A model generated the notes under the pieces. It saw nothing but the letters and a program-made list of their open reading frames with translations. It did no database searches and was not told where the DNA came from. Below are positions 1 through 64,000 of a stretch of 64,000 nucleotides of DNA, piece by piece. Location of the stretch: positions 83,947-147,946 of the forward strand of contig JAVCDJ010000203.1 in NCBI GenBank assembly GCA_030765845.1, written 5' to 3'. Positions within the stretch are counted from its first letter, which is position 1. Each line of letters starts with the position of its first letter. A program made the position numbers and the translations under genes. The stretch comes from Candidatus Stygibacter australis. GTDB taxonomy: Bacteria; Cloacimonadota; Cloacimonadia; Cloacimonadales; TCS61.

Positions 1-611
1 ACTTCAAATCCTCCCCGACGACCATTCATGTGTCCCGGGAAAGTACGGCACATGGTTTCTTTGCCGTTACTGGCAAGCACATACATGGTTGGCAGAGTAT
101 CATAAACCAGGGTATCCACAAAAGTGCCTTCGGTATTGGCATAAACCTTATACTGACGATAGAAAGACACATAAGTATAAGAAAAAACAATCTTCTTATC
201 CAGTGTAAGTTTTGTGGCAATACTTTCCATAAGGTTAAGTTTGGTTTGATCATCCATCAGGAAGGGGTCTTCTTCGGGCTGATAGATATAACTTGCCTGC
301 ACTGCTTTAGAAGGGGTATATTTGATCTTCTGGTTACGGAATTTTGCTCCGAGCTTTGCATTTGTAACTGCAAGTTTTATAGTTTTATCTATCTCGCTAG
401 TATTCAGGATATCAGTTCCGGCAAAACCCCAGCAACCATCAATCAGCACGCGAACACCAATAGCCTGAGCGTCCATCGCTCTGCCATAATACTTCAAACT
501 GCCTTTCTGGAAATAGATGGTTTCATCATCAGTGGATGTATAGCGGACGTCAGCGAAAGTAACGCCCATTGCCTTTGTTTTGTTGAGTATATCATTTACT
601 AATTTTTTCAT
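1..611 (-). CDS. tldD: TldD-family metallopeptidase, N-terminal ~203 codons (gene runs off the left window edge)
   Basis: Absent from the ORF track because it is open to the edge. My translation of the minus strand from ATG 611-609 (SD GGAGGGAG at 618-625) gives MKKLVNDILNKTKAMGVTFADVRYTSTDDETIYFQKGSL...GVRVLIDGCWGFAGT... with no stop down to nt 3. It lies directly downstream of a PmbA-like gene. Confidence 0.7.
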   Translation of the reverse strand, partial: MKKLVNDILNKTKAMGVTFADVRYTSTDDETIYFQKGSLKYYGRAMDAQAIGVRVLIDGCWGFAGTDILNTSEIDKTIKLAVTNAKLGAKFRNQKIKYTPSKAVQASYIYQPEEDPFLMDDQTKLNLMESIATKLTLDKKIVFSYTYVSFYRQYKVYANTEGTFVDTLVYDTLPTMYVLASNGKETMCRTFPGHMNGRRGGFE

Positions 612-625
612 AATTTTCTCCCTCC

Positions 626-1957
626 TTAGATGGTTCCGGTTGACGATGTGATGTTAAATGAGCTGATTGTCACATGCGGCATGCGATAACTGTCGATTCC
701 AAAGTGTCCATAATTCTGGGAAAATGGAATTGTGACCGCTTTATTTTCTATCTCAGTGATATTTTCAATGATGCGCACTATCTTTTCTGTGAAACGGAGA
801 TTATTGATCACCTTGGTGATCTTGCCATCTTCGATGAGGAATGTGCCGTCACGGGTGAGACCGGTAACTGAAGTTTCTTTAGGATTAATGAAATTCATGT
901 AGTGCAAAGAAGAAACATAAATTCCTTTCTTAATGCCGGCTATCATCTCAGCGAGTGTTTTATCTCCAGTATCCATAATAAGCGCAGATGCTTCGGAGCC
1001 GGTTTCTTTCATTTTGAGTTTATGAGCATAATAATTACTGACCATAAAGTTACGGAACACACCATTTTCAATGATCTTAAGATTTTCATAAGGATGCCCG
1101 GAATTTGTGTAATCAAACTGCATCATATCAGGATGTTGAGGATTATCGGTAATGCTGACATTCTCCGGGAATAGTTTTTGGTCGAGTTTGCCTTCAAAAA
1201 AGCTGTTTTTGCTGTCCAGGCTGCGAGCAGAAACGCTGTTCATCAGATACATGAAATATTCTGCAATACAGCGGGGTGCAAGAACCACGGGGTATTTGCC
1301 AGGTTCCAGATCCACAATTTCATTATTTCCGGCTTCAGCCTTTTTCACCAGGCTGTCTCGGAAATCAGGCAGGTCAAAGCTCTTAAAATTTTCACCACCG
1401 AATGTCTCCAGTACGGTAACTTCTGTTTTCTGGTTAACAGCCTTCACTTCCAGGGCAATTGGTGAATTCATTTCATGTTTATCCACGCCATTGCTGTTTA
1501 CTATGTAAAGGTCATTGTAATTACAGATAAAAGTACCATAGATCTTATAATCAAAGGGTGCTACTGCCTTGGCAAGTTGCTGCAGGATTTCGATCTTTTT
1601 CTCCAGATCTACTGTCTCTCTGTTATCAGGCTTTGGCTTTTCAGCAGTCTTGTTGATATTAGCTTCGATATCTACGTAGTCAGGGTCTTCAGGCAGATCA
1701 TCAATGAATTTTACTACTTCATTGATCTTTTCACGCAGAGCTTCTTCGGTGGGATTATCAAGGGAGAAGTCATAATACCTTTTGCCCTTGTGGACTGTGG
1801 CGCTCAGAGCCAATGAGCTTTTGGAAATATTATAATTGGTTTGACTCTGATAAAATCTCAAAAAGTCCGTATGCCATTTTCTGAGATGGAATTGAAACTT
1901 GAGATCAGTGAATTCGTTACAGATGTTTACCAGTTTTTCTTTAAATTTTAAGATCAT
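626..1957 (-). CDS. pmbA: PmbA/TldE-family protein (TldD/PmbA fold)
   Basis: 443-aa ORF. The C-terminal half (GLTRDGTFLIEDGKITKVINNLRF...MPHVTISSFNITS) has the PmbA_TldD family pattern. It is tightly packed between the TetR gene and tldD. Confidence 0.7.
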   Translation of the reverse strand: MILKFKEKLVNICNEFTDLKFQFHLRKWHTDFLRFYQSQTNYNISKSSLALSATVHKGKRYYDFSLDNPTEEALREKINEVVKFIDDLPEDPDYVDIEANINKTAEKPKPDNRETVDLEKKIEILQQLAKAVAPFDYKIYGTFICNYNDLYIVNSNGVDKHEMNSPIALEVKAVNQKTEVTVLETFGGENFKSFDLPDFRDSLVKKAEAGNNEIVDLEPGKYPVVLAPRCIAEYFMYLMNSVSARSLDSKNSFFEGKLDQKLFPENVSITDNPQHPDMMQFDYTNSGHPYENLKIIENGVFRNFMVSNYYAHKLKMKETGSEASALIMDTGDKTLAEMIAGIKKGIYVSSLHYMNFINPKETSVTGLTRDGTFLIEDGKITKVINNLRFTEKIVRIIENITEIENKAVTIPFSQNYGHFGIDSYRMPHVTISSFNITSSTGTI

Positions 1958-1959
1958 AT

Positions 1960-2703
1960 TTACTCCTCATTTTCTTCTGCTTCTGGCAGATATTTAAATT
2001 TGATTATTTTCTCTGGCTGGGATGAAATTCCACGGAGATAAAAATTTAGAAAGTAATAAAAATACTCATGAGCAAATTTCTTTTTCTCAGCTTCTGTTTT
2101 ATGCTCTGCATTATTCCAGATGGCATTATGGGTGATAGCTCTCAGGCAATGGATAAATTGACTGTAAACTATTTCCGGCTGGATGTCAGGATTGATGCTG
2201 CCATCTTCAATGCCCTGCGTAAAAGCTGAAAGATGCTTGATATTTGCTTCCTTATTGATATTGATAAATTTATTGACTACTTTTTCTTCCACTTTGTCAT
2301 ATTCAATACCACGATAATCAAAATATTGCACCAGAAGCAGCATTTGAGGATTCTCTTCAAAAAACTCAAAGTATGCTGTTCCCAGTGCCTTGATCTTATC
2401 TATTCCGGTTTCGGCATTATCCATTGATTCTTCTATGAATATGCGGCGCTTTTCTAATCCACGGCAATAAACCTCTAAATATAATTCTCCTTTGCCAGTT
2501 ATGTATGAATACAGGGTCTTCTTAGTGTAATCCGCTGCCCTGGCAATATCACCGAGTGTAACATTCTCATATCCCCGTTCATAGAAAAGCTGCTCTGATA
2601 CATCTATTATCAGTTCTCTGCGCAACTGATATTCGCGCTCTTTTCGGTTTACTTTCATAGCTGCTAATTTCTTTGTGCTACGAAACCTGATGTCTTCCGA
2701 CAT
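1960..2703 (-). CDS. TetR/AcrR-family transcriptional regulator
   Basis: 247-aa ORF. The N-terminal HTH LFYERGYENVTLGDIARAADYTKKTLYSYITGKGELY is the TetR_N signature. The start is uncertain: ATG 2703 has no SD, and an in-frame ATG at 2658 is an alternative. Confidence 0.8.
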   Translation of the reverse strand: MSEDIRFRSTKKLAAMKVNRKEREYQLRRELIIDVSEQLFYERGYENVTLGDIARAADYTKKTLYSYITGKGELYLEVYCRGLEKRRIFIEESMDNAETGIDKIKALGTAYFEFFEENPQMLLLVQYFDYRGIEYDKVEEKVVNKFININKEANIKHLSAFTQGIEDGSINPDIQPEIVYSQFIHCLRAITHNAIWNNAEHKTEAEKKKFAHEYFYYFLNFYLRGISSQPEKIIKFKYLPEAEENEE

Positions 2704-2796
2704 CAGTATATCTGGTACGTCTCTCGTTCCACGTCTGGGTGAAATTCTTAGTCATCACAATCCTCCTAACAAATTTAACAATTAAAACCACATCTA

Positions 2797-2813
2797 TTAC
2801 ACTCATGGTGTAA
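2797..2813 (-). promoter_or_regulatory. Candidate TetR operator palindrome TTACAC-TCATG-GTGTAA
   Basis: Perfect 6+5+6 inverted repeat lying between a minus-strand TTGACA box (2835-2840) and the SD/start region of the TetR operon. Confidence 0.35.
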
Positions 2814-2853
2814 ATAACTAAAACGGGGTTTTCTTGTCAAATCTTTTTTTTGT

Positions 2854-2909
2854 CACTAAGTTAATTGTGCACCGCCGGGTATTTCCAGGTGGGGTGCAGT
2901 TAACGACCG
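2854..2909 (+). repeat. Family-B intergenic repeat, copy B1 (CACTAAGTTA..GTGCACCGCCGGGTATTTCCAGGTGGGG.GCAG.TAACGACC)
   Basis: About 85-90% identical by eye to 60562-60618 (reverse) and about 70% to 9452-9508. Its CTTAGTGAC end is 11 nt from the minus-strand TTGACA of the TetR operon. Confidence 0.8.
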
Positions 2910-3073
2910 TTTTCAAACCATCTCTGGTAGGGGGTGTTCTTTATCAGGGTAATTGCAGCGAATTTGATAAAATCGTTAACACCGTTCACTGTGTTAACCA
3001 TGTCCAAAAGGATCTTCAACTTTTTTAGAATTTTATGTCAAATTTGTCAAAACTGTTAAAAGTTCTTCTAATT

Positions 3074-4135
3074 TTAACCCAGTCTAAACTTTACTCTTAG
3101 ATCATGAAATTGATTGAAATCAATTATTTTATCATGCATGAGTCGACCTACAATAATACCTTTGTGTATTTTGATCTCATTTGAGAATTCTTCTATACTT
3201 TGTCGTGATACACCAGGTGATATAAATTTAGAATATTCATTTTCAGGGATCAATGTGCTTTTAGCAAAATTATCAGCTTCTATTTCCATTTCAGAATTTA
3301 CATCAGGAATATCAATAAATGTCCCTTTTTTATAATGTCCAAAGTAAATATGCCCGATTTCATGAAAGAGACTAAACCAGAATATGTCAGAATATTTTCC
3401 TTTCAGGCTTAACTGAAGCATTATTTTATCAGGAGAAATCCATTTAATAGCACCATTTACATGGGTTTGGGAAATATGAGGAACAATGGCTAAAGCTATA
3501 CCACAATCAGCAAGTAGATGAGTGAGTGTATCTATAGTTTCTTCAAGAGGTTTTAGTGTAAGTTTTCTAATCTCAGGAATAGCTTTTTTAAGTTTTGATT
3601 TCAAATACCTGTCAGTTTGTACTTCCTGAGCTGCGATTTCTCCTTTTCTTAGCCAAGTTGCTAAAGCATATTCTGAAGAAGTGTATTTTTCTGATTTTCT
3701 GAATGCTATGGGAATCAACAGAGGAGTGTAATTAAGGTTTGCTATCCCAAAGAAAGCCCGTAGATTATCTATTTTCTTTTTAATTGCTCGCGTTTTTTCC
3801 ACCCAGCCAAATTTTGCAATTTCAGCATAATTGATTGAATTAGCAATTTCCTTCTCCTTTTCATCAATTAGCAGGTGATTTGATCTTGTTACTGCTTCTT
3901 GATATGAAGCCTCTAATCCCACCCAGAAAGATGCAGGTAATCCTAATACACACTCTAATTTTAGAGCGGTTTCAATTGTTATAGGAGATTTACCATTTAT
4001 GATCTCGTTTAAGTGCTTAGTGGACATTCCAAGCCTTAGAGACAATTCTTTTTGCGTCATATCCCATATTTCTATCTGTTCCAATAGAGTTGCGCCTGGT
4101 GGCACTGGGATAGGGGCTACCTTTCTATTTGCCAT
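3074..4135 (-). CDS. Antitoxin-like XRE-family HTH protein fused to an ImmA/IrrE-type zinc metallopeptidase domain
   Basis: 353-aa ORF. N-terminal HTH (MTQKELSLRLGMSTKHLNEIINGKSPIT) and a C-terminal HExxH motif (FHEIGHIYFGH). It overlaps the upstream toxin gene by 11 nt. Confidence 0.75.
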   Translation of the reverse strand: MANRKVAPIPVPPGATLLEQIEIWDMTQKELSLRLGMSTKHLNEIINGKSPITIETALKLECVLGLPASFWVGLEASYQEAVTRSNHLLIDEKEKEIANSINYAEIAKFGWVEKTRAIKKKIDNLRAFFGIANLNYTPLLIPIAFRKSEKYTSSEYALATWLRKGEIAAQEVQTDRYLKSKLKKAIPEIRKLTLKPLEETIDTLTHLLADCGIALAIVPHISQTHVNGAIKWISPDKIMLQLSLKGKYSDIFWFSLFHEIGHIYFGHYKKGTFIDIPDVNSEMEIEADNFAKSTLIPENEYSKFISPGVSRQSIEEFSNEIKIHKGIIVGRLMHDKIIDFNQFHDLRVKFRLG

Positions 4136-4448
4136 GATAATCCTCCATTTTTACTATACTAACAAATACTACTTCATTTATATCTTTATTTTCAGATTCA
4201 AAAACAGGTTTAATTATCATCCTCAATGGATGCTCCAGATCTAAAGCATATTTTCCTTTTAAATTACCCGTTAACGAGTGACATCGTCCTACTTTACATT
4301 TTACCATCGTACCAAGATCAGAAATATTACTTAGCTCATTATAACGCTGAATAATAAGTCTTGCATTCCTATTACCGTATTCTATTGTTAATTTACGGGC
4401 ATCTGATATGACTTTCTTCAGCTTTCTGTCCAGAATCTGTATCTTCAC
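4125..4448 (-). CDS. higB: HigB/RelE-superfamily (plasmid-maintenance killer type) toxin
   Basis: 107-aa ORF with a GTG start 6 nt after AAGGAG. The motif GRCHSLTGNLKGKYALDLEHPLRMIIKP resembles the HigB/killer-protein core. The toxin-first gene order is typical of higBA. Confidence 0.6.
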   Translation of the reverse strand: MKIQILDRKLKKVISDARKLTIEYGNRNARLIIQRYNELSNISDLGTMVKCKVGRCHSLTGNLKGKYALDLEHPLRMIIKPVFESENKDINEVVFVSIVKMEDYHGK

Positions 4449-4482
4449 ACCTCACTCCTTGATCAAAAACATAATTATTTCA

Positions 4483-4522
4483 TGACAGATAACTGTCAAT
4501 AAAATTAACCTGACAGGTTAAT
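4483..4522 (-). promoter_or_regulatory. higBA promoter/operator region with two palindromes sharing TGACAG
   Basis: TGACAG-ATAA-CTGTCA (4483-4498) overlaps a minus-strand TTGACA (4494-4499). ATTAACCTG-A-CAGGTTAAT (4504-4522) is a perfect 9+1+9 palindrome immediately upstream. Confidence 0.5.
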
Positions 4523-4607
4523 GATTTAACAAATAAAATTTCATGATATAATGTTATCTCAATAATATTTATGTAATTACGAGCTTCTGATTATTTTTTT
4601 AACTGAA

Positions 4608-6899
4608 CTATTTCTCTGTAGGAACCACTATCCCCCTGATAATGATATTCTGGAAGAATACAAATACGACAAATGTAGGGATAGAAGCAACAACCAGGGC
4701 AGCAAACCCTACTCCGGCACTTGTGCGCTGCATCATTTGATAGATATTCACCATCATCGTCCACATGGATTTATCCTGGCAGACAATAAAGGCGAACATA
4801 AAATTGCGGTAGGCAGCATTAAAGGCACTGAGTGCTATCACAGCCATAATGGGTTTGGAGAGGCTCATGGCAATGCGCCAGAATATCGTCCACTCACTGG
4901 CACCATCTATGGTGGCAGATTCAAAAAGTTCTTTTGGCAGTGAGTCAAAGAAGCCTTTGAGCAGGAAGATGAAATATCCGTCGGCGAGTCCGGGCAGGAT
5001 AAGTGCCCAGAAGGTGTTCAGCATCCCGAACTTTTTCATGATCAAAAAGTTAGGAATACCCATCACCATTGCCGGGAATGCCATGGTCAGCATCAAAACA
5101 AGGATGATCTTATAAGTAGCAGGCAGTTTATAACGGCTCATGGCGTAGGCAGCCAGAGGATTGACAATCAGTGCGGAGATGATCGCCAGCAGACAGTAAA
5201 TAACGGTATTGAGCATGGCTCTGCCATTATATAGCATCTCGTCCAGCACCATCACATAATTACGCCTGGTGAATTCCCAGAAGATACTTGTTTTGTGTTC
5301 TTTATAAATAGAATAGTCTATCTGGTAATGATCAATAGGCACTTCGCTGAAATCCCGCCAGCTCAAATGCCAGGCCTGGTTCAAAAGCTTCACATGCCCA
5401 TATTTATAGGTAAGATAGCTGAGCCATCTGCCTTCCTCATCAGGGGTCAGTTCCAGAAAGCGGTTTGACGTATAATTTTGCACAAAACTAAGCCAGTCCC
5501 TTTGATAATTACCGTTTTCCGGTATTTTGCGGGGCGGATAGATGAATATTTCCTGCTCATAATTTGTGTTATACTCGGTATTGAAGCTTGCCAGATCAAG
5601 CGAGCCGTCTGTGCCCGGATGCAGTTCGCGCATATAGGTTAAGAACTGCTGCTGACTTAAGGGCTTTAGTCTGATAGACCGCGAATCAGCTTCCTGGCGC
5701 ACAAACCAGCTCCAGTCAAATTCCTTAGCCAGATTGAATTTCGGATTGGTCAAGGGCAGCTCAATTTCCTTGAATTCATTATATCCCCGCTCAAAAGTGG
5801 TATTCAAATCTTCTATATCACCATATTTCTTTGCCAGCCATCTGCGGTAATCAAGCTCAACTGAGGTAACTTTCAGCCATTGCGGCTGAGCCATATTTTC
5901 AATGAAAAATGTATAATCAACAGGCAATGCCCCGCTGCGTGGCAATTCTGCAGGAATCGTGATAGAGCTGAACTGCGAATAATCAGTTTTCCAGGTCTTA
6001 TTCAGCAGGCTGATATCATCATATTTTTCTTGAACAAAATCCTGCCAGGCTCCCAACGCTTCAGGCAATAATTGAATATGGTGGATATTCAAGCGCTGCT
6101 TCACATAGTTAACCCAGAATGGCTGCAAAGTGCCATCAGGTATCGTTTCAGCCAGCTTGATCTCTTCCCAGTTCATAAAATTAGTCTGTAAACTGTCATT
6201 TATTAACCGGATCTCATTCTTGAAAAGCGGACGTAATTCAGAATTAATAAAATTACCATCCAGACTTACATATACTCTTTGCCATAACGGCAGATCATGC
6301 CTGAAATCACTATATTCAGTCAAAAAGCCGGTATAATCACCATTAAAATTTCTGCCTGTTATCCCTGTTTCTTCCAGTCGTACCTCATCCCAATTGAGCG
6401 TGGAAGTTTCATAGAGCTCATTCAAGCGGTTAAGACTGCTTCCGGTTTTCTTTTTCATATAATTACGGAATTTCCGCTCATTGCGTGGATATATCCCTCT
6501 GCCATACTGTTCCGAGATATAATAATCAAAAATATCATGTCTTTGATGATTTTCATTCAGAAATTCAAACCAGTCGTCATGAACCTGCGGTATCAGTTTT
6601 GCCGGAGGATCAAGCAATGTGAAACTGAGAGCACGGTTTTTATATTGCTCAGCCATCCTGTCGCCCAGTTCATCCATTCTGGCTTCAATATATTTGCGAT
6701 ACAGCATCTCATCATCAAAAAAGAATTGCGGATAAATCGAGAAGGTCTGGGCGTCAACATTGCTTTTAAATGAAGCAGATATCATCACCATAAAAGGATA
6801 GATCATTGTGACGGCTCCCAGCAGCAGCACGATATGTATTATCAGACTCAAAATTCTTACTTTTAAGGTTTTGCGTCCCACTTTTCCTATAATTGGCAT
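4608..6899 (-). CDS. MalG-type ABC transporter permease with a ~480-aa periplasmic insertion after TM1
   Basis: 763-aa ORF. N-terminal TM1 (IYPFMVMISASFK). The C-terminal 230 aa is a standard permease core with the EAA loop (ESATIDGASEWTIFWRIAMSLSKP). The region between carries 5 copies of an LNxxW/FxxxY/WxxFxEIxLP-like motif. Confidence 0.8.
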   Translation of the reverse strand: MPIIGKVGRKTLKVRILSLIIHIVLLLGAVTMIYPFMVMISASFKSNVDAQTFSIYPQFFFDDEMLYRKYIEARMDELGDRMAEQYKNRALSFTLLDPPAKLIPQVHDDWFEFLNENHQRHDIFDYYISEQYGRGIYPRNERKFRNYMKKKTGSSLNRLNELYETSTLNWDEVRLEETGITGRNFNGDYTGFLTEYSDFRHDLPLWQRVYVSLDGNFINSELRPLFKNEIRLINDSLQTNFMNWEEIKLAETIPDGTLQPFWVNYVKQRLNIHHIQLLPEALGAWQDFVQEKYDDISLLNKTWKTDYSQFSSITIPAELPRSGALPVDYTFFIENMAQPQWLKVTSVELDYRRWLAKKYGDIEDLNTTFERGYNEFKEIELPLTNPKFNLAKEFDWSWFVRQEADSRSIRLKPLSQQQFLTYMRELHPGTDGSLDLASFNTEYNTNYEQEIFIYPPRKIPENGNYQRDWLSFVQNYTSNRFLELTPDEEGRWLSYLTYKYGHVKLLNQAWHLSWRDFSEVPIDHYQIDYSIYKEHKTSIFWEFTRRNYVMVLDEMLYNGRAMLNTVIYCLLAIISALIVNPLAAYAMSRYKLPATYKIILVLMLTMAFPAMVMGIPNFLIMKKFGMLNTFWALILPGLADGYFIFLLKGFFDSLPKELFESATIDGASEWTIFWRIAMSLSKPIMAVIALSAFNAAYRNFMFAFIVCQDKSMWTMMVNIYQMMQRTSAGVGFAALVVASIPTFVVFVFFQNIIIRGIVVPTEK

Positions 6900-6912
6900 A
6901 TCATATATCCTT

Positions 6913-9363
6913 TTATTCAGCAGAAGCTGTCTTAAATTCCATTTTATTAAGCCTGCGCAATTGGATTACCGTAAAGCCCATCATCATCATACCCAGCATC
7001 CATGCCATCGTGGTAGCAACGCCAAATTTGAGAAAGAGATATGCTTTTTCAAAGATCAGCAGATTCGCCACCCGCGTAGCTTCATTAGGACCTCCAAAGG
7101 TCATTACCAGGATAAACCCGCTTTGCTGACTGGATGCTATGAAAGCAGCAATGAACTGGATAATGATCAGAGCTTTCAGATTAGGGACCACGATGTAGCG
7201 TATCTTATGAAAGAAGTTTGCCCCGTCAATATCGGCAGCTTCATAATTTTCATCCGGGATTCCCTTGAGCGCTGCCAGATAGATCAGGCAGCCAGGTCCC
7301 ACACCTGCCCACACTGTGGGTAATATGCAGCAGAGCATTGCCAGGTTTTCATCCCGTATCCAGCGGCTTTTTTCCATACCCAGCGCCATCAGTATCTGAT
7401 TAAGTCCACCAGCATCAGACGGGTCGTAGAGCAGTTTCCATAGATAGATCACGATCACTCCGCTGATCACTGCCGGCAGGTAATAAATAACACGATAAAC
7501 CAGTTTTCCATGCGATACTTCCTGCAGCAGAATAGCCAGAATAATTGGAGGGAAGAATCCCAGGGAGAGTGATAATGCCATGTAATACAAAGTTTTTCCA
7601 AGAGATGACCACCACACTGTGTCAAACAGCACATCCGCAAAATTCTGCAAACCGATGAATTGACTGTCTCCCACGATCTGATAATCCTGAAATGCCATTA
7701 CAGAGCCCATCAGCATAGGCACATATTTCCATAATATGATCGAGCCTAAGGCAGGAACTATCATCATCCACGCCCAGAAATAACTCTTTTTCTTCAGATT
7801 GGATCTATTATTGACCAGAGTCTTGGGTGTGAATATCTTCCAGACTTTGATCAGTGCAACTGCAAAAGCCAGGAAAATGAAAACCGCCACCAGAAATGCG
7901 ATACTATTACGTTTTTTGCGTTCGGCATCGCTTACTTTCCCGATCATTTTCTCATTAGTCCGCTGCACACCACCATCAAGTATACTTTTGATATTCTCCC
8001 GTTTTTCCTCTCTGGTTTCACCCAGTTCGCCTTCCCGCTCCATTGAGATACAGGTCTCAATGGGATAGGTCATGAAATAATATATTTTCTGGCAATTATG
8101 CCCATAAGGCTCAGGATTTCCATTGGCAACGGCTTCTTCAAAGGTTTCCAGCCAGCCCGGAGGTACGTATTTCAAGTATTCATCATAGCCGTAACGCTGA
8201 AGATAAATAGGGTTCTGCATCTTGCCATAACCGGCTTCTATCATCACCTTCATTCTGATCTGACGCGCTTCTTCGGAATCATAAAACCAGATATAATTCC
8301 AGGCAGCTTCCTTCACTTTTTGCGGATCACGATCACCCAACCCGGCATTATTGGTCTCTCCAGCTTGAGAAAAAATCCCCATCATGCGAGAATTTATCTC
8401 TGACCCCCGCTCTCCTGTGGGTCCATAAGGTGGAGGAGCAGCACCATATAGATTAGGATCTATCTGTCCTCCCAGATTGCGCTGATCCATATACATCATC
8501 CGCATCCCTATCTTGCCTTCATCCCACATCCTGCCCCAGTCTCCTTCGCGGATCACAAAGCCTTCCTGATTATTACCTTCAGCATCTATCCAGGGAGTAG
8601 TGATAAGATCCAGATAAAATTCCATGGCATCCACGCCAGCTTCACTATTAAAAGCTGCATACCATTCTTCTGTATATGGATCCTGCTGCACTGCCTTGCC
8701 ACCGGCTGACCACAGATAGGTTATCCAGTCATAAGCCATTTCCGGACCACTGGCAAGAAACAAGCCATATACACCTTCAGAGGGGATAGTGAGCCTGCGT
8801 GCATAATCAAGCAGTTCTTCCCAGTTCCGGGGTGGCTGCTCAGGATCAATGCCAGCCTTGTGAAAAAGGTCTTTGCGATACATCAGCACCCGCACCAGAG
8901 TTTCATAGGGAAGACACCACACATGCTCCTGGGACTCTCCAACTTTTTTCCGCTTGATCACGGGCATCACTGGCTTTTCTATGCGATAATCTATTTCCTG
9001 CTGGCTTTGAAGTGCCAGAAATTTATCCATGGGATATAAAAAGTCATTCTCTATATAAGTGTCAGACTGCCGGAAATTTACATAGATCACATCAGGAGAT
9101 ACTCCTCCTGCAATTGCCATCAAGGGACCGGCATCCAATTCCATATTCTCGATCTGAATTCCCGAAAATGAACGCAGTTCTATCCCGGGATATTTTTTCT
9201 TAAATGCCTTGATCACTTCCATGTCTGCTCGATTAAAAGCATCAGTAGCTTTCGGATCAGGAAGTGAAAATACTTTTAAGATGACTTTCTCTTCGCCATG
9301 CAGACTTGTTATTATAAGGATAAATATTAAAAAAAGTAAAATCTTCCGAGCTATTTTTTTCAA
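6913..9363 (-). CDS. Fusion of a family-1 extracellular solute-binding protein (aa 1-~490) and a MalF-type ABC permease (aa ~490-816)
   Basis: 816-aa ORF with a TTG start 6 nt after AGGAG and a signal peptide. The SBP-like body is followed by a TM segment (SIAFLVAVFIFLAFAVALI) and a permease core with the EAA loop (YEAADIDGANFFHKIRYIVVPN). Confidence 0.8.
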   Translation of the reverse strand: MKKIARKILLFLIFILIITSLHGEEKVILKVFSLPDPKATDAFNRADMEVIKAFKKKYPGIELRSFSGIQIENMELDAGPLMAIAGGVSPDVIYVNFRQSDTYIENDFLYPMDKFLALQSQQEIDYRIEKPVMPVIKRKKVGESQEHVWCLPYETLVRVLMYRKDLFHKAGIDPEQPPRNWEELLDYARRLTIPSEGVYGLFLASGPEMAYDWITYLWSAGGKAVQQDPYTEEWYAAFNSEAGVDAMEFYLDLITTPWIDAEGNNQEGFVIREGDWGRMWDEGKIGMRMMYMDQRNLGGQIDPNLYGAAPPPYGPTGERGSEINSRMMGIFSQAGETNNAGLGDRDPQKVKEAAWNYIWFYDSEEARQIRMKVMIEAGYGKMQNPIYLQRYGYDEYLKYVPPGWLETFEEAVANGNPEPYGHNCQKIYYFMTYPIETCISMEREGELGETREEKRENIKSILDGGVQRTNEKMIGKVSDAERKKRNSIAFLVAVFIFLAFAVALIKVWKIFTPKTLVNNRSNLKKKSYFWAWMMIVPALGSIILWKYVPMLMGSVMAFQDYQIVGDSQFIGLQNFADVLFDTVWWSSLGKTLYYMALSLSLGFFPPIILAILLQEVSHGKLVYRVIYYLPAVISGVIVIYLWKLLYDPSDAGGLNQILMALGMEKSRWIRDENLAMLCCILPTVWAGVGPGCLIYLAALKGIPDENYEAADIDGANFFHKIRYIVVPNLKALIIIQFIAAFIASSQQSGFILVMTFGGPNEATRVANLLIFEKAYLFLKFGVATTMAWMLGMMMMGFTVIQLRRLNKMEFKTASAE

Positions 9364-9451
9364 TCAATACTCCTGAAATCTATTTAAACCCTTTACGAAG
9401 TAAATTCTATTTCCGGTCAAGAAATTTCCCCCTTGCCAGAAAGATCATCAG

Positions 9452-9508
9452 CAACTAAGTTAGATGTGCATCGCTGGTGTACCCACAAGTGAGGCGCAAA
9501 TAACGACC
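9452..9508 (+). repeat. Family-B intergenic repeat, copy B2 (diverged)
   Basis: CAACTAAGTTAGATGTGCATCGCTGGTGTACCCACAAGTGAGGCGCAAATAACGACC. Its CTTAG end faces a minus-strand TTGACC (9415-9420) upstream of the SBP-permease gene. Confidence 0.65.
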
Positions 9509-9759
9509 TCTATCAAGCGATTACTGAATAGAAAATATCATCTCATCAGCCTATGATAACCAGTTTTCTTCCCAAAATGTTAAAAACCGATAAAATCATA
9601 GAGTATCAATACACATGTTATAGTATAATAATAATGAATTATAAGCTCAAAACACTAAAATCAAAACCTAATCCATATTTTGCATAGATTTTGCTATACT
9701 TTCATAATATAACCACCTGATAATAAACTATTTAACAACTATAACCTGCCCTTAAACCA

Positions 9760-9811
9760 GAACAACAAGGCACAATCTAACATAAAAATGTCAGTACGTG
9801 CTTTGTTGTTC
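9760..9811 (+). repeat. Family-H hairpin element, copy H1
   Basis: GAACAACAAGGCAC-AATCTAACATAAAAATGTCAGTAC-GTGCTTTGTTGTTC, 233 nt upstream of nrdJ. Confidence 0.85.
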
Positions 9812-9940
9812 AATTTATAATCCTGTCAAAATATATGAAGATACGGGCGTACCACATGGGAAAATGTGAAATATAGGTTATATTGAGCGTGATGTCTGAT
9901 AATTTGTTATTATCGACTCGGAAAAAGGGAAAAAATTGGT

Positions 9941-9970
9941 TTGACACATGGACAGGCTGGCAGAATTTAA
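9941..9970 (+). promoter_or_regulatory. Possible nrdJ promoter (TTGACA at 9941-9946, weak A/T-rich -10 near 9964)
   Basis: Consensus -35 preceded by a GAAAAAGGGAAAAAAT purine motif. The -10 is poor, so this is tentative. Confidence 0.25.
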
Positions 9971-10043
9971 CCTGAAATCGCTTGGATAATGGGAGATCAA
10001 ATAGACATTTTATTAGCGATTTAAGATAAAATTAAAAGGCTGG

Positions 10044-12299
10044 ATGGCACTTATGAATATTAGCGAAAATGCACTTAAAGTATTGGAGAGAAGATATTTC
10101 CAAAAAAATGAAAATGGGGAATGTATTGAAAACTGGCAGGACATGGTTTTACGTGTTGCTTCCAATATAGCCGGTGGTGATAAAGAGAAAACTCAAAGGT
10201 ATATCAACCTGCTGGACTCTGGTTATTTTCTGCCAAATTCTCCTACTTTGATGAATGCTGGCAATGATTTGCAGCAGCTAAGTGCCTGCTTTGTTTTACC
10301 GGTTGAGGATAGTATTGAGGGTATTTTCGAAAGTGTAAAAAATGCTGCCTTGATCCATAAATCAGGAGGCGGGACTGGCTTCAGTTTCAGCCGTCTACGT
10401 GAGCAGAATGCCCGGGTGAGATCAACTAATGGAGTTTCTTCCGGACCGATAAGTTTTTTGAGTGTATTTAATGCTGCCACTGATGCTGTGAAGCAGGGCG
10501 GTACCCGCAGGGGTGCTAATATGGCAATTTTGAATGTTGACCATCCCGATATTCTGGAATTTATCACCTGTAAAGAAGATATCAATAATCTTACGAATTT
10601 CAATATTTCTGTGGGCATAACGGAAGAATTTATGCAGGCTGTGCATGATGATCAGGAATATCCTCTTGTTTCTCCCCATTCAGGCGAGATCACTCAGAAA
10701 ATAAAGGCGACGGAAGTATTTAATCTTATCGTGGAAATGGCACATAAGAATGGTGAACCGGGAATTGTGTTCATAGACCGCATTAATGACTATAATCCGA
10801 CTCCTCAGGTGGGAGCTATGGAATCTACTAATCCCTGCGGTGAGCAGCCGCTATTGCCTAATGAAGCCTGCAATCTGGGCTCGATGAATCTGGCACTTTT
10901 ATGGGAAGATAATGAATTCAACTGGGATAGATTGCAGCAGGTGGTATATGACAGTGTAGATTTTCTGGATGATGTGATAAATAGATCGCAGTTCCCTCTG
11001 CAAGCGATCGATTACACTGTGAAGCAAAACCGGAAAATCGGACTTGGCGTGATGGGCTGGGCTGATCTGCTTTATGAGATGAAAATTCCCTATAATTCAG
11101 ATGAAGCCACGCTTCTGGCAGCAAAGCTGATGGAATTTATCGATTATCACTCCAAGCTGAAATCAATCAAGCTGGCAGAGCAGCAGGGTTCTTTCCCTAA
11201 TTTTAAAGGCAGTATATACAGTCAGGGCACTTTGCATCGCAAGGGTGAACTGGATTGGGATATGTTGCGGAATGATATCAGCAGCAAGGGCATCAGAAAT
11301 GCTACCACCACTACGATAGCACCTACAGGAACTATCAGCATGATAGCTAATACTTCCAGCGGTGTGGAACCACAATTCTCACTGGTTTACGTTAAAAATG
11401 TGATGGATGGAGAAAAACTGCTCTATGTGAATCCGCACTTTGAGAAAGCTATGCATGATGCCGGATTATATTCCGAAGAAATGATGATAAAAGTGGCTGA
11501 AACTGGCTCTATCCAGGAGATGTCAAAGATTCCTGCCGAGATCAGAGAAGTATTTGTTACCTCGCATGATATTACTCCCGAATGGCATATCAGGATGCAG
11601 GCAGCCTTCCAGAAATTTGTGGATAATGCCGTATCCAAAACTATTAATTTCACTAATGAAGCTTCAGTTGAAGATATCCGCATTTCTTATGAACTGGCGC
11701 ATGAACTGGGCTGCAAAGGTGTAACCGTCTATCGTGACGGCAGCAGGCAAAACCAGGTGCTGAATGTGGGCTCTTCGATCAAGGAAGATAAGGAAGTGCC
11801 CTGCACTCAATTGAAACCACGCCAAAGACCGGAATTCACCCAGGGCATGACGCGTAAAATTGAAACCGGCTGTGGACATCTCTATGTGACTATTAATTAT
11901 GACAGCGAGGGACCTTTTGAATTATTTACCACCATGGGGAAAGTAGGTGGCTGTGCTTCTGCTCAATTGGAAGCGATAGCCCGTCTGGTGTCCCTGTGCC
12001 TGCGCTCAAATATAGATAGTGATGAGATAGCCCGTCAATTGAAAGCTATTCGTTGCCCTTCACCAATGTGGAATAAAGGCGAAATGGTTACCTCCTGCGC
12101 TGATGCCATAGCCAGATCATTAGAGAAATTCAGTCAAATAGAACCGGTAAATATAGCTGGCATGGAATCAAATACCCAGACAACGGCAAAGCCACGACCC
12201 AGAAAGAAAATGAGCGGAACCTGCCCCGAATGCGGCAGCACCATCCAACACGTGGAAGGATGCCTCACCTGCCCCAATTGCGGCTGGTCTAAATGCTAA
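10044..12299 (+). CDS. nrdJ: Class II (adenosylcobalamin-dependent) ribonucleoside-triphosphate/diphosphate reductase
   Basis: 751-aa ORF. Contains the active-site motif TNPCGEQPLLPNEACNLGSMNL, ATTTTIAPTGTIS, and a C-terminal Cys4 zinc ribbon (CPECG...CLTCPNCGWSKC). Confidence 0.9.
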   Translation: MALMNISENALKVLERRYFQKNENGECIENWQDMVLRVASNIAGGDKEKTQRYINLLDSGYFLPNSPTLMNAGNDLQQLSACFVLPVEDSIEGIFESVKNAALIHKSGGGTGFSFSRLREQNARVRSTNGVSSGPISFLSVFNAATDAVKQGGTRRGANMAILNVDHPDILEFITCKEDINNLTNFNISVGITEEFMQAVHDDQEYPLVSPHSGEITQKIKATEVFNLIVEMAHKNGEPGIVFIDRINDYNPTPQVGAMESTNPCGEQPLLPNEACNLGSMNLALLWEDNEFNWDRLQQVVYDSVDFLDDVINRSQFPLQAIDYTVKQNRKIGLGVMGWADLLYEMKIPYNSDEATLLAAKLMEFIDYHSKLKSIKLAEQQGSFPNFKGSIYSQGTLHRKGELDWDMLRNDISSKGIRNATTTTIAPTGTISMIANTSSGVEPQFSLVYVKNVMDGEKLLYVNPHFEKAMHDAGLYSEEMMIKVAETGSIQEMSKIPAEIREVFVTSHDITPEWHIRMQAAFQKFVDNAVSKTINFTNEASVEDIRISYELAHELGCKGVTVYRDGSRQNQVLNVGSSIKEDKEVPCTQLKPRQRPEFTQGMTRKIETGCGHLYVTINYDSEGPFELFTTMGKVGGCASAQLEAIARLVSLCLRSNIDSDEIARQLKAIRCPSPMWNKGEMVTSCADAIARSLEKFSQIEPVNIAGMESNTQTTAKPRPRKKMSGTCPECGSTIQHVEGCLTCPNCGWSKC

Positions 12300-12315
12300 A
12301 AGATTACTTTCAAAA

Positions 12316-12349
12316 TTATTAGCCACCTGAATATTCAGATGGCTAATAA
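12316..12349. terminator. Bidirectional hairpin terminator between convergent nrdJ and the 1510-aa gene
   Basis: TTATTAGCCA-cctgaatattcaga-TGGCTAATAA. The stem is a perfect 10 bp and the loop is itself palindromic. Confidence 0.6.
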
Positions 12350-12402
12350 GAATTTTATGAAATATCATTTAGGATAATACATCACTCAAAACATCTACGT
12401 CT

Positions 12403-15400
12403 TTATTTCAACAATAAACATCTTTTCACTGCTTCCGTTTTGCCATCTACATTAAGCCTGTAGAAATATACTCCGGAACCTGCTAATTTCCCGTTTTCTT
12501 CTTCTCCATTCCAGATAACAGAATGAATTCCTTTATCGAAATCACCGCTTAGAAGTTTTTTCACTTTTTGCCCTTTGATATTATAAATGCTAAACTCAAT
12601 TACACTATTCTCAGGTAATGAAAATGATATTGTTGTAGTTGGATTAAAAGGATTAGGGAAATTTTGAAAGAGTTCAATTCCCGTTACTTCGGGTGAATAT
12701 ATGCCCCCGTCTTTCGACTGGTTATTTAGTAAACTCCATAGACTCTGCTCTTTTTCCTTTGCCTGCTCAATACTGTTCAATTGTCTTTCTAAATTAGTAA
12801 AATTGATAGCAGCCCTTGTTCCTCCAGATGATGCTTCCAGATAGGTATATACAATATCAAGCTCAGTATAAATAGAATCAATGAAAGTCAATTCATCATC
12901 CAGCAAAACTTCATACTCAGTTATTGCAGACTGATAATCTCCCATAAGTCTATTGCAAAATGTATTTTCCAGATTGATTGTTTCTGATAATTTAGTTTCA
13001 GGATACTGAGCGGAAAGCTCAGAAAAATAATCCTGTAATTCGATATATTCAGACTCAGTATCAAGACAGTTTATTAACCTGTTCGCAGACCAAATTGCCT
13101 CTATATCATCTGGATTTTCAGCTATGCTTTGCATATAGTAATCTTTGGCTGTCTCATAATCACCCTCTGATTCTGCAATCAGACCCAGGCTAAACAATCC
13201 GTCTCCTGCCAATGGATCATAACCTACCCAGGGAGATGTGTGTACTGGAAGATAGTTTACCTGCCAGTTAGCAGGAAAAAATGAATCTTCTACATCATTC
13301 TCAATTGTTGTACCCCACCATAAATCACGGCAGTAATATTCCAGCGTTACTGCATCTTGATTATAAAATGAGTAGCTGTTACCGAATATTATATCGTTAC
13401 ATCTTTTATCTACTACCGGATATGATGTTCCGCTGATCTTTATCTCAGGATAATCAGTGCCATCGTAATGGGTATAACTGATCGTTGATTTTGTAACAAC
13501 CGGATTTGATCCTCGATTTGCAAGAATACCGGCATATTTATTAGCATAAATGGTATCATTCAGAACAACTGCAGAAGCGTTATAAAACCATAATCCATAA
13601 TCATTCCCGGTAAATTTACTATACTTGATCTCTGAACGATAAATCGGTTCATGACTGTTCATCAATAAAATTCCAAATAATCCACAATTATGAATATAAG
13701 AGTTATTAATCTGGTATCTTTCAGGTTTTTCCAGATATATACCCCGATCATTATACAGAAATTCACAATTATCAACTATGATTTCTCCCTTACTGTTCAA
13801 AGGGAATTCAGCATTCTGAAATTCACAATATTCCAATTCGGCTGATCCTATTTCAGTAATCTCGATCTTATTCCAGTTATTAGTCAGATATTTATCAAAT
13901 ACAATCACGTTTTCTTCATTACCTATTGCAGTTAATACTCCATCTACGATCAGATGAAAATCCTCTGCTAATTCTGGATGAGCACTTGCCAGGAATATAA
14001 TTTCTGCTCCTGTCGGAACATAAATCTCATCCTTTAATATTATCTCGCCGCAACCAAATTGAACTATATCCTGAATGATAATCCCATTAAATACCCCGCT
14101 ATGTATAGTTAAATCCTCCGTAAGCATGTTTCCTGCAACCAGATCTGAATAATCATAATTAACATAAAAATATTCATCATCATAAGCCAGATAAGATATG
14201 TTATCTTCGATAGTACCACGTTCCCCACCAGGTTCTGTTCCCGGCTGATATGTTCCGAATTCGGTCTTAGAATGCAAATTCTCAGGTTCCACTCCGCAAC
14301 GCAATATTCTATATTGCGTTCTGTCATTTTCTTCGGTTTTATGGGTTACATATAACTCCCCATTATCCCATTCTGCCATTACTTCTTCCGCTTCATAGTC
14401 AGAATCATATAGTTCTACAGCAGTAAACCGTGATAATTGATCTCGTGCCCTGATATAGTTATCTCCATTAATGATCAGTTTTCTGATATCAGTAAAGCTT
14501 GAATTTGCTTCCACTAAAAAGAAATCAGCCGATGTTACAAACTGTAAACTTATCTGTGTAAACTCAAATTGTGAGTCACCAGAATAAACTGCTGCGTAAG
14601 TATCATAATCATCGCTTGTATCCAGATCATATCGCACACCGTATCCATAACTATGATCAGCAATGAGTTCTATCGGATCTGCAATATCTTCTGATGGAAT
14701 CAATAGAGTAATGAATTGTTCATTGATCATATTTTTTGTTGTAATTCTCAATCGGCTGTGACTCGTATCATCACCATCCCAACCGGTTGGTAAACCATTA
14801 TAATATGCACCATAATTAATATCTTTGTCTTCATAATTAGTATGGAAATTATTCACAGCTCCCATTACCCCATGTAAAAATATATTATTTACAGAAGAAC
14901 AGAAATGAGATTCATGATCATTATCAAATGTTTCTTCAGACACTGGATTGAAATGTATCTGGTTTCTGTAATTGTTTTCTTCGCCTTCAGTATTATCTAC
15001 TCGGTCATAAATGATGTAATAGTGATCATCAATCATGTAAAAACCCCTTGAAACTATGCAAGGGTGTTCTGTACCGTACATATCGGGTTTTTTATTATCG
15101 TAATTCACACTAACTTTTAAGTGTTGGATTTCATCATTTGTGATCAAAAATTCTTTTTGAGCTGGATTCGGAATATCGTTAACGGTGTGGTATTCAAACC
15201 TGTTAAGATGTGATATCGGATCTTTTTTATTCAGATCTTGAATTGGATGTGCAAAGATTTCTTCTGCCGAATAGTAACACCATTCAGTTAAATCTGAGAA
15301 TTCACCTACATAAGTACTCCCTTCAATATCAGTACTATCTGGATTAATTATAATCAAATTATGAGCATAGGGAGATTCAAACCATTCCATTGTTCTACCC

Positions 15401-16935
15401 CACTGACTATAGGAAATACCATTATGCTCTAAAGTATTATACCAGGTTTTATATCCTAAATCAATAATAAGATACTCCCCTTTATAGAATAATTGGAAGT
15501 GGGTTTTATCGCTATTCCAATGATTATGATCAAAAGAATTCTCATGATTTATAGACATCCAAGGTACATCAAGTACTTTGTCATCATTGATTGTAATTAT
15601 ATTATTAGCAGTTGCCTGAGGACGCAATATTGTCAACTCCCCATCTGAATATGAACCGGTTTCCAGATATGAAGGAAAATAATTATCTGTTGTGATAGGC
15701 ATTGAACTAACTGACTCTGGATCATAACACATAACAACATCAAAACTTTCTGTATTAGCTTCATTTGTCTCTAATGGATAGTCTCCATTATTATTTTCTT
15801 TTGCCCTGTGAACATACCACCTGATAGACTTTCTTAATTCAAGATTATTAGTATTGTTATAATAATACGGTAATAATCCCTTTTCGATATTATTGTTATC
15901 ATTAGGTGGATATTCATCTGCTCCTGCACTTCTATGCCTGAAATCATCTTCCTGGGTTATATGACAAAACTGTGGATCATTACGCATCATTATCTGAGTC
16001 ATCCAACCATTCATAAAATCCGTATCCCACATATTAAATTCAGTTACCCTTTTTAATGCTGTAAAAAATAAGGGAGTAAGATATATTGCTCGATTAGCGT
16101 AAGTATATCCACCAATATACATACCGGAATTTGTTACGCCATAATCCTGATAGCCATGTAAATCTGTTCCTTCAGGATAAAAATCTGTTGAGAAAAACTG
16201 CTCCATCACAAAATCTTTTAATCTGGTTCCCGGTGTTAAATCTTCCCCCGCTACAAGACAGCAATATCCCAGACCACTCAGATTTATCAAACGAAAACTG
16301 GATGCTCCTATTTCAGGTAAGCGACTATAATAATCATAACAATAACCTGGATTAGTAGTCCAAAGATCACTATTATAGATATCATCTATTGCCCAATCTA
16401 TCAGATCATCTAATTTGGCTTGTAATAAAGCTTGCTGTCCAGGGCTCATATAATAATATGCCATATCACACATGAATGCGATAAAATTGAGACCATAAGA
16501 CATATCCAGGGCTCTCGCATAAAAATCATCTGCTTGAGGTCCATCAGGATTATATATAGCCAGTTCAAATCCTTCCCAGTCAAATGAATCCTCTGACTCT
16601 ACTAATAAAAAGAATATAACCTCATTCATAAAATCTACATTATTATGAATTAATCCATTATATGCTTTCCTGCAATTGTACAATAGATCGAAAGGATCTG
16701 CATAATAACGATCACCTAATTCCTCAATTTCTTCAGGTGTTAACTCTCGTGTTTCTCTTGTTTCTTGATAATACAACCAAATTAACGGATCTTCAGTTTC
16801 GGATGGATCTGCTAAACATACATTCCTAATACCTTGTAATGTCGAAGATGAGATAGTAAATGTCTGATCAACGGCTGTTAGTGTAAAAGTAATTACACAA
16901 CAGATTACTACAAGCAAAGACTTTTTTGCTTTCAT
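12403..16935 (-). CDS. Very large secreted protein: heparinase II/III-like region (tentative), parallel beta-helix repeats, TPR-like segment, T9SS/FlgD-Ig-type C-terminal domain
   Basis: 1510-aa ORF with a signal peptide. Beta-helix-like repeats (NNSYIHNCGLFGILLMNS...FTGNDYGLWFYNAS). The C-terminus is FPNPFNPTTTISFSLP...GSGVYFYRLNVDGKTEAVKRCLLLK. Confidence 0.7.
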   Translation of the reverse strand: MKAKKSLLVVICCVITFTLTAVDQTFTISSSTLQGIRNVCLADPSETEDPLIWLYYQETRETRELTPEEIEELGDRYYADPFDLLYNCRKAYNGLIHNNVDFMNEVIFFLLVESEDSFDWEGFELAIYNPDGPQADDFYARALDMSYGLNFIAFMCDMAYYYMSPGQQALLQAKLDDLIDWAIDDIYNSDLWTTNPGYCYDYYSRLPEIGASSFRLINLSGLGYCCLVAGEDLTPGTRLKDFVMEQFFSTDFYPEGTDLHGYQDYGVTNSGMYIGGYTYANRAIYLTPLFFTALKRVTEFNMWDTDFMNGWMTQIMMRNDPQFCHITQEDDFRHRSAGADEYPPNDNNNIEKGLLPYYYNNTNNLELRKSIRWYVHRAKENNNGDYPLETNEANTESFDVVMCYDPESVSSMPITTDNYFPSYLETGSYSDGELTILRPQATANNIITINDDKVLDVPWMSINHENSFDHNHWNSDKTHFQLFYKGEYLIIDLGYKTWYNTLEHNGISYSQWGRTMEWFESPYAHNLIIINPDSTDIEGSTYVGEFSDLTEWCYYSAEEIFAHPIQDLNKKDPISHLNRFEYHTVNDIPNPAQKEFLITNDEIQHLKVSVNYDNKKPDMYGTEHPCIVSRGFYMIDDHYYIIYDRVDNTEGEENNYRNQIHFNPVSEETFDNDHESHFCSSVNNIFLHGVMGAVNNFHTNYEDKDINYGAYYNGLPTGWDGDDTSHSRLRITTKNMINEQFITLLIPSEDIADPIELIADHSYGYGVRYDLDTSDDYDTYAAVYSGDSQFEFTQISLQFVTSADFFLVEANSSFTDIRKLIINGDNYIRARDQLSRFTAVELYDSDYEAEEVMAEWDNGELYVTHKTEENDRTQYRILRCGVEPENLHSKTEFGTYQPGTEPGGERGTIEDNISYLAYDDEYFYVNYDYSDLVAGNMLTEDLTIHSGVFNGIIIQDIVQFGCGEIILKDEIYVPTGAEIIFLASAHPELAEDFHLIVDGVLTAIGNEENVIVFDKYLTNNWNKIEITEIGSAELEYCEFQNAEFPLNSKGEIIVDNCEFLYNDRGIYLEKPERYQINNSYIHNCGLFGILLMNSHEPIYRSEIKYSKFTGNDYGLWFYNASAVVLNDTIYANKYAGILANRGSNPVVTKSTISYTHYDGTDYPEIKISGTSYPVVDKRCNDIIFGNSYSFYNQDAVTLEYYCRDLWWGTTIENDVEDSFFPANWQVNYLPVHTSPWVGYDPLAGDGLFSLGLIAESEGDYETAKDYYMQSIAENPDDIEAIWSANRLINCLDTESEYIELQDYFSELSAQYPETKLSETINLENTFCNRLMGDYQSAITEYEVLLDDELTFIDSIYTELDIVYTYLEASSGGTRAAINFTNLERQLNSIEQAKEKEQSLWSLLNNQSKDGGIYSPEVTGIELFQNFPNPFNPTTTISFSLPENSVIEFSIYNIKGQKVKKLLSGDFDKGIHSVIWNGEEENGKLAGSGVYFYRLNVDGKTEAVKRCLLLK

Positions 16936-16944
16936 TTTTTCCTC

Positions 16945-18438
16945 CTATTTAATTAACAGCATTTTATTTGCTGCTTTTTTTTCTCCGTTTGTCATCAGTT
17001 GGTAATAATATACCCCGCTGCCAACTAATGCACCTGCTTGATTTTTCCCATCCCAAATGATTTCTCCTGATTTACCGTTTATTACTCCTTCGTGTGCTAT
17101 TTTTAATTCTCTAACTTTTTGCCCTTTAATATTTGATATTTCAATAATTGTGTTTTCTAAATTGCTATCTATTTCATACTTAATTGTGGTTATTGGATTG
17201 AAAGGATTAGGATAATTACTTAGTCTTTGTTTAATACCGGGTAATTCATTATTATCTACTATCAAATTTCCTTCTTCATCAACTCTTAGTAAAACAAATT
17301 CAGGAAAGAGACATTGTCTGTCCGTTGTTCCGCAATAAATAATATCTCCGTTTATATGTTCAAAGCCTTTCTTATCTTCCTTGCCAATCCAATCAGGATA
17401 GGCAGGACTATTTTCCAGATAATTCCTGCTCCACAATACTTCTCCATCAAATGTTACTTTATGAATTTCTCCTTCTTCTGCGTTGAAAGTTATTAATATA
17501 TTACTGTCGTTAAGTTTAAGAAGTCTTGATGTATTTGATTGATCATAAAATGGTGTCAAAATATCATATTCTTCTAACAGCATTCCAGAAATATTATACT
17601 TTAACAAAAAACCTCGACCTCGTACATAATCCGATTGCCAAGAGAAAGTAAATAAAGTATCTTCATCATACTCTAGCAGACTTGAAAACATTGCGTTTTC
17701 TCGCGTTTTTGTCCATAGAGTGTCTCCTTCTGAATTAAATTTCATCAATGTTCCCCAAAAGGGATTATATGTCTTGAAGCCGCATGTCAAAAATCCACCA
17801 TCTGATGTTTGAATTATTGTATTCATTTCAGGTGGATATTCTCCATTTATCATCAGGTCATAGCCACATTTATACCAGATGATATTACCATCAAAATCTG
17901 TTTTCATTATAGAAGGTGAGGGATAATTATCTGCCATACCTGCCATTATCAAGCCATCTTCTATTATCTGCATGGAATTTATTGTAACACGTAGTGAATC
18001 AATATCCCAATAATTATGTGTTGAAATCAAACCACAATTCTCATCAAGAATATAGAGCACTCTCGGGAAGGTGTATCCGCCTCCTCTTCCTCCTATAGCA
18101 TAATACCTGTCCACTTCGTTAGATACTAATGAACCGAAATAATTACTGAATATTGAAGCATCCTGAACCCGCCATTCCATTTCACCTTCTTCCGATATTT
18201 TCCAGAACATACTCTGTGGTTCTGAATAAAACTCATAGCCAGGTGTTACATAAGCATTTAATAAAAAGCCTCCACCAATTGCTGGTATCACATTGCAACT
18301 CCCGTCACGATAGGAATAAGCAAAATATTCTTCAAAAAGATCACGATACGGATAGCTGTTAAAAAAAGTCGGCTCAGCTTCTAAGAATAAAGTAACACAA
18401 AGTATTATAATTATAATAATAATGATATTTCTGGGCAT
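16945..18438 (-). CDS. Secreted protein (beta-propeller-like, function unknown) with T9SS/FlgD-Ig-type C-terminal domain
   Basis: The ORF track starts at 18483. I prefer ATG 18438 (GGAGGA 5 nt upstream; the product starts MPRNIIIIIIIILCVTLF). The C-terminus is YPNPFNPITTIKYEI...GSGVYYYQLMTNGEKKAANKMLLIK. Confidence 0.7.
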   Translation of the reverse strand: MPRNIIIIIIIILCVTLFLEAEPTFFNSYPYRDLFEEYFAYSYRDGSCNVIPAIGGGFLLNAYVTPGYEFYSEPQSMFWKISEEGEMEWRVQDASIFSNYFGSLVSNEVDRYYAIGGRGGGYTFPRVLYILDENCGLISTHNYWDIDSLRVTINSMQIIEDGLIMAGMADNYPSPSIMKTDFDGNIIWYKCGYDLMINGEYPPEMNTIIQTSDGGFLTCGFKTYNPFWGTLMKFNSEGDTLWTKTRENAMFSSLLEYDEDTLFTFSWQSDYVRGRGFLLKYNISGMLLEEYDILTPFYDQSNTSRLLKLNDSNILITFNAEEGEIHKVTFDGEVLWSRNYLENSPAYPDWIGKEDKKGFEHINGDIIYCGTTDRQCLFPEFVLLRVDEEGNLIVDNNELPGIKQRLSNYPNPFNPITTIKYEIDSNLENTIIEISNIKGQKVRELKIAHEGVINGKSGEIIWDGKNQAGALVGSGVYYYQLMTNGEKKAANKMLLIK

Positions 18439-18523
18439 AATGTTCCTCCTATTCATTTTGTTATTCATCATATCATAGTTCATTTGTTCACAATCTCCAT
18501 TTTCTTGTCAACATTTATTCAAC

Positions 18524-18580
18524 CTTACTAAGCAGGAGTTTTGCACAGTACCCCGGACAATGCTTCTGGCGACAGTTGAT
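18524..18580 (+). repeat. Family-C repeat (diverged relative of family B), copy C1
   Basis: CTTACTAAGCAGGAGTTTTGCACAGTACCCCGGACAATGCTTCTGGCGACAGTTGAT, about 80% identical to 38332-38390. The CTTAGTAAG end is 12 nt from the minus-strand TTGACA (18506-18511). Confidence 0.7.
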
Positions 18581-18590
18581 TTCCCATTCT

Positions 18591-18623
18591 GTCCATATTA
18601 TCCATTAAGTCCATCACGTCCAT
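18591..18623 (-). repeat. 9-bp-phased TGGAC array, copy D1
   Basis: Minus strand reads ATGGACgtgATGGACttaATGGATaatATGGAC. It lies upstream of C1 and the TTGACA box of the 16945-18438 gene. Confidence 0.85.
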
Positions 18624-18703
18624 AATCCAGTCTAGTAAATAATTCCCTTGACCTGAATATGATTCATTATTTATTTTAAATTAGACCTTAAGGAGGTGTA
18701 TCC

Positions 18704-19480
18704 ATGAAAATAAAGATGATATTATCCCTTATTTTATTTTTGCTTTTGATAATACCCCTGGTATCAGAAGAATTAGATGATCAGGAACTCTTCAAAAAGG
18801 TCGAAAAACTTGCTTTATCAGGTGATATTGAAGCTCAATATAACACGGGAAGATGCTATGAAGAAGGATTCGGAACCGAAAAGAATGGTGCTAAAGCCAT
18901 GAGCTGGTATAATACAGCAGCACAGCAGGGTCACATGGAAGCACAATTTCGGTTAGCTTGTCTTTACGATTTTGGAGAAAATGTACTTCATAATAACGTG
19001 CAAGCAGTTAAATGGTACACAATGGCAGCAGAGCAGGGGAAGATGGAAGCCCAATATAATCTGGCAATATGTTATGAAGATGGAAATGGTGTGGATCAGG
19101 ATGATGAAGCAGCTCTTAAATAGTACACAAGGGCGGCAGAACAGGGAGATGTCGATGCTCAGTTCATTGTGGGAGATTGTTACGATTTTGGCGAATTAGT
19201 TGCGAGAGATGCCGCAGAAGCATTTAAGTGGTACAAATTGGCAGGAGATCAGGGACATCCCGATGCTCTTTACAGTCTGGCAATATGTTATGAAGATGGA
19301 AATGGAGTAGAGCAGGATTTTCAAGAGGCATATAAATACTACTTGTTAACCTGCAATTTCGCTTCAGGAGGATTGTACGAGTCAGCAGAAGCAAATCTAA
19401 GCCTGGCAGCAGAACAACTGACCGCATCTCAGATAGAAGCCGCCACTGACGAAGTAAACAGTATTTTGGGTAACAGATAA
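18704..19480 (+). pseudogene. Sel1-repeat (TPR-like) secreted protein interrupted by an in-frame TAG at 19121-19123
   Basis: ORFs 18704-19123 and 19169-19480 are in the same frame. The TAG sits where every other repeat has Trp: AMSWYNTAAQQG, AVKWYTMAAEQG, ALK*YTRAAEQG, AFKWYKLAGDQG. Confidence 0.75.
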
Positions 19481-19531
19481 GGAATCGGTAGTACATATTT
19501 TTTGCTTTAAATATCAGAGAATATCTTCGCA

Positions 19532-20542
19532 TTAAATTATTCTCTTGAGAACAGGGATCTGCTTGATCAGCCAGGAGGATGCCAGGGAAAGGCAAAATAC
19601 AGCGATGGCAGTGAGTGGTATTGAAAAAGCAGGATTCATTATTGATACACCCAATCCCTTGAGATTAATAAGTTTCAGGAAAATCGGATGGATGAGATAA
19701 ACTCCTAGTGTAAGGCTCGCAATCTGGTGGATATTCGGTGAATTGAAAACCTTTATATGATAATATTTAAACCACATCATAATACAGGCAGCCATAATGA
19801 CCACAGCAAAACTAAAATATCCCTGGAAGTATATCCCTGATGAAGCATGCCGTATTTGCGCACTAAAATAATAGCCCGTAGCAATTATAACCCCGCTGCA
19901 AAAGAAAATAGCAAGTAAGGTGATCTTTGAGGGTTTATATTGAGTGCTTCTGATCAGGTAACCCAGAAAATAGTAGGGAATAAATGGGATAAATTTAGTG
20001 ATAAATAATGGAGGTATCCCGGGAAGAAGTTCTGTATATAAAAAACTGAAAGTGCTGATCAAGAACATAATCAGTACTAAAATTTGAAGTTCTTTGTGAG
20101 AAGAATTCTTGATTATCAGTCTGAAAAATGGGGTAAATAAATACAAACCGATGATCATGTATAAGAACCAGAGGTGGAAATGTGGTTTTCCTTCCAGCAG
20201 GTTAAGAAATATTTGCTGTTTTGATGTTTGAATTCCGTAAGTAGCAGCATAAAAATAATCCAGACAAAGATAGATAGCAGACCAGGCAAGAAGGGGTATA
20301 AATATCCTTGCAAACCTTTTTCTATAAAACAATCGAAAGGGTTCATTTTTACCTGGATCAAGCAGTAAAGCACCACTGATCATCACAAATACAGGAATTG
20401 CCCATCTTACCAGAGAGTTATAAATATTTCCTGACCACCAGTATTCTGAGCCGATCATGTTTGCAGACTGCACCAAAATTGCAGAATGCAAAACTACTAT
20501 TGCCAGAGTAGCAGATATTCTTGCCTTATCTATCCAGATCAT
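19532..20542 (-). CDS. Acyltransferase-3 family membrane protein (O-acyltransferase)
   Basis: About 10 hydrophobic helices; N-terminus IDKARISATLAIVVLHS. I favour ATG 20542, which overlaps the upstream stop as TAATG. The ORF track's first ATG is 20560. Confidence 0.65.
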   Translation of the reverse strand: MIWIDKARISATLAIVVLHSAILVQSANMIGSEYWWSGNIYNSLVRWAIPVFVMISGALLLDPGKNEPFRLFYRKRFARIFIPLLAWSAIYLCLDYFYAATYGIQTSKQQIFLNLLEGKPHFHLWFLYMIIGLYLFTPFFRLIIKNSSHKELQILVLIMFLISTFSFLYTELLPGIPPLFITKFIPFIPYYFLGYLIRSTQYKPSKITLLAIFFCSGVIIATGYYFSAQIRHASSGIYFQGYFSFAVVIMAACIMMWFKYYHIKVFNSPNIHQIASLTLGVYLIHPIFLKLINLKGLGVSIMNPAFSIPLTAIAVFCLSLASSWLIKQIPVLKRII

Positions 20543-22485
20543 TACTTCAGCAGCAGGCATTTATTTACGGCTTCAGTTTTGCCATTGATCGCCAGTTGAT
20601 AAAAATATATTCCTGAGCCTGCACGCTTACCATTTTCGTCATTGCCATCCCAGATCACTGAATGATCGCCCTGCTCCATTATACTAGATCTCAGCTTCTT
20701 AATCCTTTGTCCTTTAATGTTATAGATAGCCAGCTCCACGTTACAATCAACAGGAATTGAAAACGATATGGTTGTGGCTGGGTTAAAGGGATTGGGGAAG
20801 CAGGATAATTTGTCAAGTTCAGCAATATTGCCGTTATCTTCGTCATCAGGTTCAGGTATTTCTATATGATCAATTGCCACATTGCCTGAATCAGCAACAG
20901 GTTCAGGAAAGTTGAATTGCTCTGGTGCATTCATATTAATCAGATAACCCTGCAAAGGTTCCAGCATTGTCATAGAGCCATACCAGCCCACACCCTCATA
21001 ATAAATTGCGCTTTCAACCTGGCTTTTGATCGCAGCTCCATTTTCCAGATCAGCTAAGGCATAATTGATCTCCTGAGCTTCCTGAGGTGCAAAAGATATC
21101 CAGTTCCAGCCATCGGTTAGCTCATAAGTATTTAACCTCACATTTACAGGAACTCCAGAATATTCCAGAGTGGACGGATTTTCAACCTCCAGTTTGTATA
21201 AGGAGACATTATCAATATGAGTCAATGATCCAAACCAACCCGTGCCCTCATAATAAATAGAGCTTTGAGTTTGACTTTTTAAATTTGAGGCATTATTACC
21301 TATGGAAGCCAGAACTGCATTAGTGGACATATCATCCCCCCTCACATTGAGCGCAAACCAGTTCCAGCCGGATGTAAATTCTTTGCTGACCGTTACTGGG
21401 GGAGGATAAAAGACAAAATCGCTGATCACCACTTCCAGATTTTCACCTATATCAGCATCAGGAAGTAACCATAAATTCAATCTTGCCCGGGCATTTCCCG
21501 CAGGAGGAATGTCATTTCCAGAATATTCCCAGGCTTCGATGATGTCTGCTTCATCAGGTGGATAATCACCCGCATCACCAGACCAGGTAACAAAATTCAA
21601 CTGGTCTTCACTCCAGTTAAAGGCACAGGAAACTTCTCCCTCTGGATAGTAGTCAAATTGATACCGGTTATCATTTTCATACCAGGGCTGAACCACATAT
21701 TGAGCAAAGGGGGTATTGGAATCACCCCAATAAGATAATTCTACATCGATCTCGTGGTAAATATTATCTATATTAGGATTAAAAGTAATCGCTTCATCCC
21801 AGGAAAAGAGTCCCAATACTGCTTCTAAAGGGAAATCAGGGAATCCATCAGCCAGAGTAAAGATATATGTCCCGTAACCCAGTTTTTCTTCACACACTAT
21901 CTCACTGCAATGCCAGAAATCACCATCATCGATAATATTCAAATGCAGATCATCATTGTCATCCACAAAAACCATATTTAAAGCATCAGAAAAATAATTG
22001 TTACCAGGTCCTGCCTGAGCTGTGAAAGTTTTGCAGATCCAATCCAGATCACCAAAACTTATCTCACGATTTCCGGGTAATCGATCAGTAAAGGTATAGG
22101 GAAAGTCAGCAAATTCATCTGGCAGAAATTCATGCCACTGTCCCCATTCTCCTCCAGATTGCGGTGGAACGTAGTCAACGGGGGTCAAAAAAGCAAAATA
22201 ACGAGTTGCTTCCGTATCATATCCTCCCCCGGTCACATCACAAGTCCAGGTGAGATTATCACTTATCAAGCAATAACTCGATGCTGACGGCTTGGGGTAC
22301 CACCATCCGCCATAAAATAGAAATACATGCACTGCATACATTTCGGGCACCGTAATACCCGTCACATGACCATACATATCCTGATCCGACTGAAATTCCG
22401 GCATCTCATCAATAAATATATCCTGTCCTGATATAATACTGCAAAGCCCAATCAGAAATAACACAAACCATAGCTTTTTCATCAT
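20542..22485 (-). CDS. Secreted protein of unknown function with T9SS/FlgD-Ig-type C-terminal domain
   Basis: 647-aa ORF with a signal peptide. Internal duplicated segment (...SIYYEGTGWFGSLT... / ...AIYYEGVGWYGSMT...). The C-terminus is FPNPFNPATTISFSIP...GSGIYFYQLAINGKTEAVNKCLLLK. Confidence 0.7.
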   Translation of the reverse strand: MMKKLWFVLFLIGLCSIISGQDIFIDEMPEFQSDQDMYGHVTGITVPEMYAVHVFLFYGGWWYPKPSASSYCLISDNLTWTCDVTGGGYDTEATRYFAFLTPVDYVPPQSGGEWGQWHEFLPDEFADFPYTFTDRLPGNREISFGDLDWICKTFTAQAGPGNNYFSDALNMVFVDDNDDLHLNIIDDGDFWHCSEIVCEEKLGYGTYIFTLADGFPDFPLEAVLGLFSWDEAITFNPNIDNIYHEIDVELSYWGDSNTPFAQYVVQPWYENDNRYQFDYYPEGEVSCAFNWSEDQLNFVTWSGDAGDYPPDEADIIEAWEYSGNDIPPAGNARARLNLWLLPDADIGENLEVVISDFVFYPPPVTVSKEFTSGWNWFALNVRGDDMSTNAVLASIGNNASNLKSQTQSSIYYEGTGWFGSLTHIDNVSLYKLEVENPSTLEYSGVPVNVRLNTYELTDGWNWISFAPQEAQEINYALADLENGAAIKSQVESAIYYEGVGWYGSMTMLEPLQGYLINMNAPEQFNFPEPVADSGNVAIDHIEIPEPDDEDNGNIAELDKLSCFPNPFNPATTISFSIPVDCNVELAIYNIKGQRIKKLRSSIMEQGDHSVIWDGNDENGKRAGSGIYFYQLAINGKTEAVNKCLLLK

Positions 22486-22502
22486 TGATCCACCTCGGTT
22501 AT

Positions 22503-24578
22503 TTAGAAGTTAAAGAGTTTCTCCCGTTCGGAATACAGCCTTTCATAAGTTTTTTTAATTATCTTATTTTCATCGCTATCCAGCTCTGGATCAATATCAA
22601 GCACCCAGCCAGCTACAGCACGGGCATGGATCAAAAGCTGTCTGTCACGCACGATATTGGCATGACGAAAGATATTCATTCCACTTTGAGCAGTCCCAAA
22701 AAACTCTCCGGGACCGCGGAGTTCCAGGTCCTTTTCTGCAATCAAAAAGCCGTCATTAGTTTCCACCATTGTCCGCAGTCTTTCAGAACCTTCCTTTGAG
22801 AGCGGATAATAAGCAACCAGGTAGCAGAATGATGCTGCACTTCCTCTGCCCACTCTGCCGCGCAACTGATGCAATTGTGCCAGTCCAAAGCGTTCTGCAT
22901 GCTCAATGATCATCACTGAGGCATTTGGTATATCAATTCCTACTTCAATCACTGTAGTGGAAACCAGCACATCAAATTCATGGTTCTTAAAGCGCGACAT
23001 GATTTCATCTTTATCTTTATTTTTCATCCTGCCATGTAATATTTCTGCCCGGCATTCAGTCATCAAAGTTGACCTTATATCTTCATACAGCGTTTCTGCT
23101 GCCAGCAGGTCAGATTTCTCTGATTCCTCGATCAAGGGACACACAATATAGATCTGTCTGCCTTCACGTACTTCTGCGATTGCATGATTATAGGCATCTA
23201 TTCTTCTGCCTTCACCTTTCCAGATGGTGGTTATTTGCTTGCGTCCCGGCGGCATTTCATCAATCACACTAACTGTAAGATCACCATAAACGGTAAGTGC
23301 CAGTGAGCGGGGAATAGGAGTTGCTGACATATATAAAAGGTCTGGATTATCACCTTTTGAGGGTATCAATGACCTTTGCATTACGCCAAAACGGTGCTGC
23401 TCATCCACAGCCACAAAGCCAATTTTATGAAATTCCACATCCTTCTGCAAAAGCGCATGCGTGCCTACTATAATCTGGATATTGCCACTTTTGATCTCTT
23501 CCTTAGTTTTCTTTTTGCCTTTATAATTGCCACCTTTTAAGAGGGCTACTCGAATATCCATATCAGCCAGATAATTTGTAAAACTCAAAAAATGCTGCTC
23601 AGCCAATATCTCGGTCGGTGCCATAATAACAGCCTGACAGCCGTTTTCCACTGCCAGCAGCATGGCAAAAAGCGTCACGATTGTCTTGCCGGAGCCCACA
23701 TCACCCTGCAGCAGGCGGTTCATCTGATAAACGGAAGTCATATCCTCCACAATTTCTCTGATCACTTTCTTTTGGGCAGGGGTTAACTTGAATTGCAATG
23801 AATTCTTTAATCGAGTGGTATAAGTCCTTTTTAATTCAAAAGCTCTACCATTTTTCTCTTTCTCGTGTCCCCTTCGTACCTTTGCCAGCATCAACTGATT
23901 ATAAAAAAGCTCTTCGAAAGAATAGCGTTGTTTTATACCTGCAACTACAGCCGGCTGGTTAGAAAAATGGATTTTCTGCAGGCTGATGCTACGTGGTTCC
24001 CAGCCAAATTTTTCCAGTAATCCTTGGGAAAGGGTCTCTTCAATATCCTTGGCATAAAGCCTGAATAGGTTATAGATCATGTATCGCAACTGTCCGATTT
24101 TCAGTTTGTCTGTAAGTGGATAAACCGGTAAAACGGAGCGGGAATGCCAGAAATTAGTTGTATCCTCCCCTTTATCGAGCACTTCCAGTTCAGGATGAAT
24201 GATCTGAAACTGGTCTCTGAATGAGGTGATCATGCCGGATACCCACACTTTTTGCCCCTGCTGGAGCATATCAGTGAGCCAGGTGCCATATCTGAACCAG
24301 GTACATAAAAGGTTGTATTCACCGTCAGAAAGCACTACATTTAATTGCCTCTGTCTGCCTCGCTGAGTTTCGCGAATGCTCACGATCTCGGCTGTCAGTG
24401 ATGACCGTCTGCCAATTTCCAGGTCAGCAATGGAGCTTTTGGCATCACGTTGAATATAATCCCGCGGGAAAAATTCCAGCAGATCATTGAGTGTAAAAAC
24501 ACCCAGTTTATTCAATAGTTTTGCCCGGTGCTCACCAACACCTTTTAAGAATTTGATCTCAGTTGAAAATAAATCCAC
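22503..24578 (-). CDS. recG: ATP-dependent DNA helicase RecG
   Basis: 691-aa ORF with a GTG start after GAGGTG. Wedge/OB N-terminus, helicase motifs GDVGSGKT, DEQHRFG, QLRGRVGRG. Confidence 0.9.
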   Translation of the reverse strand: MDLFSTEIKFLKGVGEHRAKLLNKLGVFTLNDLLEFFPRDYIQRDAKSSIADLEIGRRSSLTAEIVSIRETQRGRQRQLNVVLSDGEYNLLCTWFRYGTWLTDMLQQGQKVWVSGMITSFRDQFQIIHPELEVLDKGEDTTNFWHSRSVLPVYPLTDKLKIGQLRYMIYNLFRLYAKDIEETLSQGLLEKFGWEPRSISLQKIHFSNQPAVVAGIKQRYSFEELFYNQLMLAKVRRGHEKEKNGRAFELKRTYTTRLKNSLQFKLTPAQKKVIREIVEDMTSVYQMNRLLQGDVGSGKTIVTLFAMLLAVENGCQAVIMAPTEILAEQHFLSFTNYLADMDIRVALLKGGNYKGKKKTKEEIKSGNIQIIVGTHALLQKDVEFHKIGFVAVDEQHRFGVMQRSLIPSKGDNPDLLYMSATPIPRSLALTVYGDLTVSVIDEMPPGRKQITTIWKGEGRRIDAYNHAIAEVREGRQIYIVCPLIEESEKSDLLAAETLYEDIRSTLMTECRAEILHGRMKNKDKDEIMSRFKNHEFDVLVSTTVIEVGIDIPNASVMIIEHAERFGLAQLHQLRGRVGRGSAASFCYLVAYYPLSKEGSERLRTMVETNDGFLIAEKDLELRGPGEFFGTAQSGMNIFRHANIVRDRQLLIHARAVAGWVLDIDPELDSDENKIIKKTYERLYSEREKLFNF

Positions 24579-24711
24579 TTTTCACCTCTATCGTATTTTC
24601 TTAAGATTATGTTTAAGTAGTCAAGTAAATTCAGTGTTCTGATTTTATCCTGAAATTTACTAATCAGCATTAGGTTAGAGCTACCTGAAATCAGCTTGCA
24701 ATCAGCAGGCA

Positions 24712-24764
24712 GAACAACTTAGCATAATCTAACAAAAAAATGTCAATATGTGCTTTGTTGTTCC
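24712..24764 (+). repeat. Family-H hairpin element, copy H2
   Basis: GAACAACTTAGCAT-AATCTAACAAAAAAATGTCAATA-TGTGCTTTGTTGTTCC, followed by TCCTGATAATTTTCC. Confidence 0.85.
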
Positions 24765-24875
24765 TCCTGATAATTTTCCGGAACTGGCACCTCTCGACTT
24801 CTACTAATACTACACTTTGTTAAAATAGATGATAAATTAAAGTGTTGGAATAAAGAAGATAGATTTACACTTTCT

Positions 24876-25240
24876 TCACGTATCCCCCCCCCCAAAAATT
24901 ACAAATACACCTCAATTAACCATATTTAACATAGTGAATTATGAAATTAGAAGCAAAAATAGAAATGTAGATCATTTAACTACGAAGATGAATTTTATGA
25001 TAGAAATAATAATATATCTGGTACAAAACTTAAGTAATAAAATGATATACAGGAATTTGGCAAAAGAATTGAATAAAAATTTGGCATATAGGTTATCGAA
25101 TATCGTATCAGAACTTTTTAGGGGATTCTTAGTTAGACCAAGAAATAGACATAAGGGTAAGTACAAGAAATATTATCTGGAAAAGCTACAGTATAGGCTG
25201 GTGTTAAATGATAATTAAAAAAGGGGGGGGGGATGCGTGA
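24876..25240. repeat. 365-bp element bounded by 18-bp inverted repeats TCACG(T/C)AT-C10 / G10-ATGCGTGA
   Basis: Left arm 24876-24893 (C10 at 24884-24893). Right arm 25223-25240 (G10 at 25223-25232). One mismatch. The 329-bp interior is extremely AT-rich. Possible MITE or invertible segment. Confidence 0.8.
24934..25218 (+). CDS. Hypothetical 94-aa Lys/Asn/Arg-rich protein inside the IR-bounded element (may be non-coding)
   Basis: ORF track only. GTG start, no convincing SD, very low GC. Confidence 0.2.
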   Translation: MNYEIRSKNRNVDHLTTKMNFMIEIIIYLVQNLSNKMIYRNLAKELNKNLAYRLSNIVSELFRGFLVRPRNRHKGKYKKYYLEKLQYRLVLNDN

Positions 25241-25305
25241 TCTAATATTTTAGTTGACAGATATAAGCATTTTCTTTAAAAGAAATCCAAATATAGGAGG
25301 TGCAT

Positions 25306-25830
25306 ATGAGAAAGCTGATCATTTTTGGATTATTATTATTTTTAACAGCAAGTGCTTATGCATTTGAAAAGGGAACTGTCAATGTCGGCGGAAACGTAAG
25401 TTATTCAAGTATAAAAGCTAATTCAGATGCTGATGCTTATACAATATTTTTGTTCTCTTCACAAGCAGGTTATTTTGTTAGAGATAATATCGCTCTTGAT
25501 ATCGGATTTGATTTATCAGTTGCGGATTATGATGGTAGTGAGACTTCATTGATATTTGATATTGGGAGTCGTTACTTTATTGGTGACATATTCTATTCTG
25601 GATTTAAGGTTATGGTACAAACGTATAGTGGTGGTGGATTTAAACTTTCACAGAATTTTGTACAATTAGGTGCTGGATATTTAGTTCCTTTAGTAAAAAA
25701 TGTTGTATATCTTAATCTTGATGTCAATTATACTATGGGTATTGGAGACTATGGTGGAGATATATCCGGGACAAATGAAGAGTCAAGGCTCAATTTTGGA
25801 GCAGGAATCGAGTATTTTATTAAGAAATAA
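25306..25830 (+). CDS. Small outer-membrane beta-barrel protein
   Basis: ATG 25306 lies 5 nt after AGGAGG (the track starts at GTG 25300). Signal peptide MRKLIIFGLLLFLTASAYA. Alternating hydrophobic beta-strand pattern. Confidence 0.7.
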   Translation: MRKLIIFGLLLFLTASAYAFEKGTVNVGGNVSYSSIKANSDADAYTIFLFSSQAGYFVRDNIALDIGFDLSVADYDGSETSLIFDIGSRYFIGDIFYSGFKVMVQTYSGGGFKLSQNFVQLGAGYLVPLVKNVVYLNLDVNYTMGIGDYGGDISGTNEESRLNFGAGIEYFIKK

Positions 25831-25851
25831 AGATTTTTTGTATAATGTAAA

Positions 25852-25874
25852 AGCTCTTCATTCGAAGGGTTTTT
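25852..25874 (+). terminator. Rho-independent terminator candidate 1 after the OMP gene
   Basis: CTCTTC-attc-GAAGGG followed by TTTTT. Confidence 0.5.
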
Positions 25875-25895
25875 ATTATATGTAAATAATTAAAA

Positions 25896-25924
25896 GATCC
25901 GCTCTTAATGGGCGGTTCTTTTTT
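25896..25924 (+). terminator. Rho-independent terminator candidate 2
   Basis: GATCCGC-tcttaatgg-GCGGTTC followed by TTTTTT. Confidence 0.55.
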
Positions 25925-26003
25925 ATAGGTTTTATACGTCCTATATGACCTATAATATAACCACTTATCTAATCAAACTCACCTATAGATCAGTGAGTGA
26001 GAA

Positions 26004-26055
26004 GAACAACAAAACACGCCCCATAAATAAATGTCAGTATGTGCTTCGTTGTTCC
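26004..26055 (+). repeat. Family-H hairpin element, copy H3 (most diverged)
   Basis: GAACAACAAAACAC-GCCCCATAAATAAATGTCAGTAT-GTGCTTCGTTGTTCC, followed by TCCTGATAATTTCC. Confidence 0.75.
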
Positions 26056-26272
26056 TCCTGATAATTTCCAAGAGGCTGAGAAATATGTGATCAGAGATAA
26101 TATGTTGACAAATAGAAGGTTAAGAGAAAAGGTGAATCATTGATGTAGAGATCAGTGAGAAAGGTGAAATGGAAAAAATCTGCAAAAGAGAAAAACAGAT
26201 TATATTATCTGCAGCAGAAAGCAGAAAAGGTGAGAGAAGAAGTTTAAAAGATGGTAATGAAAGAGAAAAAGC

Positions 26273-26302
26273 TTGACATTGGAATTGGTGGAAAGCAATT
26301 AA
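26273..26302 (+). promoter_or_regulatory. Possible tRNA-Leu promoter (TTGACA 26273-26278, A/T-rich -10 near 26296)
   Basis: Consensus -35 lies 45 nt upstream of the mature tRNA 5' end. It is preceded by a ~150-nt purine-rich tract with 3x GA(G)AAAGGTGA. Confidence 0.35.
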
Positions 26303-26322
26303 GTTCAGAAGTATTTGAGTGT

Positions 26323-26409
26323 GCCGAAGTGGTGAAACTGGTAGACGCAGTGGACTCAAAATCCTCCGAGCTTACGCTTGTGCCGGTTCGAGTCCGGCCT
26401 TCGGCACCA
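26323..26409 (+). tRNA. tRNA-Leu (anticodon CAA), class II with long variable arm, CCA encoded
   Basis: GCCGAAG pairs with CTTCGGC as a 7-bp acceptor stem. D-loop is TGGTAGAC. Anticodon loop is CTCAAAA. T-arm is CCGGTTCGAGTCCGG. The 3' end is ACCA. Confidence 0.88.
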
Positions 26410-26525
26410 ATAGAAAGAAATAAAATAAAGCCCATAATGGAGGGTCTTAATACTGAATTGTTATGGTCGCTTGACTATTACTTTTTTCATATTCAAAATT
26501 TTTGAAATTTATTCGGAGGATTAAC

Positions 26526-27656
26526 ATGAAACAGAGCTTAATTTTAATTGCCCTGGTGATATTATTACTTATACCAGTATTTTCATATGCAGTATCAGAA
26601 GCTGGATTGGTATATCTATTAATGGAACCGGGATCTCGTTCTGGCGGTATGGGTCAAGCATACGTGGCACAAGTGGATGATGCTTTTGCCGGATATTGGA
26701 ATACCGGAGCAATGGCATTTAACCGATCAACCCAGTTTGCATTAATGCATTCAAACTGGCTGGGTGATGTTTTTGATGACATTTATTATGAATATTTCGG
26801 GTTCAACACCTATCTGGAAGATACAGGTAACATTGGCTTTAATGTGATGTTCCTCACTTATGGTGAGCAGGATGCTTATGATGAAGATGCAAATTTCCTG
26901 AAGTCTTTTTCTTCATGGGAAGTGGCACCTTCAATAACTTACGGTTATCAGTTGAACAAATATCTAGGAGTTGGAGGCGCATTCAAATTTATCCATTCTG
27001 ATCTGGCACCTGAAGGTACAGGAGCTACAGAGGAAGGTTTGAAGGGACAGGGAAGTACATTTGCCTTTGATTTTGGCATAAATTTAAAAGATCTTCCATG
27101 GTCTTTAAGTGATATCTTTTATGTATTTTTCCCTAACTTACTATTAATTCGCGACTTATCACTTCCTAATATTCCTGATCTTCCCGGTTCCAGTATGAGT
27201 TTAGGGCTTAATATCCAGAATCTTGGTCCAAACATAGTTTATATAAATGAAGAGCAATCAGATCCGATACCTTTGAACTGGCGAATGGGTTTTTCCTGGC
27301 AGATGTGGGAAACAGAGATATCAAGATTAACCTTTAATGCTGATATGAATAAATTATTAGCTAATCGCGATCACGTCTGGTATGAAAGGATTTATAGAGA
27401 CTGGGTAGATCAACCTCTTGATGAAGAATGGGCAGATATTATCTGGGGTACCGGAGGAGAGTTTTCATATCTTAACCTTTTGAGTTTGCGATTGGGATAT
27501 ATATATGATCGTGTAGGTGAGATTGAAGGTATATCCTATGGTGCTGGACTCTTTTATGAGCAGGATAAATTCAGGGTTGATGTAGATTTTGCAATGCAAC
27601 CTGGGGGAGACCTTCAGGACTTCAATCGCACATTCTCTATTAAAGTATCCTTTTAG
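26526..27656 (+). CDS. porV: PorV/PorQ-family outer-membrane protein (T9SS-associated)
   Basis: ATG 26526 follows GGAGGA (the track starts at 26502). N-terminal motif GSRSGGMGQAYVAQVDDAFAGYWNTGAMAF. C-terminal beta-barrel ending in F. Confidence 0.7.
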   Translation: MKQSLILIALVILLLIPVFSYAVSEAGLVYLLMEPGSRSGGMGQAYVAQVDDAFAGYWNTGAMAFNRSTQFALMHSNWLGDVFDDIYYEYFGFNTYLEDTGNIGFNVMFLTYGEQDAYDEDANFLKSFSSWEVAPSITYGYQLNKYLGVGGAFKFIHSDLAPEGTGATEEGLKGQGSTFAFDFGINLKDLPWSLSDIFYVFFPNLLLIRDLSLPNIPDLPGSSMSLGLNIQNLGPNIVYINEEQSDPIPLNWRMGFSWQMWETEISRLTFNADMNKLLANRDHVWYERIYRDWVDQPLDEEWADIIWGTGGEFSYLNLLSLRLGYIYDRVGEIEGISYGAGLFYEQDKFRVDVDFAMQPGGDLQDFNRTFSIKVSF

Positions 27657-27663
27657 TTAGTCT

Positions 27664-30600
27664 ATGAATCTGCAGAAGCGAATATATATTTTCCTTCTGT
27701 TATTACCGATATTTCTATTTGGTGGAAAGATCGAATTACAGAAGGCTGTAGCACCAAATCCTACTCGTCAGGATATACATCCTCTCGAGCAGTATTTCAG
27801 CAAATCAATAGACCGCAGGGAACTTTCAGAGCAAAACCGGGTAGTAGATAACCGCTTGCTGGTGATGCTAATAGATTTTGTAGAAGATAGCGATTCCACA
27901 ACAACCGGCAATGGAAAATTTATCTTCTCTGATGATGATTATCCGATTGATCTGGGGAAAGCTCCACATGATCAGGAATATTTTGGATATGTGATGGAAA
28001 GTGTGCGTTACTATTATGAAGCAGCCAGTCTGGGAGCATTTGAACTCGATTATGATGTTTATCCCCAGCATGATTATACTGAAGCCGATACAGTAATTTT
28101 TGCCTATACATTACCGCATGAGATGAGTTATTACAATCCAATCGGAGTAGATACCGCAACCATGATAAGCCGCTTTGAGGAATATTTTAAAGATGTGTTT
28201 GAACGGGTTGATGATGATGATAACGTGGATTTTTCCCAGTATGGTCATTTTATGATAATCCATGCCGGCTCGGATTCTCAGCATGATATTGCCGGTGATT
28301 CCCGCAGTGATATACCATCATTTTTTATCAATGTAGGTGATGGAAAAGAAGCAATAGTTGATGATGGAATAGTGATCGATCATGCCTGCAATGTGCCTGA
28401 GACTATCAGTCAAGATGGACAATACGGTGTGACCACGGCGGTTACTGCCCATGAATTTGGTCATTCACTGGGATTTATAGATCTTTACAGTACATTGACC
28501 GGTTCTCCACAGGTAGGCTGGTTTGATATTATGGATTCCGGTGGTATGGGAGATTTGATAGTAGATGAGATTGATGGTGAACTGATCACTATTGAAGGTG
28601 GCTTACCAACTCTACCCAGTGCTTGGCACAGGATACTTGCCTGGGAAGATTATTTCCGCGAACATGGGATGCTGAAGGATATTGATGAACTTGACTGGAG
28701 TGAACCAATCGGTGTCGATCCGGCAGAGAAATTATTAAGTGGTATCAATTCAGGCAATCCCTATTTCATTAAAATACCACTGACTGATACAGAATATCTA
28801 TTAGTAGAGAACCGTCAGGTTGATCCTGATGGCGATAGTGGACTAAGTTTTAAGGGAGCACTACCACAATCTGATAATCCTAATGATAGAAAATATCGGA
28901 TACTGCTTTATCCCACTTTTCCGGCAGATGACCCTCGCGACTATCCTAACTGGGAATATGATCTTTTCATTCCGGGTTGGCAGAATGAAAATGAAATAGA
29001 TAATAAGATCTATAATTATGGTGGTGGACTGGTTATCTGGCATATAGATGATGAGATCATTTTTGAGACTGGAGATTGGGAAGATGGAGTATTTTATAGC
29101 AATTATGATCAGAACACCGTTAATGCCTTGCATTCAAAGCGTGGTATCAAAATTATAGAAGCAGATGGTTTTGATGATATTGGCAATTATAATGACGGCT
29201 ATAATATCATGGGTTCGGCTTATGATCCATTCTATTTATATAATCCGCTTTTCTCAGAAAATGGAAATTTCCTGGGCTGGGATGATTCAGGTATGGTACC
29301 TGGTTATCAGCCGGTAAATGAAGATAGATTTATTCATACCGTGGAATTCAATGGTTCTTCTTTCCCGCGTCTGGAGACTAATGATGGTGATCCATTTATG
29401 TTTGGATTCCGGGATATCAGTTCATATTCGATTGATGTAGATGTTGAGAGGAGTATGTCATTTAGCTGGGGTAGTCATCTATTTGATGATATTCAGGTTT
29501 TGGCAGAGTATGAAGAGATACAGGGATTATCTAATGTGACAGATGTATTGGGATTGCCATCGCTGGCGATAGTTACTTCAGATAAGATAGAGATGATGAC
29601 CCTGGTGGGAGATAGCTGGGATAATTATCTGGAGGTGCAGATCCCTTTTGAATATCGGCCGGATCAGCCGATCCTTAGTATGGATACTGATGCTGATGCT
29701 GAAGAAGAAATATTGATAGCTTCTGATAGTGTACTGACAATTCTGGATGGGGTAACGATTTCTCAGGAAATATACCCATCTCCACTGAGTGATCTTCCGA
29801 TGTATATCAGGCTGGATGAAGTGATCAATGTTTATCCGCTGACAGATAGATTGATCATTGGTGATGAAGAATTAGACGTGCCGGGAGCAAAAATAAGCTA
29901 TGACCAGCAGCATTTGATAGCTGCCAATCGGGATGGTATCTGGTTCATTGATCCTTTAGAGAAACAGATCATTAATAAATTTGAACTTGGTCACAGCGAT
30001 GTTGATTATTATCCTGTTGTATTGAAAACACTGTCAGGTAATAATGAGTACTGTTTCCAGGCAGTTTCCAATGGTGAGATCTGGAGATTTGCCGGTGATG
30101 AAAAGAAATTAATATTCACAGCCAGTGATTATTGTGACACCGCACCCAGCCAGATATTATTATCACCACTTGAAGAAAATGGCAGGACGTGGCTTGTGTT
30201 TGCGGCAGGTGAATATTTATTTGCTATCACGAATGAAGGGACTCTTATGCAGGGGTATCCTGTTTACCTGGAAGATATAAACATCGAGTCAGGAAGTTGG
30301 CTGCAGGCATTAAAGCTCAATGGAGAATACCTGATCAGGCTGCAACGTGATAATGGCGCAAAATTTGCAGTTAATGGTAACGGAGATTATCGCCTTGATC
30401 TTTCAGCAGCTGCCGCGGGTCAGAAAAATTCTCAATACTGGTATGATGAAATATCACAGGAACTTGTCTGGTTTGGTGGAGATAAAGCATTATGGCAGGG
30501 TAGGAGATTTGAGGTTTCGGAATCACCATTGATCAACCGAGGTTATCGTAATGAAGAATATAATTCATTTACTACAATAGGATACGATCAACCACAGGAA

Positions 30601-30864
30601 GCAGGGACTTTCAGGGGCTATGCCTTTCCCAATCCTGCTAAAAGTGATTATGCAAAAGTCCGTGTATTTTATGCTGAGGCAAAGATCAGTCTTAAGTTGT
30701 ATGATATCGCGGGAAATCTGGTGCTAATTCAGTATGAAGAAAAAGAAGATAATTCCCATCAAGACATTGATCTCGATATAACCGGGATTTCCAGTGGTGT
30801 ATATTATGCCCGTATCAAGAGCGGTAATAAATCATTGACAGTACCATTAGGAATAGAAAAGTGA
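27664..30864 (+). CDS. M6 (immune inhibitor A-like) family secreted metalloprotease with divergent T9SS-type C-terminal domain
   Basis: 1066-aa ORF with a signal peptide. Zinc site VTAHEFGHSLGFIDLY. C-terminus YAFPNPAKSDYAKVRVFY...SGVYYARIKSGNKSLTVPLGIEK. Confidence 0.7.
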   Translation: MNLQKRIYIFLLLLPIFLFGGKIELQKAVAPNPTRQDIHPLEQYFSKSIDRRELSEQNRVVDNRLLVMLIDFVEDSDSTTTGNGKFIFSDDDYPIDLGKAPHDQEYFGYVMESVRYYYEAASLGAFELDYDVYPQHDYTEADTVIFAYTLPHEMSYYNPIGVDTATMISRFEEYFKDVFERVDDDDNVDFSQYGHFMIIHAGSDSQHDIAGDSRSDIPSFFINVGDGKEAIVDDGIVIDHACNVPETISQDGQYGVTTAVTAHEFGHSLGFIDLYSTLTGSPQVGWFDIMDSGGMGDLIVDEIDGELITIEGGLPTLPSAWHRILAWEDYFREHGMLKDIDELDWSEPIGVDPAEKLLSGINSGNPYFIKIPLTDTEYLLVENRQVDPDGDSGLSFKGALPQSDNPNDRKYRILLYPTFPADDPRDYPNWEYDLFIPGWQNENEIDNKIYNYGGGLVIWHIDDEIIFETGDWEDGVFYSNYDQNTVNALHSKRGIKIIEADGFDDIGNYNDGYNIMGSAYDPFYLYNPLFSENGNFLGWDDSGMVPGYQPVNEDRFIHTVEFNGSSFPRLETNDGDPFMFGFRDISSYSIDVDVERSMSFSWGSHLFDDIQVLAEYEEIQGLSNVTDVLGLPSLAIVTSDKIEMMTLVGDSWDNYLEVQIPFEYRPDQPILSMDTDADAEEEILIASDSVLTILDGVTISQEIYPSPLSDLPMYIRLDEVINVYPLTDRLIIGDEELDVPGAKISYDQQHLIAANRDGIWFIDPLEKQIINKFELGHSDVDYYPVVLKTLSGNNEYCFQAVSNGEIWRFAGDEKKLIFTASDYCDTAPSQILLSPLEENGRTWLVFAAGEYLFAITNEGTLMQGYPVYLEDINIESGSWLQALKLNGEYLIRLQRDNGAKFAVNGNGDYRLDLSAAAAGQKNSQYWYDEISQELVWFGGDKALWQGRRFEVSESPLINRGYRNEEYNSFTTIGYDQPQEAGTFRGYAFPNPAKSDYAKVRVFYAEAKISLKLYDIAGNLVLIQYEEKEDNSHQDIDLDITGISSGVYYARIKSGNKSLTVPLGIEK

Positions 30865-30891
30865 AAAATAAGAAATAATGGGGGGTAAATA

Positions 30892-31800
30892 ATGAGAACA
30901 AAAGTGATAATAATTTTATTATCATTACTGATATCAGTAATGATTTTTGGAGAAGAGATCACTAATGATATTTTTCAGGTGGAATACAGTCAAAAGAGTG
31001 CTCAAAAAGCCATGCTGTTTTCAGCAATAGTCCCTGGTGTTGGACAATTTTATGCGAACCCCAACACAATTACAGCTTACATTTTCCCAGTTCTGGAATT
31101 TGGACTCTGGTATGGTTATTTCTATTTTCAAAGTGAAGGTGATGATATCACCGATCAGTATGAAGAATATGCCGATCAGCACTACAGCCGTGAAAATCAA
31201 TGGAGTGCTCAGAGATCTTTGATCGATGACCCCTTAAGTTATAATGGTTTCTATGCTCCAGATGATTATGATCCCAACGATCCAGACGAATTAGGAGAAG
31301 GTGGACATTTCCGCCTTGATCATGAAGATACTCAGCATTTTTATGAAGACATCGGGAAATATGATAAATATATCTTTGGCTGGGAAGACTGGACAGATAT
31401 ATATGCAACTATTGACGGCACATTTTGGACAAACCCTCAGTGGATCATTGAAAATAATGAGTATGGTCAAGGGATGTGGGTTGGAAATGACGTTCAGTAT
31501 GAAGATTCTGATTATTACCTTGGACCCGAAAGTTTATATGGTAGTAAACGCGGAATATATAGCGGTATGAGGCAACATTACATAGATATGCGCTGGGAAG
31601 CAGAAGAAAATTATGATAAAAAAAGATACTGCTCTTTTGGTTTGATCTTTAACCATCTGCTGGCAACTATTGATGCTGTGAGAGTTACGCGTAAGTATAA
31701 TATTGAGCACCTTACTTCGAATCCTGTTGATTTAAAATTTGCTCCTTCTTATGCTGACGGAACAGTTACTCCCAGATTGCTGCTGAGTTATCATTTCTAA
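30892..31800 (+). CDS. DUF5683-like membrane protein, paralog 1
   Basis: 302 aa. Signal/TM, then KSAQKAMLFSAIVPGVGQFYANP, an acidic Trp/Tyr-rich middle, and C-terminal FNHLLATIDAVRV. Confidence 0.6.
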   Translation: MRTKVIIILLSLLISVMIFGEEITNDIFQVEYSQKSAQKAMLFSAIVPGVGQFYANPNTITAYIFPVLEFGLWYGYFYFQSEGDDITDQYEEYADQHYSRENQWSAQRSLIDDPLSYNGFYAPDDYDPNDPDELGEGGHFRLDHEDTQHFYEDIGKYDKYIFGWEDWTDIYATIDGTFWTNPQWIIENNEYGQGMWVGNDVQYEDSDYYLGPESLYGSKRGIYSGMRQHYIDMRWEAEENYDKKRYCSFGLIFNHLLATIDAVRVTRKYNIEHLTSNPVDLKFAPSYADGTVTPRLLLSYHF

Positions 31801-31814
31801 AAAAAAGGATACTT

Positions 31815-32492
31815 ATGAAAAGATACATAATAATACTGTTGTTATTAGCTTTGACAACTTTCCATCTGTTAGGTGAAGAAAATAAATCTGCCGTCAAAGC
31901 CATGCTGTTTTCGGCCCTTGTGCCAGGAAGCGGTCAAGCATATCTGGGCTCTTATACCAAGGCGGGGATTTTTATATCATCAGAAATTCTGCTAATTGGA
32001 ACTGCATTAAGGTTAGATAGTGAAGTTGACTGGGCAATTGATACATATCAGCAGTATGCCTACTCCATGGTAGACATTCCCATTGGCAGTGATAAAGAGA
32101 TTTACCAGAATATCCAGAATTACATTTCAAGTGATGAATATAATGCCGATATGTCCCATGATGCCTGGCGTTATTTTGTTCTGGGTTACAACGATCTACA
32201 AGCTTATTATACCTATGTGGAAGCAAACCAGATCACTGGGGATCAATCCTGGGACTGGGGTGATGATAAAACCTGGAAAAATTATAAATCATATAGAATT
32301 GATAAACAAAATCTGGAAATGTACAGCAATCTGGCTGTAGCCGCAGTAGTTCTCAATCACCTGGTGGGAATAATCGATACTGCCTTAACGAGCAAAAGGA
32401 TGAAAAAGAATTCCCAGAGAGTGGGAAATTTGTATATTAACCCGGATTTAGAAAAGAAAGGGATAATCGTAGGCTATGAATATAAATTTTAA
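31815..32492 (+). CDS. DUF5683-like membrane protein, paralog 2
   Basis: 225 aa. KSAVKAMLFSALVPGSGQAYLGSY ... LNHLVGIIDTALTS. Confidence 0.6.
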   Translation: MKRYIIILLLLALTTFHLLGEENKSAVKAMLFSALVPGSGQAYLGSYTKAGIFISSEILLIGTALRLDSEVDWAIDTYQQYAYSMVDIPIGSDKEIYQNIQNYISSDEYNADMSHDAWRYFVLGYNDLQAYYTYVEANQITGDQSWDWGDDKTWKNYKSYRIDKQNLEMYSNLAVAAVVLNHLVGIIDTALTSKRMKKNSQRVGNLYINPDLEKKGIIVGYEYKF

Positions 32493-33150
32493 AATAATAA
32501 TTGTAGTAATATTGATTTTTATATCAGTATCTATTCAGGCAGATGGCACTATCAATCCGGGAGTAAATTTCCTTAAATCAGCAGTTGTGCCTGGCTGGGG
32601 TCAATTATCACTGGATAAAAATTATGGATATGGCTTTTTGCTGGCAGAGGCATCATTCTGGACAATGCGGTTTTATTATCTTCAGGAAACTGATAATAAT
32701 GCCCAGGCATCATATAATTATGCCCGGCAATTTGCCGATGTTGATCCTCAAGGACATTTCCCTAATCAGTTCTATGAGGACATGAGAAATTATTCAAGTT
32801 CCGGTTATAATACTGGCGGATATAATGCCCATATAGTAGCTGATGCGGTTGATCAATACCCTGATGATCCTTTGGCTCAGCAGGCATATATAGAAGCAAA
32901 TGTATATGATGAAGCCCACTACTGGAACTGGAGTTCTGATTACAATCAAAGCGAATACAGCGATTATCGGCGTAATATTGATCTGTATAAAGATTATTTG
33001 AAATTGGTGGGTGGAGTAATCGCTGCGAATCATATTATTGGGGCGATTGATGCTCTACGGCTTTCCAATCATCTCAAGCATGTGAGATTTGGAGTAGATA
33101 CAAATTCAGATCATGTGCCGCTTCTTACCTGCACAGTAAAATTTAAGTAG
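32476..33150 (+). CDS. DUF5683-like membrane protein, paralog 3
   Basis: 224 aa. FLKSAVVPGWGQLSLDKNYGYGF ... ANHIIGAIDALRLS. Overlaps paralog 2 by 17 nt. Confidence 0.6.
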   Translation: MNINFKIIIVVILIFISVSIQADGTINPGVNFLKSAVVPGWGQLSLDKNYGYGFLLAEASFWTMRFYYLQETDNNAQASYNYARQFADVDPQGHFPNQFYEDMRNYSSSGYNTGGYNAHIVADAVDQYPDDPLAQQAYIEANVYDEAHYWNWSSDYNQSEYSDYRRNIDLYKDYLKLVGGVIAANHIIGAIDALRLSNHLKHVRFGVDTNSDHVPLLTCTVKFK

Positions 33151-33168
33151 TTCAGGAATATGTAATTA

Positions 33169-34689
33169 ATGATCACAATTGATGGAAATAGTCTTAGTCT
33201 GGAAGACGTTTACCAGGTAGCCTGCAATTTTGAGAAAGTGCAACTCGCTGATGAAGCACTGTTAAAAGTTATCAAATGCAGAAAATATGTGGAAGATGTG
33301 ATTGATAAAGGCAGAATAGTCTATGGATTGACCACTGGATTTGGTAAATTTGCCACGATTACAATATCCAAAGAAGATACCAGTCAATTACAGGAAAACC
33401 TGATCCGCTCGCATGCAACAGGATTGGGATCAAACCTCTCTCAAGCGGAAACCCGTGCTATCACACTTTTAAGGCTTAATGTTCTGGCTAAAGGCAATTC
33501 CGGTATCAGAATAGAGACCTTAAATCTATTGTTTGAATTGTTGAATAGAGGTATTCATCCATTAATTCCTGAAAAAGGTTCTGTAGGTGCAAGTGGAGAT
33601 CTCGCTCCCCTATCACATCTGGCATTAGTTCTAATCGGAGAAGGCTGGGCTGAATATAAAAACGAGATTATGACCGGTGCGGAAGCCTTGGAGAAAGCAG
33701 GATTACAACCCGTGAAGCTTCAGGCAAAAGAAGGTCTGGCACTTAATAATGGCACTCAGGTAATGACTGGGATAATGGCATTAAATCTACTGATGGCAGA
33801 GAATATGTGCCGAATAGCCGATGTGAGTGCCGCAGCAAGTATTGATGCCCAGTTAGGCTCACCCACAGCATTTGATCCGGATATTCATCTCCTTCGTCCT
33901 CATCCGGGGCAGATAATTTCTGCTGCTAATCTTTATAAATTATTAGAAAATTCTTCTCTGCGTGATACGCATATAAACTGTGAACATGTTCAGGATGCCT
34001 ATAGCCTTCGCTGTACTCCGCAGGTTCATGGTGGTATCCGCGCAAATCTTGCTTATGTACGCTCTGTGCTGGAAGTGGAGATAAATTCTGCTACGGATAA
34101 TCCTTTGATCTTTCCTGATCAGGATAAAGTTATCTCAGGAGGAAATTTTCATGGTGAACCGGTAGCAATTGCTGCTGATAGCTTTGGGATAGCAGTTGCG
34201 GAATTGGCCAACCTGTCTGAGCGAAGGGTAGAGCGAATTATGAATCCAGCACTCAGTCGTGGATTAAAACCCTTTCTGGCTCATAAACCGGGTATTGATT
34301 CCGGTTTCATGATCGTCCAGTATTCTGCTGCGGCATTAGTTTCTGAAAACAAAGTTCTTGCTCATCCAGCCTCTGTGGATTCAATTCCCACTTCAGCGAA
34401 TCAGGAAGATCATGTAAGTATGGGTACTATCGGTGCAGTGAAAGCCCGAACAATTATTCAGAATACTGCCTGGGTACTGGGTATTGAACTGATGATAGCA
34501 GTTCAGGCATTAGAAGACCGTGAAGTAAAAAGTTCAACACAGCTTGAACTGGTAAAAAACTACATTCGCACCAAGGTCGATAGACTCGAAGGTGACCGTT
34601 ATATTAAAGATGATATTGATACCATGCAAAAGATAATATTGAATAATGAATTAATTAACTTCCTCAACGATAACCTTGAATTAAATTAA
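33169..34689 (+). CDS. hutH: Histidine ammonia-lyase (HAL/PAL family, MIO cofactor)
   Basis: 506 aa. Ala-Ser-Gly MIO triad in SVGASGDLAPLSHLAL. NGTQ and FHGEP motifs. Confidence 0.88.
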   Translation: MITIDGNSLSLEDVYQVACNFEKVQLADEALLKVIKCRKYVEDVIDKGRIVYGLTTGFGKFATITISKEDTSQLQENLIRSHATGLGSNLSQAETRAITLLRLNVLAKGNSGIRIETLNLLFELLNRGIHPLIPEKGSVGASGDLAPLSHLALVLIGEGWAEYKNEIMTGAEALEKAGLQPVKLQAKEGLALNNGTQVMTGIMALNLLMAENMCRIADVSAAASIDAQLGSPTAFDPDIHLLRPHPGQIISAANLYKLLENSSLRDTHINCEHVQDAYSLRCTPQVHGGIRANLAYVRSVLEVEINSATDNPLIFPDQDKVISGGNFHGEPVAIAADSFGIAVAELANLSERRVERIMNPALSRGLKPFLAHKPGIDSGFMIVQYSAAALVSENKVLAHPASVDSIPTSANQEDHVSMGTIGAVKARTIIQNTAWVLGIELMIAVQALEDREVKSSTQLELVKNYIRTKVDRLEGDRYIKDDIDTMQKIILNNELINFLNDNLELN

Positions 34690-34690
34690 T

Positions 34691-36775
34691 ATGAAAAAAC
34701 TAATACTGGCAATATTCGTGATACTCCTGCTTACCGGATGTGTATATTACAACACTTTTTTCAATGCCGAGCAGTATTTCAAATCTGCCCAGAATGAATC
34801 TCTTTCAGCAGATGGCAAACCTTCCCGTAATGCTGTGCAGAATTATAATAAAGCAATGAAGAAGTGTGGCATTATTCTTACTGATTATAAGGACACCAAA
34901 TGGTCTGATGATGCCCTTTTTATGCTCGCTCAATGCCTTTATTACAAGCAAAAAAACTATTTGCAGGCAAAGCAGAAATTTGAAGAGGTTATCCAGTTCT
35001 ATCCTGACACCGAATTTGCCCAGCGCTCTCATATTTATATTGCCCGTTGTGAATGGGAACTCGATAAAGATACTGCTTATAAAAAACTGCGGGATTTCCT
35101 GGTTACCGGTACTTCAAAAAAATTCCTTGTGGAAGCTACTAATCTCCTGGCTGAATATTATCTGGAAGATGAAGTATATTCTCAGGCGGAATTTTATTAC
35201 AAAAAGATCATTGATAATTACCCCAAAAGTGATATTTATGAAGATGCTTTTTTCTCTTTGGGGTTATTGTACCATAAAAATAAACATTATGAACTCTCCA
35301 GTGAGATTTTCAATGATTTTCTGAAGATCCGGACTGACAAAAAGAACAAGCTTAATGCCCGTTACTATATAACTTATAATAGTTTATTGCAGGAAGAATA
35401 TGAACCTGTTTTGACTCAAGTGACATCCCTGATGAAACAGGAATACCGTGATCAGGAGATTTCAGCATTATTGATCTTAAAAGCCAGAGCTTTGGCGCAA
35501 CTGGGTGATACTGATCAGGCAGATATAATCTTTGAGCAGGTGATCAATGAAAATGATAAGACTTATCTCTCTGCTGAAGCTTCTTACTGGCGAGGAGAGA
35601 TGCATTTCAGGATTCTCAATAATTATGAGCTTGCCATTGAGTATTTCAATAATGTCCGCACCCAGAAAGCAGATTCTCCCTTTTTGGAAAATGCTGTCAG
35701 TCATAGTGCAGTTGCCAGCCAGATCGTGCAGTATAACACCTCACGTGATAATATTGAATTGCAGCAATTGGTCTCTGAGCAGATGAAACTGGCAGAATAT
35801 TATCTAGAAGTACTTCAGCTGCCTGATTCGGCTATGGTGGTTTATGATAATATTATCAATTACCGTGACACCATGGCAGTGAGACTTGATTCCCTCAGAT
35901 ATCAGCTTAATTATCTTGATACATTAACCGTAGTGGACAGCATTGAGCAGGTAGTAGATTCATTATCTGTTCCCGCTGACACTCTGATCATACCCACTGA
36001 TTCTCTCACTATTGTCCTGGAAGACAGCACTGCTACAGAAGAGACTATACCTGAAATTATACTACCCACCAGACGCGATACTCTCCAGCAGGAAATTACT
36101 GTTCTGCAATCTGATATTGAACTTTATGACCATGAATTTATCCCTTATGTGAAATTTGTTAAATTGTGGCTTTTGAAAAATACTTATCAGGACAGTAGCA
36201 GAACAGAGCAGTTTTATCAGGAATTCGTAAGTGACTATCCGGATAATAAATATTCTTATGGTGCGGAATCGCTGATGCAGGGCAAGGAAGTGGAATTTAT
36301 CACTTATGCCGCAAAAAGACAGCGTGATGATCTTAATTATGCCATATCAATTTTAGACCAGAAACCCGATTCTGCTCAGGTCGTTCTGCAGCAGATCGCT
36401 GTTGATACCACTTCTCAATTCTATCCTGATGCTATCTTCACACTCGGGTATATGGAATATTTTATTTATCAGGATACAACGGCTGCCCGTCCCTATTTTG
36501 AAGAAGTATTAAGCTGGGATAATCAAAACGAAAGAAAAGAAACTGTGAATTCATTATATTTTGATGGAAAATTTCTCCAGCTGGATAGATTACCTGCGCT
36601 GGTGGAAATGGAACAGAGACTGGCAGAAGAAGCAGAACAGCTTGAAGCAGAAGCAGCAGCACAAGACAGCACTGATGATGAAATGATCATAGAACTGGAA
36701 GAGCTGGATAAAACTAAATCAAATGCTATGCCAGGACCTGCTCCAGAGCGGAGTTTGCGTCCCAAAAAGCCATGA
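34691..36775 (+). CDS. TPR-repeat lipoprotein
   Basis: 694 aa. Lipobox LLLTGC. Multiple TPR-like helices. Acidic, low-complexity C-terminal tail. Confidence 0.65.
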   Translation: MKKLILAIFVILLLTGCVYYNTFFNAEQYFKSAQNESLSADGKPSRNAVQNYNKAMKKCGIILTDYKDTKWSDDALFMLAQCLYYKQKNYLQAKQKFEEVIQFYPDTEFAQRSHIYIARCEWELDKDTAYKKLRDFLVTGTSKKFLVEATNLLAEYYLEDEVYSQAEFYYKKIIDNYPKSDIYEDAFFSLGLLYHKNKHYELSSEIFNDFLKIRTDKKNKLNARYYITYNSLLQEEYEPVLTQVTSLMKQEYRDQEISALLILKARALAQLGDTDQADIIFEQVINENDKTYLSAEASYWRGEMHFRILNNYELAIEYFNNVRTQKADSPFLENAVSHSAVASQIVQYNTSRDNIELQQLVSEQMKLAEYYLEVLQLPDSAMVVYDNIINYRDTMAVRLDSLRYQLNYLDTLTVVDSIEQVVDSLSVPADTLIIPTDSLTIVLEDSTATEETIPEIILPTRRDTLQQEITVLQSDIELYDHEFIPYVKFVKLWLLKNTYQDSSRTEQFYQEFVSDYPDNKYSYGAESLMQGKEVEFITYAAKRQRDDLNYAISILDQKPDSAQVVLQQIAVDTTSQFYPDAIFTLGYMEYFIYQDTTAARPYFEEVLSWDNQNERKETVNSLYFDGKFLQLDRLPALVEMEQRLAEEAEQLEAEAAAQDSTDDEMIIELEELDKTKSNAMPGPAPERSLRPKKP

Positions 36776-37383
36776 TCCTGGCTAAAGATATATTATTTAA
36801 ACAACACCCCCTCTTCAAATGGTTTTTTTGCCTGACATTATCCTTATTCATTGTAATTGCTACCTCGATTAAACTACTCTTATTATTTGCTGTAGTACTG
36901 CTTTATTTGCTGCTCTATCCTGAAATTTATAAATTCTGGCTCAATGCTCTGATGCGGATATTACCCCTGATAATTGCTATCCTCATCTTTTCACTGCTTA
37001 GTAGAAATGATTTTTATAATGATCTGCTGCTTATCGCCAGAATTGCTTTTCTGCTCCTCATATCAGTTTTTTTGATTAAAACTTCCTCTCTCACTGAGCT
37101 TTTCGCGTTTCTACCGGAAAAAATGAATCCCTTCAAAGAATTCCTTACTGCTACCCTGCTTTTTATCCCGATTTTCTTTGAAAGTTTCGCTCAGGCTAAA
37201 AAGCAGTCAAATAACCTTTCAAAGATCATCACGATCTGCCTGGAATTTACCCATAACCACATTGAAAACATCAGGCAGCAAATAGAAAATCCTGATAATC
37301 ATATAAAATTGCAATATTCCTGGGCTGCAGATATTACGGGAACGGTGATGCTCATGATCACTGGTTTCATCTGCTTTTATTAA
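36772..37383 (+). CDS. Polytopic membrane protein, function unknown
   Basis: 203 aa with 4-5 hydrophobic helices. ATGA start/stop overlap with the upstream gene. Confidence 0.55.
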   Translation: MILAKDILFKQHPLFKWFFCLTLSLFIVIATSIKLLLLFAVVLLYLLLYPEIYKFWLNALMRILPLIIAILIFSLLSRNDFYNDLLLIARIAFLLLISVFLIKTSSLTELFAFLPEKMNPFKEFLTATLLFIPIFFESFAQAKKQSNNLSKIITICLEFTHNHIENIRQQIENPDNHIKLQYSWAADITGTVMLMITGFICFY

Positions 37384-37395
37384 AAAGGACGCCAG

Positions 37396-38142
37396 ATGTC
37401 ACGTTATCTTATTTGTCTTAGTTATGATGGTACTGATTTCCATGGCTGGCAAATCCAGTCTCAAGGCAGAACTGTTCAAGCCTCTCTGGAAAATATACTC
37501 TCAGAAATTGCTGGAAGCCATATAGCTGTTACCGGCTCCGGCAGAACGGATGCCAGAGTGCATGCCCAAAACCAGTATGCACACTTTGATCTGGATACCA
37601 GAATGAATACAAATCAGATCGTTGCTGCATTAAACAGCAGAGTCCCTGCCGATATCAAAATACAAAACTGCCAGCAGGTTCCAGATGATTTCAGTGCCCG
37701 ATATAATGCCACTTCACGCACCTATCAATATCATATTGCCCTGGATTATTCACCATTTCAGAGACATTTTTCCGTAAATTTTCCCCGCTTCAATTTCACC
37801 CAGGAGTCTATTTCAAACTGCCTGCCCAAATTTCTCAGTGAACATGATTTCACTGCCTTTGCCAAACATAATCCTGACCTGAATCATCATCGCTGCACCA
37901 TCAAAGCATTTGAAATCCACAAAAAAGAATCCCAGCTTATCCTCACCATCCAGGCAAACCGCTTTTTACATAATATGGTGCGCCGAATAGTAGGTACCTG
38001 CCTGAGAATCTCCCACACAAAATCAGATCCCGCTATAATCACAAAACTAATAAATGACTGTGACCCCACAAATAACCTGATCTACACCGCCCCCCCGCAA
38101 GGCTTATTCCTCACTCATGTAGAATATCCACCCTCTAAGTAA
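37396..38142 (+). CDS. truA: tRNA pseudouridine(38-40) synthase TruA
   Basis: 248 aa. LSYDGTDFHGWQIQ and the catalytic GSGRTDARVHA motif. Confidence 0.9.
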   Translation: MSRYLICLSYDGTDFHGWQIQSQGRTVQASLENILSEIAGSHIAVTGSGRTDARVHAQNQYAHFDLDTRMNTNQIVAALNSRVPADIKIQNCQQVPDDFSARYNATSRTYQYHIALDYSPFQRHFSVNFPRFNFTQESISNCLPKFLSEHDFTAFAKHNPDLNHHRCTIKAFEIHKKESQLILTIQANRFLHNMVRRIVGTCLRISHTKSDPAIITKLINDCDPTNNLIYTAPPQGLFLTHVEYPPSK

Positions 38143-38214
38143 GGGCTCTGATTTAGTCTCTTTTTATTTCCTCGTAGAGGATATCTATTTGTAGTATAGT
38201 TAATAACACGATCT

Positions 38215-38261
38215 CCCACCTTTTCCTATCAACGGCGTAGCCGTTGATAGGAAAAGGTGGG
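38215..38261. repeat. 47-bp perfect palindrome (22-bp arms, 3-nt centre) inside a ~110-bp imperfect palindrome
   Basis: CCCACCTTTTCCTATCAACGGC-gta-GCCGTTGATAGGAAAAGGTGGG. The flanks ATTTGTAGTA (38187-38196) and TACTACAAAT (38283-38292) extend the symmetry. Possible truA terminator or a REP/MITE-like element. Confidence 0.8.
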
Positions 38262-38331
38262 GGTGGAAATCTGATTCGTTTTTACTACAAATAAATAAGC
38301 ACTACGTGCTAAAATAAACCACATTTCACCC

Positions 38332-38390
38332 CACTTAGCAGGAGTTTTGGCTGGTATTCCAGACAAGACTTCTGGGGGCGACCGTTATCA
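38332..38390 (+). repeat. Family-C repeat, copy C2
   Basis: CACTTAGCAGGAGTTTTGGCTGGTATTCCAGACAAGACTTCTGGGGGCGACCGTTATCA, about 80% identical to C1. No gene or TTGACA box faces its CTTAG end. Confidence 0.7.
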
Positions 38391-38525
38391 CTATAAACTG
38401 TCGTCCAGGACTCCTAGAGTACGGTTCATCCCGATGAATCGGGACTGACTTAATGGGTAGTCAAGGCTAACAAATTGACAGGAATATTAATAAAATTATC
38501 TTAGGCTCAGATTCAGGAGGTTAAT

Positions 38526-39080
38526 ATGAAATTCGTGATATTGCTTGTAATTATCTTTATATCTGCCCTGCTGGTGGCAGATGAACCACCGGCTCAAACA
38601 GAACCGGATAATAATGCCAATGCTGAGCAGAATGATCCAGTAATGCAGGCACACCGTTTCTTTGCTGCTGACTATTTTAATAAGTGCTGGGACTATATCG
38701 ACAAAACTGACCGTACCCCCGAGGATGATCTGATGATGATCCATTATGCTCACGCGTCCCGTGCACACTGGGAAGCCATAGGCAACCCTTCAAATCTTGC
38801 TGTTGGTGAATGGCAGATCTCTCATGTGTATGCTATTTTAATTAATCCTTTGGAAGCTGCTACTTATGCTCAAGCCTGTTTGGATATATGCCAGAAGAAT
38901 CAATTAGAGGGTTTTAATAAGGGATTCGCTTATGAAGCACTTGCCAGAGCAGAGACGCTAACGGGCAATGTTACTGCCGCCCAGGAATACATTGATCTTG
39001 GTAAAAAAGAAGCCGAAAAAGTGGAAGAAAAGGAAGACCGCGAATATCTCCTGAATGAACTGAATAATATTATTGAATAA
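38526..39080 (+). CDS. Secreted protein of unknown function
   Basis: 184 aa. SD AGGAGG. Signal peptide MKFVILLVIIFISALLVA. Helical, TPR-like C-terminal part. Confidence 0.6.
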   Translation: MKFVILLVIIFISALLVADEPPAQTEPDNNANAEQNDPVMQAHRFFAADYFNKCWDYIDKTDRTPEDDLMMIHYAHASRAHWEAIGNPSNLAVGEWQISHVYAILINPLEAATYAQACLDICQKNQLEGFNKGFAYEALARAETLTGNVTAAQEYIDLGKKEAEKVEEKEDREYLLNELNNIIE

Positions 39081-39108
39081 AATCTAAATTTCCCAAAATA
39101 AACCTATT

Positions 39109-39153
39109 GCGGGAATTATATCCAGATTACTTACGTCTGAATATAATTCCCGC
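39109..39153 (+). terminator. Long hairpin after the 184-aa gene
   Basis: GCGGGAATTATATCCAGA-ttacttacg-TCTGAATATAATTCCCGC (18-bp stem, 1 mismatch). No clear U-tract. Confidence 0.45.
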
Positions 39154-39237
39154 ATAATTTATAATTAAATACCTCTAAGAATCCCTCTATTGATATCAAT
39201 GATCCACCTCAGACCACCCTGCTTCTGCCATTGAGGA

Positions 39238-39290
39238 GGAACAACAAAGAACTATCTAACATAAAAATGTCACTATGTGCTAAGTTGTTC
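39238..39290 (+). repeat. Family-H hairpin element, copy H4
   Basis: GGAACAACAAAGAAC-TATCTAACATAAAAATGTCACTAT-GTGCTAAGTTGTTC. Confidence 0.85.
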
Positions 39291-39396
39291 TAGTTATATA
39301 CTGGATATATGCCTAAAGAAATGGTGTATAGGGATTTATCTATATTTTGAGGGTTTGGGGGTGGAAAAGCAGGATAAAAACTATAAATTGTAAATA

Positions 39397-39426
39397 TTGA
39401 CAGATATTTAGGAAATAATATATATA
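39397..39426 (+). promoter_or_regulatory. Sigma-70-type promoter candidate for the 501-aa gene
   Basis: TTGACA (39397-39402), 18-nt spacer, then TATATA (39421-39426). Confidence 0.4.
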
Positions 39427-39452
39427 GGGCTATAAAATATAAGGAACAGGAA

Positions 39453-40958
39453 ATGCAAAATAAAATAATGTTCAGTTTACTGATTTTTCTCGTTTTTGTG
39501 CTCAATGCTCAGATAAATGATATTCCAGTGACTCGAAATCTTATGCCGGATGAACATCCTGTGGAATCTTATGAGGATTATATTTCAAATCTGGTACAGG
39601 TAGAAACATCCTATCAGGAAGTGATCAATAGAACTGGTAGGGAAAGAGGCAGTTGGCTGGCATTTGTGGAAAGCGGTTTGTATGACAGTCTGGAAACAGA
39701 GCTTGCAGTGTGGAATTTTGATCTTGAGCAGGAAGGCTATAATCTTATCCTGATCGAGTGGGCGGGGACTTCCGCTGAAGACCTTAAAGATGTTATCATT
39801 AATTATTACAATTTTTATAATATCAATGGAGTGTTTTTACTTGGCAATCTACCGGTTGCCTGGTTTGAATTATGGGAGGATTGGGATGGAGATAATGTTC
39901 AGGGACCAGGTGAAGAGTGGGTAGAATTTCCCATTGATCAGTATTTTGCTGACCTGGATGGTCTTTGGGATGATCTTGATGGAGATGGGGTTTATGATCT
40001 GCATGAAGAAGAACTGGATGCCGAATTGGCAATAAGTCGTTTACGGGCAGATAATTTGAGCTATGCCGGGGCAGAAGTGGAAATCCTTCGCAACTGGTTT
40101 GAGCGTAATAATCTGTATCGTAATGGTGTTCTGGAAGACAGCGATCAGGCATTGGGATATATAGATGATGACTGGGCTTACTGGGATTATGAATATCAGG
40201 CGGCACTGGAGCTATGCTATACCAATGTGGAAATGATATCTGAGGTAAACAGCACTACAGCAGATGATTATCGGGAAAACAGGTGGAGCGGGACTTATGA
40301 ATGGATCCAGGTGCACGTTCACTCAGGACCAGATGCGCATTATTTTTATCAGAATAATGGCAGTAATTACTACCTGGTGCATAATAACGAGATAGCACCT
40401 TATAATCCAGATGCTTTATTTTATAACCTGTTCTGCTGCTCAAATGCCAGATTTACTCAGGCAAACAGTATGGGCAGTCTTTATGTGTTGGGAAACGAGC
40501 ATGGTCTGGCTTCGATAGGCTCAACTAAAACTGGTTCAATGCTGGATTTTGAGTATTTCTACGGTCCCTTAGGTAATGGGGAAGTGATGGGTGAAGCTTT
40601 GAGGCAATGGTGGAATGATACCATGGTGGAATACGAATCTACAGAATATCGGCAGTGCTACAGAAGCTGGTTTTATGGCATGGCACTGATTGGTGATCCG
40701 ACTTTGGTTACAGAATATGAGCCAGTCAGCGTGCTGGGAGATATAGATTATAACGGGCAGATCGAGGCGTTTGATGCATCTATGATCATGAGATATTGCG
40801 TGGGATATGAGCCGGGAATTTCTGCTCCACTACCCTGGGGTGCTGCCAGACGATATTTTGCTGATGTGGATGGCACAGAAGAATTGACCTCTTATGATGC
40901 TGCCTTGATCTTACAATATTTTGTGGGCATAATTACGGAATTCCCCGTAAATGAATAA
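39453..40958 (+). CDS. Secreted protein with C-terminal dockerin-type repeats; N-terminal region gingipain/C25-like (tentative)
   Basis: 501 aa with a signal peptide. Asp-rich calcium-type loops (DLDGLWDDLDGDGVYD). C-terminal pair GDIDYNGQIEAFDASMIMRY / ADVDGTEELTSYDAALILQY. Confidence 0.55.
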   Translation: MQNKIMFSLLIFLVFVLNAQINDIPVTRNLMPDEHPVESYEDYISNLVQVETSYQEVINRTGRERGSWLAFVESGLYDSLETELAVWNFDLEQEGYNLILIEWAGTSAEDLKDVIINYYNFYNINGVFLLGNLPVAWFELWEDWDGDNVQGPGEEWVEFPIDQYFADLDGLWDDLDGDGVYDLHEEELDAELAISRLRADNLSYAGAEVEILRNWFERNNLYRNGVLEDSDQALGYIDDDWAYWDYEYQAALELCYTNVEMISEVNSTTADDYRENRWSGTYEWIQVHVHSGPDAHYFYQNNGSNYYLVHNNEIAPYNPDALFYNLFCCSNARFTQANSMGSLYVLGNEHGLASIGSTKTGSMLDFEYFYGPLGNGEVMGEALRQWWNDTMVEYESTEYRQCYRSWFYGMALIGDPTLVTEYEPVSVLGDIDYNGQIEAFDASMIMRYCVGYEPGISAPLPWGAARRYFADVDGTEELTSYDAALILQYFVGIITEFPVNE

Positions 40959-40989
40959 TAAATAATCATTTTTTTGAGGAGGTGATAGA

Positions 40990-42138
40990 ATGAAGAGATT
41001 ATCTGGGATATTAATAATTTTACTATTAACAGGCTTATGCCTGGCACAGGACTCATATCAGGACTATTTGAATGAGCAGAACCAGCAGCAGGAAGATTAT
41101 ATCAATCAGCAGAACACTGCCTTTGCCAACTATCATAATCAACAGGATTCATTATTTATTCAATATAAGGATGATATTGAGAAATTGTGGAATGAATTCA
41201 GGGAGTCTACTCCCAAAGACTGGGTTAGTTATAATGAGGATTTTTCCGGTCGCAGTGAGGTTTCCTTTGAGACAGGGGAAATCAAAGTTGATGCAGTAGT
41301 GGAAAGCACTTCTGGTCAAGATGAGGTAAAAGCCCAGGAAATCATAAAAAACCAGATAGTGAGTATTTTACAGGAGAAAGACGCGACAGAAGAGCCAATT
41401 CTGGCTGATCAGGTGAAAAATCCACTTGGTTCCGGCAAAGCAATCAGTGAGAAGGATGTTAATGAACTGGCAGAGCAGATCGCTAAGCAGGCGGTTAAGA
41501 AGGAAATTATCGGATCAGATAATCAGATCAGGATGAAATATACAATTTCTCTGGAATTGATGCCAGACCATATTCGCAAACGGGCAGAAAAATATAAACC
41601 CATAATTGAAAACTTCTGTCAGGAATATCAGATCGATCCCCGACTGGCACTGGCGATTGCTCACACAGAGTCATATTTTAATCCCAAGGCCTATAACCGC
41701 CATGGCAATGCTTATGGCATGATGCAGATCGTACCTAAATATGCCGGAATAAATATGAATAATGTGATCTTTCACAAAAACCAGAAACCTTCTTCGGAGG
41801 AACTATTTAATCCAGACATCAATCTGCACATGGGAATTGCTTATCTCCGCTGGTTGGCTGATAATAAATGGCAAAAAGTTACTAATCCGACAAACCAGAT
41901 ATATTGCATGATCTGCAGCTATAATGGTGGACCGGGTACTATTTATAAAGCTATGACCGGTAAGATGAATAAGATTGGACAGGAAAAATGGGATAAAATG
42001 ATCAACGACCTTTCTACCATGGACAGCAAGAAACTCTATAATAAACTCCGCAAAGATGTACCCTTTGAGGAAACCAGAAATTACATAGAAAAAGTAGTAG
42101 GTAAAATGAGCAATGAATACGCCATGGGGAGAGAGTAA
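40990..42138 (+). CDS. mltC: MltC-like membrane-bound lytic murein transglycosylase (SLT domain)
   Basis: 382 aa. SLT motifs AHTESYFNPKA, GMMQIVP, YNGGPG. Confidence 0.75.
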   Translation: MKRLSGILIILLLTGLCLAQDSYQDYLNEQNQQQEDYINQQNTAFANYHNQQDSLFIQYKDDIEKLWNEFRESTPKDWVSYNEDFSGRSEVSFETGEIKVDAVVESTSGQDEVKAQEIIKNQIVSILQEKDATEEPILADQVKNPLGSGKAISEKDVNELAEQIAKQAVKKEIIGSDNQIRMKYTISLELMPDHIRKRAEKYKPIIENFCQEYQIDPRLALAIAHTESYFNPKAYNRHGNAYGMMQIVPKYAGINMNNVIFHKNQKPSSEELFNPDINLHMGIAYLRWLADNKWQKVTNPTNQIYCMICSYNGGPGTIYKAMTGKMNKIGQEKWDKMINDLSTMDSKKLYNKLRKDVPFEETRNYIEKVVGKMSNEYAMGRE

Positions 42139-42346
42139 CAGCTAAACTAATTTATCCCTATACATCGGAAGAGCTGAATTTTGGACAGGAGTTTAAAGTG
42201 TCTTGAGCTAATTTAATATTACTTGTATAGTTGAATTATATCTATAGCTCTTTCTTCATGCTGCATAAATTTCTGGATTACTGCTAATTTTGAGAAAAAA
42301 CTTGATTTCTATGATAAGGTATTAACATCTTGTCTAAGGAGTAAAA

Positions 42347-44086
42347 ATGATAAGCAAAATCATTGTAGAGAATTTTAAAGGATTTGAGAGAATTGAATTA
42401 GATTTAGATAAATCAGTCCTTTTCATAGGACCAAATAATTCTGGTAAAACAACAGCCTTACAAGCCTTTGCCCTTTGGGATATTGGTTTAAAAAACTGGT
42501 TAATTAAAAAAGGAAATAAAAATCCAACCCAGCAAAAATCAGGCATTGCCATCAATCGCAAAGACTTAATTAATCTGCCAGTTCCTCAGTCAAAACTTTT
42601 ATGGAATGACCTGCATGTGAGAATGCAGAATAACACTGGTAAACAAATTACAAGTAATATCATGATCAATATATTAGTAGAAGGAAACACAAATGATAAA
42701 TACTGGCAGGTGGGACTGGAATTTGATTACTTCAATGAAGAATCACTTTATTGCCGCCCGTTGAGGAAAAGCAATCAAAAGAATTTTGTACGCTATTCAA
42801 TAGATAATTCTATTACCTATCCGATTTTTGCCTACTTACCTCCTATGTCTGGATTAACTATCAATGAATTTCAGAAACAACCAGGAGAGATTAACTATTT
42901 AATTGGTCAAGGTCAAACAGCTCAAGTACTTAGAAATCTCTGTTATAATTTATTCACTAACAAAACTGAGAAATGGTATAAGCTAAAAAAACATGTCAAA
43001 GAACTATTTGGCATAGATATTTTAGAGCCTACCTGCAATAATATTACTAATGAATTAGAATTGCAATATGATGATAAATCCAAGATCAGACTTGATATTT
43101 CTTGTGCAGGAAGAGGAGTGCAGCAAGTGCTATTGTTGCTCTCATATATTTATTTTAATCCGGGAAGCATATTATTACTTGATGAGCCTGATGCCCACCT
43201 TGAAGTCCTCAAACAACGAGAAATTTATAATTTACTGCTTGATATCGCTTTGGAAAATAAGTCGCAAATTATTGCTGCCAGTCACTCGGAGGTCTTACTG
43301 AATGAAGCTGCTCAATCTTCACAGGTAATCGCTTTCCTGGGCAAACCACATGTAATTAATAATAAGTCACAGGTGGCAAAATCACTAACGACAATTGGCT
43401 GGGAAAATTATTACCAGGCAGAACAAAAAGGTTGGATATTATACCTTGAGAATAATACAGACCTCAAAATTTTGCAGGCATTTGCCCAGAAATTAGATCA
43501 TCCTGCTTTGGTCTATTTAAGAAATCCTTTTGTGAAATATGTAGAAACGAATATTCCTCAAAAAGCCAGAAATCATTTTTATGCTATTAAAGAAGCTAAA
43601 GATAATCTTAATGGTATTGCTGTTTTTGACCATCTGGAAAAGCAGTTGAATAGTGAAGGAGTCTTAGTTGAACGCATGTGGGCACAAAATGAAATTGAAA
43701 ATTATATAACATTTCTGGAACCACTTCGAGAGTTCATTAAATCACAATTTACCATCCAGACAGACAGTTCTCAATTAGATTTTATGAATAAAATCAATAT
43801 AGATAGACCGTTGCAAGTTCTTGATGAAACTATTAAAGAAATATCGTCAGCTTTGAAAATTTTAGGTGAAGATAACGGTGATCTTTGGGGTTCAAAGATA
43901 AAAGCTTCAGAGAAAGTCCTGGATAAAATATTTAAAAATTTCTCTCAGAAAATGAATATCCCCTTAATTCTCAGGAAAAGCGATTATTATCTGCTTGTGA
44001 AATTTCTTCCTCTGGAATTGATAGATAAAGAAATCATTCAAATACTGGATATCATTAATGAAGTAGCAATCAAATCACAAAGTTGA
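42347..44086 (+). CDS. Fused ABC/AAA_15-type ATPase + TOPRIM-like (DUF4435/OLD-type) domain protein; OLD-family / merged PARIS-like candidate defence gene
   Basis: 579 aa. Walker A GPNNSGKTT, Walker B/D-loop ILLLDEPDAHLE, H-loop ASHSE. The C-terminal 250 aa carry ILYLENNTDLKILQAF, GIAVFDHLEK and WAQNEIENYI, patterns I associate with OLD/DUF4435 Toprim domains. Monocistronic and AT-rich. Confidence 0.6.
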   Translation: MISKIIVENFKGFERIELDLDKSVLFIGPNNSGKTTALQAFALWDIGLKNWLIKKGNKNPTQQKSGIAINRKDLINLPVPQSKLLWNDLHVRMQNNTGKQITSNIMINILVEGNTNDKYWQVGLEFDYFNEESLYCRPLRKSNQKNFVRYSIDNSITYPIFAYLPPMSGLTINEFQKQPGEINYLIGQGQTAQVLRNLCYNLFTNKTEKWYKLKKHVKELFGIDILEPTCNNITNELELQYDDKSKIRLDISCAGRGVQQVLLLLSYIYFNPGSILLLDEPDAHLEVLKQREIYNLLLDIALENKSQIIAASHSEVLLNEAAQSSQVIAFLGKPHVINNKSQVAKSLTTIGWENYYQAEQKGWILYLENNTDLKILQAFAQKLDHPALVYLRNPFVKYVETNIPQKARNHFYAIKEAKDNLNGIAVFDHLEKQLNSEGVLVERMWAQNEIENYITFLEPLREFIKSQFTIQTDSSQLDFMNKINIDRPLQVLDETIKEISSALKILGEDNGDLWGSKIKASEKVLDKIFKNFSQKMNIPLILRKSDYYLLVKFLPLELIDKEIIQILDIINEVAIKSQS

Positions 44087-44144
44087 CTTAAAAATTAAAT
44101 CAAGCTGTGTTTTGCTATCTGACAATTATTTTAGATACTGAATT

Positions 44145-45179
44145 TCAGTTCTTAAGCTCCTGTTTTAATGCTTTTATAAAATGATCAATATCTTCTTCAG
44201 TGGTATCAAAGGTTGTCATGAAACGTACCTCGTGAGTGTCCTCATCCCAGACGTAGAAGAAATATATTTCTTGCAGGCGAGGGATCAGCTCTGCTGGCAA
44301 TATGGCAAACACGGAATTAACTTCGCAGGGTCGGGTAATCGTGATACCTTTCACTTTTAATAATTCATTATAAAGCTTTTTTGCCATATTATTGGAGTGT
44401 AAGGCATTATCATACCAGAGATCATCTGTAAGCAGGGCAGAAAACTGGGCTGAGATATAACGCATCTTGGAATGCAACTGCATACCCTGCTTGCGGAAAT
44501 ATTTAAAATCTACTGCCAGTTCTGGTCGGAAAAATACTGCTGCTTCGCCAAACATCATCCCGTTTTTTGTTCCGCCAAAGGACATCAGATCAATACCTGT
44601 CTCAGTGGTCATTTGCCTGATAGTGCAGTTTAATGCCACTGCTGCATTGGCAATTCTGGCTCCATCAAGATGCAAAAGCAGGTTATTGGCATGGCAGAAA
44701 TCAGCTAAGATTTTCAGCTCCTGGAGTGAGTACAGAGTACCTAATTCCGTGGACTGGGTGATAGAAACCACTTTAGGCTGGGAATGATGTTCAAAACCAA
44801 TTCCATGCATCATGGTCTTGATAAGTTCAGGAGTCAATTTCCCATCTGGAGTAGAAATAAATTCCATTTTACAGCCCGTTATTGCACTGGGAGCACCGCA
44901 TTCATCCACGTTGATATGGGCAGATTCCGGGCAGATAATGGAATGATAACTGCGGGTTACAGTATTAAGCAGCACGGTATTAGCACCAGTGCCGTTATAC
45001 ATAAAAAAGACTTCGATATCATCACCCAGTAGTAGTTTGAATTTATCGACAGCTTCCTGAGTGTAGGGGTCATCACCATAGCCAACATAATGTCCCTGAT
45101 TGACTTCGTGAAGAGCTCTCATCACGGCGGGATGTACGCCAGAATTATTGTCACTGGCAAATGATTTTGGTATTTTCAT
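44145..45179 (-). CDS. ltaE: Threonine aldolase family (PLP-dependent beta-eliminating lyase fold) protein
   Basis: 344 aa. N-terminus FASDNNSGVHPAVMRAL...GYGDDPYT and GGTKNG around the expected PLP-Lys region. Confidence 0.7.
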   Translation of the reverse strand: MKIPKSFASDNNSGVHPAVMRALHEVNQGHYVGYGDDPYTQEAVDKFKLLLGDDIEVFFMYNGTGANTVLLNTVTRSYHSIICPESAHINVDECGAPSAITGCKMEFISTPDGKLTPELIKTMMHGIGFEHHSQPKVVSITQSTELGTLYSLQELKILADFCHANNLLLHLDGARIANAAVALNCTIRQMTTETGIDLMSFGGTKNGMMFGEAAVFFRPELAVDFKYFRKQGMQLHSKMRYISAQFSALLTDDLWYDNALHSNNMAKKLYNELLKVKGITITRPCEVNSVFAILPAELIPRLQEIYFFYVWDEDTHEVRFMTTFDTTEEDIDHFIKALKQELKN

Positions 45180-45200
45180 ATATTTATCCTCTTTTGGTTT

Positions 45201-46283
45201 TTATGGTTTTAATTTCGAGATTGTGCCATCCGGGGCAAGAACAAAAAAACTGTTATCCTGGTATAAAAGTGCCTGACCAGATTCCTGATATTTAAGTCCT
45301 GCATCAATTGCAATTATCCTGCCTTCCTGGGCATATTGGATATTCTTAAAAGTTGTATGCCCTACGATAATATTTTCCAGGCTGTATTCATTCAGGATAC
45401 CGTCTATGATCTCAGGACTGGCAGTGTCCCATTTATCTTCTGAATAAAAATAACCACGATACCAGAAAGGTCCGTTAGTGCGGAATAGATAATCAAGGTT
45501 CGTATCCTGAATTGCTTCACTGTCATGATAATAATCCCAGATCATTGTATTCACCTTATCAAGGTCTTTATATTTTTGGGCAAATCCAGTAGAAATCCCT
45601 CCATGAACAAAAAGCAGATCATCAAGCTTAAGTATAGTCTGCCAATTGCGAATCCAACTGCCAAACAGGGTGTTTTCACCATAAAGTTCATTATAGGTCA
45701 TATCCAGCAATTCGCAGGTTCGCCCATATTTGCCATCCATTTCATGAGTTCTTTTTCTGATGGTCATGGTCTCATGATTGCCAAGGATAGGGATGAGTTT
45801 ATTTTGAGGATTATCAACTGTTTGTGAATAGAGATGATATAGCAGCCACAGGCATTCCGTAGTATATTCACCGCGATCTAAAACATCTCCCACCATGATC
45901 AGGCAGCCATCATAGATCCAGTTATAATTTTCGTCCATCACTCCCGCAGCCAGAAGCAGTTCTATTGTGCCATCCAGATTGCCGTGCATATCACTGAGAG
46001 CCAGGAATTTATCAGGTTTTGGCGGGCTGGTTGCCGGCTGCTCAAAGTTCTTTGTTAAAACTATGGGTTCTGCTTTACCATCTGACCAGTCCAGAAGGAA
46101 TTCACCCTGATCATCTGCTGATAAGGTGTCACGGAAAACCTGAGAATCCTGGATAGTAACAGCTACAGGCAGCCCATCTTCCCAGAATATATAGGGTCCA
46201 TCTGAAAAATTATCTGCTGACCTTGCTTCATTGAAGCAGATCAGGACAATTATCAGAACAAAATATCTTATTATACTTTTCAT
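45201..46283 (-). CDS. Secreted calcineurin-like metallophosphoesterase
   Basis: 360 aa with a signal peptide. Motifs LSDMHGN, GDVLDRG, GNHE, VHGG. Confidence 0.75.
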   Translation of the reverse strand: MKSIIRYFVLIIVLICFNEARSADNFSDGPYIFWEDGLPVAVTIQDSQVFRDTLSADDQGEFLLDWSDGKAEPIVLTKNFEQPATSPPKPDKFLALSDMHGNLDGTIELLLAAGVMDENYNWIYDGCLIMVGDVLDRGEYTTECLWLLYHLYSQTVDNPQNKLIPILGNHETMTIRKRTHEMDGKYGRTCELLDMTYNELYGENTLFGSWIRNWQTILKLDDLLFVHGGISTGFAQKYKDLDKVNTMIWDYYHDSEAIQDTNLDYLFRTNGPFWYRGYFYSEDKWDTASPEIIDGILNEYSLENIIVGHTTFKNIQYAQEGRIIAIDAGLKYQESGQALLYQDNSFFVLAPDGTISKLKP

Positions 46284-46386
46284 AAAGTAAGAGGAAATAT
46301 ATCGCGGATTATGGTCAAGTTAGAAATATAAGTAAATAATTGTTGACAATGATAGCCAACAAAATAGACAATCGCTCTCAAGTGAG

Positions 46387-47508
46387 GTGATTATGCTGGA
46401 TTTAATTAAAGTCAGAAAGGAATTACACCAGATCCCAGAGCTGGCATATAAGGAAATCAAGACTCAAGAATATATTCTGGGAAAACTGAAAGCTTATCCC
46501 GGACTGAAAATTCATCGTTTTAAACCTACTGGAATATTAGTTGATTATCAGGGTGGAAAGGGCAAATATCTGCTATTCAGAGCGGATATGGATGCGCTGC
46601 CAATCAGCGAAAATACCGACTGCGATTTCAAATCATTGCATTCCGGAATGATGCATGCCTGTGGTCATGATATTCATATGACAATATTACTGGGATTGAT
46701 AGACCAGGTGATCAAAGATCAGCCGGCAAAAAATCTGGTATTTCTATTTCAACCAGCAGAAGAAGGTCAATCAGGTGCTGAAGCAGTTCTGAAAGATAAT
46801 ATCTGGGATAATTATGATATTGCAGCCGCCTTTGCATTACATGTGAGCCCTGATCTACAAGTGGGAACTATCAGCAGCCGGGCTGGAAATTTCTTTGCTG
46901 CCACAGCAGAATTTGATATTTCCATTCAAGGAATATCTTCTCATATTGCCATGCCACAGGATGGAAAAAATGCTTTACAGGCAGGTATAGAAGTGTATCA
47001 GTCAGTGCAGCAGTTACAGCATATTGTAAAATCAAATGAGCGCTTTATTTGTGATTTTGGTTTAATGACTGCTGGTTCTGTTCGCAATGCCATACCTGCG
47101 CATTGTCTGCTTTCAGGAACTATCAGAGCTGCCGATAGAGACAGGATAGCTGATCTTAAAAAATCTCTAAGTGCTATCTGCCATGCTGTTTCAGCTGCTT
47201 ATGAAGTAGAGATTTCCACGGAATTCCTGGCAGAATATCAGGAAGTGTATAATTCTAATGCCCTGCTGGAAGACCTCAAAATCGCTGCCAGTCAAACCGG
47301 AGTGAACTATCAGCAGGCAGAAATGACGATGGCAGGTGAAGATTTTGGTTTTATTGCTGGTCGTTGGGGAGGTATATTATTCTGGCTGGGTGCCCGGGGA
47401 AAGGAAGTATATCCTCTGCACAGTGACAGGTTTTTACCCTCGGAAAAATCTATTGATCTTGGGATAAAATTATTTTATCAAGTAATAAATAACAAAATAG
47501 GAACATAA
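46387..47508 (+). CDS. M20D-family amidohydrolase (N-acyl-amino-acid / acetyl-diaminopimelate deacetylase type)
   Basis: 373 aa. Motifs HQIPELAYKE, RADMDALP, MHACGHDIH. Start ambiguous (GTG 46387 or ATG 46393). Confidence 0.75.
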   Translation: MIMLDLIKVRKELHQIPELAYKEIKTQEYILGKLKAYPGLKIHRFKPTGILVDYQGGKGKYLLFRADMDALPISENTDCDFKSLHSGMMHACGHDIHMTILLGLIDQVIKDQPAKNLVFLFQPAEEGQSGAEAVLKDNIWDNYDIAAAFALHVSPDLQVGTISSRAGNFFAATAEFDISIQGISSHIAMPQDGKNALQAGIEVYQSVQQLQHIVKSNERFICDFGLMTAGSVRNAIPAHCLLSGTIRAADRDRIADLKKSLSAICHAVSAAYEVEISTEFLAEYQEVYNSNALLEDLKIAASQTGVNYQQAEMTMAGEDFGFIAGRWGGILFWLGARGKEVYPLHSDRFLPSEKSIDLGIKLFYQVINNKIGT

Positions 47509-47535
47509 TTTGCTATAAAATTCGCGGAGGATACT

Positions 47536-48786
47536 ATGAAAAGAATCTTATCAGCCACATTATTGGTCTTTTTAATTATTTTGCTCGTTAGTGGGTGTGA
47601 TGGCCGTAATCCTACCTCAACCAGCACAAGTCTTATTATCAGCACTAATCTCGATACGCTGCATATTGGTTCATCAACAAATAGTTGTAATATCAGAGCA
47701 GCAATTACAAGAGATGGTGAAGCTATAGAAGGGGCACAGGTAAATTTCAGTACTAATTTTGGTAAGATCTTTGTTAGTGGAAATTCAAATATTTATGGTG
47801 TTGCTGAAACTACTTTCTGGTATGATGGAAACGAAACCGGAGTTGCCACAATTCGCGCTTCTTATTCCGGGGCTGAAGATCAACTGCAAATCCAAATCGT
47901 TGATGATCTGCCATTTCTCCTGAATATCTGGGCAGATCCGGATACAATATATCTGGGTTCAGGCCAATACAGCACAGACGTGCATGCCCGGCTCACAGAC
48001 AGAGATGGAGTGGCAATATCAAACCAGAACCTGTATTTTGATTCATCCGGGGGATATGTCACCCCAAACGGTATGACCAATGCCAGCGGGTATGCGGAAG
48101 CTGTATATATTCATTCCGGCAATGTAGAAGATGAGATAGAGATTTTAGTTACATACCAGGGAGTTACGGCTGTTAATTTTATTCAGATCTATCAGCTTGA
48201 TATTATTAATCTGGATGTCTGGGCTGATCCAGATACAGTATATGTAGGAACGAGTGCAAATTCAGCAGAAATTTATGCTGAATTAACGGATGCTTTTAAT
48301 AATCCAATTGTTGACGAGCAGATAAGTTTTACCACTAATATCGGTTCCATTCTCGGCTTTGCCGACACAAATAGTAATGGCATCGCCAATTCCACTTTCT
48401 GGTATAATGAAAGACCAGATATCACTGCTGTGATCACCGCTGAGTATCTGGGAATCACAAAAACTGTGAATGTTATTATATTAGAGGATCAGGCTCAGAT
48501 AGTTTTTCTGGAAGCAGACCCATTGATCATATATGCTGATAATAATGTGGAAACATATTCCCTGATCACCACGAGGGTACTGGATAGTGCCGGCTCTCCC
48601 GCGGAAGGTCTGCTTGTAACTTTTGTTACTACAATAGGCTATATGCAGCAGCCTTATGCTGAAACAGATGCCAATGGATATGCTACAAGTCGTCTTCAGG
48701 ATAATGGAATTTATGGAGTGGCTACAGTATATGTAAGTTGTGAAAATGACCAGTCCCAGATTGATGTTCATATTCTTCCGCAATAA
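47536..48786 (+). CDS. Lipoprotein made of tandem bacterial Ig-like (Big_1/invasin-type) domains, paralog 1
   Basis: 416 aa. Lipobox LLVSGC. About four ~95-aa repeats (DPDTIY.G...S..V.A.LTD..G.P...). Confidence 0.7.
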   Translation: MKRILSATLLVFLIILLVSGCDGRNPTSTSTSLIISTNLDTLHIGSSTNSCNIRAAITRDGEAIEGAQVNFSTNFGKIFVSGNSNIYGVAETTFWYDGNETGVATIRASYSGAEDQLQIQIVDDLPFLLNIWADPDTIYLGSGQYSTDVHARLTDRDGVAISNQNLYFDSSGGYVTPNGMTNASGYAEAVYIHSGNVEDEIEILVTYQGVTAVNFIQIYQLDIINLDVWADPDTVYVGTSANSAEIYAELTDAFNNPIVDEQISFTTNIGSILGFADTNSNGIANSTFWYNERPDITAVITAEYLGITKTVNVIILEDQAQIVFLEADPLIIYADNNVETYSLITTRVLDSAGSPAEGLLVTFVTTIGYMQQPYAETDANGYATSRLQDNGIYGVATVYVSCENDQSQIDVHILPQ

Positions 48787-48807
48787 TCTTGAACCGAAGG
48801 AGACATT

Positions 48808-50622
48808 ATGAAGTTCAAATGGATATATCTCTTATTGCTTATAGTTTTTCTCAATAGTTGCCAGAATGATACTACTACCACTTCAGGAGGATATACTCTC
48901 ACCCTGAATTCGATACCGGATACTTTATTCACACACACGGCTCCTAATTCGGCTGAGGTTACTGCCATGCTGATCAATGATAATTATCCTGTTTCGGGTG
49001 TAGAGATCCAATTTGCTGCCGATACGGGTGAATTAGCCGGTTCAGCAATAACAAATAATAATGGAATTGCTACATCAATTTATCATGCAAATACCGCCCA
49101 GCCCGGAACTGCCACTATAACTGCCAGTTATGATGATATTGAAGCTGCTACTGAGATCACAATTATCAGCAGTGGTGTTACTCTGACCCTCATCTCATCT
49201 GCAGAAACCCTGTTTGTGGGCTCGGGAGAAAATACCTGCCAGATCACGGCAATATATACTGAGAATGATCAACCTGTACCGGATGCTCAAGTTTTCTTTA
49301 CTACTGACCTGGGGGAGATCACTGCTTTTAACGTAACTGATGAAAATGGCATGGCAACTGCTACATATCTGAACAGCAATCTGGATACCGGTATTGTCAA
49401 TATTAGTGCCACCTGCAATGGACTTGAAGCATTTACTAATATTATGCTGGATTTGGACCCTGCTTTGCAAATGAACATCTCAACAACAGCAGATACCCTG
49501 TTTCTGGGTTCTGGTATTGATACTTGCCAGATCAGAGCTGAATTAACCCGAAATGGCGCCCCTGTAGCCGGAGCTCCAGTCAGTTTCACTTCTGATATTG
49601 GAAGTATCACTGCCAGTGATATTACAGATAATGATGGTATTGCAGAAGCCACTTTCACTTATGATGGTTCTGAGCCAGCAATAGCTACTTGTCAGGTTGC
49701 TTTTTCCTCCCTGCAGGATGAAATTGTCATCAATATTGTGGAGGATGCCATAAATGACTTGGAAGTCTGGGCTGATCCCAATATGATATTTCTGGATTCT
49801 GGTAATTATGACACAGATGTGTTTGCCAGCTTAACCGATCATGATGGAAATCCCATTTCTGATGAAGTCATCAATTTTGAAGTGAGTTCAGGATTTATAC
49901 CCTCGAGCTCGATCACTAATTCCCAGGGATTAGCAGAAGTAGTATATGTCTTTTCTGGTGATGAGGAAGAAATTATCCAGATCACAGCAACACATCAGAA
50001 TCAATCAGCGATCGGTTATATTTATGCCCTGCAGCCTGAGATAGTACTTACTGCCTGGGCTGAGCCTGACACTATTTATCAGGGCACAAGTGCCAATTAT
50101 GCCGATGTCTATGCTCAATTGACCACGGAGTTCGGATCACCGATTACGGGTGTCCAGATCAATTTTTCTACTACTGTAGGCTCTATCCTGGGGTATGGTT
50201 CCACAAATAGCCAGGGAATAGCGAACACCACTTTCTGGTACAATGAAAGACCTGATATCATTGCTGATATCACTGCTACTTATCAGGGACTTGCTGCCAC
50301 CACCAGTGTGACCATACTGGAAGATCAGCTCGAAATTGTTGCTCTGGAAGCTGATCCGCTCATCATCTATGCTGATAACGACCCGGAAACATATTCCACT
50401 GTCCGTGCCAGAGTTTATGATAGTGCCGGTTTGCCTGTTGAAGATGCAATTGTCACTTTTGAAACCAATCTCGGCTATATGACTTTAGATACCGCCCAGA
50501 CCAATTTCTCCGGCTGGGCAACCAATATGCTGCATGATAACGGTGTTTCTGGTGTGGCAACTATATATATAACCTGTGATAATGACTATTCACAAATAGA
50601 TGTTCAGATTATTGATGAATAA
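48808..50622 (+). CDS. Big-domain lipoprotein, paralog 2
   Basis: 604 aa. Lipobox FLNSC. About six Ig-like repeats. The C-terminal 190 aa are ~60-65% identical to paralog 1. Confidence 0.7.
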   Translation: MKFKWIYLLLLIVFLNSCQNDTTTTSGGYTLTLNSIPDTLFTHTAPNSAEVTAMLINDNYPVSGVEIQFAADTGELAGSAITNNNGIATSIYHANTAQPGTATITASYDDIEAATEITIISSGVTLTLISSAETLFVGSGENTCQITAIYTENDQPVPDAQVFFTTDLGEITAFNVTDENGMATATYLNSNLDTGIVNISATCNGLEAFTNIMLDLDPALQMNISTTADTLFLGSGIDTCQIRAELTRNGAPVAGAPVSFTSDIGSITASDITDNDGIAEATFTYDGSEPAIATCQVAFSSLQDEIVINIVEDAINDLEVWADPNMIFLDSGNYDTDVFASLTDHDGNPISDEVINFEVSSGFIPSSSITNSQGLAEVVYVFSGDEEEIIQITATHQNQSAIGYIYALQPEIVLTAWAEPDTIYQGTSANYADVYAQLTTEFGSPITGVQINFSTTVGSILGYGSTNSQGIANTTFWYNERPDIIADITATYQGLAATTSVTILEDQLEIVALEADPLIIYADNDPETYSTVRARVYDSAGLPVEDAIVTFETNLGYMTLDTAQTNFSGWATNMLHDNGVSGVATIYITCDNDYSQIDVQIIDE

Positions 50623-50640
50623 AAAATAGTAAGGAATAAA

Positions 50641-52095
50641 ATGAAATACACCCAAATAATCATATTAGCCTGTATTTTACTCATAATCACTTCATGTGAT
50701 TCACGAAATGTGGAACCGGAATCTTTTCAATTGACACTTCATGCTAACCCTGAGACCATCTTCAGAGATAATAATGAAACCTATTCCATTATTTCTGCTA
50801 TCGTTAAAGACGATAATGATTTCGGTATCTCAGGTACTGAAGTGAAATTCCGTACTAATATCGGCAGCATTATCGGTGCAGTCTCAACTGACAGCTCAGG
50901 TGTGGCAGAATCAACCTTCTGGGACAGCAATGACCTGGGAGTTGCTACCATCGAAGCTTTTGTAGGGGATGTTTCTGCTTCTACTCAGGTTACTATTCAG
51001 GAGCTGGTTAATAATGAAGTTGCTTCCATCGCCTTTGATAATGCCCCGCTGAATATTCAGGTGCAGGGTACTGGTGGTCAGGAAAGCGGTGTTCTGAGAG
51101 CTTATCTCCATGACCTTAATGGCAATATTATAGATACTAATCAGGGAGTATTTTTTCAGCTGCTAAGCCATCCTCTTGGTGCTTTGATCAATGGGCAAAC
51201 AGAATCGGACACTGTATCTGCTCAGAACGGCTCAGCTGCTGTGATCATCTCCAGCGGTACTGCTTCTGGTATTGTGAGTGTGAGAGCTTCTACATACACT
51301 GAAGAAGGTATACTGATCAGTGCCGAAAAATCAAATATTATTATCCATTCCGGACCGCCTAATTCAGTTGATTTCTCCATCAGCGGTGATGACAGTGGTG
51401 AAGATATGGGTGGCGGACTCTGGGTCGTGGAAGTGAGTGCACTGCTTACTGATAGTTATGGAAATCCCGTAGATTCAGGCACAGCAGTATTTTTCTCTCT
51501 GCCGGAAGATCCTGATTTTGCCTCAGTTCAAGCCAATTCATATGTGGGTAATGAAAATGCCAATGGTGATACTCTGCAAGGAACCGCCTACACAAACCTC
51601 ATCTACGAAGGCACAATGACCAATAACTTTGTGATGGTGCAGGTAGATACCGGTGAATTCAGCGACAATGACTCCCTGCGTTTACCTCTCCAGGCTCCGC
51701 ATCTGGATATCACTGTTACTCCCGCTCATATTGACTGGGATGAAAGCAGTCCCAATAATCCTCCTGATGATCAGTCAACAACTGTACGGGTAATAGTGAA
51801 GGATGGTCAAAATAATCCTATTAATAACCAGAGAGTGATATTCTCATCTTCTTTGGGGGACCCAGTGGATATGGGTACTGATGAAGATAATGATGATTTT
51901 ACTGAGATAACAGGACAGCAGGGTGAAGCTGGACTCGTGCTCAAAGATATTGAGTTTCACCGTTATGAATGCCCCGCTCCAGGTCCCGGAGGGCCCGGAT
52001 TCGCAACCTGCACGATAACAGCCACGCTTCTGGGAAATGTAGTCTCAGGCTCATCAGTTATCTCCCTTTTCCGCTACGAAGATTTCAATCCCTGA
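50641..52095 (+). CDS. Big-domain lipoprotein, paralog 3 (more diverged)
   Basis: 484 aa. Lipobox IITSC. Ig-like repeats. Confidence 0.65.
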   Translation: MKYTQIIILACILLIITSCDSRNVEPESFQLTLHANPETIFRDNNETYSIISAIVKDDNDFGISGTEVKFRTNIGSIIGAVSTDSSGVAESTFWDSNDLGVATIEAFVGDVSASTQVTIQELVNNEVASIAFDNAPLNIQVQGTGGQESGVLRAYLHDLNGNIIDTNQGVFFQLLSHPLGALINGQTESDTVSAQNGSAAVIISSGTASGIVSVRASTYTEEGILISAEKSNIIIHSGPPNSVDFSISGDDSGEDMGGGLWVVEVSALLTDSYGNPVDSGTAVFFSLPEDPDFASVQANSYVGNENANGDTLQGTAYTNLIYEGTMTNNFVMVQVDTGEFSDNDSLRLPLQAPHLDITVTPAHIDWDESSPNNPPDDQSTTVRVIVKDGQNNPINNQRVIFSSSLGDPVDMGTDEDNDDFTEITGQQGEAGLVLKDIEFHRYECPAPGPGGPGFATCTITATLLGNVVSGSSVISLFRYEDFNP

Positions 52096-52266
52096 TCCCT
52101 CAAAAGTTAGATTTACCAGAACAACTGTTTCCTAATTAAATAGTTGAATTTTATCCAAAAATACCCACTAACCCGAAATTTCCCTGATTCCTCCCATTTC
52201 CCCCGTATTTTAACCCTAAAATATCCCTATTCCCCCTATCTACAAACAATTTACAGGATTTAAGGA

Positions 52267-52320
52267 GGAACAACTTAGCACTATCTAACAAAAAAATGTC
52301 ACTATGTGCTTTGTTGTTCC
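52267..52320 (+). repeat. Family-H hairpin element, copy H5
   Basis: GGAACAACTTAGCAC-TATCTAACAAAAAAATGTCACTAT-GTGCTTTGTTGTTCC. Confidence 0.85.
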
Positions 52321-52333
52321 ACTTCCAAGTGGC

Positions 52334-52384
52334 TTCATAATTAGTATAAAATATACGTTAATCATCGGAAAAAGTGAAAAATGG
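52334..52384 (+). repeat. 51-nt module TTCATAATTAGTATAAAA.A.ACGTTAA.CATC.GAAAAAGT.AAA, copy 1
   Basis: About 85% identical to 60406-60455 in the same orientation. The two copies bracket the 52-60 kb island. Confidence 0.8.
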
Positions 52385-52415
52385 AATTTCAGGGGAATTA
52401 CTCAGATTGAGAATT

Positions 52416-52448
52416 ATGGACAATATGGACGGAATGGACATGATGGAT
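52416..52448 (+). repeat. 9-bp-phased TGGAC array, copy D2
   Basis: ATGGACaatATGGACggaATGGACatgATGGAT, 21 nt upstream of TTGACA (52470-52475). Confidence 0.85.
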
Positions 52449-52469
52449 GAAAAGTGAAAAATAAAAACA

Positions 52470-52499
52470 TTGACAGGCGGCTTAAGTTTTAGCTATTTG
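52470..52499 (+). promoter_or_regulatory. Promoter candidate for the AbiL-like operon
   Basis: TTGACA (52470-52475), 18-nt spacer, then TATTTG (52494-52499), 40 nt before the ATG. Confidence 0.35.
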
Positions 52500-52538
52500 C
52501 AATTATTATGCAGATAGTTCAAAAAGAAGGTAATAAAA

Positions 52539-53915
52539 ATGATAATTAGTTTTTCTGTCAGCAATTTTCTTTCCATAAAGGAAGAGCAGGTTTTAAGTTT
52601 TGAGGCAAGCAGTGATGAGAGTTATAATGAATACTTTATCCGGGAAATCGGCAAATACAGGCTTCTTAAGATGGGAATCATTTATGGGGCAAATGCCTCT
52701 GGCAAGACCAATATTTTAAAAGCACTCGATGTTCTAAGACAGCTTGTGACAAGATCACGTGATGCAGATAAGGATATATATTACACTCCGTTTTTATTTG
52801 ATGATGAATATAAGACGGGAAACTGCAAAATGAAGCTTGAGTTTCTGGTAGGGGATGAGGGTAAATATGTAAAACACATTTATGAACTGGAATTTAATGC
52901 CAAAGAAATAGTAAATGAGTCTTTGAAATATTATCCAGGCCAGCAGCCGGCTATGATTTATAATAGGGTAAAAAATACAAATCTGGAGAGGGGGTACACG
53001 TTAAAATTTAGTAATGGTTCAAAACCTAAATCAGAGGAGCAGAATATTCTGGAAAGCAGTACTTTGATCAATAATACAATATTATCAGCTTTTAATAAAG
53101 TGAATCCCATAATTCCCAAAACGAAACGTGTGAGAAAATGGTTTGATTACTACATGACACGGTTGTTATCACAGGAAAATAAAGCTGATGAGAAAACAGC
53201 TGATGTTTTTTTTAAGAAATCCATACAGAGACAGGGAATTTTAAATGAATTTATAAAAAAAGCTGACTATAATGTTTCTAAATTTATTATTTCAGAAGGA
53301 AATTGGAAATTTACAGAAGATAGAAAAGATTTTGCATTAAAATTTGGTGAATTAATTTATTCCTTAGATGAGTCAAACTCTGCGATGTCAAATTGGAAAA
53401 ACCAAATTGATAAAATAACTCAATTACCAATTACAAAAAAAGAACTTAGTCATGTTTACAAGGTTAAGGGAGAATTAAAGGAGGGTAATTTACCATATCT
53501 GCTGGAGTCAAATGGGACTAAACGGAGTTTTGAATTGGCAGCGCCACTTATAGAGAATTTAATGAAGGGTAAAATAATGATATTAGATGAGATAGAATCT
53601 TCACTTCATTTTGATTTAGTGAAATATATCATATTAGTATTTCTGGCAAATTCTGAGAATTCGCAGATGCTTTTTACTACCCATAATCTTCTTTTGCTGG
53701 ACTGGGATATCTTACGTCATGATGTTATCTGGTTTACAGAGAAGAAAGAAGATGGCTCAACAGACTTATATTCTCTGGCAGACTTTAAGGAATTGAATCG
53801 TAGTAATATATTGAAAAGATACTTAAGTGGTCAGTTTGGAGCAAAACCAGACATCTATGATTATAAGCTGAATCTGCAGGATCTGAAAGAGGATAGCAGT
53901 GGCAAGAAAAATTAA
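52539..53915 (+). CDS. AAA_21/ABC-type ATPase (AbiLi/RloA-like)
   Basis: 458 aa. Walker A GANASGKTN, Walker B IMILDEIESSLH, H-loop TTHN. Overlaps the downstream RloB-like gene by 17 nt. Confidence 0.7.
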   Translation: MIISFSVSNFLSIKEEQVLSFEASSDESYNEYFIREIGKYRLLKMGIIYGANASGKTNILKALDVLRQLVTRSRDADKDIYYTPFLFDDEYKTGNCKMKLEFLVGDEGKYVKHIYELEFNAKEIVNESLKYYPGQQPAMIYNRVKNTNLERGYTLKFSNGSKPKSEEQNILESSTLINNTILSAFNKVNPIIPKTKRVRKWFDYYMTRLLSQENKADEKTADVFFKKSIQRQGILNEFIKKADYNVSKFIISEGNWKFTEDRKDFALKFGELIYSLDESNSAMSNWKNQIDKITQLPITKKELSHVYKVKGELKEGNLPYLLESNGTKRSFELAAPLIENLMKGKIMILDEIESSLHFDLVKYIILVFLANSENSQMLFTTHNLLLLDWDILRHDVIWFTEKKEDGSTDLYSLADFKELNRSNILKRYLSGQFGAKPDIYDYKLNLQDLKEDSSGKKN

Positions 53916-54513
53916 AAAGCGGAAATTAGAGAAAAAAATTTTGATCCTGGGCGAAGGAACCAGTGAGCAATCGTATTTTATAGAAATGAAAGAATCAGAG
54001 CATCTCAGTTATACTATTAAACCTGAATTGCCTAAGAACTCCAATTATGATACTATTTTCAAAAAGGCGGAAAACGAAGCAGAATATTACTTAAAGGTAT
54101 TTTGTCTAATAGACTTAGATTATATCATCAGGGATGGATTGTATTCAGAATATAATAATTATAAGCAGAAATTACAAAGAGAAAATAAGAATGTACAGAT
54201 ATTTGAGAATTATCCCTGCCTGGAAACCTGGTTTGCCTTTCACTATGCGTATTTCAGCAGAGAATTTGCATCCTGTAAAGACCTGATAAATGAATTTTTA
54301 AATATCAAAAATCGCTTAATGGATTATAAAAAGGGAGCCAGTTCCAGGAAATATTATAATCAACTAAAACCGTATCAAAATGAAGCAATTATAAGAGCTG
54401 AAAGAACTTTTCAAAATAGATCGAATGGGATTGCTGAAAATCTCTACCGAGTGAACGATTGCCAGGTGGCATTTACCGAAATATATCTGATTATCAGGGA
54501 ATTATTGAGCTAA
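53899..54513 (+). CDS. RloB-like (TOPRIM-related) protein (AbiLii-like)
   Basis: 204 aa. GTG start 5 nt after AAGAGGA. N-terminal ILILGEGTSEQSYF and internal CLIDLDY match the RloB family pattern as I know it. Confidence 0.65.
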   Translation: MARKIKKRKLEKKILILGEGTSEQSYFIEMKESEHLSYTIKPELPKNSNYDTIFKKAENEAEYYLKVFCLIDLDYIIRDGLYSEYNNYKQKLQRENKNVQIFENYPCLETWFAFHYAYFSREFASCKDLINEFLNIKNRLMDYKKGASSRKYYNQLKPYQNEAIIRAERTFQNRSNGIAENLYRVNDCQVAFTEIYLIIRELLS

Positions 54514-54572
54514 TAGGATAATTACATAATAGATAAAAAACCGATTATTATTTTTGTAATTTTTCGCGCTAT

Positions 54573-54595
54573 TTAGTGGATTTAGTGGTTGATAA
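54573..54595 (+). repeat. TTAGTG(N3)TTAGTGGTT(G/A)AT(A/G)A motif, copy 1
   Basis: TTAGTGGATTTAGTGGTTGATAA, compared with 60611-60633 TTAGTGACATTAGTGGTTAATGA. In both places TTTGTTTTGTGGACGGA and ATACTTGACT follow downstream. Confidence 0.7.
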
Positions 54596-55105
54596 ACTTT
54601 TTTTTAGAACCACGAAAAACGCGAAAGGACGGGAATAATAATCAGTTATTTTTATAAGATGATTTGTCTTTACATTTTTTTTGTTTTGTGGACGGAGTGC
54701 CAATAATAATTACCTGTATTAAAAAAAATACTTGACTGGGAATATTTTTTATATTCGTTTGTCTCTGGTTAGACAAAGAGTTGGCTTATTGGGAATGTAA
54801 TATTTTGAATCAATGTTGTTTTAAAGATTGAAATTACATGATGTGGAGTCTATACTATATGAAATAACATAATTGTAATTTACGTGATTCAGAGAATATG
54901 AGAGTCATCTAGGATATAATAAAGATAAATCCAAAGTACTAATTGAGATTTATGGATGTTGTTTCCCCGTTATATAGCTAGATATTTCAAAGATTTGAGG
55001 AGGGTTTTATTGATACTTTCACAAATCTTTGAAAGTAGCTTTATTAGCATTAATTAAGTACTAAAAAAATAGGTGAAACAAAAAAGAAAGAAAAGGAGTT
55101 GAACG

Positions 55106-55813
55106 ATGGAAAACACTGATTTAAAAATCGGATTAGCAATGTTAGAGGATGTTGAAAATGACTTAGAAGCAACATATGGTAATGTTCTTGCCTGGGGACC
55201 TATTACAAGTATCGAAGGCTTTAATGGAAGAGGAGCAACACAAAGGCTGACAAAAGATTTGAAAGTTGCTAAAAAGAAAATTGGCGATTTCCAACAAGGT
55301 CAAGCAAAAGCAGCCTTTTTAATGGGAAGAATTTGTGCTGTTGGTGTGGGTAGAGATTTTAGCCATCGGATACACCTTAAATGTATGAAATATTATGAAG
55401 AAGCAATTGAATTAGGTTATGATGAAGCGATAGTGAAGTATTGTATGGCTAAACATAAAGATGCCTGGGATAAAAAGAAGGCATCTATTGAACTTTACGA
55501 GAGAGTTGTAGAATTAATGGGGATTGATAATCCCAATGGAATGGATTCAGCAAAGCAAATAGAAAAACTTAAATCAAAAAAAGGTTGTTTCATTGCGACA
55601 GCAGTATATGGTTCCTATTCTGCACCTGAAGTCATAGTGTTAAGAAGATTTAGAGATGACATTTTATTACCTTCGCAAATTGGAAGTATTTTTGTAAAAT
55701 TCTATTATCTTACTTCACCGCCTATTGCGAGGTTTTTAGAGAAACATAAACTTCTGCAGAAATTTGTCCGAGATTTTATAATTCAGCCTATTGTGAATTT
55801 GTGTAAAAAATAA
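55106..55813 (+). CDS. Hypothetical protein: Sel1/TPR-like N-terminal part and a C-terminal GCFIATAxYGS-type conserved domain
   Basis: 235 aa. SD AAGGAG. No signal peptide. C-terminus KKGCFIATAVYGSYSAPEVIVLRRFRDDILL...FVKFYYLTSPPIARFL is a recurrent domain of unknown function that I recognise by motif only. Confidence 0.6.
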   Translation: MENTDLKIGLAMLEDVENDLEATYGNVLAWGPITSIEGFNGRGATQRLTKDLKVAKKKIGDFQQGQAKAAFLMGRICAVGVGRDFSHRIHLKCMKYYEEAIELGYDEAIVKYCMAKHKDAWDKKKASIELYERVVELMGIDNPNGMDSAKQIEKLKSKKGCFIATAVYGSYSAPEVIVLRRFRDDILLPSQIGSIFVKFYYLTSPPIARFLEKHKLLQKFVRDFIIQPIVNLCKK

Positions 55814-55838
55814 TAATTAATCTATTTATGGAGGGAAA

Positions 55839-56696
55839 ATGGATAAAATTCAAGAAGTGATCGATGAGATTATAGAAGAACCATATACGATGGCATTTTG
55901 CTATAATTGTGGAACAGAAAATCAAGATGCAGAAGAAAATGATATATGTAAAAACTGTGGGGAAAAAATATCACTATCAATTAATGAATTAAAAGGAAAA
56001 ATCAAGCGATATTGCCGAGAATGCGGAGAGCAAATTAATGAATCAGAGGATTATTGTTTAGCTTGTGGTATGGATATAGAATTGTCTACTGAAGATTTGC
56101 TCTGCATGGTATTGTTAGAACTTATTGAAGAAGAAGACCGTAAAGATGCTCTTGAATTCGGTAAGAATTTACTTGAATATCTAGAAGGTCATTATCAAAG
56201 GTTTGTGGCTTCAGGTTTTATGAAATCAATATACGGTGAATTATTTGTAGAGAAGTTTGGAAATTCATCTCCTGATCTTACTTTTGCACAAATACCTGAT
56301 AGTGAGTTAAATGATGATATTTTCGCAAGCATACTAGAATATTCTCAAATTACAATCGAAGAATTTAACCAACTTCCATCAAAAAGAAAGCAGATTCTTG
56401 AAAAATTTCCATTAAGAAGGAAAATGATTCAAGATATGAAGACAATTTGTTATGAAGGACCAATTGAGTTGGCTAAACGTGGTTTAACTAATAAATCAAA
56501 CAATCCCCAAGCTACAAAAAAAACTTATAAATATTCATCACATGGTTCATTTCAGGGTTCAAAAGGTATACTTATACTTTGGGGAAGTTTAACATTAATT
56601 TCTTTAATTTGCTTAATTGCTGGTTTGGGGGGGCTCTTCTCTATGATATTGTTTGGTGCAATAACTTACTATTATTGGAAATCGAAAACAATATAA
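55839..56696 (+). CDS. Double zinc-ribbon protein with a C-terminal two-helix membrane anchor
   Basis: 285 aa. SD GGAGGG. CYNCG...CKNCG and CRECG...CLACG. C-terminus GILILWGSLTLISLICLIAGLGGLFSMILFGAITYYYW. Confidence 0.6.
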   Translation: MDKIQEVIDEIIEEPYTMAFCYNCGTENQDAEENDICKNCGEKISLSINELKGKIKRYCRECGEQINESEDYCLACGMDIELSTEDLLCMVLLELIEEEDRKDALEFGKNLLEYLEGHYQRFVASGFMKSIYGELFVEKFGNSSPDLTFAQIPDSELNDDIFASILEYSQITIEEFNQLPSKRKQILEKFPLRRKMIQDMKTICYEGPIELAKRGLTNKSNNPQATKKTYKYSSHGSFQGSKGILILWGSLTLISLICLIAGLGGLFSMILFGAITYYYWKSKTI

Positions 56697-56752
56697 TTAT
56701 TTAGAGGAGTTTAAATAACATTTATCAAATCAGGTGATAGATGTAAAATTGT

Positions 56753-56781
56753 AAGAATTGCAGAATATTTCTGCAATTCTT
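56753..56781 (+). terminator. Perfect 13-bp-stem hairpin after the zinc-ribbon gene
   Basis: AAGAATTGCAGAA-tat-TTCTGCAATTCTT. No strong U-tract. Confidence 0.45.
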
Positions 56782-56906
56782 CGCAAAATAACTTACACAG
56801 TGTATTTGAGCAAGGATTTAATCCTGACAGGTCAATTCCATCAAAATGTGTGGGCAAGGTAAGTTAAGTGTATTAAGTGAAAAATTATTAACAAGGAGAA
56901 ATTATT

Positions 56907-57077
56907 TTGAGCAAACCAAAATCCAAAACAACAAATTATAGTGGCATCTCAGATGCACTTTCCGGAACCAAAACCTATAAGACGAAAATTTCCGATGGGA
57001 AAAAAAGTGTATCTGCATTAGGATCGCCAAAGACTTCACAAAAGCGAGCTTCAGATAAGTGGAATAAAAAGAAGTAG
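56907..57077 (+). CDS. Small basic Lys/Ser/Thr-rich protein (56 aa), not in the ORF track
   Basis: TTG start 7 nt after AAGGAGA. My translation: MSKPKSKTTNYSGISDALSGTKTYKTKISDGKKSVSALGSPKTSQKRASDKWNKKK. Confidence 0.35.
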   Translation: MSKPKSKTTNYSGISDALSGTKTYKTKISDGKKSVSALGSPKTSQKRASDKWNKKK

Positions 57078-57253
57078 AACAAAATTACTTATGAAAACGA
57101 GTTAAAATAAGTTTAATCGAATAATAGACTAAATTAACTGATTTATTTTCTGCATGAAGAATTTGAATATTGATCATAATATTCTCATAGTATAATCCTG
57201 ATTATCGGGAATTAAGATTTGGGATTAATCAGTTTGGCATGTAAAAATGAAAC

Positions 57254-57811
57254 ATGGAGGGTATCTTGAAAAGAAAGATTTATTGTTTATTGGTGCTTGT
57301 GTTATTAATCTTAGGTTGCACAGAAGATACTACAACCGAAGTAACAGTTCAAGATAATAATGCAGATCAAGTATATAATATATCACCACAATCCGGATTG
57401 ATTGGAAACGTGGATCTGTATTTAATACCGGAAACTATACAAGGATCTGCAATAGTTATTATTAATGGACCAGGCAGTGCAATAGGATATGATATCCGTG
57501 ATGCTGAAGACCAGGCATTTATATATTTTGCGGATAGTTATATTGCAGCTGGAGGTTCATCGTTGCAATCAGGGACAATTTTACCAACAAACAGGTGGGT
57601 AAAAATAAGATTAGTCCTTTATGAATCCGGGCTTGCTGGTTGGATTGTCACGTTTTTACAGTATCTTGGATTAGATTTCTTCGATAGTCTGGAAGATTAT
57701 ATGATTGCTGAAGTATATGAGATAGATGTAATGCTCGAAGATAATAGAGGAGGGCAGAAAATCATAAAAGGTGTTTGGCAGGAAATAACAGATCAAATAA
57801 AAAACAAATAG
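57254..57811 (+). CDS. Lipoprotein of unknown function
   Basis: 185 aa. Lipobox LLILGC. An in-frame TTG at 57266 (4 nt after GGAGGG) is an alternative start. Confidence 0.6.
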   Translation: MEGILKRKIYCLLVLVLLILGCTEDTTTEVTVQDNNADQVYNISPQSGLIGNVDLYLIPETIQGSAIVIINGPGSAIGYDIRDAEDQAFIYFADSYIAAGGSSLQSGTILPTNRWVKIRLVLYESGLAGWIVTFLQYLGLDFFDSLEDYMIAEVYEIDVMLEDNRGGQKIIKGVWQEITDQIKNK

Positions 57812-57820
57812 GAGGGAATG

Positions 57821-57997
57821 ATGTCAGCTACAGTTATTGGGAGAGTAAAATCCGGAAGTTATAAGTCTTATGAAGTGAAATGGGATTCAGCAAGCAAGGA
57901 TACTTATGTGTCTTATGCTGGCTGGACAAGCGTAGGAAAAGCTTATTCTGCCGGTGAAGCTATGAATAAAGCTGAAGCTTTTTTGTATAATAAATAA
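57821..57997 (+). CDS. 58-aa hypothetical protein, not in the ORF track
   Basis: ATG 4 nt after GGAGGG, which overlaps the upstream stop. MSATVIGRVKSGSYKSYEVKWDSASKDTYVSYAGWTSVGKAYSAGEAMNKAEAFLYNK. Confidence 0.45.
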   Translation: MSATVIGRVKSGSYKSYEVKWDSASKDTYVSYAGWTSVGKAYSAGEAMNKAEAFLYNK

Positions 57998-58007
57998 GGA
58001 GAATAAA

Positions 58008-58106
58008 ATGCTATATGTATTGATAATAATAAATATTATTGTTGTAAATTATGTGACTATTTTCAAGAAGATATCTCCACAAAAAGAGCAGAAAATGATT
58101 TCGTAG
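58008..58106 (+). CDS. 32-aa single-TM micro-protein, not in the ORF track
   Basis: ATG 4 nt after AAGGAGA. MLYVLIIINIIVVNYVTIFKKISPQKEQKMIS. Confidence 0.35.
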   Translation: MLYVLIIINIIVVNYVTIFKKISPQKEQKMIS

Positions 58107-58196
58107 AATAAGCAGACAAGGCACGAATTGACCTTTCTCTGGAGAGGATTTAGCGAATAATCATAATAGTGAATTAAGTCAAATAGGATTGTTTAA

Positions 58197-58529
58197 ATGA
58201 TAAATGTTTATAAACCGTTTGGTGGTCATCTGGGTTTCAGGAAAGATAATGATGTCTTCATATCCGGTGGATTATTTGGTCAGGGGCGCAAAATAGGGGA
58301 GATAAAAGGCAATGATATTTACTCAATAGGTGTATTATTTGGTAAAACAAAACTTGGTTATGTTTCAGGAAATTACGTCTATACAACCTTCGGGAGCCTG
58401 TTTGGTGCAAGTAAGGTTGGGGTTATAGTTGGAAAAGATATATATGATACAAATAGAAATCACTTAGCTCATATGGATGCTGCTGACCCGCAATTAGGGG
58501 CAGCAACTATTTTGTTACTGATAAAATAA
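58197..58529 (+). CDS. 110-aa protein with three internal ~20-aa Gly-rich repeats
   Basis: LFGQGRKIGEIKGNDIYS / LFGKTKLGYVSGNYVYT / LFGASKVGVIVGKDIYD. Weak SD. Confidence 0.5.
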   Translation: MINVYKPFGGHLGFRKDNDVFISGGLFGQGRKIGEIKGNDIYSIGVLFGKTKLGYVSGNYVYTTFGSLFGASKVGVIVGKDIYDTNRNHLAHMDAADPQLGAATILLLIK

Positions 58530-58547
58530 CCAATTTAGGGAGATTGA

Positions 58548-60371
58548 ATGGAAAATACCGATAAGATTAAATCTTTGTATGAAAAAGGAAGCAAGCTGGT
58601 TGAGGAAGATCAAACAGAGGAAGCTATTGCGATTTTTAATGAAATAATATCTTTGGATCCAGGATTTTACAAAGCATATTTTCAAAGAGCACATTTGTAT
58701 ATGTCTTCGGGTGATATTGATAATGCTATCAGTGATTTTAGTGCTGGGCTAGAAATTAAACAAGATGCTTATGCCTATTTGTTAAGAGCATCTGCATACG
58801 ATACCAAAGAAATGTTTGAGCAGTCATCAAGAGATTATAGCAAGGTAATTAAACTTGAATCTGATCCTGGCATCCTGTATTTTGCCCATTTGAATCGCGG
58901 GTCAGCATTCAATTATTTAGAGAGATATTCGGAAGCTGTTGAAGATTTCACAAAAGCTATGGAAATAAATCCGGAAGATCCCAAAGCATTTAGAGGAAGA
59001 GCCATTGCTTACTTTCATCTTAACCAGATTGATAAATCAATAGATGACTGGTCAACCGTGATAAAGCTAACGCCTGATGACGCAGAACCTTATAAAAAGA
59101 GAGCTTCCTTATATTTTCAGATTGATAGATCTATAGATGCAATTAAGGACTCTACTAAATCAATTGAGCTTGATCATAATGATATTGAGTCCTATATAAT
59201 CCGGGGTTCCTCCTATCTTAAAGAAAGTGATGTCATAAAAGCAAAAACAGATCTGCAATTCGCTAAAAATAAGGGAAATGAAGCAGCAGCTCAACTTTTA
59301 ATAGAGATCGATATGATGTTTGATGTAGATACTTTGCTCGAAAAGGGTAATAAGGCTCTGCTGGAAAAAGATTATGAAAGTGCCTTCAATCATCTATCCA
59401 AGGCACAGGCGGTCTCTAATGCGCCCAATGTTCTAACGTCATTAGCAACTGCCTTAAAGCACCTTGGCAGATTTGAAGATGCCATATTCTGTTTAGAAAA
59501 AGCTTTAAACGAAACTTCAGATCCGGAAACACTGGGTTCGGTCACTTATAATTTAGGGAATATTTTCCGGGAAACAGACAGATTTGAGGATGCCATCAAG
59601 TGGTATATCAAATCAATTAAATTCCGCCCTGATCATATAGGCGTACACTATAATCTTGGAATGTCTTATGAAGCAATCGAAGAACATGACCTCGCTATAA
59701 AAGAATTGGAGACAGTTTTACAGATAGATCCCAAACTGAATGACGTAAGAAGCCGGATTGAACTCATCAAAGAAACCGGGAATGATATCCGAAGTGAAAA
59801 AATACCGGATAGTGCGGGTGATTCACATTTTCTGCCGGAAAATAAAGAGCTTAGAGAAAATATAGCTCGTGCTACAGAAATGTGTGCCAGGGACGATGAA
59901 TTCGAAGAGATAATTTTCCATTTAGAAAAGATATTGAAAATTGATCCTGAGTGCAGTGATCCTGAGTTTTTACTTGTTGCTTGTATTGTATATAGCGGAA
60001 TTGCCTTGAAGTTGAAGGATTTTTCGCCAGAAGCTAAAAATGCCGTAAAATTTGGCAGAAAATTGCTGGCTATTGAAGAAAAGAAATCCAATCCATCTGA
60101 TGATATATTATTTTCAGCTTATCGAGCTCTATTATTGGGTTATTTTAGACTTAATGAATATGATCAGGCAAAGGAATTTGGCACAAAAGCATTAAAGATT
60201 ATACCGGATTCTGAAGTCATAATAAAATTGATGGAGTGGCTGCAGGCAAATAGGACCAGTGAAGATACTATCCCCTCAATTCAAACTCCTGCCAAGCCCA
60301 AAGCAGGATGTCTCGGGACAATATTTTTGATGTTGTTTTATTGCTCATGTTTTTTATATTTGTTATTATAA
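58548..60371 (+). CDS. TPR-repeat protein with a C-terminal Cys + hydrophobic tail anchor
   Basis: 607 aa with more than 10 TPR units. C-terminus PAKPKAGCLGTIFLMLFYCSCFLYLLL. The N-terminus MENTDKIK resembles that of the 235-aa protein (MENTDLKI). Confidence 0.7.
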   Translation: MENTDKIKSLYEKGSKLVEEDQTEEAIAIFNEIISLDPGFYKAYFQRAHLYMSSGDIDNAISDFSAGLEIKQDAYAYLLRASAYDTKEMFEQSSRDYSKVIKLESDPGILYFAHLNRGSAFNYLERYSEAVEDFTKAMEINPEDPKAFRGRAIAYFHLNQIDKSIDDWSTVIKLTPDDAEPYKKRASLYFQIDRSIDAIKDSTKSIELDHNDIESYIIRGSSYLKESDVIKAKTDLQFAKNKGNEAAAQLLIEIDMMFDVDTLLEKGNKALLEKDYESAFNHLSKAQAVSNAPNVLTSLATALKHLGRFEDAIFCLEKALNETSDPETLGSVTYNLGNIFRETDRFEDAIKWYIKSIKFRPDHIGVHYNLGMSYEAIEEHDLAIKELETVLQIDPKLNDVRSRIELIKETGNDIRSEKIPDSAGDSHFLPENKELRENIARATEMCARDDEFEEIIFHLEKILKIDPECSDPEFLLVACIVYSGIALKLKDFSPEAKNAVKFGRKLLAIEEKKSNPSDDILFSAYRALLLGYFRLNEYDQAKEFGTKALKIIPDSEVIIKLMEWLQANRTSEDTIPSIQTPAKPKAGCLGTIFLMLFYCSCFLYLLL

Positions 60372-60405
60372 GAAATCACTGTCATCCAGTTAAGCATTAA
60401 GTAGG

Positions 60406-60455
60406 TTCATAATTAGTATAAAACTTACGTTAAGCATCAGAAAAAGTAAAAGAAG
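60406..60455 (+). repeat. 51-nt module TTCATAATTAGTATAAAA..., copy 2
   Basis: TTCATAATTAGTATAAAACTTACGTTAAGCATCAGAAAAAGTAAAAGAAG, compared with 52334-52384. Confidence 0.8.
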
Positions 60456-60466
60456 AACTTGCACAG

Positions 60467-60510
60467 CTAACGGTACTCCGGAAGTGGGGCGAGAACTACG
60501 TGCAGTTATC
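60467..60510 (+). repeat. Partial family-B repeat (inverted relative to B3)
   Basis: CTAACGGTACTCCGGAAGTGGGGCGAGAACTACGTGCAGTTATC shares GGTA.T.C.GGAAGTGGGGCG with the family-B core. Confidence 0.5.
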
Positions 60511-60561
60511 AGCAGCAATTCATATTATTACCTTCTTCTTTTTCAGGGATTTGTTGGTAGC

Positions 60562-60618
60562 GGTCGTTATCTGCGCCCCACCTGGAAATACCCGGCGGTG
60601 CACATATAACTTAGTGAC
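60562..60618 (-). repeat. Family-B intergenic repeat, copy B3
   Basis: Reverse complement is GTCACTAAGTTATATGTGCACCGCCGGGTATTTCCAGGTGGGGCGCAGATAACGACC. Its CTTAGTGAC end points toward the 60782 gene. Confidence 0.8.
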
Positions 60619-60646
60619 ATTAGTGGTTAATGATCTTCTTTGTTTT

Positions 60647-60679
60647 GTGGACGGAATGGACAGGGTGGACGGTGTAGGA
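60647..60679 (+). repeat. 9-bp-phased TGGAC array, copy D3
   Basis: GTGGACggaATGGACaggGTGGACggtGTAGGA, 32 nt upstream of TTGACT (60712-60717). Confidence 0.8.
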
Positions 60680-60781
60680 AGACTTAAAAAAGCTGATGGA
60701 TAAGATTATACTTGACTAATTATCACACATAAATCTAATTTATAAAGAGTATTAAAAATAAACGATTAAACGAAGGGAAAA

Positions 60782-63163
60782 ATGTTATTACGATGTGTGC
60801 TGACTGTTATTTTTTTAAATGCAATAAATGTACTATTTTGCCAGGTAGTGATAAATGAGCTGTATTATGATCATCCAGGTGGTGATGATGGTGAGGAATG
60901 GGTGGAATTATATAATACCAGCAGTGAAGCGATCAATCTTGAGTATTGGAGAATCGAAAAGGGAGGGAGTGAGTTTGAAACTGTTTTGTTTCTTCCGTTT
61001 ATCATAATCGAAGGAAATGGATATTTACTTATTGGTGAATCTAATGTGCCGGGTGCAGATATTTACGCTGAACTGGTTTTTCAAAACGGAGGTAGCACTA
61101 CGGATGGGGTAAGGTTGGTATCTGGTTTCGGTCCCTGGACAGATACAGTTCTTTATGATTCACCAAATTCTAATGAGCTTATCGATGATACGGGGTTTGC
61201 CGGGGTCAGTTTTGCTCCAGATGTGACAGCAGGACATTCGCTGGGTAGAATCCCCAATGGATATGACAGCAATCAGGGAAGTGACTGGCAGGAATGTGAA
61301 AATCTTAGTCCCGGGACAGCTAATATAATCAGCATTGATCTGGAGATCAGCGAGGCGGAGTTAACGTTAATTGATGGCAATATTTGCTTATACACAGTGG
61401 TCCATAATCTATCCACAGGGGGTGTGGATAACTCTGTAGGCAGCCTTGATATTTACTTTAATAATCAACCATTTGAGAGTTTGCCGATAAACGAAATATC
61501 AGGAAATGAGAGTCTGGAATACAGTTATGAATTAGGCGAATCAGTAGCTGGATACTCTCAGACAGAATTAATCATTAACTCCATATATGACAATAACTTG
61601 GAAAACAATATATCAGGATGCTCGATCCTTATTGAAATGAGTCCCTTGTGGTATAATGAATTGATGATCAAGCCTTTAGGAAATGACTGTGAATGGGTGG
61701 AGATAATTGTTGATAACTATGTGGATAACTTTGTGGATAACTTGTATATTCGTGATGCTGTGGGCAATACAGGGAGTTTTGCTGCTGCTGATCTGGGGGA
61801 AGGATTTCTGGTGATATGTGATGAGCCGGAAAGTTTGATAGCTAATTATGGACTTACTGCAAGTCAGGTGATAGAGAGTGAACAATTGCCTGGAATGAAT
61901 AATGAAGGAGATATACTATATCTGGAAGATGAGTGGGGAACGCTGCTGGATATGGTGGAATATGGTGCCCTAGCAGGAAATGAAGAGGGAATAAGCTGGG
62001 AAAGGATCAATCCTCTATCAGATGATAGCGACTGGGGGCATTGCATTAGTGAATCTGGTCAAACTGCGGGATATGCTAACAGTCTGATGCAGGGAATGAT
62101 CGATCTGGCGCTGGATTTGAAGGGGGTTAATCTGCAGGAAGAATATCTGGAGCATCATCTGCTGGTGACCAGTGCGGGAATTGAACAAGTGGATGATGCT
62201 GAGCTGGTGATAAGCTGGCAGGTGTTTTCAGGCGGAAATTATGGAAGCTATTCAGAGAATATAATAATTGATTCTGACAGTTTGGAAATTGTAATAAACA
62301 CAGAACTGCCGGGCAGTGGGTTTTATGAATACACCTATCAGCTGGAGGTAGAGGGCGATACAGATCTGAGCAATAATGTAGTAGTGAATTATTTTAATCA
62401 GGGTAGTCTGGGCTGGGTGATCAATGAGATCATGTATCACCCGAAAGCCGGGGAGCCGGAATGGCTGGAACTTAAGAGGAATGTGGGATATGGCATGGCA
62501 GATAATTTATGGGTAATAGTGGATGATGACAGCTGTGAGATCGCTGCTGCGGGAGAATATGTAATTGTAACCGGATCAGAATCTGATGTGGAGGAGATGT
62601 GGGGATTATATGGAGAGGATCTGGAAATATCTGAGGGATTGAAGAGGCTAACTGATAGTGGCTGTGAGATAGGTATAAAAGATATGTATGGCAATATAAT
62701 AGAATTATTCAGCTATGATCCAGACTGGAACCAGTCAATTCAGGGAGTATCCATTGAACGGGTAAATCCGCTTTTACCGGCGAGTGAAGACAACTGGAGC
62801 CGCAGTGTGTCAGAATGCACTCCCGGAGAAGCAAACAGCATTTATACAGAATTACCAGTGACAGGATCGAAATTGACTATCACTCCAGAGGTATTTTGTC
62901 CGAGGGATGGTGAACATACAGTGATCAGTTATCAAAACAGCGAGAATCTTAATCTGGTGAGAATAGCTATCTATGATCTGAAAGGGCGAAAGATATGTAA
63001 ATTAGTTGATCATGAATACCAGGGAGCCAATGGGTATTACATCTGGGACGGAAGAAATGAAGCAGGTAAAATCGTAAAAATGGGAATTTACATAATCCTT
63101 TTTGAGACTTCAGCAGCAGGTAATATAAAAGTAGAGAAAAAGACGGTAGTAGTAAAAAGATAG
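60782..63163 (+). CDS. Secreted protein with three lamin-tail domains (LTD) and a FlgD-Ig/T9SS-type C-terminal domain
   Basis: 793 aa. LTD signatures VVINELYYDHPGGDDGEEWVELYNTS, LWYNELMIKPLGNDCEWVEII and WVINEIMYHPKAGEPEWLELKRN. C-terminus VRIAIYDLKGRKICKL...YIWDGRNEAGKIVKMGIYIILFE. Confidence 0.7.
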   Translation: MLLRCVLTVIFLNAINVLFCQVVINELYYDHPGGDDGEEWVELYNTSSEAINLEYWRIEKGGSEFETVLFLPFIIIEGNGYLLIGESNVPGADIYAELVFQNGGSTTDGVRLVSGFGPWTDTVLYDSPNSNELIDDTGFAGVSFAPDVTAGHSLGRIPNGYDSNQGSDWQECENLSPGTANIISIDLEISEAELTLIDGNICLYTVVHNLSTGGVDNSVGSLDIYFNNQPFESLPINEISGNESLEYSYELGESVAGYSQTELIINSIYDNNLENNISGCSILIEMSPLWYNELMIKPLGNDCEWVEIIVDNYVDNFVDNLYIRDAVGNTGSFAAADLGEGFLVICDEPESLIANYGLTASQVIESEQLPGMNNEGDILYLEDEWGTLLDMVEYGALAGNEEGISWERINPLSDDSDWGHCISESGQTAGYANSLMQGMIDLALDLKGVNLQEEYLEHHLLVTSAGIEQVDDAELVISWQVFSGGNYGSYSENIIIDSDSLEIVINTELPGSGFYEYTYQLEVEGDTDLSNNVVVNYFNQGSLGWVINEIMYHPKAGEPEWLELKRNVGYGMADNLWVIVDDDSCEIAAAGEYVIVTGSESDVEEMWGLYGEDLEISEGLKRLTDSGCEIGIKDMYGNIIELFSYDPDWNQSIQGVSIERVNPLLPASEDNWSRSVSECTPGEANSIYTELPVTGSKLTITPEVFCPRDGEHTVISYQNSENLNLVRIAIYDLKGRKICKLVDHEYQGANGYYIWDGRNEAGKIVKMGIYIILFETSAAGNIKVEKKTVVVKR

Positions 63164-63171
63164 GAGCTAAT

Positions 63172-64000
63172 ATGTATGGAAAAACAGTGTCTTATGCTAT
63201 CCAGGGCATAAATGCCAAACCGGTAGTGGTGGAAGCTGATATTAAGGGAGGGACCAATAAATTCAGCATAGTAGGTTTACCTTCCAATTCCATCAAGGAA
63301 AGTAAAGACCGCGTCTGGTCAGCAATCAAAAATTCAGGGTTCAGATTTGGTTCTCATAATTACACAGTGAATCTGGCACCGGCAGATGTGAAGAAGGAAG
63401 GTGTTTCATTAGACCTGCCTATAGCCGTATCAGTATTATTGGCTGAGCATCAGATAAGGATCTCGCGCAAAGGGGTATATGTGCTGGTGGGAGAGCTGTC
63501 ACTTGATGGGGAGCTAAGGGCAGTACGGGGAGTGTTATCCATTGCCACTGCATGTTTTGCAGATAAGGTGGAAGGTATCATAGTGCCCTGGGAAAATGCC
63601 AGAGAAGCAGCAATAATAGATGGGCTGCGCGTTTATCCGGGAACTCATTTGCGAGAGGTAACGGAATTTCTGGAAGGTAAAATAGAAATAGAACCCTATC
63701 AGATAGATCGTGATAAGATATTTGCAGAGGAATCAGAAAATATTCTTGATATGTATGACGTGAAGGGTCAATATCATGTAAAACGAGCTCTGGAGGTGGC
63801 AGCAGCAGGAGGGCACAATATTTTGATGATAGGACCTCCGGGTTCAGGAAAAACCATGCTGGCAAAGTGCTTTCCCACCATACTGCCTGATCTGACTATT
63901 AATGAAGCTCTGGAAACAACCAAGATCCACTCCGTGAGTGGTCTGGTTGATAGTAAAACTGGTATCATCAGGCGAAGACCTTATAGATCTCCTCACCACA
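63172..64000 (+). CDS. comM: YifB/ComM-family Mg-chelatase-like AAA+ ATPase (5' part; continues past the window end)
   Basis: Absent from the ORF track (open-ended). ATG lies 5 nt after AGGAG. My translation: MYGKTVSYAIQGINAKPVVVEADI...VNLAPADVKKEG...VKGQYHVKRALEVAAAGGHNILMIGPPGSGKTMLAK. Confidence 0.85.
   Translation, partial: MYGKTVSYAIQGINAKPVVVEADIKGGTNKFSIVGLPSNSIKESKDRVWSAIKNSGFRFGSHNYTVNLAPADVKKEGVSLDLPIAVSVLLAEHQIRISRKGVYVLVGELSLDGELRAVRGVLSIATACFADKVEGIIVPWENAREAAIIDGLRVYPGTHLREVTEFLEGKIEIEPYQIDRDKIFAEESENILDMYDVKGQYHVKRALEVAAAGGHNILMIGPPGSGKTMLAKCFPTILPDLTINEALETTKIHSVSGLVDSKTGIIRRRPYRSPHH

Follow-up and report, generated by a model that had tools for sequence, protein, structure and literature searches.

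A high-copy palindromic DNA repeat in the intergenic spacers of Candidatus Stygibacter, probably akin to REP/BIME sequences

The DNA analysed here is a stretch of 64,000 nucleotides (64 kb, the window) from Candidatus Stygibacter australis, of a genus of uncultivated Antarctic-lake bacteria in the Cloacimonadota; the NrdJ encoded there shows 100% identity to the NCBI MAG protein. The stretch carries five copies of a hairpin-forming sequence, the first of them between an ABC-transporter gene and nrdJ. The copies and the features that accompany them are as follows.

9430 to 9925, no strand assigned: Stygibacter-specific spacer of about 490 nt with copy 1, from alignment to outgroups (boundaries approximate).
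9755 to 9816 (core 9760-9811), plus strand: copy 1; arms fully paired, V1 loop, -24.7 kcal/mol, z -7.6, 76.4 bits; lies between the divergent ABC-transporter gene (minus) and nrdJ (plus), with orthologous copies in L001 and L021.
24707 to 24768 (core 24712-24763), plus strand: copy 2; TT/TT bubble, 70.7 bits; lies in a divergent region, upstream of recG (minus; RecG).
24764 to 26003, plus strand: segment between copies 2 and 3, 1.29 kb, missing from L072.
25899 to 25925, plus strand: intrinsic terminator of an orphan gene, canonical, with GC stem and T-run, 78 nt before copy 3.
25924 to 25990, no strand assigned: TATAGG/CCTATA short-repeat module beside copy 3 (positions 25924, 25940, 25949 and 25982).
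25998 to 26059 (core 26004-26054), plus strand: copy 3; degenerate, 42.6 bits, z -2.3.
38298 to 38310, no strand assigned: mini-palindrome AGCAC-TAC-GTGCT, the only AGCAC-N3-GTGCT in the window.
39234 to 39295 (core 39239-39290), plus strand: copy 4; AA/AA bubble and an A-G mismatch, 71.9 bits; lies between a 184-aa ORF and a dockerin-domain gene, with orthologues in L013 and L076.
52263 to 52324 (core 52268-52319), plus strand: copy 5; the best copy, 82 bits; lies between a Big_1 surface-protein gene and an AAA_21/RloB pair, with an orthologue in L063.

A pattern scan of the window found GAACAAC-N30-50-GTTGTTC only at 9760, 24712, 26004, 39239 and 52268. The 19-nt loop core ATCTAACAWAAAAATGTCA gave four exact matches against 0.18 expected, a number reached in none of 100 shuffles. 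An nhmmer profile and a covariance model, the latter built on 82 copies of the family, both recovered the same five copies and no sixth, so that the three methods agree with an earlier note on this DNA, which had counted five copies, all on the plus strand of the window. Covariance-model scores on that strand were 71-82 bits for copies 1, 2, 4 and 5 and 42.6 for copy 3, which is degenerate (loop left half diverged, a 1-nt deletion and two arm mismatches); the minus strand at the same five places scored 33-50 bits. Folding of copies 1, 2 and 5 gave -20 to -25 kcal/mol, with z from -5.4 to -7.6 relative to shuffled sequence, and weaker folds were obtained for copy 3 (z -2.3) and copy 4 (z -1.8). 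Smaller details reported before were all found again in the window: the TT/TT and AA/AA mismatches, ATAATATAACCAC common to the upstream side of copies 1 and 3, TCCTGATAATTT common to the downstream side of copies 2 and 3, GGAGGAACAAC and GTTGTTCCTCC, the GGAGGA/TCCTCC extensions, and the mini-palindrome at 38298. The latter equals the inner stem plus the last three loop bases, without outer arms, and may be a loop-deleted relic or a chance occurrence.

The anatomy of the hairpin was established on a gap-free alignment of 82 non-redundant copies. Its length is about 62 nt, owing to a conserved A-T pair located four positions outside each arm; the 52 nt reported earlier hold for the core and fall short of the full hairpin. 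From the outside in, it consists of a variable extension of 3-4 bp, the GAACAAC/GTTGTTC arm, a 2-nt W/W bubble, the AGCAC/GTGCT arm and a 24-nt centre. Both arms are nearly invariant, with 94% of the cells paired over 13 core pairs. The bubble contains A or T only: the column pair 19/56 is A-T in 46 copies, T-A in 12, T-T in 17 and A-A in 7, and is weakly associated with pairing (Fisher P = 0.006 and 0.09). The 3-4 extension pairs between arm and outer A-T are variable and paired about half the time, the element thus having terminal inverted repeats with a partly paired extension beyond the core. In the asymmetric centre, the right half, AAAATGTCA-N-TAY, shows no variation among the 82 copies, an invariance partly imposed by the search pattern, and variation is found in the loop left half, the WW bubble and the outer extension. 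The left half falls into the classes WATCTMACA (42 copies), AATATAACA (13) and RTACYCACA (21), with a rare, fully palindromic loop version, RTAGTGACA, in 3 copies. The loop had been described as better conserved than the stem; this is true of the five window copies, but not of the 82, where the arms and the right half-loop are both near-invariant. Overall, the 62 nt comprise three nested inverted repeats about a centre of 6 nt.

Other short repeat modules usually surround the hairpin, forming a mosaic with it. Over 89 sites, an excess of TATAGG is seen between +50 and +150, and one of CCTATA between -100 and 0; other accessory motifs are TTTCAC upstream and GTGAAA downstream. Flanks are subfamily-specific over about 35 nt upstream and about 200 nt downstream, and subfamilies A and B show conserved patches over about 300 nt, including TATAAT-like boxes. 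Self-complementarity of the flanks beyond the hairpin was no better than that of cross-pairings (17.5 versus 17.7).

The distribution of the element is narrow. With the right half as query, a scan of 185,579 species, one genome each, gave 16 matches, all in one Ca. S. frigidus MAG. The viral contigs scanned contained no copy and the plasmids scanned no related sequence. In JGI metagenomes, at least 109 stretches carry the hairpin, almost all from one series of samples among the matches listed. Clustering by flanks reduced at least 134 instances, from the Stygibacter MAG and metagenome contigs, to at least 91 distinct sites, for which orientation and gene context were tabulated. These sites are intergenic except for two artefacts, as judged with a crude ORF caller. 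Two MAG copies lie exactly at contig ends, where an assembly-breaking repeat would be expected to lie. No copy was detected by nhmmer or the covariance model in 57.7 kb from three genomes of related Cloacimonadota. The sole paper on the genus Stygibacter mentions neither repeats nor transposases, and its supplements contain no transposase or integrase annotations.

The same three genomes served as outgroups at the nrdJ locus (NrdJ 84%, 79% and 75% identical). The divergent pair ABC transporter/nrdJ is kept in two of them, with a spacer of 317 nt (L126) and 211 nt (L127) versus 680 nt in the window. The outgroups keep only a left promoter block, ..CCGGTCAAGA.., with the TTGACC-type -35 of the transporter gene, and a right block, AAAATTGGTTTGACA, followed by the nrdJ leader. 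Copy 1 is absent from them; it belongs to the extra ~490 nt between the conserved blocks, and is therefore a lineage-specific insertion outside the nrdJ leader. A role as 5′ regulatory element of nrdJ is contradicted by this position, upstream of the conserved nrdJ promoter and in a lineage-specific spacer. Lying between the two promoters, the spacer with copy 1 is predicted to be untranscribed.

Within the genus, four of the five window copies occupy orthologous positions in contigs that are 9-12% diverged. Over 37 orthologous pairs the element is 91% identical, whereas the adjoining 100 nt are 80% identical on one side and 76% on the other. The hairpin thus colonised intergenic spacers after the split from relatives with 75-84% NrdJ identity, and has since been inherited vertically and conserved above neighbouring non-coding DNA; a recent spread, as proposed in the earlier note, is contradicted by these observations. 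Selection, gene conversion or continued protein recognition could have kept the element intact, and conservation above the level of the flanks could equally mean a host function. Between S. australis and S. frigidus-like contigs no copy differs in presence, except in the case of copies 2 and 3 (see below), so that current mobility is unproven. No empty site with exact boundaries was present among 125 loci, all of which had been chosen for containing a copy. One candidate, L078 compared to L090, was rejected as a synteny break, and the outgroup recG locus (L128) is not syntenic and uninformative for copies 2 and 3.

The earlier note had the element always in plus orientation and upstream of plus-strand genes. 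Family-wide this does not hold: of 77 downstream genes, only 49 share the orientation of the element, and the strands of the genes upstream and downstream of the oriented element are +/+ at 25 sites, -/+ at 22, -/- at 15 and +/- at 8 (70 classifiable among at least 91 sites). The uniform arrangement in the window is a local accident or a regional effect. The only clear trend in context is a deficit in convergent spacers (8, versus 22 divergent). Seven of seven subfamily B units face the start of the downstream gene, which hints that some units have an acquired or original directional function; subfamily A has no orientation preference. No gene-family enrichment among neighbours was convincing: two-component genes make up 4.8% of neighbours versus 5.0% of non-neighbours, and the difference for T9SS cargo genes (9.1% versus 5.2%) is itself unconvincing. 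At one conserved promoter, the element is found 54, 216 or 417 nt upstream, in either orientation, depending on the related genome. Taken together, the hairpin has no consistent relation to neighbouring genes.

Adjacent copies on the same contig all point the same way, in eight pairs out of eight (the four of the window plus L081, L121, L075 and Ga0207996_1000202). Two of these are local duplications; without them the count is six of six, with P about 0.02, which is suggestive. Gene strand fully accounts for the GC skew of the loci (slope 0.105, intercept -0.002 +/- 0.009), leaving no replication-strand signal. In the window, skew and gene orientation switch at ~24 kb, where no DnaA boxes were found; if this switch were an origin, copy 1 would break the replichore rule.

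From these data, the best explanation, to which we give somewhat better than even credence, is that the hairpin represents a new genus-restricted, high-copy family of extragenic palindromic DNA repeats of the REP/BIME kind, or else of a MITE kind devoid of target-site duplication.

The most serious alternative, doubtful as a whole, places the function in RNA: the hairpin would be a terminator devoid of U-tract, or a protector of 3′ ends against exonucleases, serving the upstream gene in either orientation. REP sequences of E. coli secondarily terminate transcription or protect 3′ ends. The RNA stem is very stable (-20 to -25 kcal/mol), the element outconserves its flanks, and the stop codon of a gene ending towards it lies at a median distance of ~160 nt for both orientations. 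Moreover, a crude scan found no canonical terminator in 53 of 67 intervals between gene end and element, leaving room for a role at RNA 3′ ends. The other 14 intervals, however, do hold one before the element, copy 3 being among them: a terminator scan near copies 2 and 3 found only that at 25899-25925, so the organism uses ordinary terminators and copy 3 sits behind one. Placement is also difficult to reconcile with this reading, since 22 of the 70 classifiable sites lie between divergent gene starts and copy 1 lies outside both transcription units, between conserved promoters. Some copies should thus be beyond the reach of flanking transcripts, being located between divergent promoters or behind canonical terminators. 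The earlier note had already set terminators aside, and the lack of a T-run on either strand, together with the divergent setting of two of the five window copies and of those 22 sites, bears this out for canonical ones.

Features of a selected RNA helix are equally scarce. Rfam at gathering threshold reported only tRNA-Leu in the whole window, and with the cut-off relaxed to E <= 10, neither the whole window nor a 201-nt slice gave a credible match at the element. Covariation is weak (0.098 versus 0.085 in shuffles), most pairs being invariant. Stem mismatches are G-T in 47 cases and A-C in 42, without strand bias, and neither strand is therefore favoured as RNA. A purely structural role would, in addition, need no conserved asymmetric centre. 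These results go with the previous description of a dispersed repeat and not of a selected RNA helix.

A double-stranded DNA site for a host protein, such as a nucleoid-associated or architectural protein, a global regulator or a promoter insulator, presumably bound by a multimer, is unlikely. The invariant arms and right half-centre, the conservation above flanks, the roughly symmetric accessory motifs (CCTATA/TATAGG, TTTCAC/GTGAAA) and the enrichment in promoter-containing spacers (22 divergent versus 8 convergent) would all suit such a site. Nevertheless, three nested inverted repeats over 62 nt with a 6-nt centre characterise an extruded hairpin and are unlike half-sites disposed on a helix face. 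The neighbours form no regulon-like gene set, position and orientation vary at the same promoter in related genomes, and close outgroups keep genes and promoters without the element.

Comparison of related genomes revealed rearrangements at the hairpins. L075 and L069 align collinearly along a homologous gene-side flank and through both arms, but the 24-nt centre of one is the reverse complement of that of the other; this loop flip is an inversion through exchange between the arms. It is rare, no case being found in 41 orthologous pairs with both flanks alignable. A second event concerns the 1.29-kb segment between copies 2 and 3, which contains an orphan gene (25300-25830, 174-176 aa) with its own terminator, and an AT-rich stretch flanked by C10 (24884-24893) and G10 (25222-25231). 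The ORF has no homologue outside S. australis, and a sigma-70 promoter scan around copies 2 and 3 gave fewer matches than shuffles. A sister genome (L072, contig Ga0307991_1000564) lacks this segment and has just one element there, with the copy 2 left flank on one side and the copy 3 right flank on the other. Either a deletion took place between two direct copies, or an insertion gave rise to the second element. Since the duplicated part includes ~20 nt of flank, homologous exchange is favoured over a site-specific one. At another locus (L121), the element and 150 nt are duplicated around an extra gene. Elements also coincide with synteny breaks, as between L068 and L122, which carry different subfamilies at one breakpoint. 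As read from the aligned genomes, one inversion and one gain or loss of 1.29 kb show that the arms act as recombination substrates.

Two readings would give such events a dedicated enzyme. The first, which we consider improbable, supposes a putative single-strand DNA recombinase/transposase of Cloacimonadota for which the hairpin is the folded-strand site. It would copy the hairpin and move gene segments between hairpins, as in an attC analogue without arrays; the segment between copies 2 and 3 would represent one such event, and co-orientation would result from strand-specific action at replication forks.

The second, a very improbable one, is a cassette-type recombination site, attC-like or a dispersed analogue, at which a recombinase acting on the folded strand moves gene segments. 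Like attC, the element folds as an imperfect hairpin, in which outer and inner boxes pair on either side of an unpaired spacer (the central bubble), and has AAC...GTT ends, and one gene-bearing segment is bracketed by two co-oriented copies, where the sister genome has one copy and no segment; L121 provides a second case of element and flank duplicated around an extra gene, and neighbours lie on the same strand. Homology restricted to the left flank is also commoner than to the right (24 versus 7), but most left-only pairs examined are simply diverged flanks. Unlike what is expected of attC junctions, both duplications include 20-150 nt of ordinary flank, pointing to homologous recombination or duplication. 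GAACAAC/GTTGTTC matches the attC boxes RYYYAAC/GTTRRRY at 5 of 7 positions only; attC has a 5-nt spacer, extrahelical bases and a variable centre, whereas the Stygibacter hairpin has a 2-nt bubble, no bulged bases and a conserved centre. Furthermore, attC sites come in cassette arrays with intI, neither of which is present in the window, where 1.3-15 kb and housekeeping genes (nrdJ, recG, tRNA-Leu, porV and others) separate the copies.

That the elements, or at least the 300-nt subfamily units, encode small RNAs or form 5′ leaders whose main stem would be the hairpin is hardly credible: the A and B patches over ~300 nt with TATAAT-like boxes and the constant facing of subfamily B towards the downstream gene would fit, but the hairpin is the only consensus structure supported in these units, covariation is absent outside it, subfamily A shows no orientation preference, no consistent -35/-10 pairs are seen and Rfam has no match.

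We return to the preferred reading, a family of extragenic palindromic DNA repeats. The element would work as DNA, extruding as a hairpin in single-stranded DNA or as a cruciform, and a trans-acting protein would read its invariant right half, AAAATGTCA-N-TAY-GTGCT-WW-GTTGTTC. This protein may either have copied the element or still maintain the hairpin. The likeliest candidate would be a hairpin-specific HUH/Y1 enzyme (RAYT-like), although its identity is a guess. Enzymes of the HUH/Y1 class generate no target duplication and act on one strand; this one-strand action would explain why neighbouring copies point the same way. Target-site duplications were absent in 83 copies (k = 3-8, boundary offsets 0-39 on each side; best P 7e-5 among 8,000 tests), which fits spread of the HUH type or by recombination. 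No transposase, HUH enzyme, RAYT, integrase or recombinase was recognised among the window ORFs. Likewise, tblastn and phmmer with provisional IS608 TnpA and RAYT query sequences gave nothing significant in 964 kb around copies, a result that speaks for absence in the neighbourhood of copies only. Neither the window nor the loci around copies yielded a parent IS with matching ends, and recurrent protein families near copies are ordinary paralogues.

Among known systems, REP/REPIN and BIME sequences of Proteobacteria, associated with RAYT (Y1-HUH) enzymes, are the first to be compared. They are likewise short imperfect palindromes, extragenic, numbering tens to hundreds per genome and lineage-specific; they are vertically inherited and conserved at orthologous sites without target duplication, form mosaics with other short motifs (BIMEs), break short-read assemblies and serve as recombination points. 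Several features differ. REP units measure 20-40 nt, whereas the Stygibacter hairpin is longer, 52-62 nt as one hairpin, and has a conserved asymmetric 24-nt centre. REPINs are inverted doublets or clusters, whereas Stygibacter copies are single, with nearest neighbours at least 1.3 kb away; the hairpin can be read as a REPIN doublet of a 25-nt unit, but its halves are not palindromic. REPs favour 3′ ends of transcription units, whereas about a third of the Stygibacter copies lie between divergent promoters. REPs typically flank their RAYT gene (Y1 HUH, PF01797-type), none of which was found in the window or, with the queries used, in the 964 kb around copies. Finally, REP hosts are Proteobacteria, and the host of the hairpin belongs to a candidate phylum of the FCB group.

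MITEs such as Neisseria Correia elements, ERIC/IRU and RUP resemble the hairpin in being non-coding, with terminal inverted repeats that fold as long hairpins, intergenic in both orientations relative to genes, divided into subfamilies and absent from the same spacer in related taxa. A classical MITE, one of the origins suggested in the earlier note, is not supported, given that no offset reveals a target-site duplication; nor was a matching parent IS found in the window or the loci around copies. Moreover, MITEs measure 100-150 bp and conserve their termini, whereas the Stygibacter core is much shorter and the conserved unit is the whole palindrome.

The other suggested origin, a PATE-like derivative of IS200/IS605, fares no better, the element being one symmetric hairpin with no TnpA-like ORF near copies. 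IS200/IS605 ends and PATEs do share with it an imperfect hairpin with unpaired bases, read on one strand, and the absence of target duplication, and the strand-specific behaviour of IS200/IS605 could explain neighbours that point the same way. PATEs, however, have two different subterminal hairpins (LE and RE) in direct orientation and a 5′ target tetranucleotide, whereas the Stygibacter element is a single near-symmetric hairpin. No second hairpin is conserved in its 300-nt subfamily units, and no TnpA or TnpB was found near copies, in the window ORFs or with the provisional queries. As for the loop flip, it recalls the flip-flop inversions of plastid genomes and parvoviral ITRs, where a centre is found in both orientations between identical arms; the Stygibacter case differs in being rare and in concerning a bacterial dispersed repeat.

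The hairpin is thus an ordinary kind of object in an unusual host, and adds a family of extragenic palindromic repeats to the Cloacimonadota, where none has been described. In practice, this repeat breaks MAG assemblies, and its overlap with spurious ORFs can mislead annotation. It marks an intergenic expansion in one genus. The inversion and the 1.3-kb gain or loss, together with stable inheritance, recommend it as a marker, and it is likely to drive micro-rearrangement in the Antarctic-lake populations. If an enzyme that binds the hairpin were found, host-repeat associations of the REP/RAYT type would extend well outside Proteobacteria.

Most copies of family H, the ~62-nt dispersed intergenic palindromic repeat, are accompanied by short, tandem-like TATAGGNCTTATA repeats (e.g. 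tataggtcttatatgtcctataggtc), with examples in the window and in five fetched loci:

25924-25990, 39327 and 39423 (window), TATAGGNCTTATA-type repeats
L048, L034, L105, L011 and L020, TATAGGNCTTATA-type repeats

These lie 50-150 nt from the hairpin, with TATAGG on its right side and CCTATA on its left, at 10-20 times the background rate.

A second palindromic repeat, (aaaa)CCTTGCGAATGGTGYnnRCACCTTCGCAA(tGGTTGA), is not related to family H. It was found both in Stygibacter loci and in an outgroup genome (L126), where it occupies the divergent spacer between the ABC-transporter gene and nrdJ:

L126 9802-9830, second palindrome, outgroup
L020 642, L023 2408, L051 4023, L074 166 and L100 317, second palindrome

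Its inner stem reads either GGTGC..GCACC or GGTGT..ACACC, changes which are apparently compensatory.

Upstream of nrdJ itself, a promoter and leader of the form AAAATTGGTTTGACA ... GAATTTAACCTGAAATCGC ... AAAGGCTGGATGG is kept across genomes whose NrdJ proteins share 75-84% identity:

9925-10043 (window), nrdJ promoter and leader; also upstream of nrdJ in L126, L127 and L128

It matches nothing in Rfam and contains no cobalamin riboswitch, and may represent either a leader of an uncharacterised type or a control region of the NrdR type.

Two further segments of the window were noted. In place of the first, 12297-19533 (7.2 kb), the sister contig has ~345 nt (L021 8836-9181). This window segment encodes two large secreted members of the recurrent surface-protein family along with a Sel1-repeat protein and some small ORFs, and no family H copy is present at its borders. 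The second, between copies 2 and 3 of family H, contains two homopolymer runs in inverted arrangement:

24884-24893, C10 run
25222-25231, G10 run

They enclose ~330 nt of very AT-rich sequence with a doubtful 94-aa GTG ORF, and the whole resembles either a small insertion that ends in homopolymers or a tract prone to slippage, lying a short way upstream of the orphan gene.

Two separate AbiEii-type ATPase genes (AAA_21/AAA_15) were identified:

42347-44086, ATPase gene
52539-54513, ATPase gene, followed by an RloB-like gene

With its RloB-like neighbour, the latter would make up a defence pair of the OLD/Abi type; 219 nt upstream of this pair lies copy 5 of family H.

Within a Lamin-tail-domain ORF (60782-63163), DnaA-box-like 9-mers are clustered:

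61388-61740, four exact TTATCCACA boxes, three of them on the minus strand (61423, 61720, 61732)

Several one-mismatch variants fall in the same 350 nt, and only ~0.5 exact boxes would be expected in the whole window. The surrounding gene orientation does not look like that of an origin.

Finally, four ORFs read through the family H repeat:

L052 3423-3674, L078 6454-6798, L081 2-364 and L089 907-1167, read-through ORFs

Their 83-120-aa products together form a small 'protein family' with 35-54% identity. They are almost certainly spurious, produced by the repeat and its flanks, and such ORFs constitute a pitfall for automatic annotation.

Follow-up and report, generated by a model that had tools for sequence, protein, structure and literature searches.

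A 64-kb stretch of DNA of Candidatus Stygibacter australis (hereafter the window) contains, just upstream of the putative promoter of an outer-membrane-protein (OMP)-like gene, a 365-bp element bounded by inverted repeats that end in long C and G homopolymers, which raises the question of what this element is and why it lies beside this promoter. Its left arm is formed by TCACGTAT followed by C10 (TCACGTATCCCCCCCCCC, 24876-24893), and its right arm by G10 followed by ATGCGTGA (GGGGGGGGGGATGCGTGA, 25223-25240). The original prediction described these arms as nearly complementary inverted repeats with one mismatch, the tracts as striking, with no others seen, and the interior as the most AT-rich sequence of the window, and these descriptions hold: 17 of the 18 arm positions are reverse complementary, C10 and G10 are the only C/G runs of at least 8 nt in the 64 kb (the next longest has 7), and the 329-bp interior, with a GC content of 25.5% compared to 38.7% for the whole window, is by a narrow margin the lowest in GC of all 329-nt windows (the runners-up have 26.1-27.7%). 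The TTGACA box noted just past the right arm and before the OMP gene (start at 25306) is also found, at 25254-25259. From these features four explanations were put forward, namely an invertible promoter switch, a miniature inverted-repeat transposable element (MITE), a slippage-prone homopolymer pair giving phase variation, and a cruciform or insulator.

Contigs spanning the locus were found by an exact-protein look-up with the product of the OMP-like gene. Seven of them, belonging to ENA, JGI, NCBI and Logan assemblies, are 100% identical across the 760 nt upstream of the OMP gene, and all carry C10 and G10 in the same orientation, while in an eighth (L008) C9A3 replaces C10A5. Thus, the tracts are not an artefact of a single assembly, as the original prediction had considered. 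The variant in L008 indicates that tract length may vary from one assembly to another, although an error in homopolymer reading is also possible. Two other metagenome contigs are broken inside or just past the element, L007 starting at window position 24937 and L010 at 25258; these breaks are likely due to poor assembly at the G/C homopolymers or to other copies of the insertion sequence described below in the sample, and are no evidence of inversion.

The identity of the element was revealed by its 94-aa ORF (24934-25218). When compared with Pfam, this ORF alone gives only sub-threshold noise. A phmmer search against 1.84 billion protein representatives retrieved six homologues (P0001-P0006), with 45-85% identity. 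In contig L011 the frame of the ORF runs on upstream into ...YYGMRWGIEEIHQQIK..., which contains a Y-2-R-3-E-6-K motif; the stretch ...GMRWGIEEIHQQIKTSFGWEK... in this same frame corresponds to the motif around the catalytic glutamate of IS4-type DDE transposases. The motif is also visible in the longer fragments P0007-P0012, which match the C-terminal part of the Pfam model DDE_Tnp_1 and the IS4/IS701 models of NCBIfam. Moreover, all the relatives of the fragment terminate, right after the stop codon, in AAAAAA-T-GGGGGG-ATGCGTG, so that the right arm of the window element is the right terminal repeat of an insertion sequence (IS). In a tblastn search with the transposase encoded in L021, residues 361-431 are found in window positions 25003-25215 with 87% identity, and at the DNA level the window is, without gaps, 94% identical to L021 over 25004-25229 and 80% identical to L018. 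The first ~110 nt of the element align with the left end and leader of the IS, and the ~1.2 kb that should lie between both parts, including all the catalytic (DDE) residues, are missing. The ORF regarded as doubtful does exist and is not meaningless, being the 3' remnant of a transposase gene; in the same way, it is true that no recombinase gene adjoins the element, but only because the recombinase gene has been deleted from within it.

The parent IS is an element of ~1.58 kb present in Cloacimonadota, with terminal inverted repeats whose core is GCATCCCCCC...GGGGGGATGC and which were seen in L018, L026, L031/L032, L044 and L056. L018 contains a 1584-bp element between CACGCATCCCCCC and GGGGGGATGCGTG that encodes a 432-aa transposase, L021 encodes an intact transposase of 431 aa, and L032 is a 1595-bp contig consisting of exactly one element, the transposases of the full-length relatives having 431-435 aa. 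Target duplications were found in several copies, namely a perfect one of 10 bp (GAAATTATTG) in L026-L030, a 12-bp one in L044 and, in L056/L058, one of 14 bp in which a single position differs. An internally deleted relative of ~750 bp (L014) also exists. All these copies come from metagenome contigs, in which joins across a multi-copy IS may be chimeric, and no matching duplications are found around the copies in L018, L031, L054 and L057. A protein search with the L021 transposase gave 59 homologues, the full-length ones mostly of 430-435 aa; most are encoded in contigs of 1.5-2 kb, as expected of multi-copy repeats, and the few that are named all belong to Cloacimonadota. In a profile search of 185,579 species genomes only two remnant loci (L015 and L016) and no full-length copy appeared, and a search of viral contigs with the end motif gave 0 matches.

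Some other arrangements of this IS family have to be mentioned. Contig L063, from Ca. Stygibacter frigidus, which bears the OMP orthologue, has two degenerate ends of the family, GGCATCCCCCTGTTTTTTTT... and GCATCCCCCCGAAATTAAAA..., at ~6625-6680 and ~330-360, so that the IS family is present in both Stygibacter species. L019 (minus strand, ~2760-900) carries an unrelated IS with a 467-aa transposase and the ends GAGACTGTTCAAC...GTTGAACAGTCTC; it was considered as a second transposase family sharing the same end, and this was rejected, since it is a different IS nested in the right repeat with its own 9-bp duplication (AAAAATGGG). Three Logan contigs of ~1.62 kb (L046, L047 and L049) are circularly permuted, with the right end of the IS joined to the left one across 11-14 nt (ATCGGTTGGTATTT; TGGTAATATAT), and the 11-nt spacer of L047 recurs beside a TTGACA in L050. 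These three contigs represent either tandem insertions at one promoter or circular or dimeric forms of the IS, and it is possible that L046 and L047 are circular transposition intermediates. L054, which was also considered as a circular intermediate, is instead a chromosomal tandem with a decayed upstream copy.

With respect to its class, the transposases P0013, P0025, P0034 and P0040 pass the Pfam DDE_Tnp_1 model, with 27.8-39.8 bits (gathering cut-off, 23), and in a 46-sequence alignment Y311, R314, E318, K325, D104 and D191 are invariant. The full-length proteins match only the IS4, IS701, IS1380 and IS1634 models of NCBIfam, without reaching any of their curated cut-offs (the best being IS4_3, with 45.7-60.5 bits against the 160 required), and give no match to the ISLre2, ISKra4 and IS256 models even at E≤10. 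A search of the transposase sequence against PDB sequences gave 0 matches. The AlphaFold (AF2) model of the transposase (pLDDT 89, pTM 0.87) was compared with the PDB by Foldseek, the top six matches being Tn5 transposase or its inhibitor form (E from 4.5e-13 to 4.4e-8, the next match having E 0.05); the best of them extends over the whole length, in 453 columns. The family is, therefore, a divergent, uncurated group of the Tn5/IS4 type.

Comparison with these relatives allows the limits and parts of the window element to be defined. Its conserved ends are CACG...CGTG, at 24877-25239 (363 bp), and the outermost T/A pair of the arms as first drawn is probably flanking DNA, judging from this alignment. 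The left terminal inverted repeat (24877-24893, plus strand) is CACGTAT followed by C10, and aligns with the left ends of L018, L044, L056 and L026, its counterparts in relatives being CACGCAT, TACGCAT or CATGCAT followed by C6. It is followed at 24894-25002 (plus strand) by a remnant of the untranslated leader of the IS left end, identified by a MAFFT alignment of left ends in which the blocks AAAATTA... and AATTAtG..ATTAGAAG.AAA.AT are in common. The junction of the ~1.2-kb internal deletion lies near 24990-25004, the BLASTN homology to the 3' part of the IS starting at 25004. The transposase pseudogene fragment, which comprises codons ~361-431 (C-terminal helices) and the stop codon and corresponds to the conserved portion of the 94-aa ORF, occupies 25003-25218 (plus strand), and the right terminal inverted repeat (G10 followed by ATGCGTG, with G6 in its relatives) occupies 25223-25239 (plus strand). 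Thus, the arms are the terminal inverted repeats of the IS, and in the interior ~110 nt of the left-end leader are joined to the final ~230 nt of the IS, in which the last ~71 transposase codons are included.

Beyond the tip, positions 25240-25253 (plus strand) would be target DNA, in which ATCTAATATTT, with TAG after it, would correspond, by analogy with L026 and L044, to the right-hand copy of a duplication of 10-11 bp. TTGACA at 25254-25259 (plus strand), 13 nt past the right arm as first drawn and 14 nt past the tip at 25239, would serve the OMP-like gene as its -35 hexamer, with TAAAAG at 25277-25282 (plus strand) as a possible, though weak, -10; due to this weak -10, the promoter is not called by a simple consensus scan. 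The gene itself (25306-25830, plus strand; RBS AGGAGG at 25295-25300) encodes an OMP-like beta-barrel protein of 174 aa, more distant homologues of which carry PF13505 (OMP_b-brl), and genes for a tRNA, PorV and a T9SS cargo protein are found downstream of it. The divergent upstream neighbour is recG (22503-24578, minus strand), whose likely -35 box is a TTGACA at 24741-24746 of the minus strand.

A direct repeat of ~75 nt (24700-24780 and 25995-26070) brackets the IS relic and the OMP gene, with 78% identity overall and a 43-nt core that is 93% identical. Each copy contains a GAACAAC...GTTGTTC hairpin; the first holds the minus-strand TTGACA that probably serves recG, and in the second this hexamer is mutated. 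Taking into account that in Ca. S. frigidus the OMP gene does not adjoin recG, this repeat may be the trace of a duplication or translocation through which the OMP cassette reached its present position.

On these grounds, the element at 24877-25239 is, with little doubt, an immobile, internally deleted relic of a ~1.58-kb Tn5/IS4-type IS that is widespread in Candidatus Cloacimonadota. According to this proposal, a copy of the IS would have entered the DNA upstream of the OMP promoter, its interior being deleted afterwards. As the original prediction had indicated, no target-site duplication can be identified: the 10-mers at both sides of the element (ACACTTTCTT, left; ATCTAATATT, right) agree in 4 of their 10 positions, with no better agreement in any other register, and the expected ATCTAATATT(T) is not present to the left of the element. 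This counts against a simple history of insertion followed by internal deletion, which needs an extra event; most simply, the left-hand duplication would have been lost by a later rearrangement or by recombination with another copy, and the duplication or translocation of the OMP cassette mentioned above could be the cause.

The tracts, of 10 residues at both ends of the window element, are of 6 at nearly every other end of ~30 copies and of 5 at a few decayed ends. They would have grown from 6 to 10 by replication slippage once the element was free of the constraint of transposition. Independent slippage to the same length at both tracts is possible but not compelling, and as candidate alternatives the tracts may have been inherited from a C10/G10 subfamily not seen so far, or one arm may have been corrected by the other through template switching. 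Today the relic most likely lacks any function of its own, its effect being at most that it takes the place of the original DNA of the OMP promoter region upstream of about -50. An orthologous site lacking the element was not found for comparison, the nearest OMP orthologue being that of Ca. S. frigidus (60% identity), in which the locus is not syntenic and the region upstream of the OMP gene is unrelated.

Other readings of the same features have to be weighed against this one. The equal length of both tracts would be expected if C10 and G10 had been inherited from a mobile master copy, which would agree with the proposal that the element is an active MITE, mobilised in trans by full-length copies and belonging to a subfamily with C10/G10 ends. 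The element is indeed small, keeps intact and nearly perfect terminal repeats and is derived from an IS by internal deletion, and other internally deleted relatives, such as L014, exist. However, it has no target-site duplication, neither a second copy nor any other end of the family is found within the 64-kb window, no tract longer than 6 appears among about 30 related ends, and end recognition by a Tn5-type transposase would probably be impaired by the 4 bp gained between tip and subterminal sequence. We consider this proposal improbable. Of the four hypotheses in the original prediction, the MITE is nevertheless the closest, although only in part, since a miniature, non-autonomous derivative of an IS with its repeats is what was found, but with neither a target-site duplication nor a second copy in the window. 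Compared with MITEs and internally deleted IS derivatives in general, the window element resembles them in its size (363 bp), in its parental IS repeats and in having no functional transposase, and differs from them in that it has no target-site duplication, that no multiple copies or mobilisation were found and that a 3' fragment of the transposase is still recognisable.

A regulatory role for the relic or its tracts is a somewhat weaker contender. In this case the element, once dead, would have been co-opted: either C10 and G10 would serve as slippage-prone contingency tracts, or the OMP promoter would be modulated by a stem or cruciform that they form over a long range. The finding of C9A3 for C10A5 in one of eight assemblies, the uniqueness of the tracts in the window, and the equal tract lengths, which preserve the complementarity of the arms, would be in agreement with this. 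In RNA folding, a long-range G10/C10 stem is formed on both strands (z = -4.1 for the plus strand vs -3.15 for the other), and in RNA of the plus strand a full 18-bp stem would be formed, with a U-G wobble in place of the one mismatch between the arms. Nevertheless, the low folding energy mainly reflects the pairing of G10 with C10 itself, and folding is uninformative for arms already identified as the ends of an IS; a scan of 22000-28000 with Rfam, by E-value, detected nothing in the element, giving a tRNA (26323-26406) and weak chance matches elsewhere. Furthermore, the G tract lies ~21 nt upstream of the -35 box, neither tract being located in a promoter spacer or an intact ORF, and the sole length variant, which concerns the distal C tract, may have arisen from an error in sequencing or assembling the homopolymer. 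The locus is essentially identical in all the available copies, which thus give no information on conservation. Phase variation through the homopolymers, as originally envisaged, is accordingly a weak proposal, and co-option in either form is unlikely.

The least probable reading, to which we give almost no credit, is that of an inverton, in which the OMP gene would be controlled by a recombinase acting in trans that flips the 329 bp enclosed by the 18-bp repeats. It is true that a short AT-rich segment lies between inverted repeats and adjoins a surface-protein gene, as in the fim switch or the Mpi-controlled promoters of Bacteroides, in which inverted repeats surround a few hundred base pairs, and that contigs L007 and L010 break near the element. 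However, the repeats are the conserved ends of a transposon and recur at many unrelated loci, a transposase pseudogene lies between them, the promoter-like TTGACA is outside the repeats and there is no recombinase gene among the neighbours, all of which separates this element from those switches. The search for both orientations that had been recommended, carried out at the contig level, gave a single orientation in 8 of 8 spanning contigs and an inverted junction in 0 JGI metagenome contigs. The dead IS relic thus remains the preferred explanation, and in terms of annotation a false lead is removed: what looked like a C10...G10 "switch" is the fossil of a transposon, and what looked like a "doubtful ORF" is a transposase pseudogene.

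As an object, the window element is an ordinary dead IS fragment, the more interesting by-product being an IS family that targets -35 boxes. Right-end flanks of the family were pooled from three routes (end motif, fragment look-ups and full-length transposase look-ups). In 21 of 24 distinct flanks, TTGAC starts 16-24 nt after the core GGATGC, corresponding to a distance from the tip of 13-21 nt with a mode of 14-15, and 17 of these 21 have an exact TTGACA. With a background probability of 0.0079 per position this gives P = 1.5e-41, and 6e-27 if a fivefold intergenic enrichment is allowed. Among about a dozen left-type ends, a single one, in L063, has TTGAC at a comparable position, and the hexamer is absent beside three 19-mer matches that arose by chance and have no transposase. 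The IS and the downstream gene are co-oriented in every case that could be checked. The possibility that TTGACA forms part of the IS was rejected, since near-identical copies (L011 and L021, L017 and L022, L018 and L024) have unrelated sequences between GCGTG and TTGACA, and therefore the hexamer belongs to the target.

Where duplications can be recognised, the duplicated block of 10-14 bp ends exactly 3 nt before TTGACA, as in L026 (10 bp, then AAC), in L044 (12 bp, then TGC), in L056/58 and in the L018/L024 and L047/L050 pairs. The insertion flanks also show a T/A-rich patch at -8 to -4. L054 contains an intact copy and, 15 nt upstream of it, the decayed relic of an older one, an arrangement that fits the repeated targeting of one promoter. 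The window relic follows the family pattern, with its tip, 14 nt, TTGACA and the same orientation as the OMP gene, and its presence beside the OMP promoter is thus explained by a family that integrates in an oriented manner, with its right (transposase-distal) end 13-15 bp upstream of TTGACA. Regarding the choice of target, the transposase may read TTGACA together with the T/A-rich patch upstream of it or, as an alternative, may contact RNA polymerase or sigma factor bound to the promoter.

Some particular insertions deserve a comment. In L031 (1231-2825) an IS copy with near-symmetric ends, located between divergent glycosyltransferase and EF-G genes, has an outward TTGAC 17 nt from both cores and no target duplication. 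In L013 (340-1584), a gene for an ISAzo13-type transposase adjoins the Tn5-like IS copy or is interrupted by it, and the same occurs in L018 (90-980) with another transposase ORF, which presumably corresponds to an IS1634-type N-terminus by its look. The sites without a nearby TTGACA are those in L013 and L018 beside these other transposase genes.

The window also provides information about the hexamer itself. It contains 30 TTGACA sites, half of them in the 12% of its sequence that is non-coding, where they are mostly found 28-170 nt upstream of co-oriented genes, a distribution indicating that TTGACA behaves as a -35 box in Ca. Stygibacter australis. From this distribution it may be inferred that TTGACA is a functional -35 box in Cloacimonadota. 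One exact TTGACA is found at 26273, 50 nt upstream of the tRNA gene, and another at 26105, and several intergenic sites of the window have the extended form GTTGACAaATAgAAG in common.

Taking all this into account, it seems probable that a Tn5/IS4-type lineage of Cloacimonadota has independently evolved oriented integration at a fixed offset from sigma-70-type -35 boxes, with the duplicated block ending 3 nt before TTGACA and the right tip ~14 bp upstream, a trait regarded until now as particular to the Mutator-like TnGBS, ISLre2 and ISKra4 elements. If so, this would be a "safe-haven" strategy, in which genes and core promoters are kept intact and relics such as that of the window accumulate before promoters, and it would support the view of the DNA just upstream of promoters as a favoured safe haven. 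Promoter-upstream targeting would then have arisen in bacteria a second time, from a structurally unrelated source. From a practical point of view, natural insertions could serve as markers of sigma-70-type promoters (TTGACA) in an uncultured phylum without mapped promoters. Moreover, these data suggest a candidate Tn5-family enzyme with a built-in site preference, which, if it reads the -35 hexamer or the sigma factor bound to it, would be site-directed by nature and related to the Tn5 transposase employed in tagmentation.

Among known systems, the IS4 superfamily (Tn5/IS50, IS4, IS231, IS701 and related groups) is like the Cloacimonadota family in its single ~430-aa DDE transposase passing DDE_Tnp_1, in the Y-2-R-3-E-6-K signature, in a predicted fold that matches only Tn5 transposase, and in its short terminal inverted repeats and long target duplications, those of IS4 itself having 11-13 bp and those described here 10-14 bp. 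Unlike this superfamily, the Cloacimonadota family stays below all NCBIfam cut-offs, has a conserved C6/G6 tract at its ends and inserts in an oriented manner anchored to TTGACA. In the literature searched, no report of such targeting was found for IS4-type elements, which is no proof of novelty.

An equivalent behaviour has been described for the TnGBS elements, which are integrative and conjugative (ICEs), and for ISLre2 and ISKra4, whose insertion is oriented, with the right repeat upstream of sigma-A/sigma-70 promoters, at 13-17 bp from their -35 box (Guerillot et al. 2014, PMC3942029). These elements use Mutator-like transposases (p-MULT) and generate duplications of 8-9 bp, and such targeting of the region upstream of promoters was termed unusual among prokaryotic transposases (PMC3942029). 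Insertion orientation was tied to an asymmetry between the two repeats, promoters being predicted on both sides of elements with near-symmetric repeats (PMC3942029). The family described here resembles them in that its insertions are oriented and lie upstream of the -35 hexamer, separated from it by a short and fixed distance, and L031, with its near-symmetric ends and TTGAC on both sides, recalls their near-symmetric elements. In contrast, its transposase has a Tn5-like fold and theirs a Mutator/IS256-like one, its duplications are of 10-14 bp and theirs of 8-9 bp, and its hosts are Cloacimonadota, absent from the phyla listed for those families. Since transposase superfamily, duplication length and host are all different, the resemblance is one of behaviour and not of membership.

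What the first reader, a model, noticed from the sequence alone, without database searches (positions are those of the whole stretch)
42347..44086. Solitary fused ABC-ATPase / TOPRIM(DUF4435-like) gene: OLD-family or merged-PARIS-type candidate
A single 579-aa ORF with its own SD is wedged between a lytic transglycosylase gene and a convergent aldolase gene, and it looks AT-rich.

Residues 1-~330 form an SMC/ABC-type ATPase (GPNNSGKTT; ILLLDEPDAHLE; ASHSE). The last ~250 aa carry ILYLENNTDLKIL (Toprim Glu region), GIAVFDHLEK (where a DxD would be expected, apparently degenerate) and WAQNEIENYI.

This domain order is that of OLD-family nucleases. It also matches PARIS (AriA ATPase + AriB DUF4435), for which single-gene fusions have been reported. 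There is no partner helicase (so it is not Gabija-like) and no second gene. The possibly degenerate metal-binding motif is unusual.
Basis: partly seen in the sequence, partly recalled or inferred. Interest (0 to 1): 0.6.

Follow-up and report, generated by a model that had tools for sequence, protein, structure and literature searches.

The report
Divergent solitary OLD-type ATPase–Toprim nuclease gene
This gene encodes a single protein that joins an ABC-type ATPase to a very divergent Toprim nuclease domain, making it an unnamed branch of the OLD/PARIS superfamily of bacterial anti-virus nucleases; it is widespread in uncultured bacteria, and standard domain libraries do not recognise its nuclease half.

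Summary
There is a 579-aa ORF at 42347-44086 (+) with an AAGGAG Shine-Dalgarno site. It lies between an MltC-like transglycosylase gene and a convergent aldolase gene, and its GC is 0.33 against about 0.41 in the flanks.

Residues 1-337 are an intact AAA_15/AAA_21 (OLD-type ABC) ATPase. Residues 338-579 match no Pfam or PADLOC profile. They model confidently (pLDDT 90.6), and the five best PDB fold matches are all OLD Toprim regions or AriB.

Five acidic residues (E368, D372, D428, E449, E451) are near-invariant. The canonical DxD is replaced family-wide by D-x-x-[D/E].

The family has 951 representatives at 50% identity and at least 574 species in more than 15 phyla. All of the 80 loci examined are MAGs. 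It is always fused, has no conserved partner gene, and sits next to restriction-modification genes more often than control genes do.

A full-length sister clade (hhalign 100%, E 7e-40) occurs in E. coli as a P2-prophage moron. It keeps a true DxD and matches PADLOC's merged-PARIS AriAB model through the Toprim domain.

Verdict: this is a real OLD-superfamily ATPase-nuclease, probably a defence gene. It meets none of the four named classes' own criteria, so I file it as a new variant of a known kind, of moderate interest.

The parts
42336..42341 (+). Shine-Dalgarno AAGGAG, five bases upstream of the ATG
   Evidence: Read directly from the sequence.
42347..44086 (+). Complete 579-aa ORF including the stop codon: fused OLD-type ABC ATPase plus divergent Toprim plus helical domain
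   Evidence: It is identical to P0001 from Ca. Stygibacter australis. Full-length model pLDDT is 83.
42347..43357 (+). ABC/SMC-type ATPase domain (residues 1-337), AAA_15/AAA_21
   Evidence: Pfam AAA_15 7.6e-19, AAA_21 8e-17, SMC_N 5.3e-10. PADLOC NsnB, AriA and AbiLi models match the ATPase part only. Foldseek finds TsOLD, PtuA, GajA and SMC heads.
42428..42451 (+). Walker A motif GPNNSGKT (residues 28-35; K34)
   Evidence: G28, P29, N30, N31, G33 and K34 are invariant in 42 homologues.
43100..43126 (+). ABC signature-like motif SCAGRGVQQ (residues 252-260)
   Evidence: G255, R256, G257 and Q260 are invariant. The motif aligns to P2 Old FGHGTQRS.
43169..43204 (+). Walker B and D-loop, ILLLDEPDAHLE (residues 275-286; D279, E280)
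   Evidence: Residues 279-286 are invariant. They align to P2 Old IDEPELYLH.
43277..43291 (+). H-loop ASHSE (residues 311-315; H313)
   Evidence: Invariant. It aligns to P2 Old STHS, where H332 was validated by mutagenesis.
43430..43711 (+). Toprim core (residues 362-455), strand-helix-helix-strand-helix-strand-strand order
   Evidence: C-terminal model pLDDT 90.6, pTM 0.88. Top 5 PDB fold matches are 6njv, 6njw, 6njx, 6nk8 (OLD C-terminal regions) and 8v46_D (AriB). Homologous to the sister clade's DxD-bearing domain.
43433..43465 (+). First Toprim motif WILYLENNTDL: E368 (Toprim Glu, metal A) and D372 (Glu+4, metal B)
   Evidence: hhalign pairs E368 with P2 Old E398 and D372 with E402. E368 is conserved in 126/129 and D372 in 125/128 representatives. 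AriB has the same pattern, E26/D30.
43613..43642 (+). GIAVFDHLEK: D428 (first Asp of the DxD position); the second Asp is absent and E431 sits at +3
   Evidence: D428 is conserved in 141/145. Position 430 is Asp in 6/141. Position 431 is Asp or Glu in 91/144. The motif aligns to the sister clade's invariant D464-R-D466.
43679..43705 (+). WAQNEIENY: E449 and E451 (proposed metal B ligands) following W445
   Evidence: W445 142/146, E449 141/145, E451 141/144, N452 140/144, Y453 138/144. The register matches P2 Old W537/D541/E543 in the best local segment alignment, which is not significant alone. The sister clade has W494/H498/E500 at these positions.
43712..44083 (+). C-terminal helical domain (residues 456-579), carrying conserved K519 (43901-43903) and K544 (43976-43978)
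   Evidence: Helices at 457-468, 486-505, 520-535, 544-553 and 561-577. K519 is conserved in 120/130 and K544 in 124/129. Residues 456-500 form the most variable stretch of this half of the protein.

Best explanation
The gene encodes a single-chain nuclease of the OLD superfamily. An N-terminal OLD-type ABC ATPase is fused to a C-terminal metal-dependent Toprim nuclease and a helical domain. It belongs to a distinct, uncatalogued clade.

Proposed mechanism, by analogy with OLD, Gabija and PARIS:
1. The ATPase self-associates through the ABC head-to-head interface and holds the attached Toprim domain inactive.
2. A cue produced during infection by a phage or other mobile element is sensed by the ATPase. 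The variable surfaces at residues 141-160, 196-245 and 456-500 are the candidate sensing regions.
3. ATP binding or hydrolysis then frees or re-orients the Toprim active site. That site consists of E368, D372, D428, E449 and E451, plus a Lys from the helical domain.
4. The nuclease cuts nucleic acid, either DNA as OLD does or tRNA as AriB does. This stops the invader or the infected cell.

Shown here: the domain composition, the Toprim fold, intact ATPase motifs, five near-invariant acidic residues in the OLD/AriB register, the always-fused solitary architecture, the patchy distribution, adjacency to RM genes, and a prophage-borne sister clade.

Inferred: the defence role, the trigger, the substrate, the oligomeric state, and the idea that E449 stands in for the lost second Asp of DxD.
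For: - ATPase: AAA_15, AAA_21 and SMC_N matches. Walker A, signature, Walker B and H-loop are invariant.
- Fold: the full model's best PDB match is TsOLD 6p74, aligned end to end, with GajA and retron-Eco8 OLD also full length. The C-terminal domain alone gives OLD C-terminal regions at prob 0.96-0.99 and AriB at 0.51 as its top 5 of 350,542 chains.
- Alignment to P2 Old homologues: 90.6% probability, E 1.3e-6, placing E368 and D372 on the mutagenesis-validated E398 and E402.
- Conservation: the five acids are conserved in at least 97% of representatives.
- Spacing: Glu to Asp is 60 residues, against 62 in AriB and 54-55 in OLD.
- Sister clade: 100% probability, E 7e-40 over the full length. 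It has an invariant DxD, matches the AriAB model at 88.8 bits through the Toprim domain, and is a reverse-strand moron in a P2-like prophage.
- Distribution: at least 574 of 185,579 species in more than 15 phyla, at 45-52% identity.
- Neighbours: ResIII upstream in 7/64 and DNA methylase downstream in 5/62, against at most 1/91 each among control genes, p=0.009 and 0.04. Individual loci are embedded in type I RM, MmeI/PLD-SNF2 or toxin-antitoxin clusters.
- Composition: low GC persists in two syntenic genomes.
- Literature: Toprim-linked OLD-ABC modules beside RM/BREX systems are a documented theme (PMC12839542).
Against: - No experiment exists on any member of the family.
- The Toprim assignment rests on weak Foldseek E-values (0.02-0.06, TM 0.41-0.48) plus transitive homology. 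No Toprim-family profile matches the domain (PF20469, PF14491, PF11536, or PADLOC AriB, Old and GajA beyond the ATPase). C-terminal profile-profile comparison with class 1 OLD is not significant.
- The canonical DxD is missing, so nuclease activity is not assured.
- In this window and in most related loci the neighbours are housekeeping genes.
- In this lineage the gene is stably syntenic and evolves like its neighbours: 74% identity and dN 0.17.
- The family is unusually conserved for a defence gene. It is absent from 72,556 plasmids and 50,697 phage genomes.
- The RM enrichment applies to a minority of loci and is only modestly significant.
Confidence: 0.66

Rival explanations
1. It is a true merged PARIS (AriAB) system. 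The ATPase senses anti-restriction proteins such as Ocr, and the fused AriB-type Toprim domain then cleaves host tRNA to abort infection.
For: - The ATPase scores better against AriA models (73.8 and 63.6 bits) than against Old (35.9) or GajA (48).
- The window protein has the E-x3-D motif and a 60-residue Glu-to-Asp spacing, like AriB's E26/D30/D88.
- AriB is among the top 5 fold matches.
- The sister clade hits the AriAB model at 88.8 bits through its Toprim domain.
- RM adjacency fits a guard of restriction systems.
- Merged AriAB genes are documented (PMC9122126, PMC11464382).
Against: - DUF4435 (PF14491), the defining domain, gives no hit even at E<=10.
- PADLOC AriB models give nothing on the C-terminal region.
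- The AriAB model touches only residues 274-341, the end of the ATPase, at 41.8 bits.
- The AriB fold match has probability of only 0.51 and TM 0.26.
- AriB has D-x-E where this family has D-x-x-[D/E].
- No trigger or substrate data exist.
Confidence: 0.13
2. It is simply a divergent class 1 OLD nuclease like P2 Old, TsOLD or Vibrio OLD. It would be a solitary DNA exonuclease or nickase whose ATPase modulates DNA cleavage.
For: - It is a solitary gene with no helicase or reverse-transcriptase partner, as the review describes for class 1 (PMC10568477).
- The best full-length fold match is TsOLD 6p74.
- hhalign to P2 Old homologues gives 90.6% probability.
- The W-x3-[D/E]-x-E motif sits in register with P2 Old D541/E543.
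Against: - PF20469 (OLD-like TOPRIM) is on record for all but one of the 120 listed P2 Old relatives, the exception being a truncated 335-aa entry, and for none of the 120 listed relatives of this protein.
- The C-terminal profiles are not significantly similar.
- Class 1 lacks a C-terminal helical domain (PMC7049728), and this protein has one.
- The DxD is missing.
- The ATPase is nearer to AriA, NsnB and AbiLi than to Old.
Confidence: 0.12
3. It is a housekeeping or accessory genome-maintenance ATPase-nuclease, comparable to RecF/RecN/SbcC-type ABC proteins or RecR-type Toprim proteins, and not an immunity gene.
For: - In this lineage it is stably syntenic among housekeeping genes and is under purifying selection like them.
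- Most related loci have housekeeping neighbours.
- It has very high cross-phylum conservation and uniform length.
- It is absent from plasmids and phage genomes.
Against: - It is present in only about 0.3% of species representatives, scattered over more than 15 phyla and one archaeon at similar identity, which points to horizontal transfer rather than a core function.
- Its GC composition looks foreign.
- It is enriched next to RM genes relative to controls.
- Some loci lie in RM or toxin-antitoxin islands.
- The sister clade is a prophage moron.
- The nearest characterised relatives are all defence proteins.
Confidence: 0.06
4. The Toprim domain is catalytically dead because DxD has been lost. 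It would serve only as a nucleic-acid-binding or regulatory module of an ATPase whose effector lies elsewhere.
For: - The second Asp of DxD is absent in 135 of 141 representatives.
- No nuclease-family profile matches the domain.
Against: - Five acidic residues, an invariant Trp, Asn and Tyr, and two Lys residues are conserved at 92-98%. That level of conservation is hard to explain without a catalytic or metal site.
- AriB is active with five acids.
- There is no conserved neighbouring effector gene.
Confidence: 0.03

Closest known systems
Class 1 OLD nucleases (phage P2 Old, Thermus scotoductus OLD 6P74)
   Same: [quoted passage not shown]
- It is a solitary gene.
- E368 and D372 align to P2 Old E398 and E402.
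- It has a W-x3-[D/E]-x-E motif like P2 Old W537/D541/E543.
- TsOLD is the best full-length fold match.
   Different: - There is no PF20469 match.
- DxD is replaced by D-x-x-[D/E].
- The Toprim is compact: 21-23 residues from D428 to the E-x-E motif, against 88 in P2 Old.
- It has a C-terminal helical domain, which class 1 lacks.
- The ATPase is closer to AriA, NsnB and AbiLi than to Old.
Merged PARIS (AriAB; class 4 OLD)
   Same: - It is a fused AAA_15/21 ATPase plus compact Toprim.
- It has an E-x3-D motif and a Glu-to-Asp spacing of about 60 residues, with five conserved acids.
- AriB is among the top fold matches.
- The sister clade matches the AriAB profile through its Toprim domain.
- It tends to sit near RM systems.
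   Different: - There is no DUF4435 match.
- The AriAB profile covers only the end of the ATPase in this protein.
- AriB has D-x-E where this family has D-x-x-[D/E].
- The trigger and the tRNA target are untested.
Uncharacterised enterobacterial/pseudomonad sister clade (about 598 aa, e.g. E. coli WP_061548811.1, a moron in a P2-like prophage)
   Same: It is a full-length homologue (hhalign 100%, E 7e-40, 522 columns) with identical architecture. The shared motifs are LPPMSG/LPPFAG, GQGQ/GQGL, DEPDAHL, the Toprim Glu with Asp at +4, and W...IENY.
   Different: - It is only about 25% identical.
- It keeps an orthodox, invariant D-R-D.
- It has His where this family has E449.
- It is found in cultured Proteobacteria and on prophages, whereas this family was found only in MAG chromosomes among the 80 loci examined.
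Gabija GajA (class 2 OLD)
   Same: It has the ABC ATPase plus Toprim architecture. It also has a C-terminal helical region after the Toprim core, like the class 2 C-terminal regions (6NK8, 6NJV) that are the best matches for the isolated domain.
   Different: There is no GajB (UvrD-like) helicase next to it, here or in related loci. There is no GajA profile match beyond the ATPase.
AbiL (AbiLi/AbiLii), MADS3-4 and Menshen NsnB: other AAA_15/21 ATPase systems with Toprim-type partners
   Same: The ATPase is of the same AAA_15/21 (OLD-ABC) type. NsnB, AbiLi and mad3 models are among the best PADLOC hits.
   Different: Those are multi-gene systems with separate RloB, DUF4276 or NsnC effectors. 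NsnB has a degenerate Walker B and a DUF3696 tail. Here the nuclease is fused, Walker B is intact, and there is no partner gene.

Membership tests
OLD superfamily (ABC ATPase + Toprim nucleases) | N-terminal ABC-type ATPase with intact Walker A, Walker B and H-loop | tested here: met
   AAA_15 7.6e-19, AAA_21 8e-17. The motifs are invariant. The domain aligns to P2 Old homologues at 90.6% probability.
OLD superfamily (ABC ATPase + Toprim nucleases) | C-terminal domain with a Toprim fold on the same polypeptide | tested here: met
   For the isolated C-terminal model (pLDDT 90.6), the top 5 PDB matches are OLD C-terminal regions (prob 0.96-0.99) and AriB. E-values are weak (0.02-0.06), and strand order could not be inspected because coordinates are not exposed.
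Toprim domain (Aravind 1998 definition) | Conserved Glu after strand 1 | tested here: met
   E368 is conserved in 126/129 representatives and aligns to P2 Old E398.
Toprim domain (Aravind 1998 definition) | Conserved DxD after strand 3 | tested here: not met
   D428 is conserved (141/145), but position 430 is Asp in only 6/141. An acid occurs at position 431 in 91/144. The sister clade has an invariant D-R-D at the aligned position.
OLD class 1 (P2 Old / TsOLD type) | Solitary gene with no adjacent UvrD-like helicase or reverse transcriptase | tested here: met
   The window neighbours are an MltC-like gene and an aldolase gene. No helicase or RT partner recurs among 64 upstream and 62 downstream neighbours.
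OLD class 1 (P2 Old / TsOLD type) | OLD-like TOPRIM sequence family (PF20469) | tested here: not met
   There is no hit at E<=10. One of 23 family members hits at E 0.065. As a control, all listed P2 Old relatives with a complete C-terminal half carry PF20469.
OLD class 1 (P2 Old / TsOLD type) | Six-ligand two-metal site (E, DxD, acid at Glu+4, [S/T/D]xE) plus a Lys or Arg | tested here: inconclusive
   Five of the six ligands are conserved in register (E368, D372, D428, E449, E451), and the second Asp is missing. K519 and K544 are candidates for the Lys, but spatial convergence could not be checked.
OLD class 1 (P2 Old / TsOLD type) | No C-terminal helical domain after the Toprim core (as in TsOLD) | tested here: not met
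   Residues 456-579 form a bundle of five helices.
Gabija (OLD class 2) | [quoted passage not shown] | tested here: not met
   Downstream in the window is a convergent aldolase gene. No UvrD family appears among the recurrent downstream neighbours.
Retron-associated OLD (class 3) | Adjacent reverse transcriptase and msr/msd ncRNA | tested here: not met
   No reverse-transcriptase domain is found in the window neighbours or among recurrent neighbours. The ncRNA was not searched for.
PARIS (OLD class 4), two-gene or merged | DUF4435 (PF14491, at least 27 bits) Toprim domain with an AAA_15/21 ATPase (PMC9122126) | tested here: not met
   The ATPase part is met. DUF4435 gives no hit at E<=10 on the C-terminal region, nor in any of 23 family members at E<=1. 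PADLOC AriB models give nothing.
PARIS (OLD class 4), two-gene or merged | Match to a merged AriAB profile across both halves | tested here: inconclusive
   PADLOC AriAB (PDLC02981) gives 41.8 bits, covering only residues 274-341. The sister clade gives 88.8 bits over residues 311-518, including its Toprim domain. The DefenseFinder merged profiles, with thresholds of 80 and 20, were not available.
PARIS (OLD class 4), two-gene or merged | Activation by anti-restriction proteins (Ocr) and tRNA cleavage | not testable with these tools
   This requires co-expression and in vitro cleavage assays.
Menshen (NsnABC) | NsnA (DUF262) and NsnC neighbours, with an NsnB that has a DUF3696 tail and a degenerate Walker B | tested here: not met
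   NsnB is the best PADLOC hit, but only over the ATPase. There are no such neighbours, Walker B (DE) is intact, and there is no DUF3696.

The most novel reading that the evidence does not exclude
This clade and its prophage-borne sister clade together form a fifth, so far unnamed class of OLD-superfamily immune nucleases. It would be a self-contained single-gene system in which one metal ligand has moved from the DxD motif to the W-x3-E-x-E motif. The sister clade has D-R-D with His-x-Glu, and this clade has D-x-x-[D/E] with Glu-x-Glu. The class would act as a guard or backup for restriction-modification systems in many uncultured phyla. Its unusually strong conservation would then suggest that it senses a conserved host or phage feature rather than a fast-evolving phage protein.
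Probability: 0.3. Interest if true: 0.55.

Novelty: new variant of a known kind. Interest (0 to 1): 0.42.

Why it matters
ABC ATPase plus Toprim nucleases (Old, Gabija, retron OLD, PARIS) are a major theme in bacterial immunity. The review literature lists two open questions: whether a solitary OLD-type protein can defend on its own, and how many classes exist (PMC10568477).

This clade is large: at least 574 species and 951 clusters at 50% identity. Current nuclease-domain profiles do not see it, so defence-system censuses either miss it or label it from its ATPase half alone.

It offers a natural experiment in Toprim active-site plasticity, because DxD is lost while a nearby Glu is gained. 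Through its E. coli prophage sister gene, it also offers a tractable way to test single-gene OLD-type defence.

If it proves to be ordinary, it still extends the known sequence space of the family and argues for a new profile model.

Tried and rejected
- Direct profile detection of the C-terminal domain failed. This covers Pfam at E<=10, PADLOC at E<=10, a profile against all PDB sequences, every family member against Pfam, and the sister-clade C-terminal profile against PDB sequences. The only Pfam hit, DUF5844 (E 0.0097, 16.7 bits against a cutoff of 25), was dismissed as spurious.
- hhalign of the C-terminal sub-alignments against the class 1 OLD Toprim region was not significant (E 0.1 local; the global run was meaningless). 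The restricted-segment alignment gave the expected W/E/E register, but at E of about 0.1.
- Model coordinates are not exposed, so I could not measure whether the conserved acids converge on one site.
- Menshen was considered because NsnB was the top PADLOC hit. I rejected it on neighbourhood and motifs.
- A conserved partner gene was sought in 64 upstream and 62 downstream neighbours, and none was found. The recurrent 348-aa oxidoreductase and the aldo-keto reductase look like lineage-specific synteny, apparently in Poribacteria.
- A recent-insertion hypothesis was rejected. The 74%-identical orthologue occupies the same slot and has diverged like its neighbours.
- Plasmid and phage carriage: there is no full-length match in PLSDB or INPHARED, and only 2 in IMG/VR.
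- dN/dS is unusable as a ratio because dS is saturated.
- A literature search for DUF3226 found nothing.
Full report
**1. Observation**

The ORF is exactly as described: 42347-44086 on the + strand, 579 aa, ATG start. An AAGGAG Shine-Dalgarno site lies at 42336-42341.

Upstream, after a 208-bp gap, is an MltC-like lytic transglycosylase gene (SLT and MltC_N domains). Downstream, 58 bp away and convergent, is a PLP-dependent threonine-aldolase-like gene.

The gene is AT-rich relative to its surroundings. Its GC is 0.331 and GC3 0.288, against 0.395-0.425 and 0.33-0.43 for the flanking genes. All quoted motifs are present. The exact protein is on record as an 'AAA family ATPase' of a Candidatus Stygibacter australis MAG, phylum Cloacimonadota.

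**2. The N-terminal half**

Residues 1-337 match AAA_15 (7.6e-19), AAA_21 (8e-17) and SMC_N. In PADLOC they match the ATPases of Menshen (NsnB), PARIS (AriA), AbiL, MADS, Gabija, Septu and Old, always over the ATPase part only. The following are invariant in 42 homologues from many phyla:
- Walker A, GPNNSGKT.
- The signature-like motif S-x-x-GRG-x-QQ.
- Walker B and D-loop, LLLDEPDAHLE.
- The H-loop, ASHSE.

This is therefore a catalytically competent OLD-type ABC ATPase.

**3. The C-terminal half**

Sequence profiles see nothing here:
- Pfam and PADLOC give no real hit even at E<=10.
- A family profile finds no PDB sequence, although OLD, GajA and AriB are all in the PDB.
- None of 23 family members touches DUF4435 or DUF3226, and one grazes PF20469 at E 0.065.

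As a control, the listed P2 Old relatives carry PF20469, the only exception being a truncated 335-aa entry, and none of the 120 listed relatives of this protein does.

Structure prediction is confident: the full-length model has pLDDT 83, and the C-terminal domain alone has pLDDT 90.6 and pTM 0.88. It gives a strand-helix-helix-strand-helix-strand-strand core at residues 363-444, followed by a helical bundle.

Foldseek results against the PDB:
- The full model's best match is the class 1 OLD nuclease of Thermus scotoductus (6p74), aligned end to end. GajA and retron-Eco8 OLD also align over their full length, whereas PtuA and SMC heads match the ATPase only.
- For the isolated C-terminal model, the five best of 350,542 chains are the Xanthomonas and Burkholderia OLD C-terminal regions (6njv, 6njw, 6njx, 6nk8; prob 0.96-0.99) and AriB (8v46_D; prob 0.51).

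The E-values are weak (0.02-0.06) and TM is 0.41-0.48, so the domain is a very divergent Toprim of the OLD type. The viral fold library returned nothing comparable.

**4. Residue-level mapping**

The OLD literature defines the active site (PMC7049728):

| Role | P2 Old | TsOLD | BpOLD |
|---|---|---|---|
| Metal A: Toprim Glu | E398 | E377 | E400 |
| Metal A: DxD | D453, D455 | D431, D433 | D455, D457 |
| Metal B: acid at Glu+4 | E402 | D381 | E404 |
| Metal B: [S/T/D]xE | D541, E543 | S478, E480 | T506, E508 |
| Lys or Arg | K550 | R487 | K562 |

AriB uses E26, D30, D88, E90 and E122 (PMC11464382).

Profile-profile alignment of the family to 25 P2 Old homologues gives 90.6% probability (E 1.3e-6). 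The alignment runs from residue 1 to residue 384 and puts E368 on E398 and D372 on E402. Beyond that point automated alignment fails. The best local alignment of the remaining segments puts W445, E449 and E451 on P2 Old W537, D541 and E543, but this is not significant alone.

Conservation across 150 representatives at 50% identity:

| Position | Conserved in |
|---|---|
| E368 | 126/129 |
| D372 | 125/128 |
| D428 | 141/145 |
| W445 | 142/146 |
| E449 | 141/145 |
| E451 | 141/144 |
| K519 | 120/130 |
| K544 | 124/129 |

The second Asp of DxD is the exception. Position 430 is Asp in 6 of 141, and position 431 is Asp or Glu in 91 of 144. The Glu-to-Asp spacing of 60 residues is closer to AriB (62) than to OLD (54-55).

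**5. A sister clade bridges to known families**

A scan of viral contigs found proteins of about 598 aa at about 25% identity whose match extends through the Toprim core. The evidence on them:
- hhalign of the family to one of them gives 99.8% probability. Against a 24-sequence alignment of that clade it gives 100%, E 7e-40, over 522 columns covering the full length.
- The C-terminal domains alone give 95.5%, E 1.6e-8.
- The sister clade has an invariant D464-R-D466 exactly where this family has F-D-[R/H]-[L/I]-[D/E]. It has H498 where this family has E449. Each clade thus keeps five acids, with one ligand apparently relocated. This last point is inference.
- Its top or second PADLOC hit is the merged-PARIS AriAB model, at 88.8 bits, with protein residues 311-518 matching model positions 332-536 of 694. 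That stretch includes the Toprim domain. It also gives a sub-threshold DUF3226 match, 24.3 bits against a cutoff of 27.
- It occurs in E. coli, Klebsiella, Pseudomonas and Burkholderia. Some sources call it 'ATP-dependent nuclease'.
- In E. coli EC931 it is a reverse-strand moron in a P2-like prophage, between the baseplate V gene and the virion-morphogenesis gene. This is the typical setting of prophage defence cargo.

**6. Family size, distribution and context**

An exhaustive profile search with the C-terminal domain finds 951 representatives (E<=1e-3). Every complete protein among the 150 listed (546-632 aa) has the domain at about residues 330-580, so the fusion is obligate. The shorter entries look like fragments, although P0162 starts with Met at the domain boundary.

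In one-genome-per-species data there are at least 574 loci among 185,579 species. The 80 best are spread over more than 15 phyla plus one Bathyarchaeota MAG. All 80 are MAGs, at 45-52% identity. There is no full-length copy in 72,556 plasmids or 50,697 phage genomes, and there are 2 in IMG/VR.

Neighbourhoods show no conserved partner. A minority of loci adjoin RM genes: ResIII upstream in 7 of 64 and N6_N4 DNA methylase downstream in 5 of 62, against at most 1 of 91 each among control genes at least 7 kb away. Fisher's exact test gives p=0.009 and 0.04, and 0.047 for either component. Individual loci sit beside:
- type I hsdS/hsdR plus YgjP;
- an MmeI-type methylase plus PLD-SNF2 helicase plus YhcG plus RhuM;
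- PemK/MazE, RelB/YafQ, PIN, and UPF0175/DUF3368 modules;
- Macro, KilA-N and a transposase.

In the window itself the neighbours are housekeeping genes. The 74%-identical orthologue occupies the same slot in a related genome and has diverged like its neighbours: flanking genes are 47-83% identical, and the gene's dN of 0.17 compares with 0.12-0.32 for them, with dS saturated. Here it is therefore an old, retained acquisition that still has foreign-looking composition.

**7. Mechanism**

The best-supported model is an OLD/PARIS-type ATPase-controlled nuclease. The ABC ATPase oligomerises and restrains the fused Toprim domain. An infection cue is sensed through the ATPase. ATP-dependent rearrangement then exposes a two-metal Toprim site, which cleaves DNA (as OLD does) or tRNA (as AriB does).

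The most variable regions are residues 141-160, 196-245 and 456-500. These are candidate recognition surfaces.

Everything beyond fold, motifs and context is inference from the characterised relatives (PMC10568477, PMC7049728, PMC11464382, PMC12409363). A 2026 survey already describes Toprim-linked OLD-ABC modules as backup effectors beside BREX and RM-like systems (PMC12839542), so the general theme is known.

**8. Comparison and novelty**

The gene is a member of the OLD superfamily by architecture and fold. It fails the operational criteria of each named class:
- Class 1: no PF20469, no DxD, and an extra helical domain.
- Class 2: no GajB helicase.
- Class 3: no reverse transcriptase.
- Class 4 (PARIS): no DUF4435, and the AriAB profile matches only the end of the ATPase.

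One merged-PARIS profile has a published threshold of only 20 bits, so automated pipelines may call this gene PARIS from its ATPase half alone. I classify it as a new variant of a known kind.

Interest is moderate. It is not surprising in kind. It is, however, a large clade missed by nuclease-domain profiles, with an altered metal-binding motif and a tractable E. coli sister gene. It also bears on the open question of whether solitary OLD-type proteins defend on their own.

**9. Weak points**

- The Foldseek statistics for the isolated domain are weak.
- I could not inspect coordinates.
- The RM enrichment rests on crude ORF calling and small numbers.
- The strong conservation and frequent housekeeping context are atypical for defence genes and remain unexplained.

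Noticed in passing
L114 9001-10797 (E. coli EC931, NZ_CP049118.1 4320122-4321918); also L097 7935-9731: An uncharacterised 598-aa ABC plus Toprim gene (WP_061548811.1) sits as a reverse-strand moron between the baseplate V gene and the virion-morphogenesis gene of a P2-like prophage. It is present in 5 of 5,426 complete E. coli genomes. It is a full-length homologue of the window protein with an orthodox DxD, and would be an experimentally tractable proxy.
   Followed up: partly
L114 19603-19797 (cut at the locus end): A 'TIGR02391 family protein' gene lies just beyond the portal gene of the same P2-like prophage. This is the position of the P2 old/tin hotspot, so it may be another cargo gene.
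   Followed up: no
P0162 (236 aa), P0140 (248 aa): These are short, divergent members of the C-terminal-domain family with a canonical DxD (LVVDSDKK and LAVIDRDQ). P0162 begins with Met right at the domain boundary, so a split two-gene version like AriA/AriB may exist. They could also be contig-truncated fragments.
   Followed up: no
L025 10001-11710 (Candidatus Bathyarchaeota MAG, 1.0-Mb contig): A 48%-identical full-length copy lies in an archaeal MAG. This is either cross-domain transfer or a binning artefact.
   Followed up: no
L002 and L003 7735-7938: A 67-aa ORF with no Pfam hit starts 4 bases after the homologue's stop codon and is followed by a RhuM gene, inside an RM-like island (PLD-SNF2 helicase, YhcG, MmeI-type methylase). 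No equivalent small ORF exists in the window.
   Followed up: no
L009 2753-4389: In the related genome that holds the 74% orthologue, a 379-aa AAA_21-only ATPase gene and a 128-aa ORF lie downstream of RecQ, about 4 kb upstream of the syntenic block. This could be a second, separate ATPase-based system. I did not check whether the window has a counterpart.
   Followed up: no
window 39453-40958: This 501-aa protein has one Pfam match, a C-terminal type I dockerin domain (E 5.7e-5), which is unusual outside cellulosome producers. It is conserved (71% identity) in the related genome.
   Followed up: no
window 43748-43768 (residues 468-474): The window protein and its closest relatives carry a short insertion (IQTDSSQ) in the linker after the Toprim core, which most family members lack. 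The region has low model confidence (pLDDT below 50 at residues 471-482).
   Followed up: partly
window 39000-39500: A second local GC trough (0.31) falls in the intergenic region upstream of the dockerin-protein gene.
   Followed up: no
L090 8001-9698 and L091 2130-3821 (IMG/VR contigs): These are the only two full-length family members on contigs classed as viral. I did not examine whether they are true prophage cargo or host flanks.
   Followed up: no
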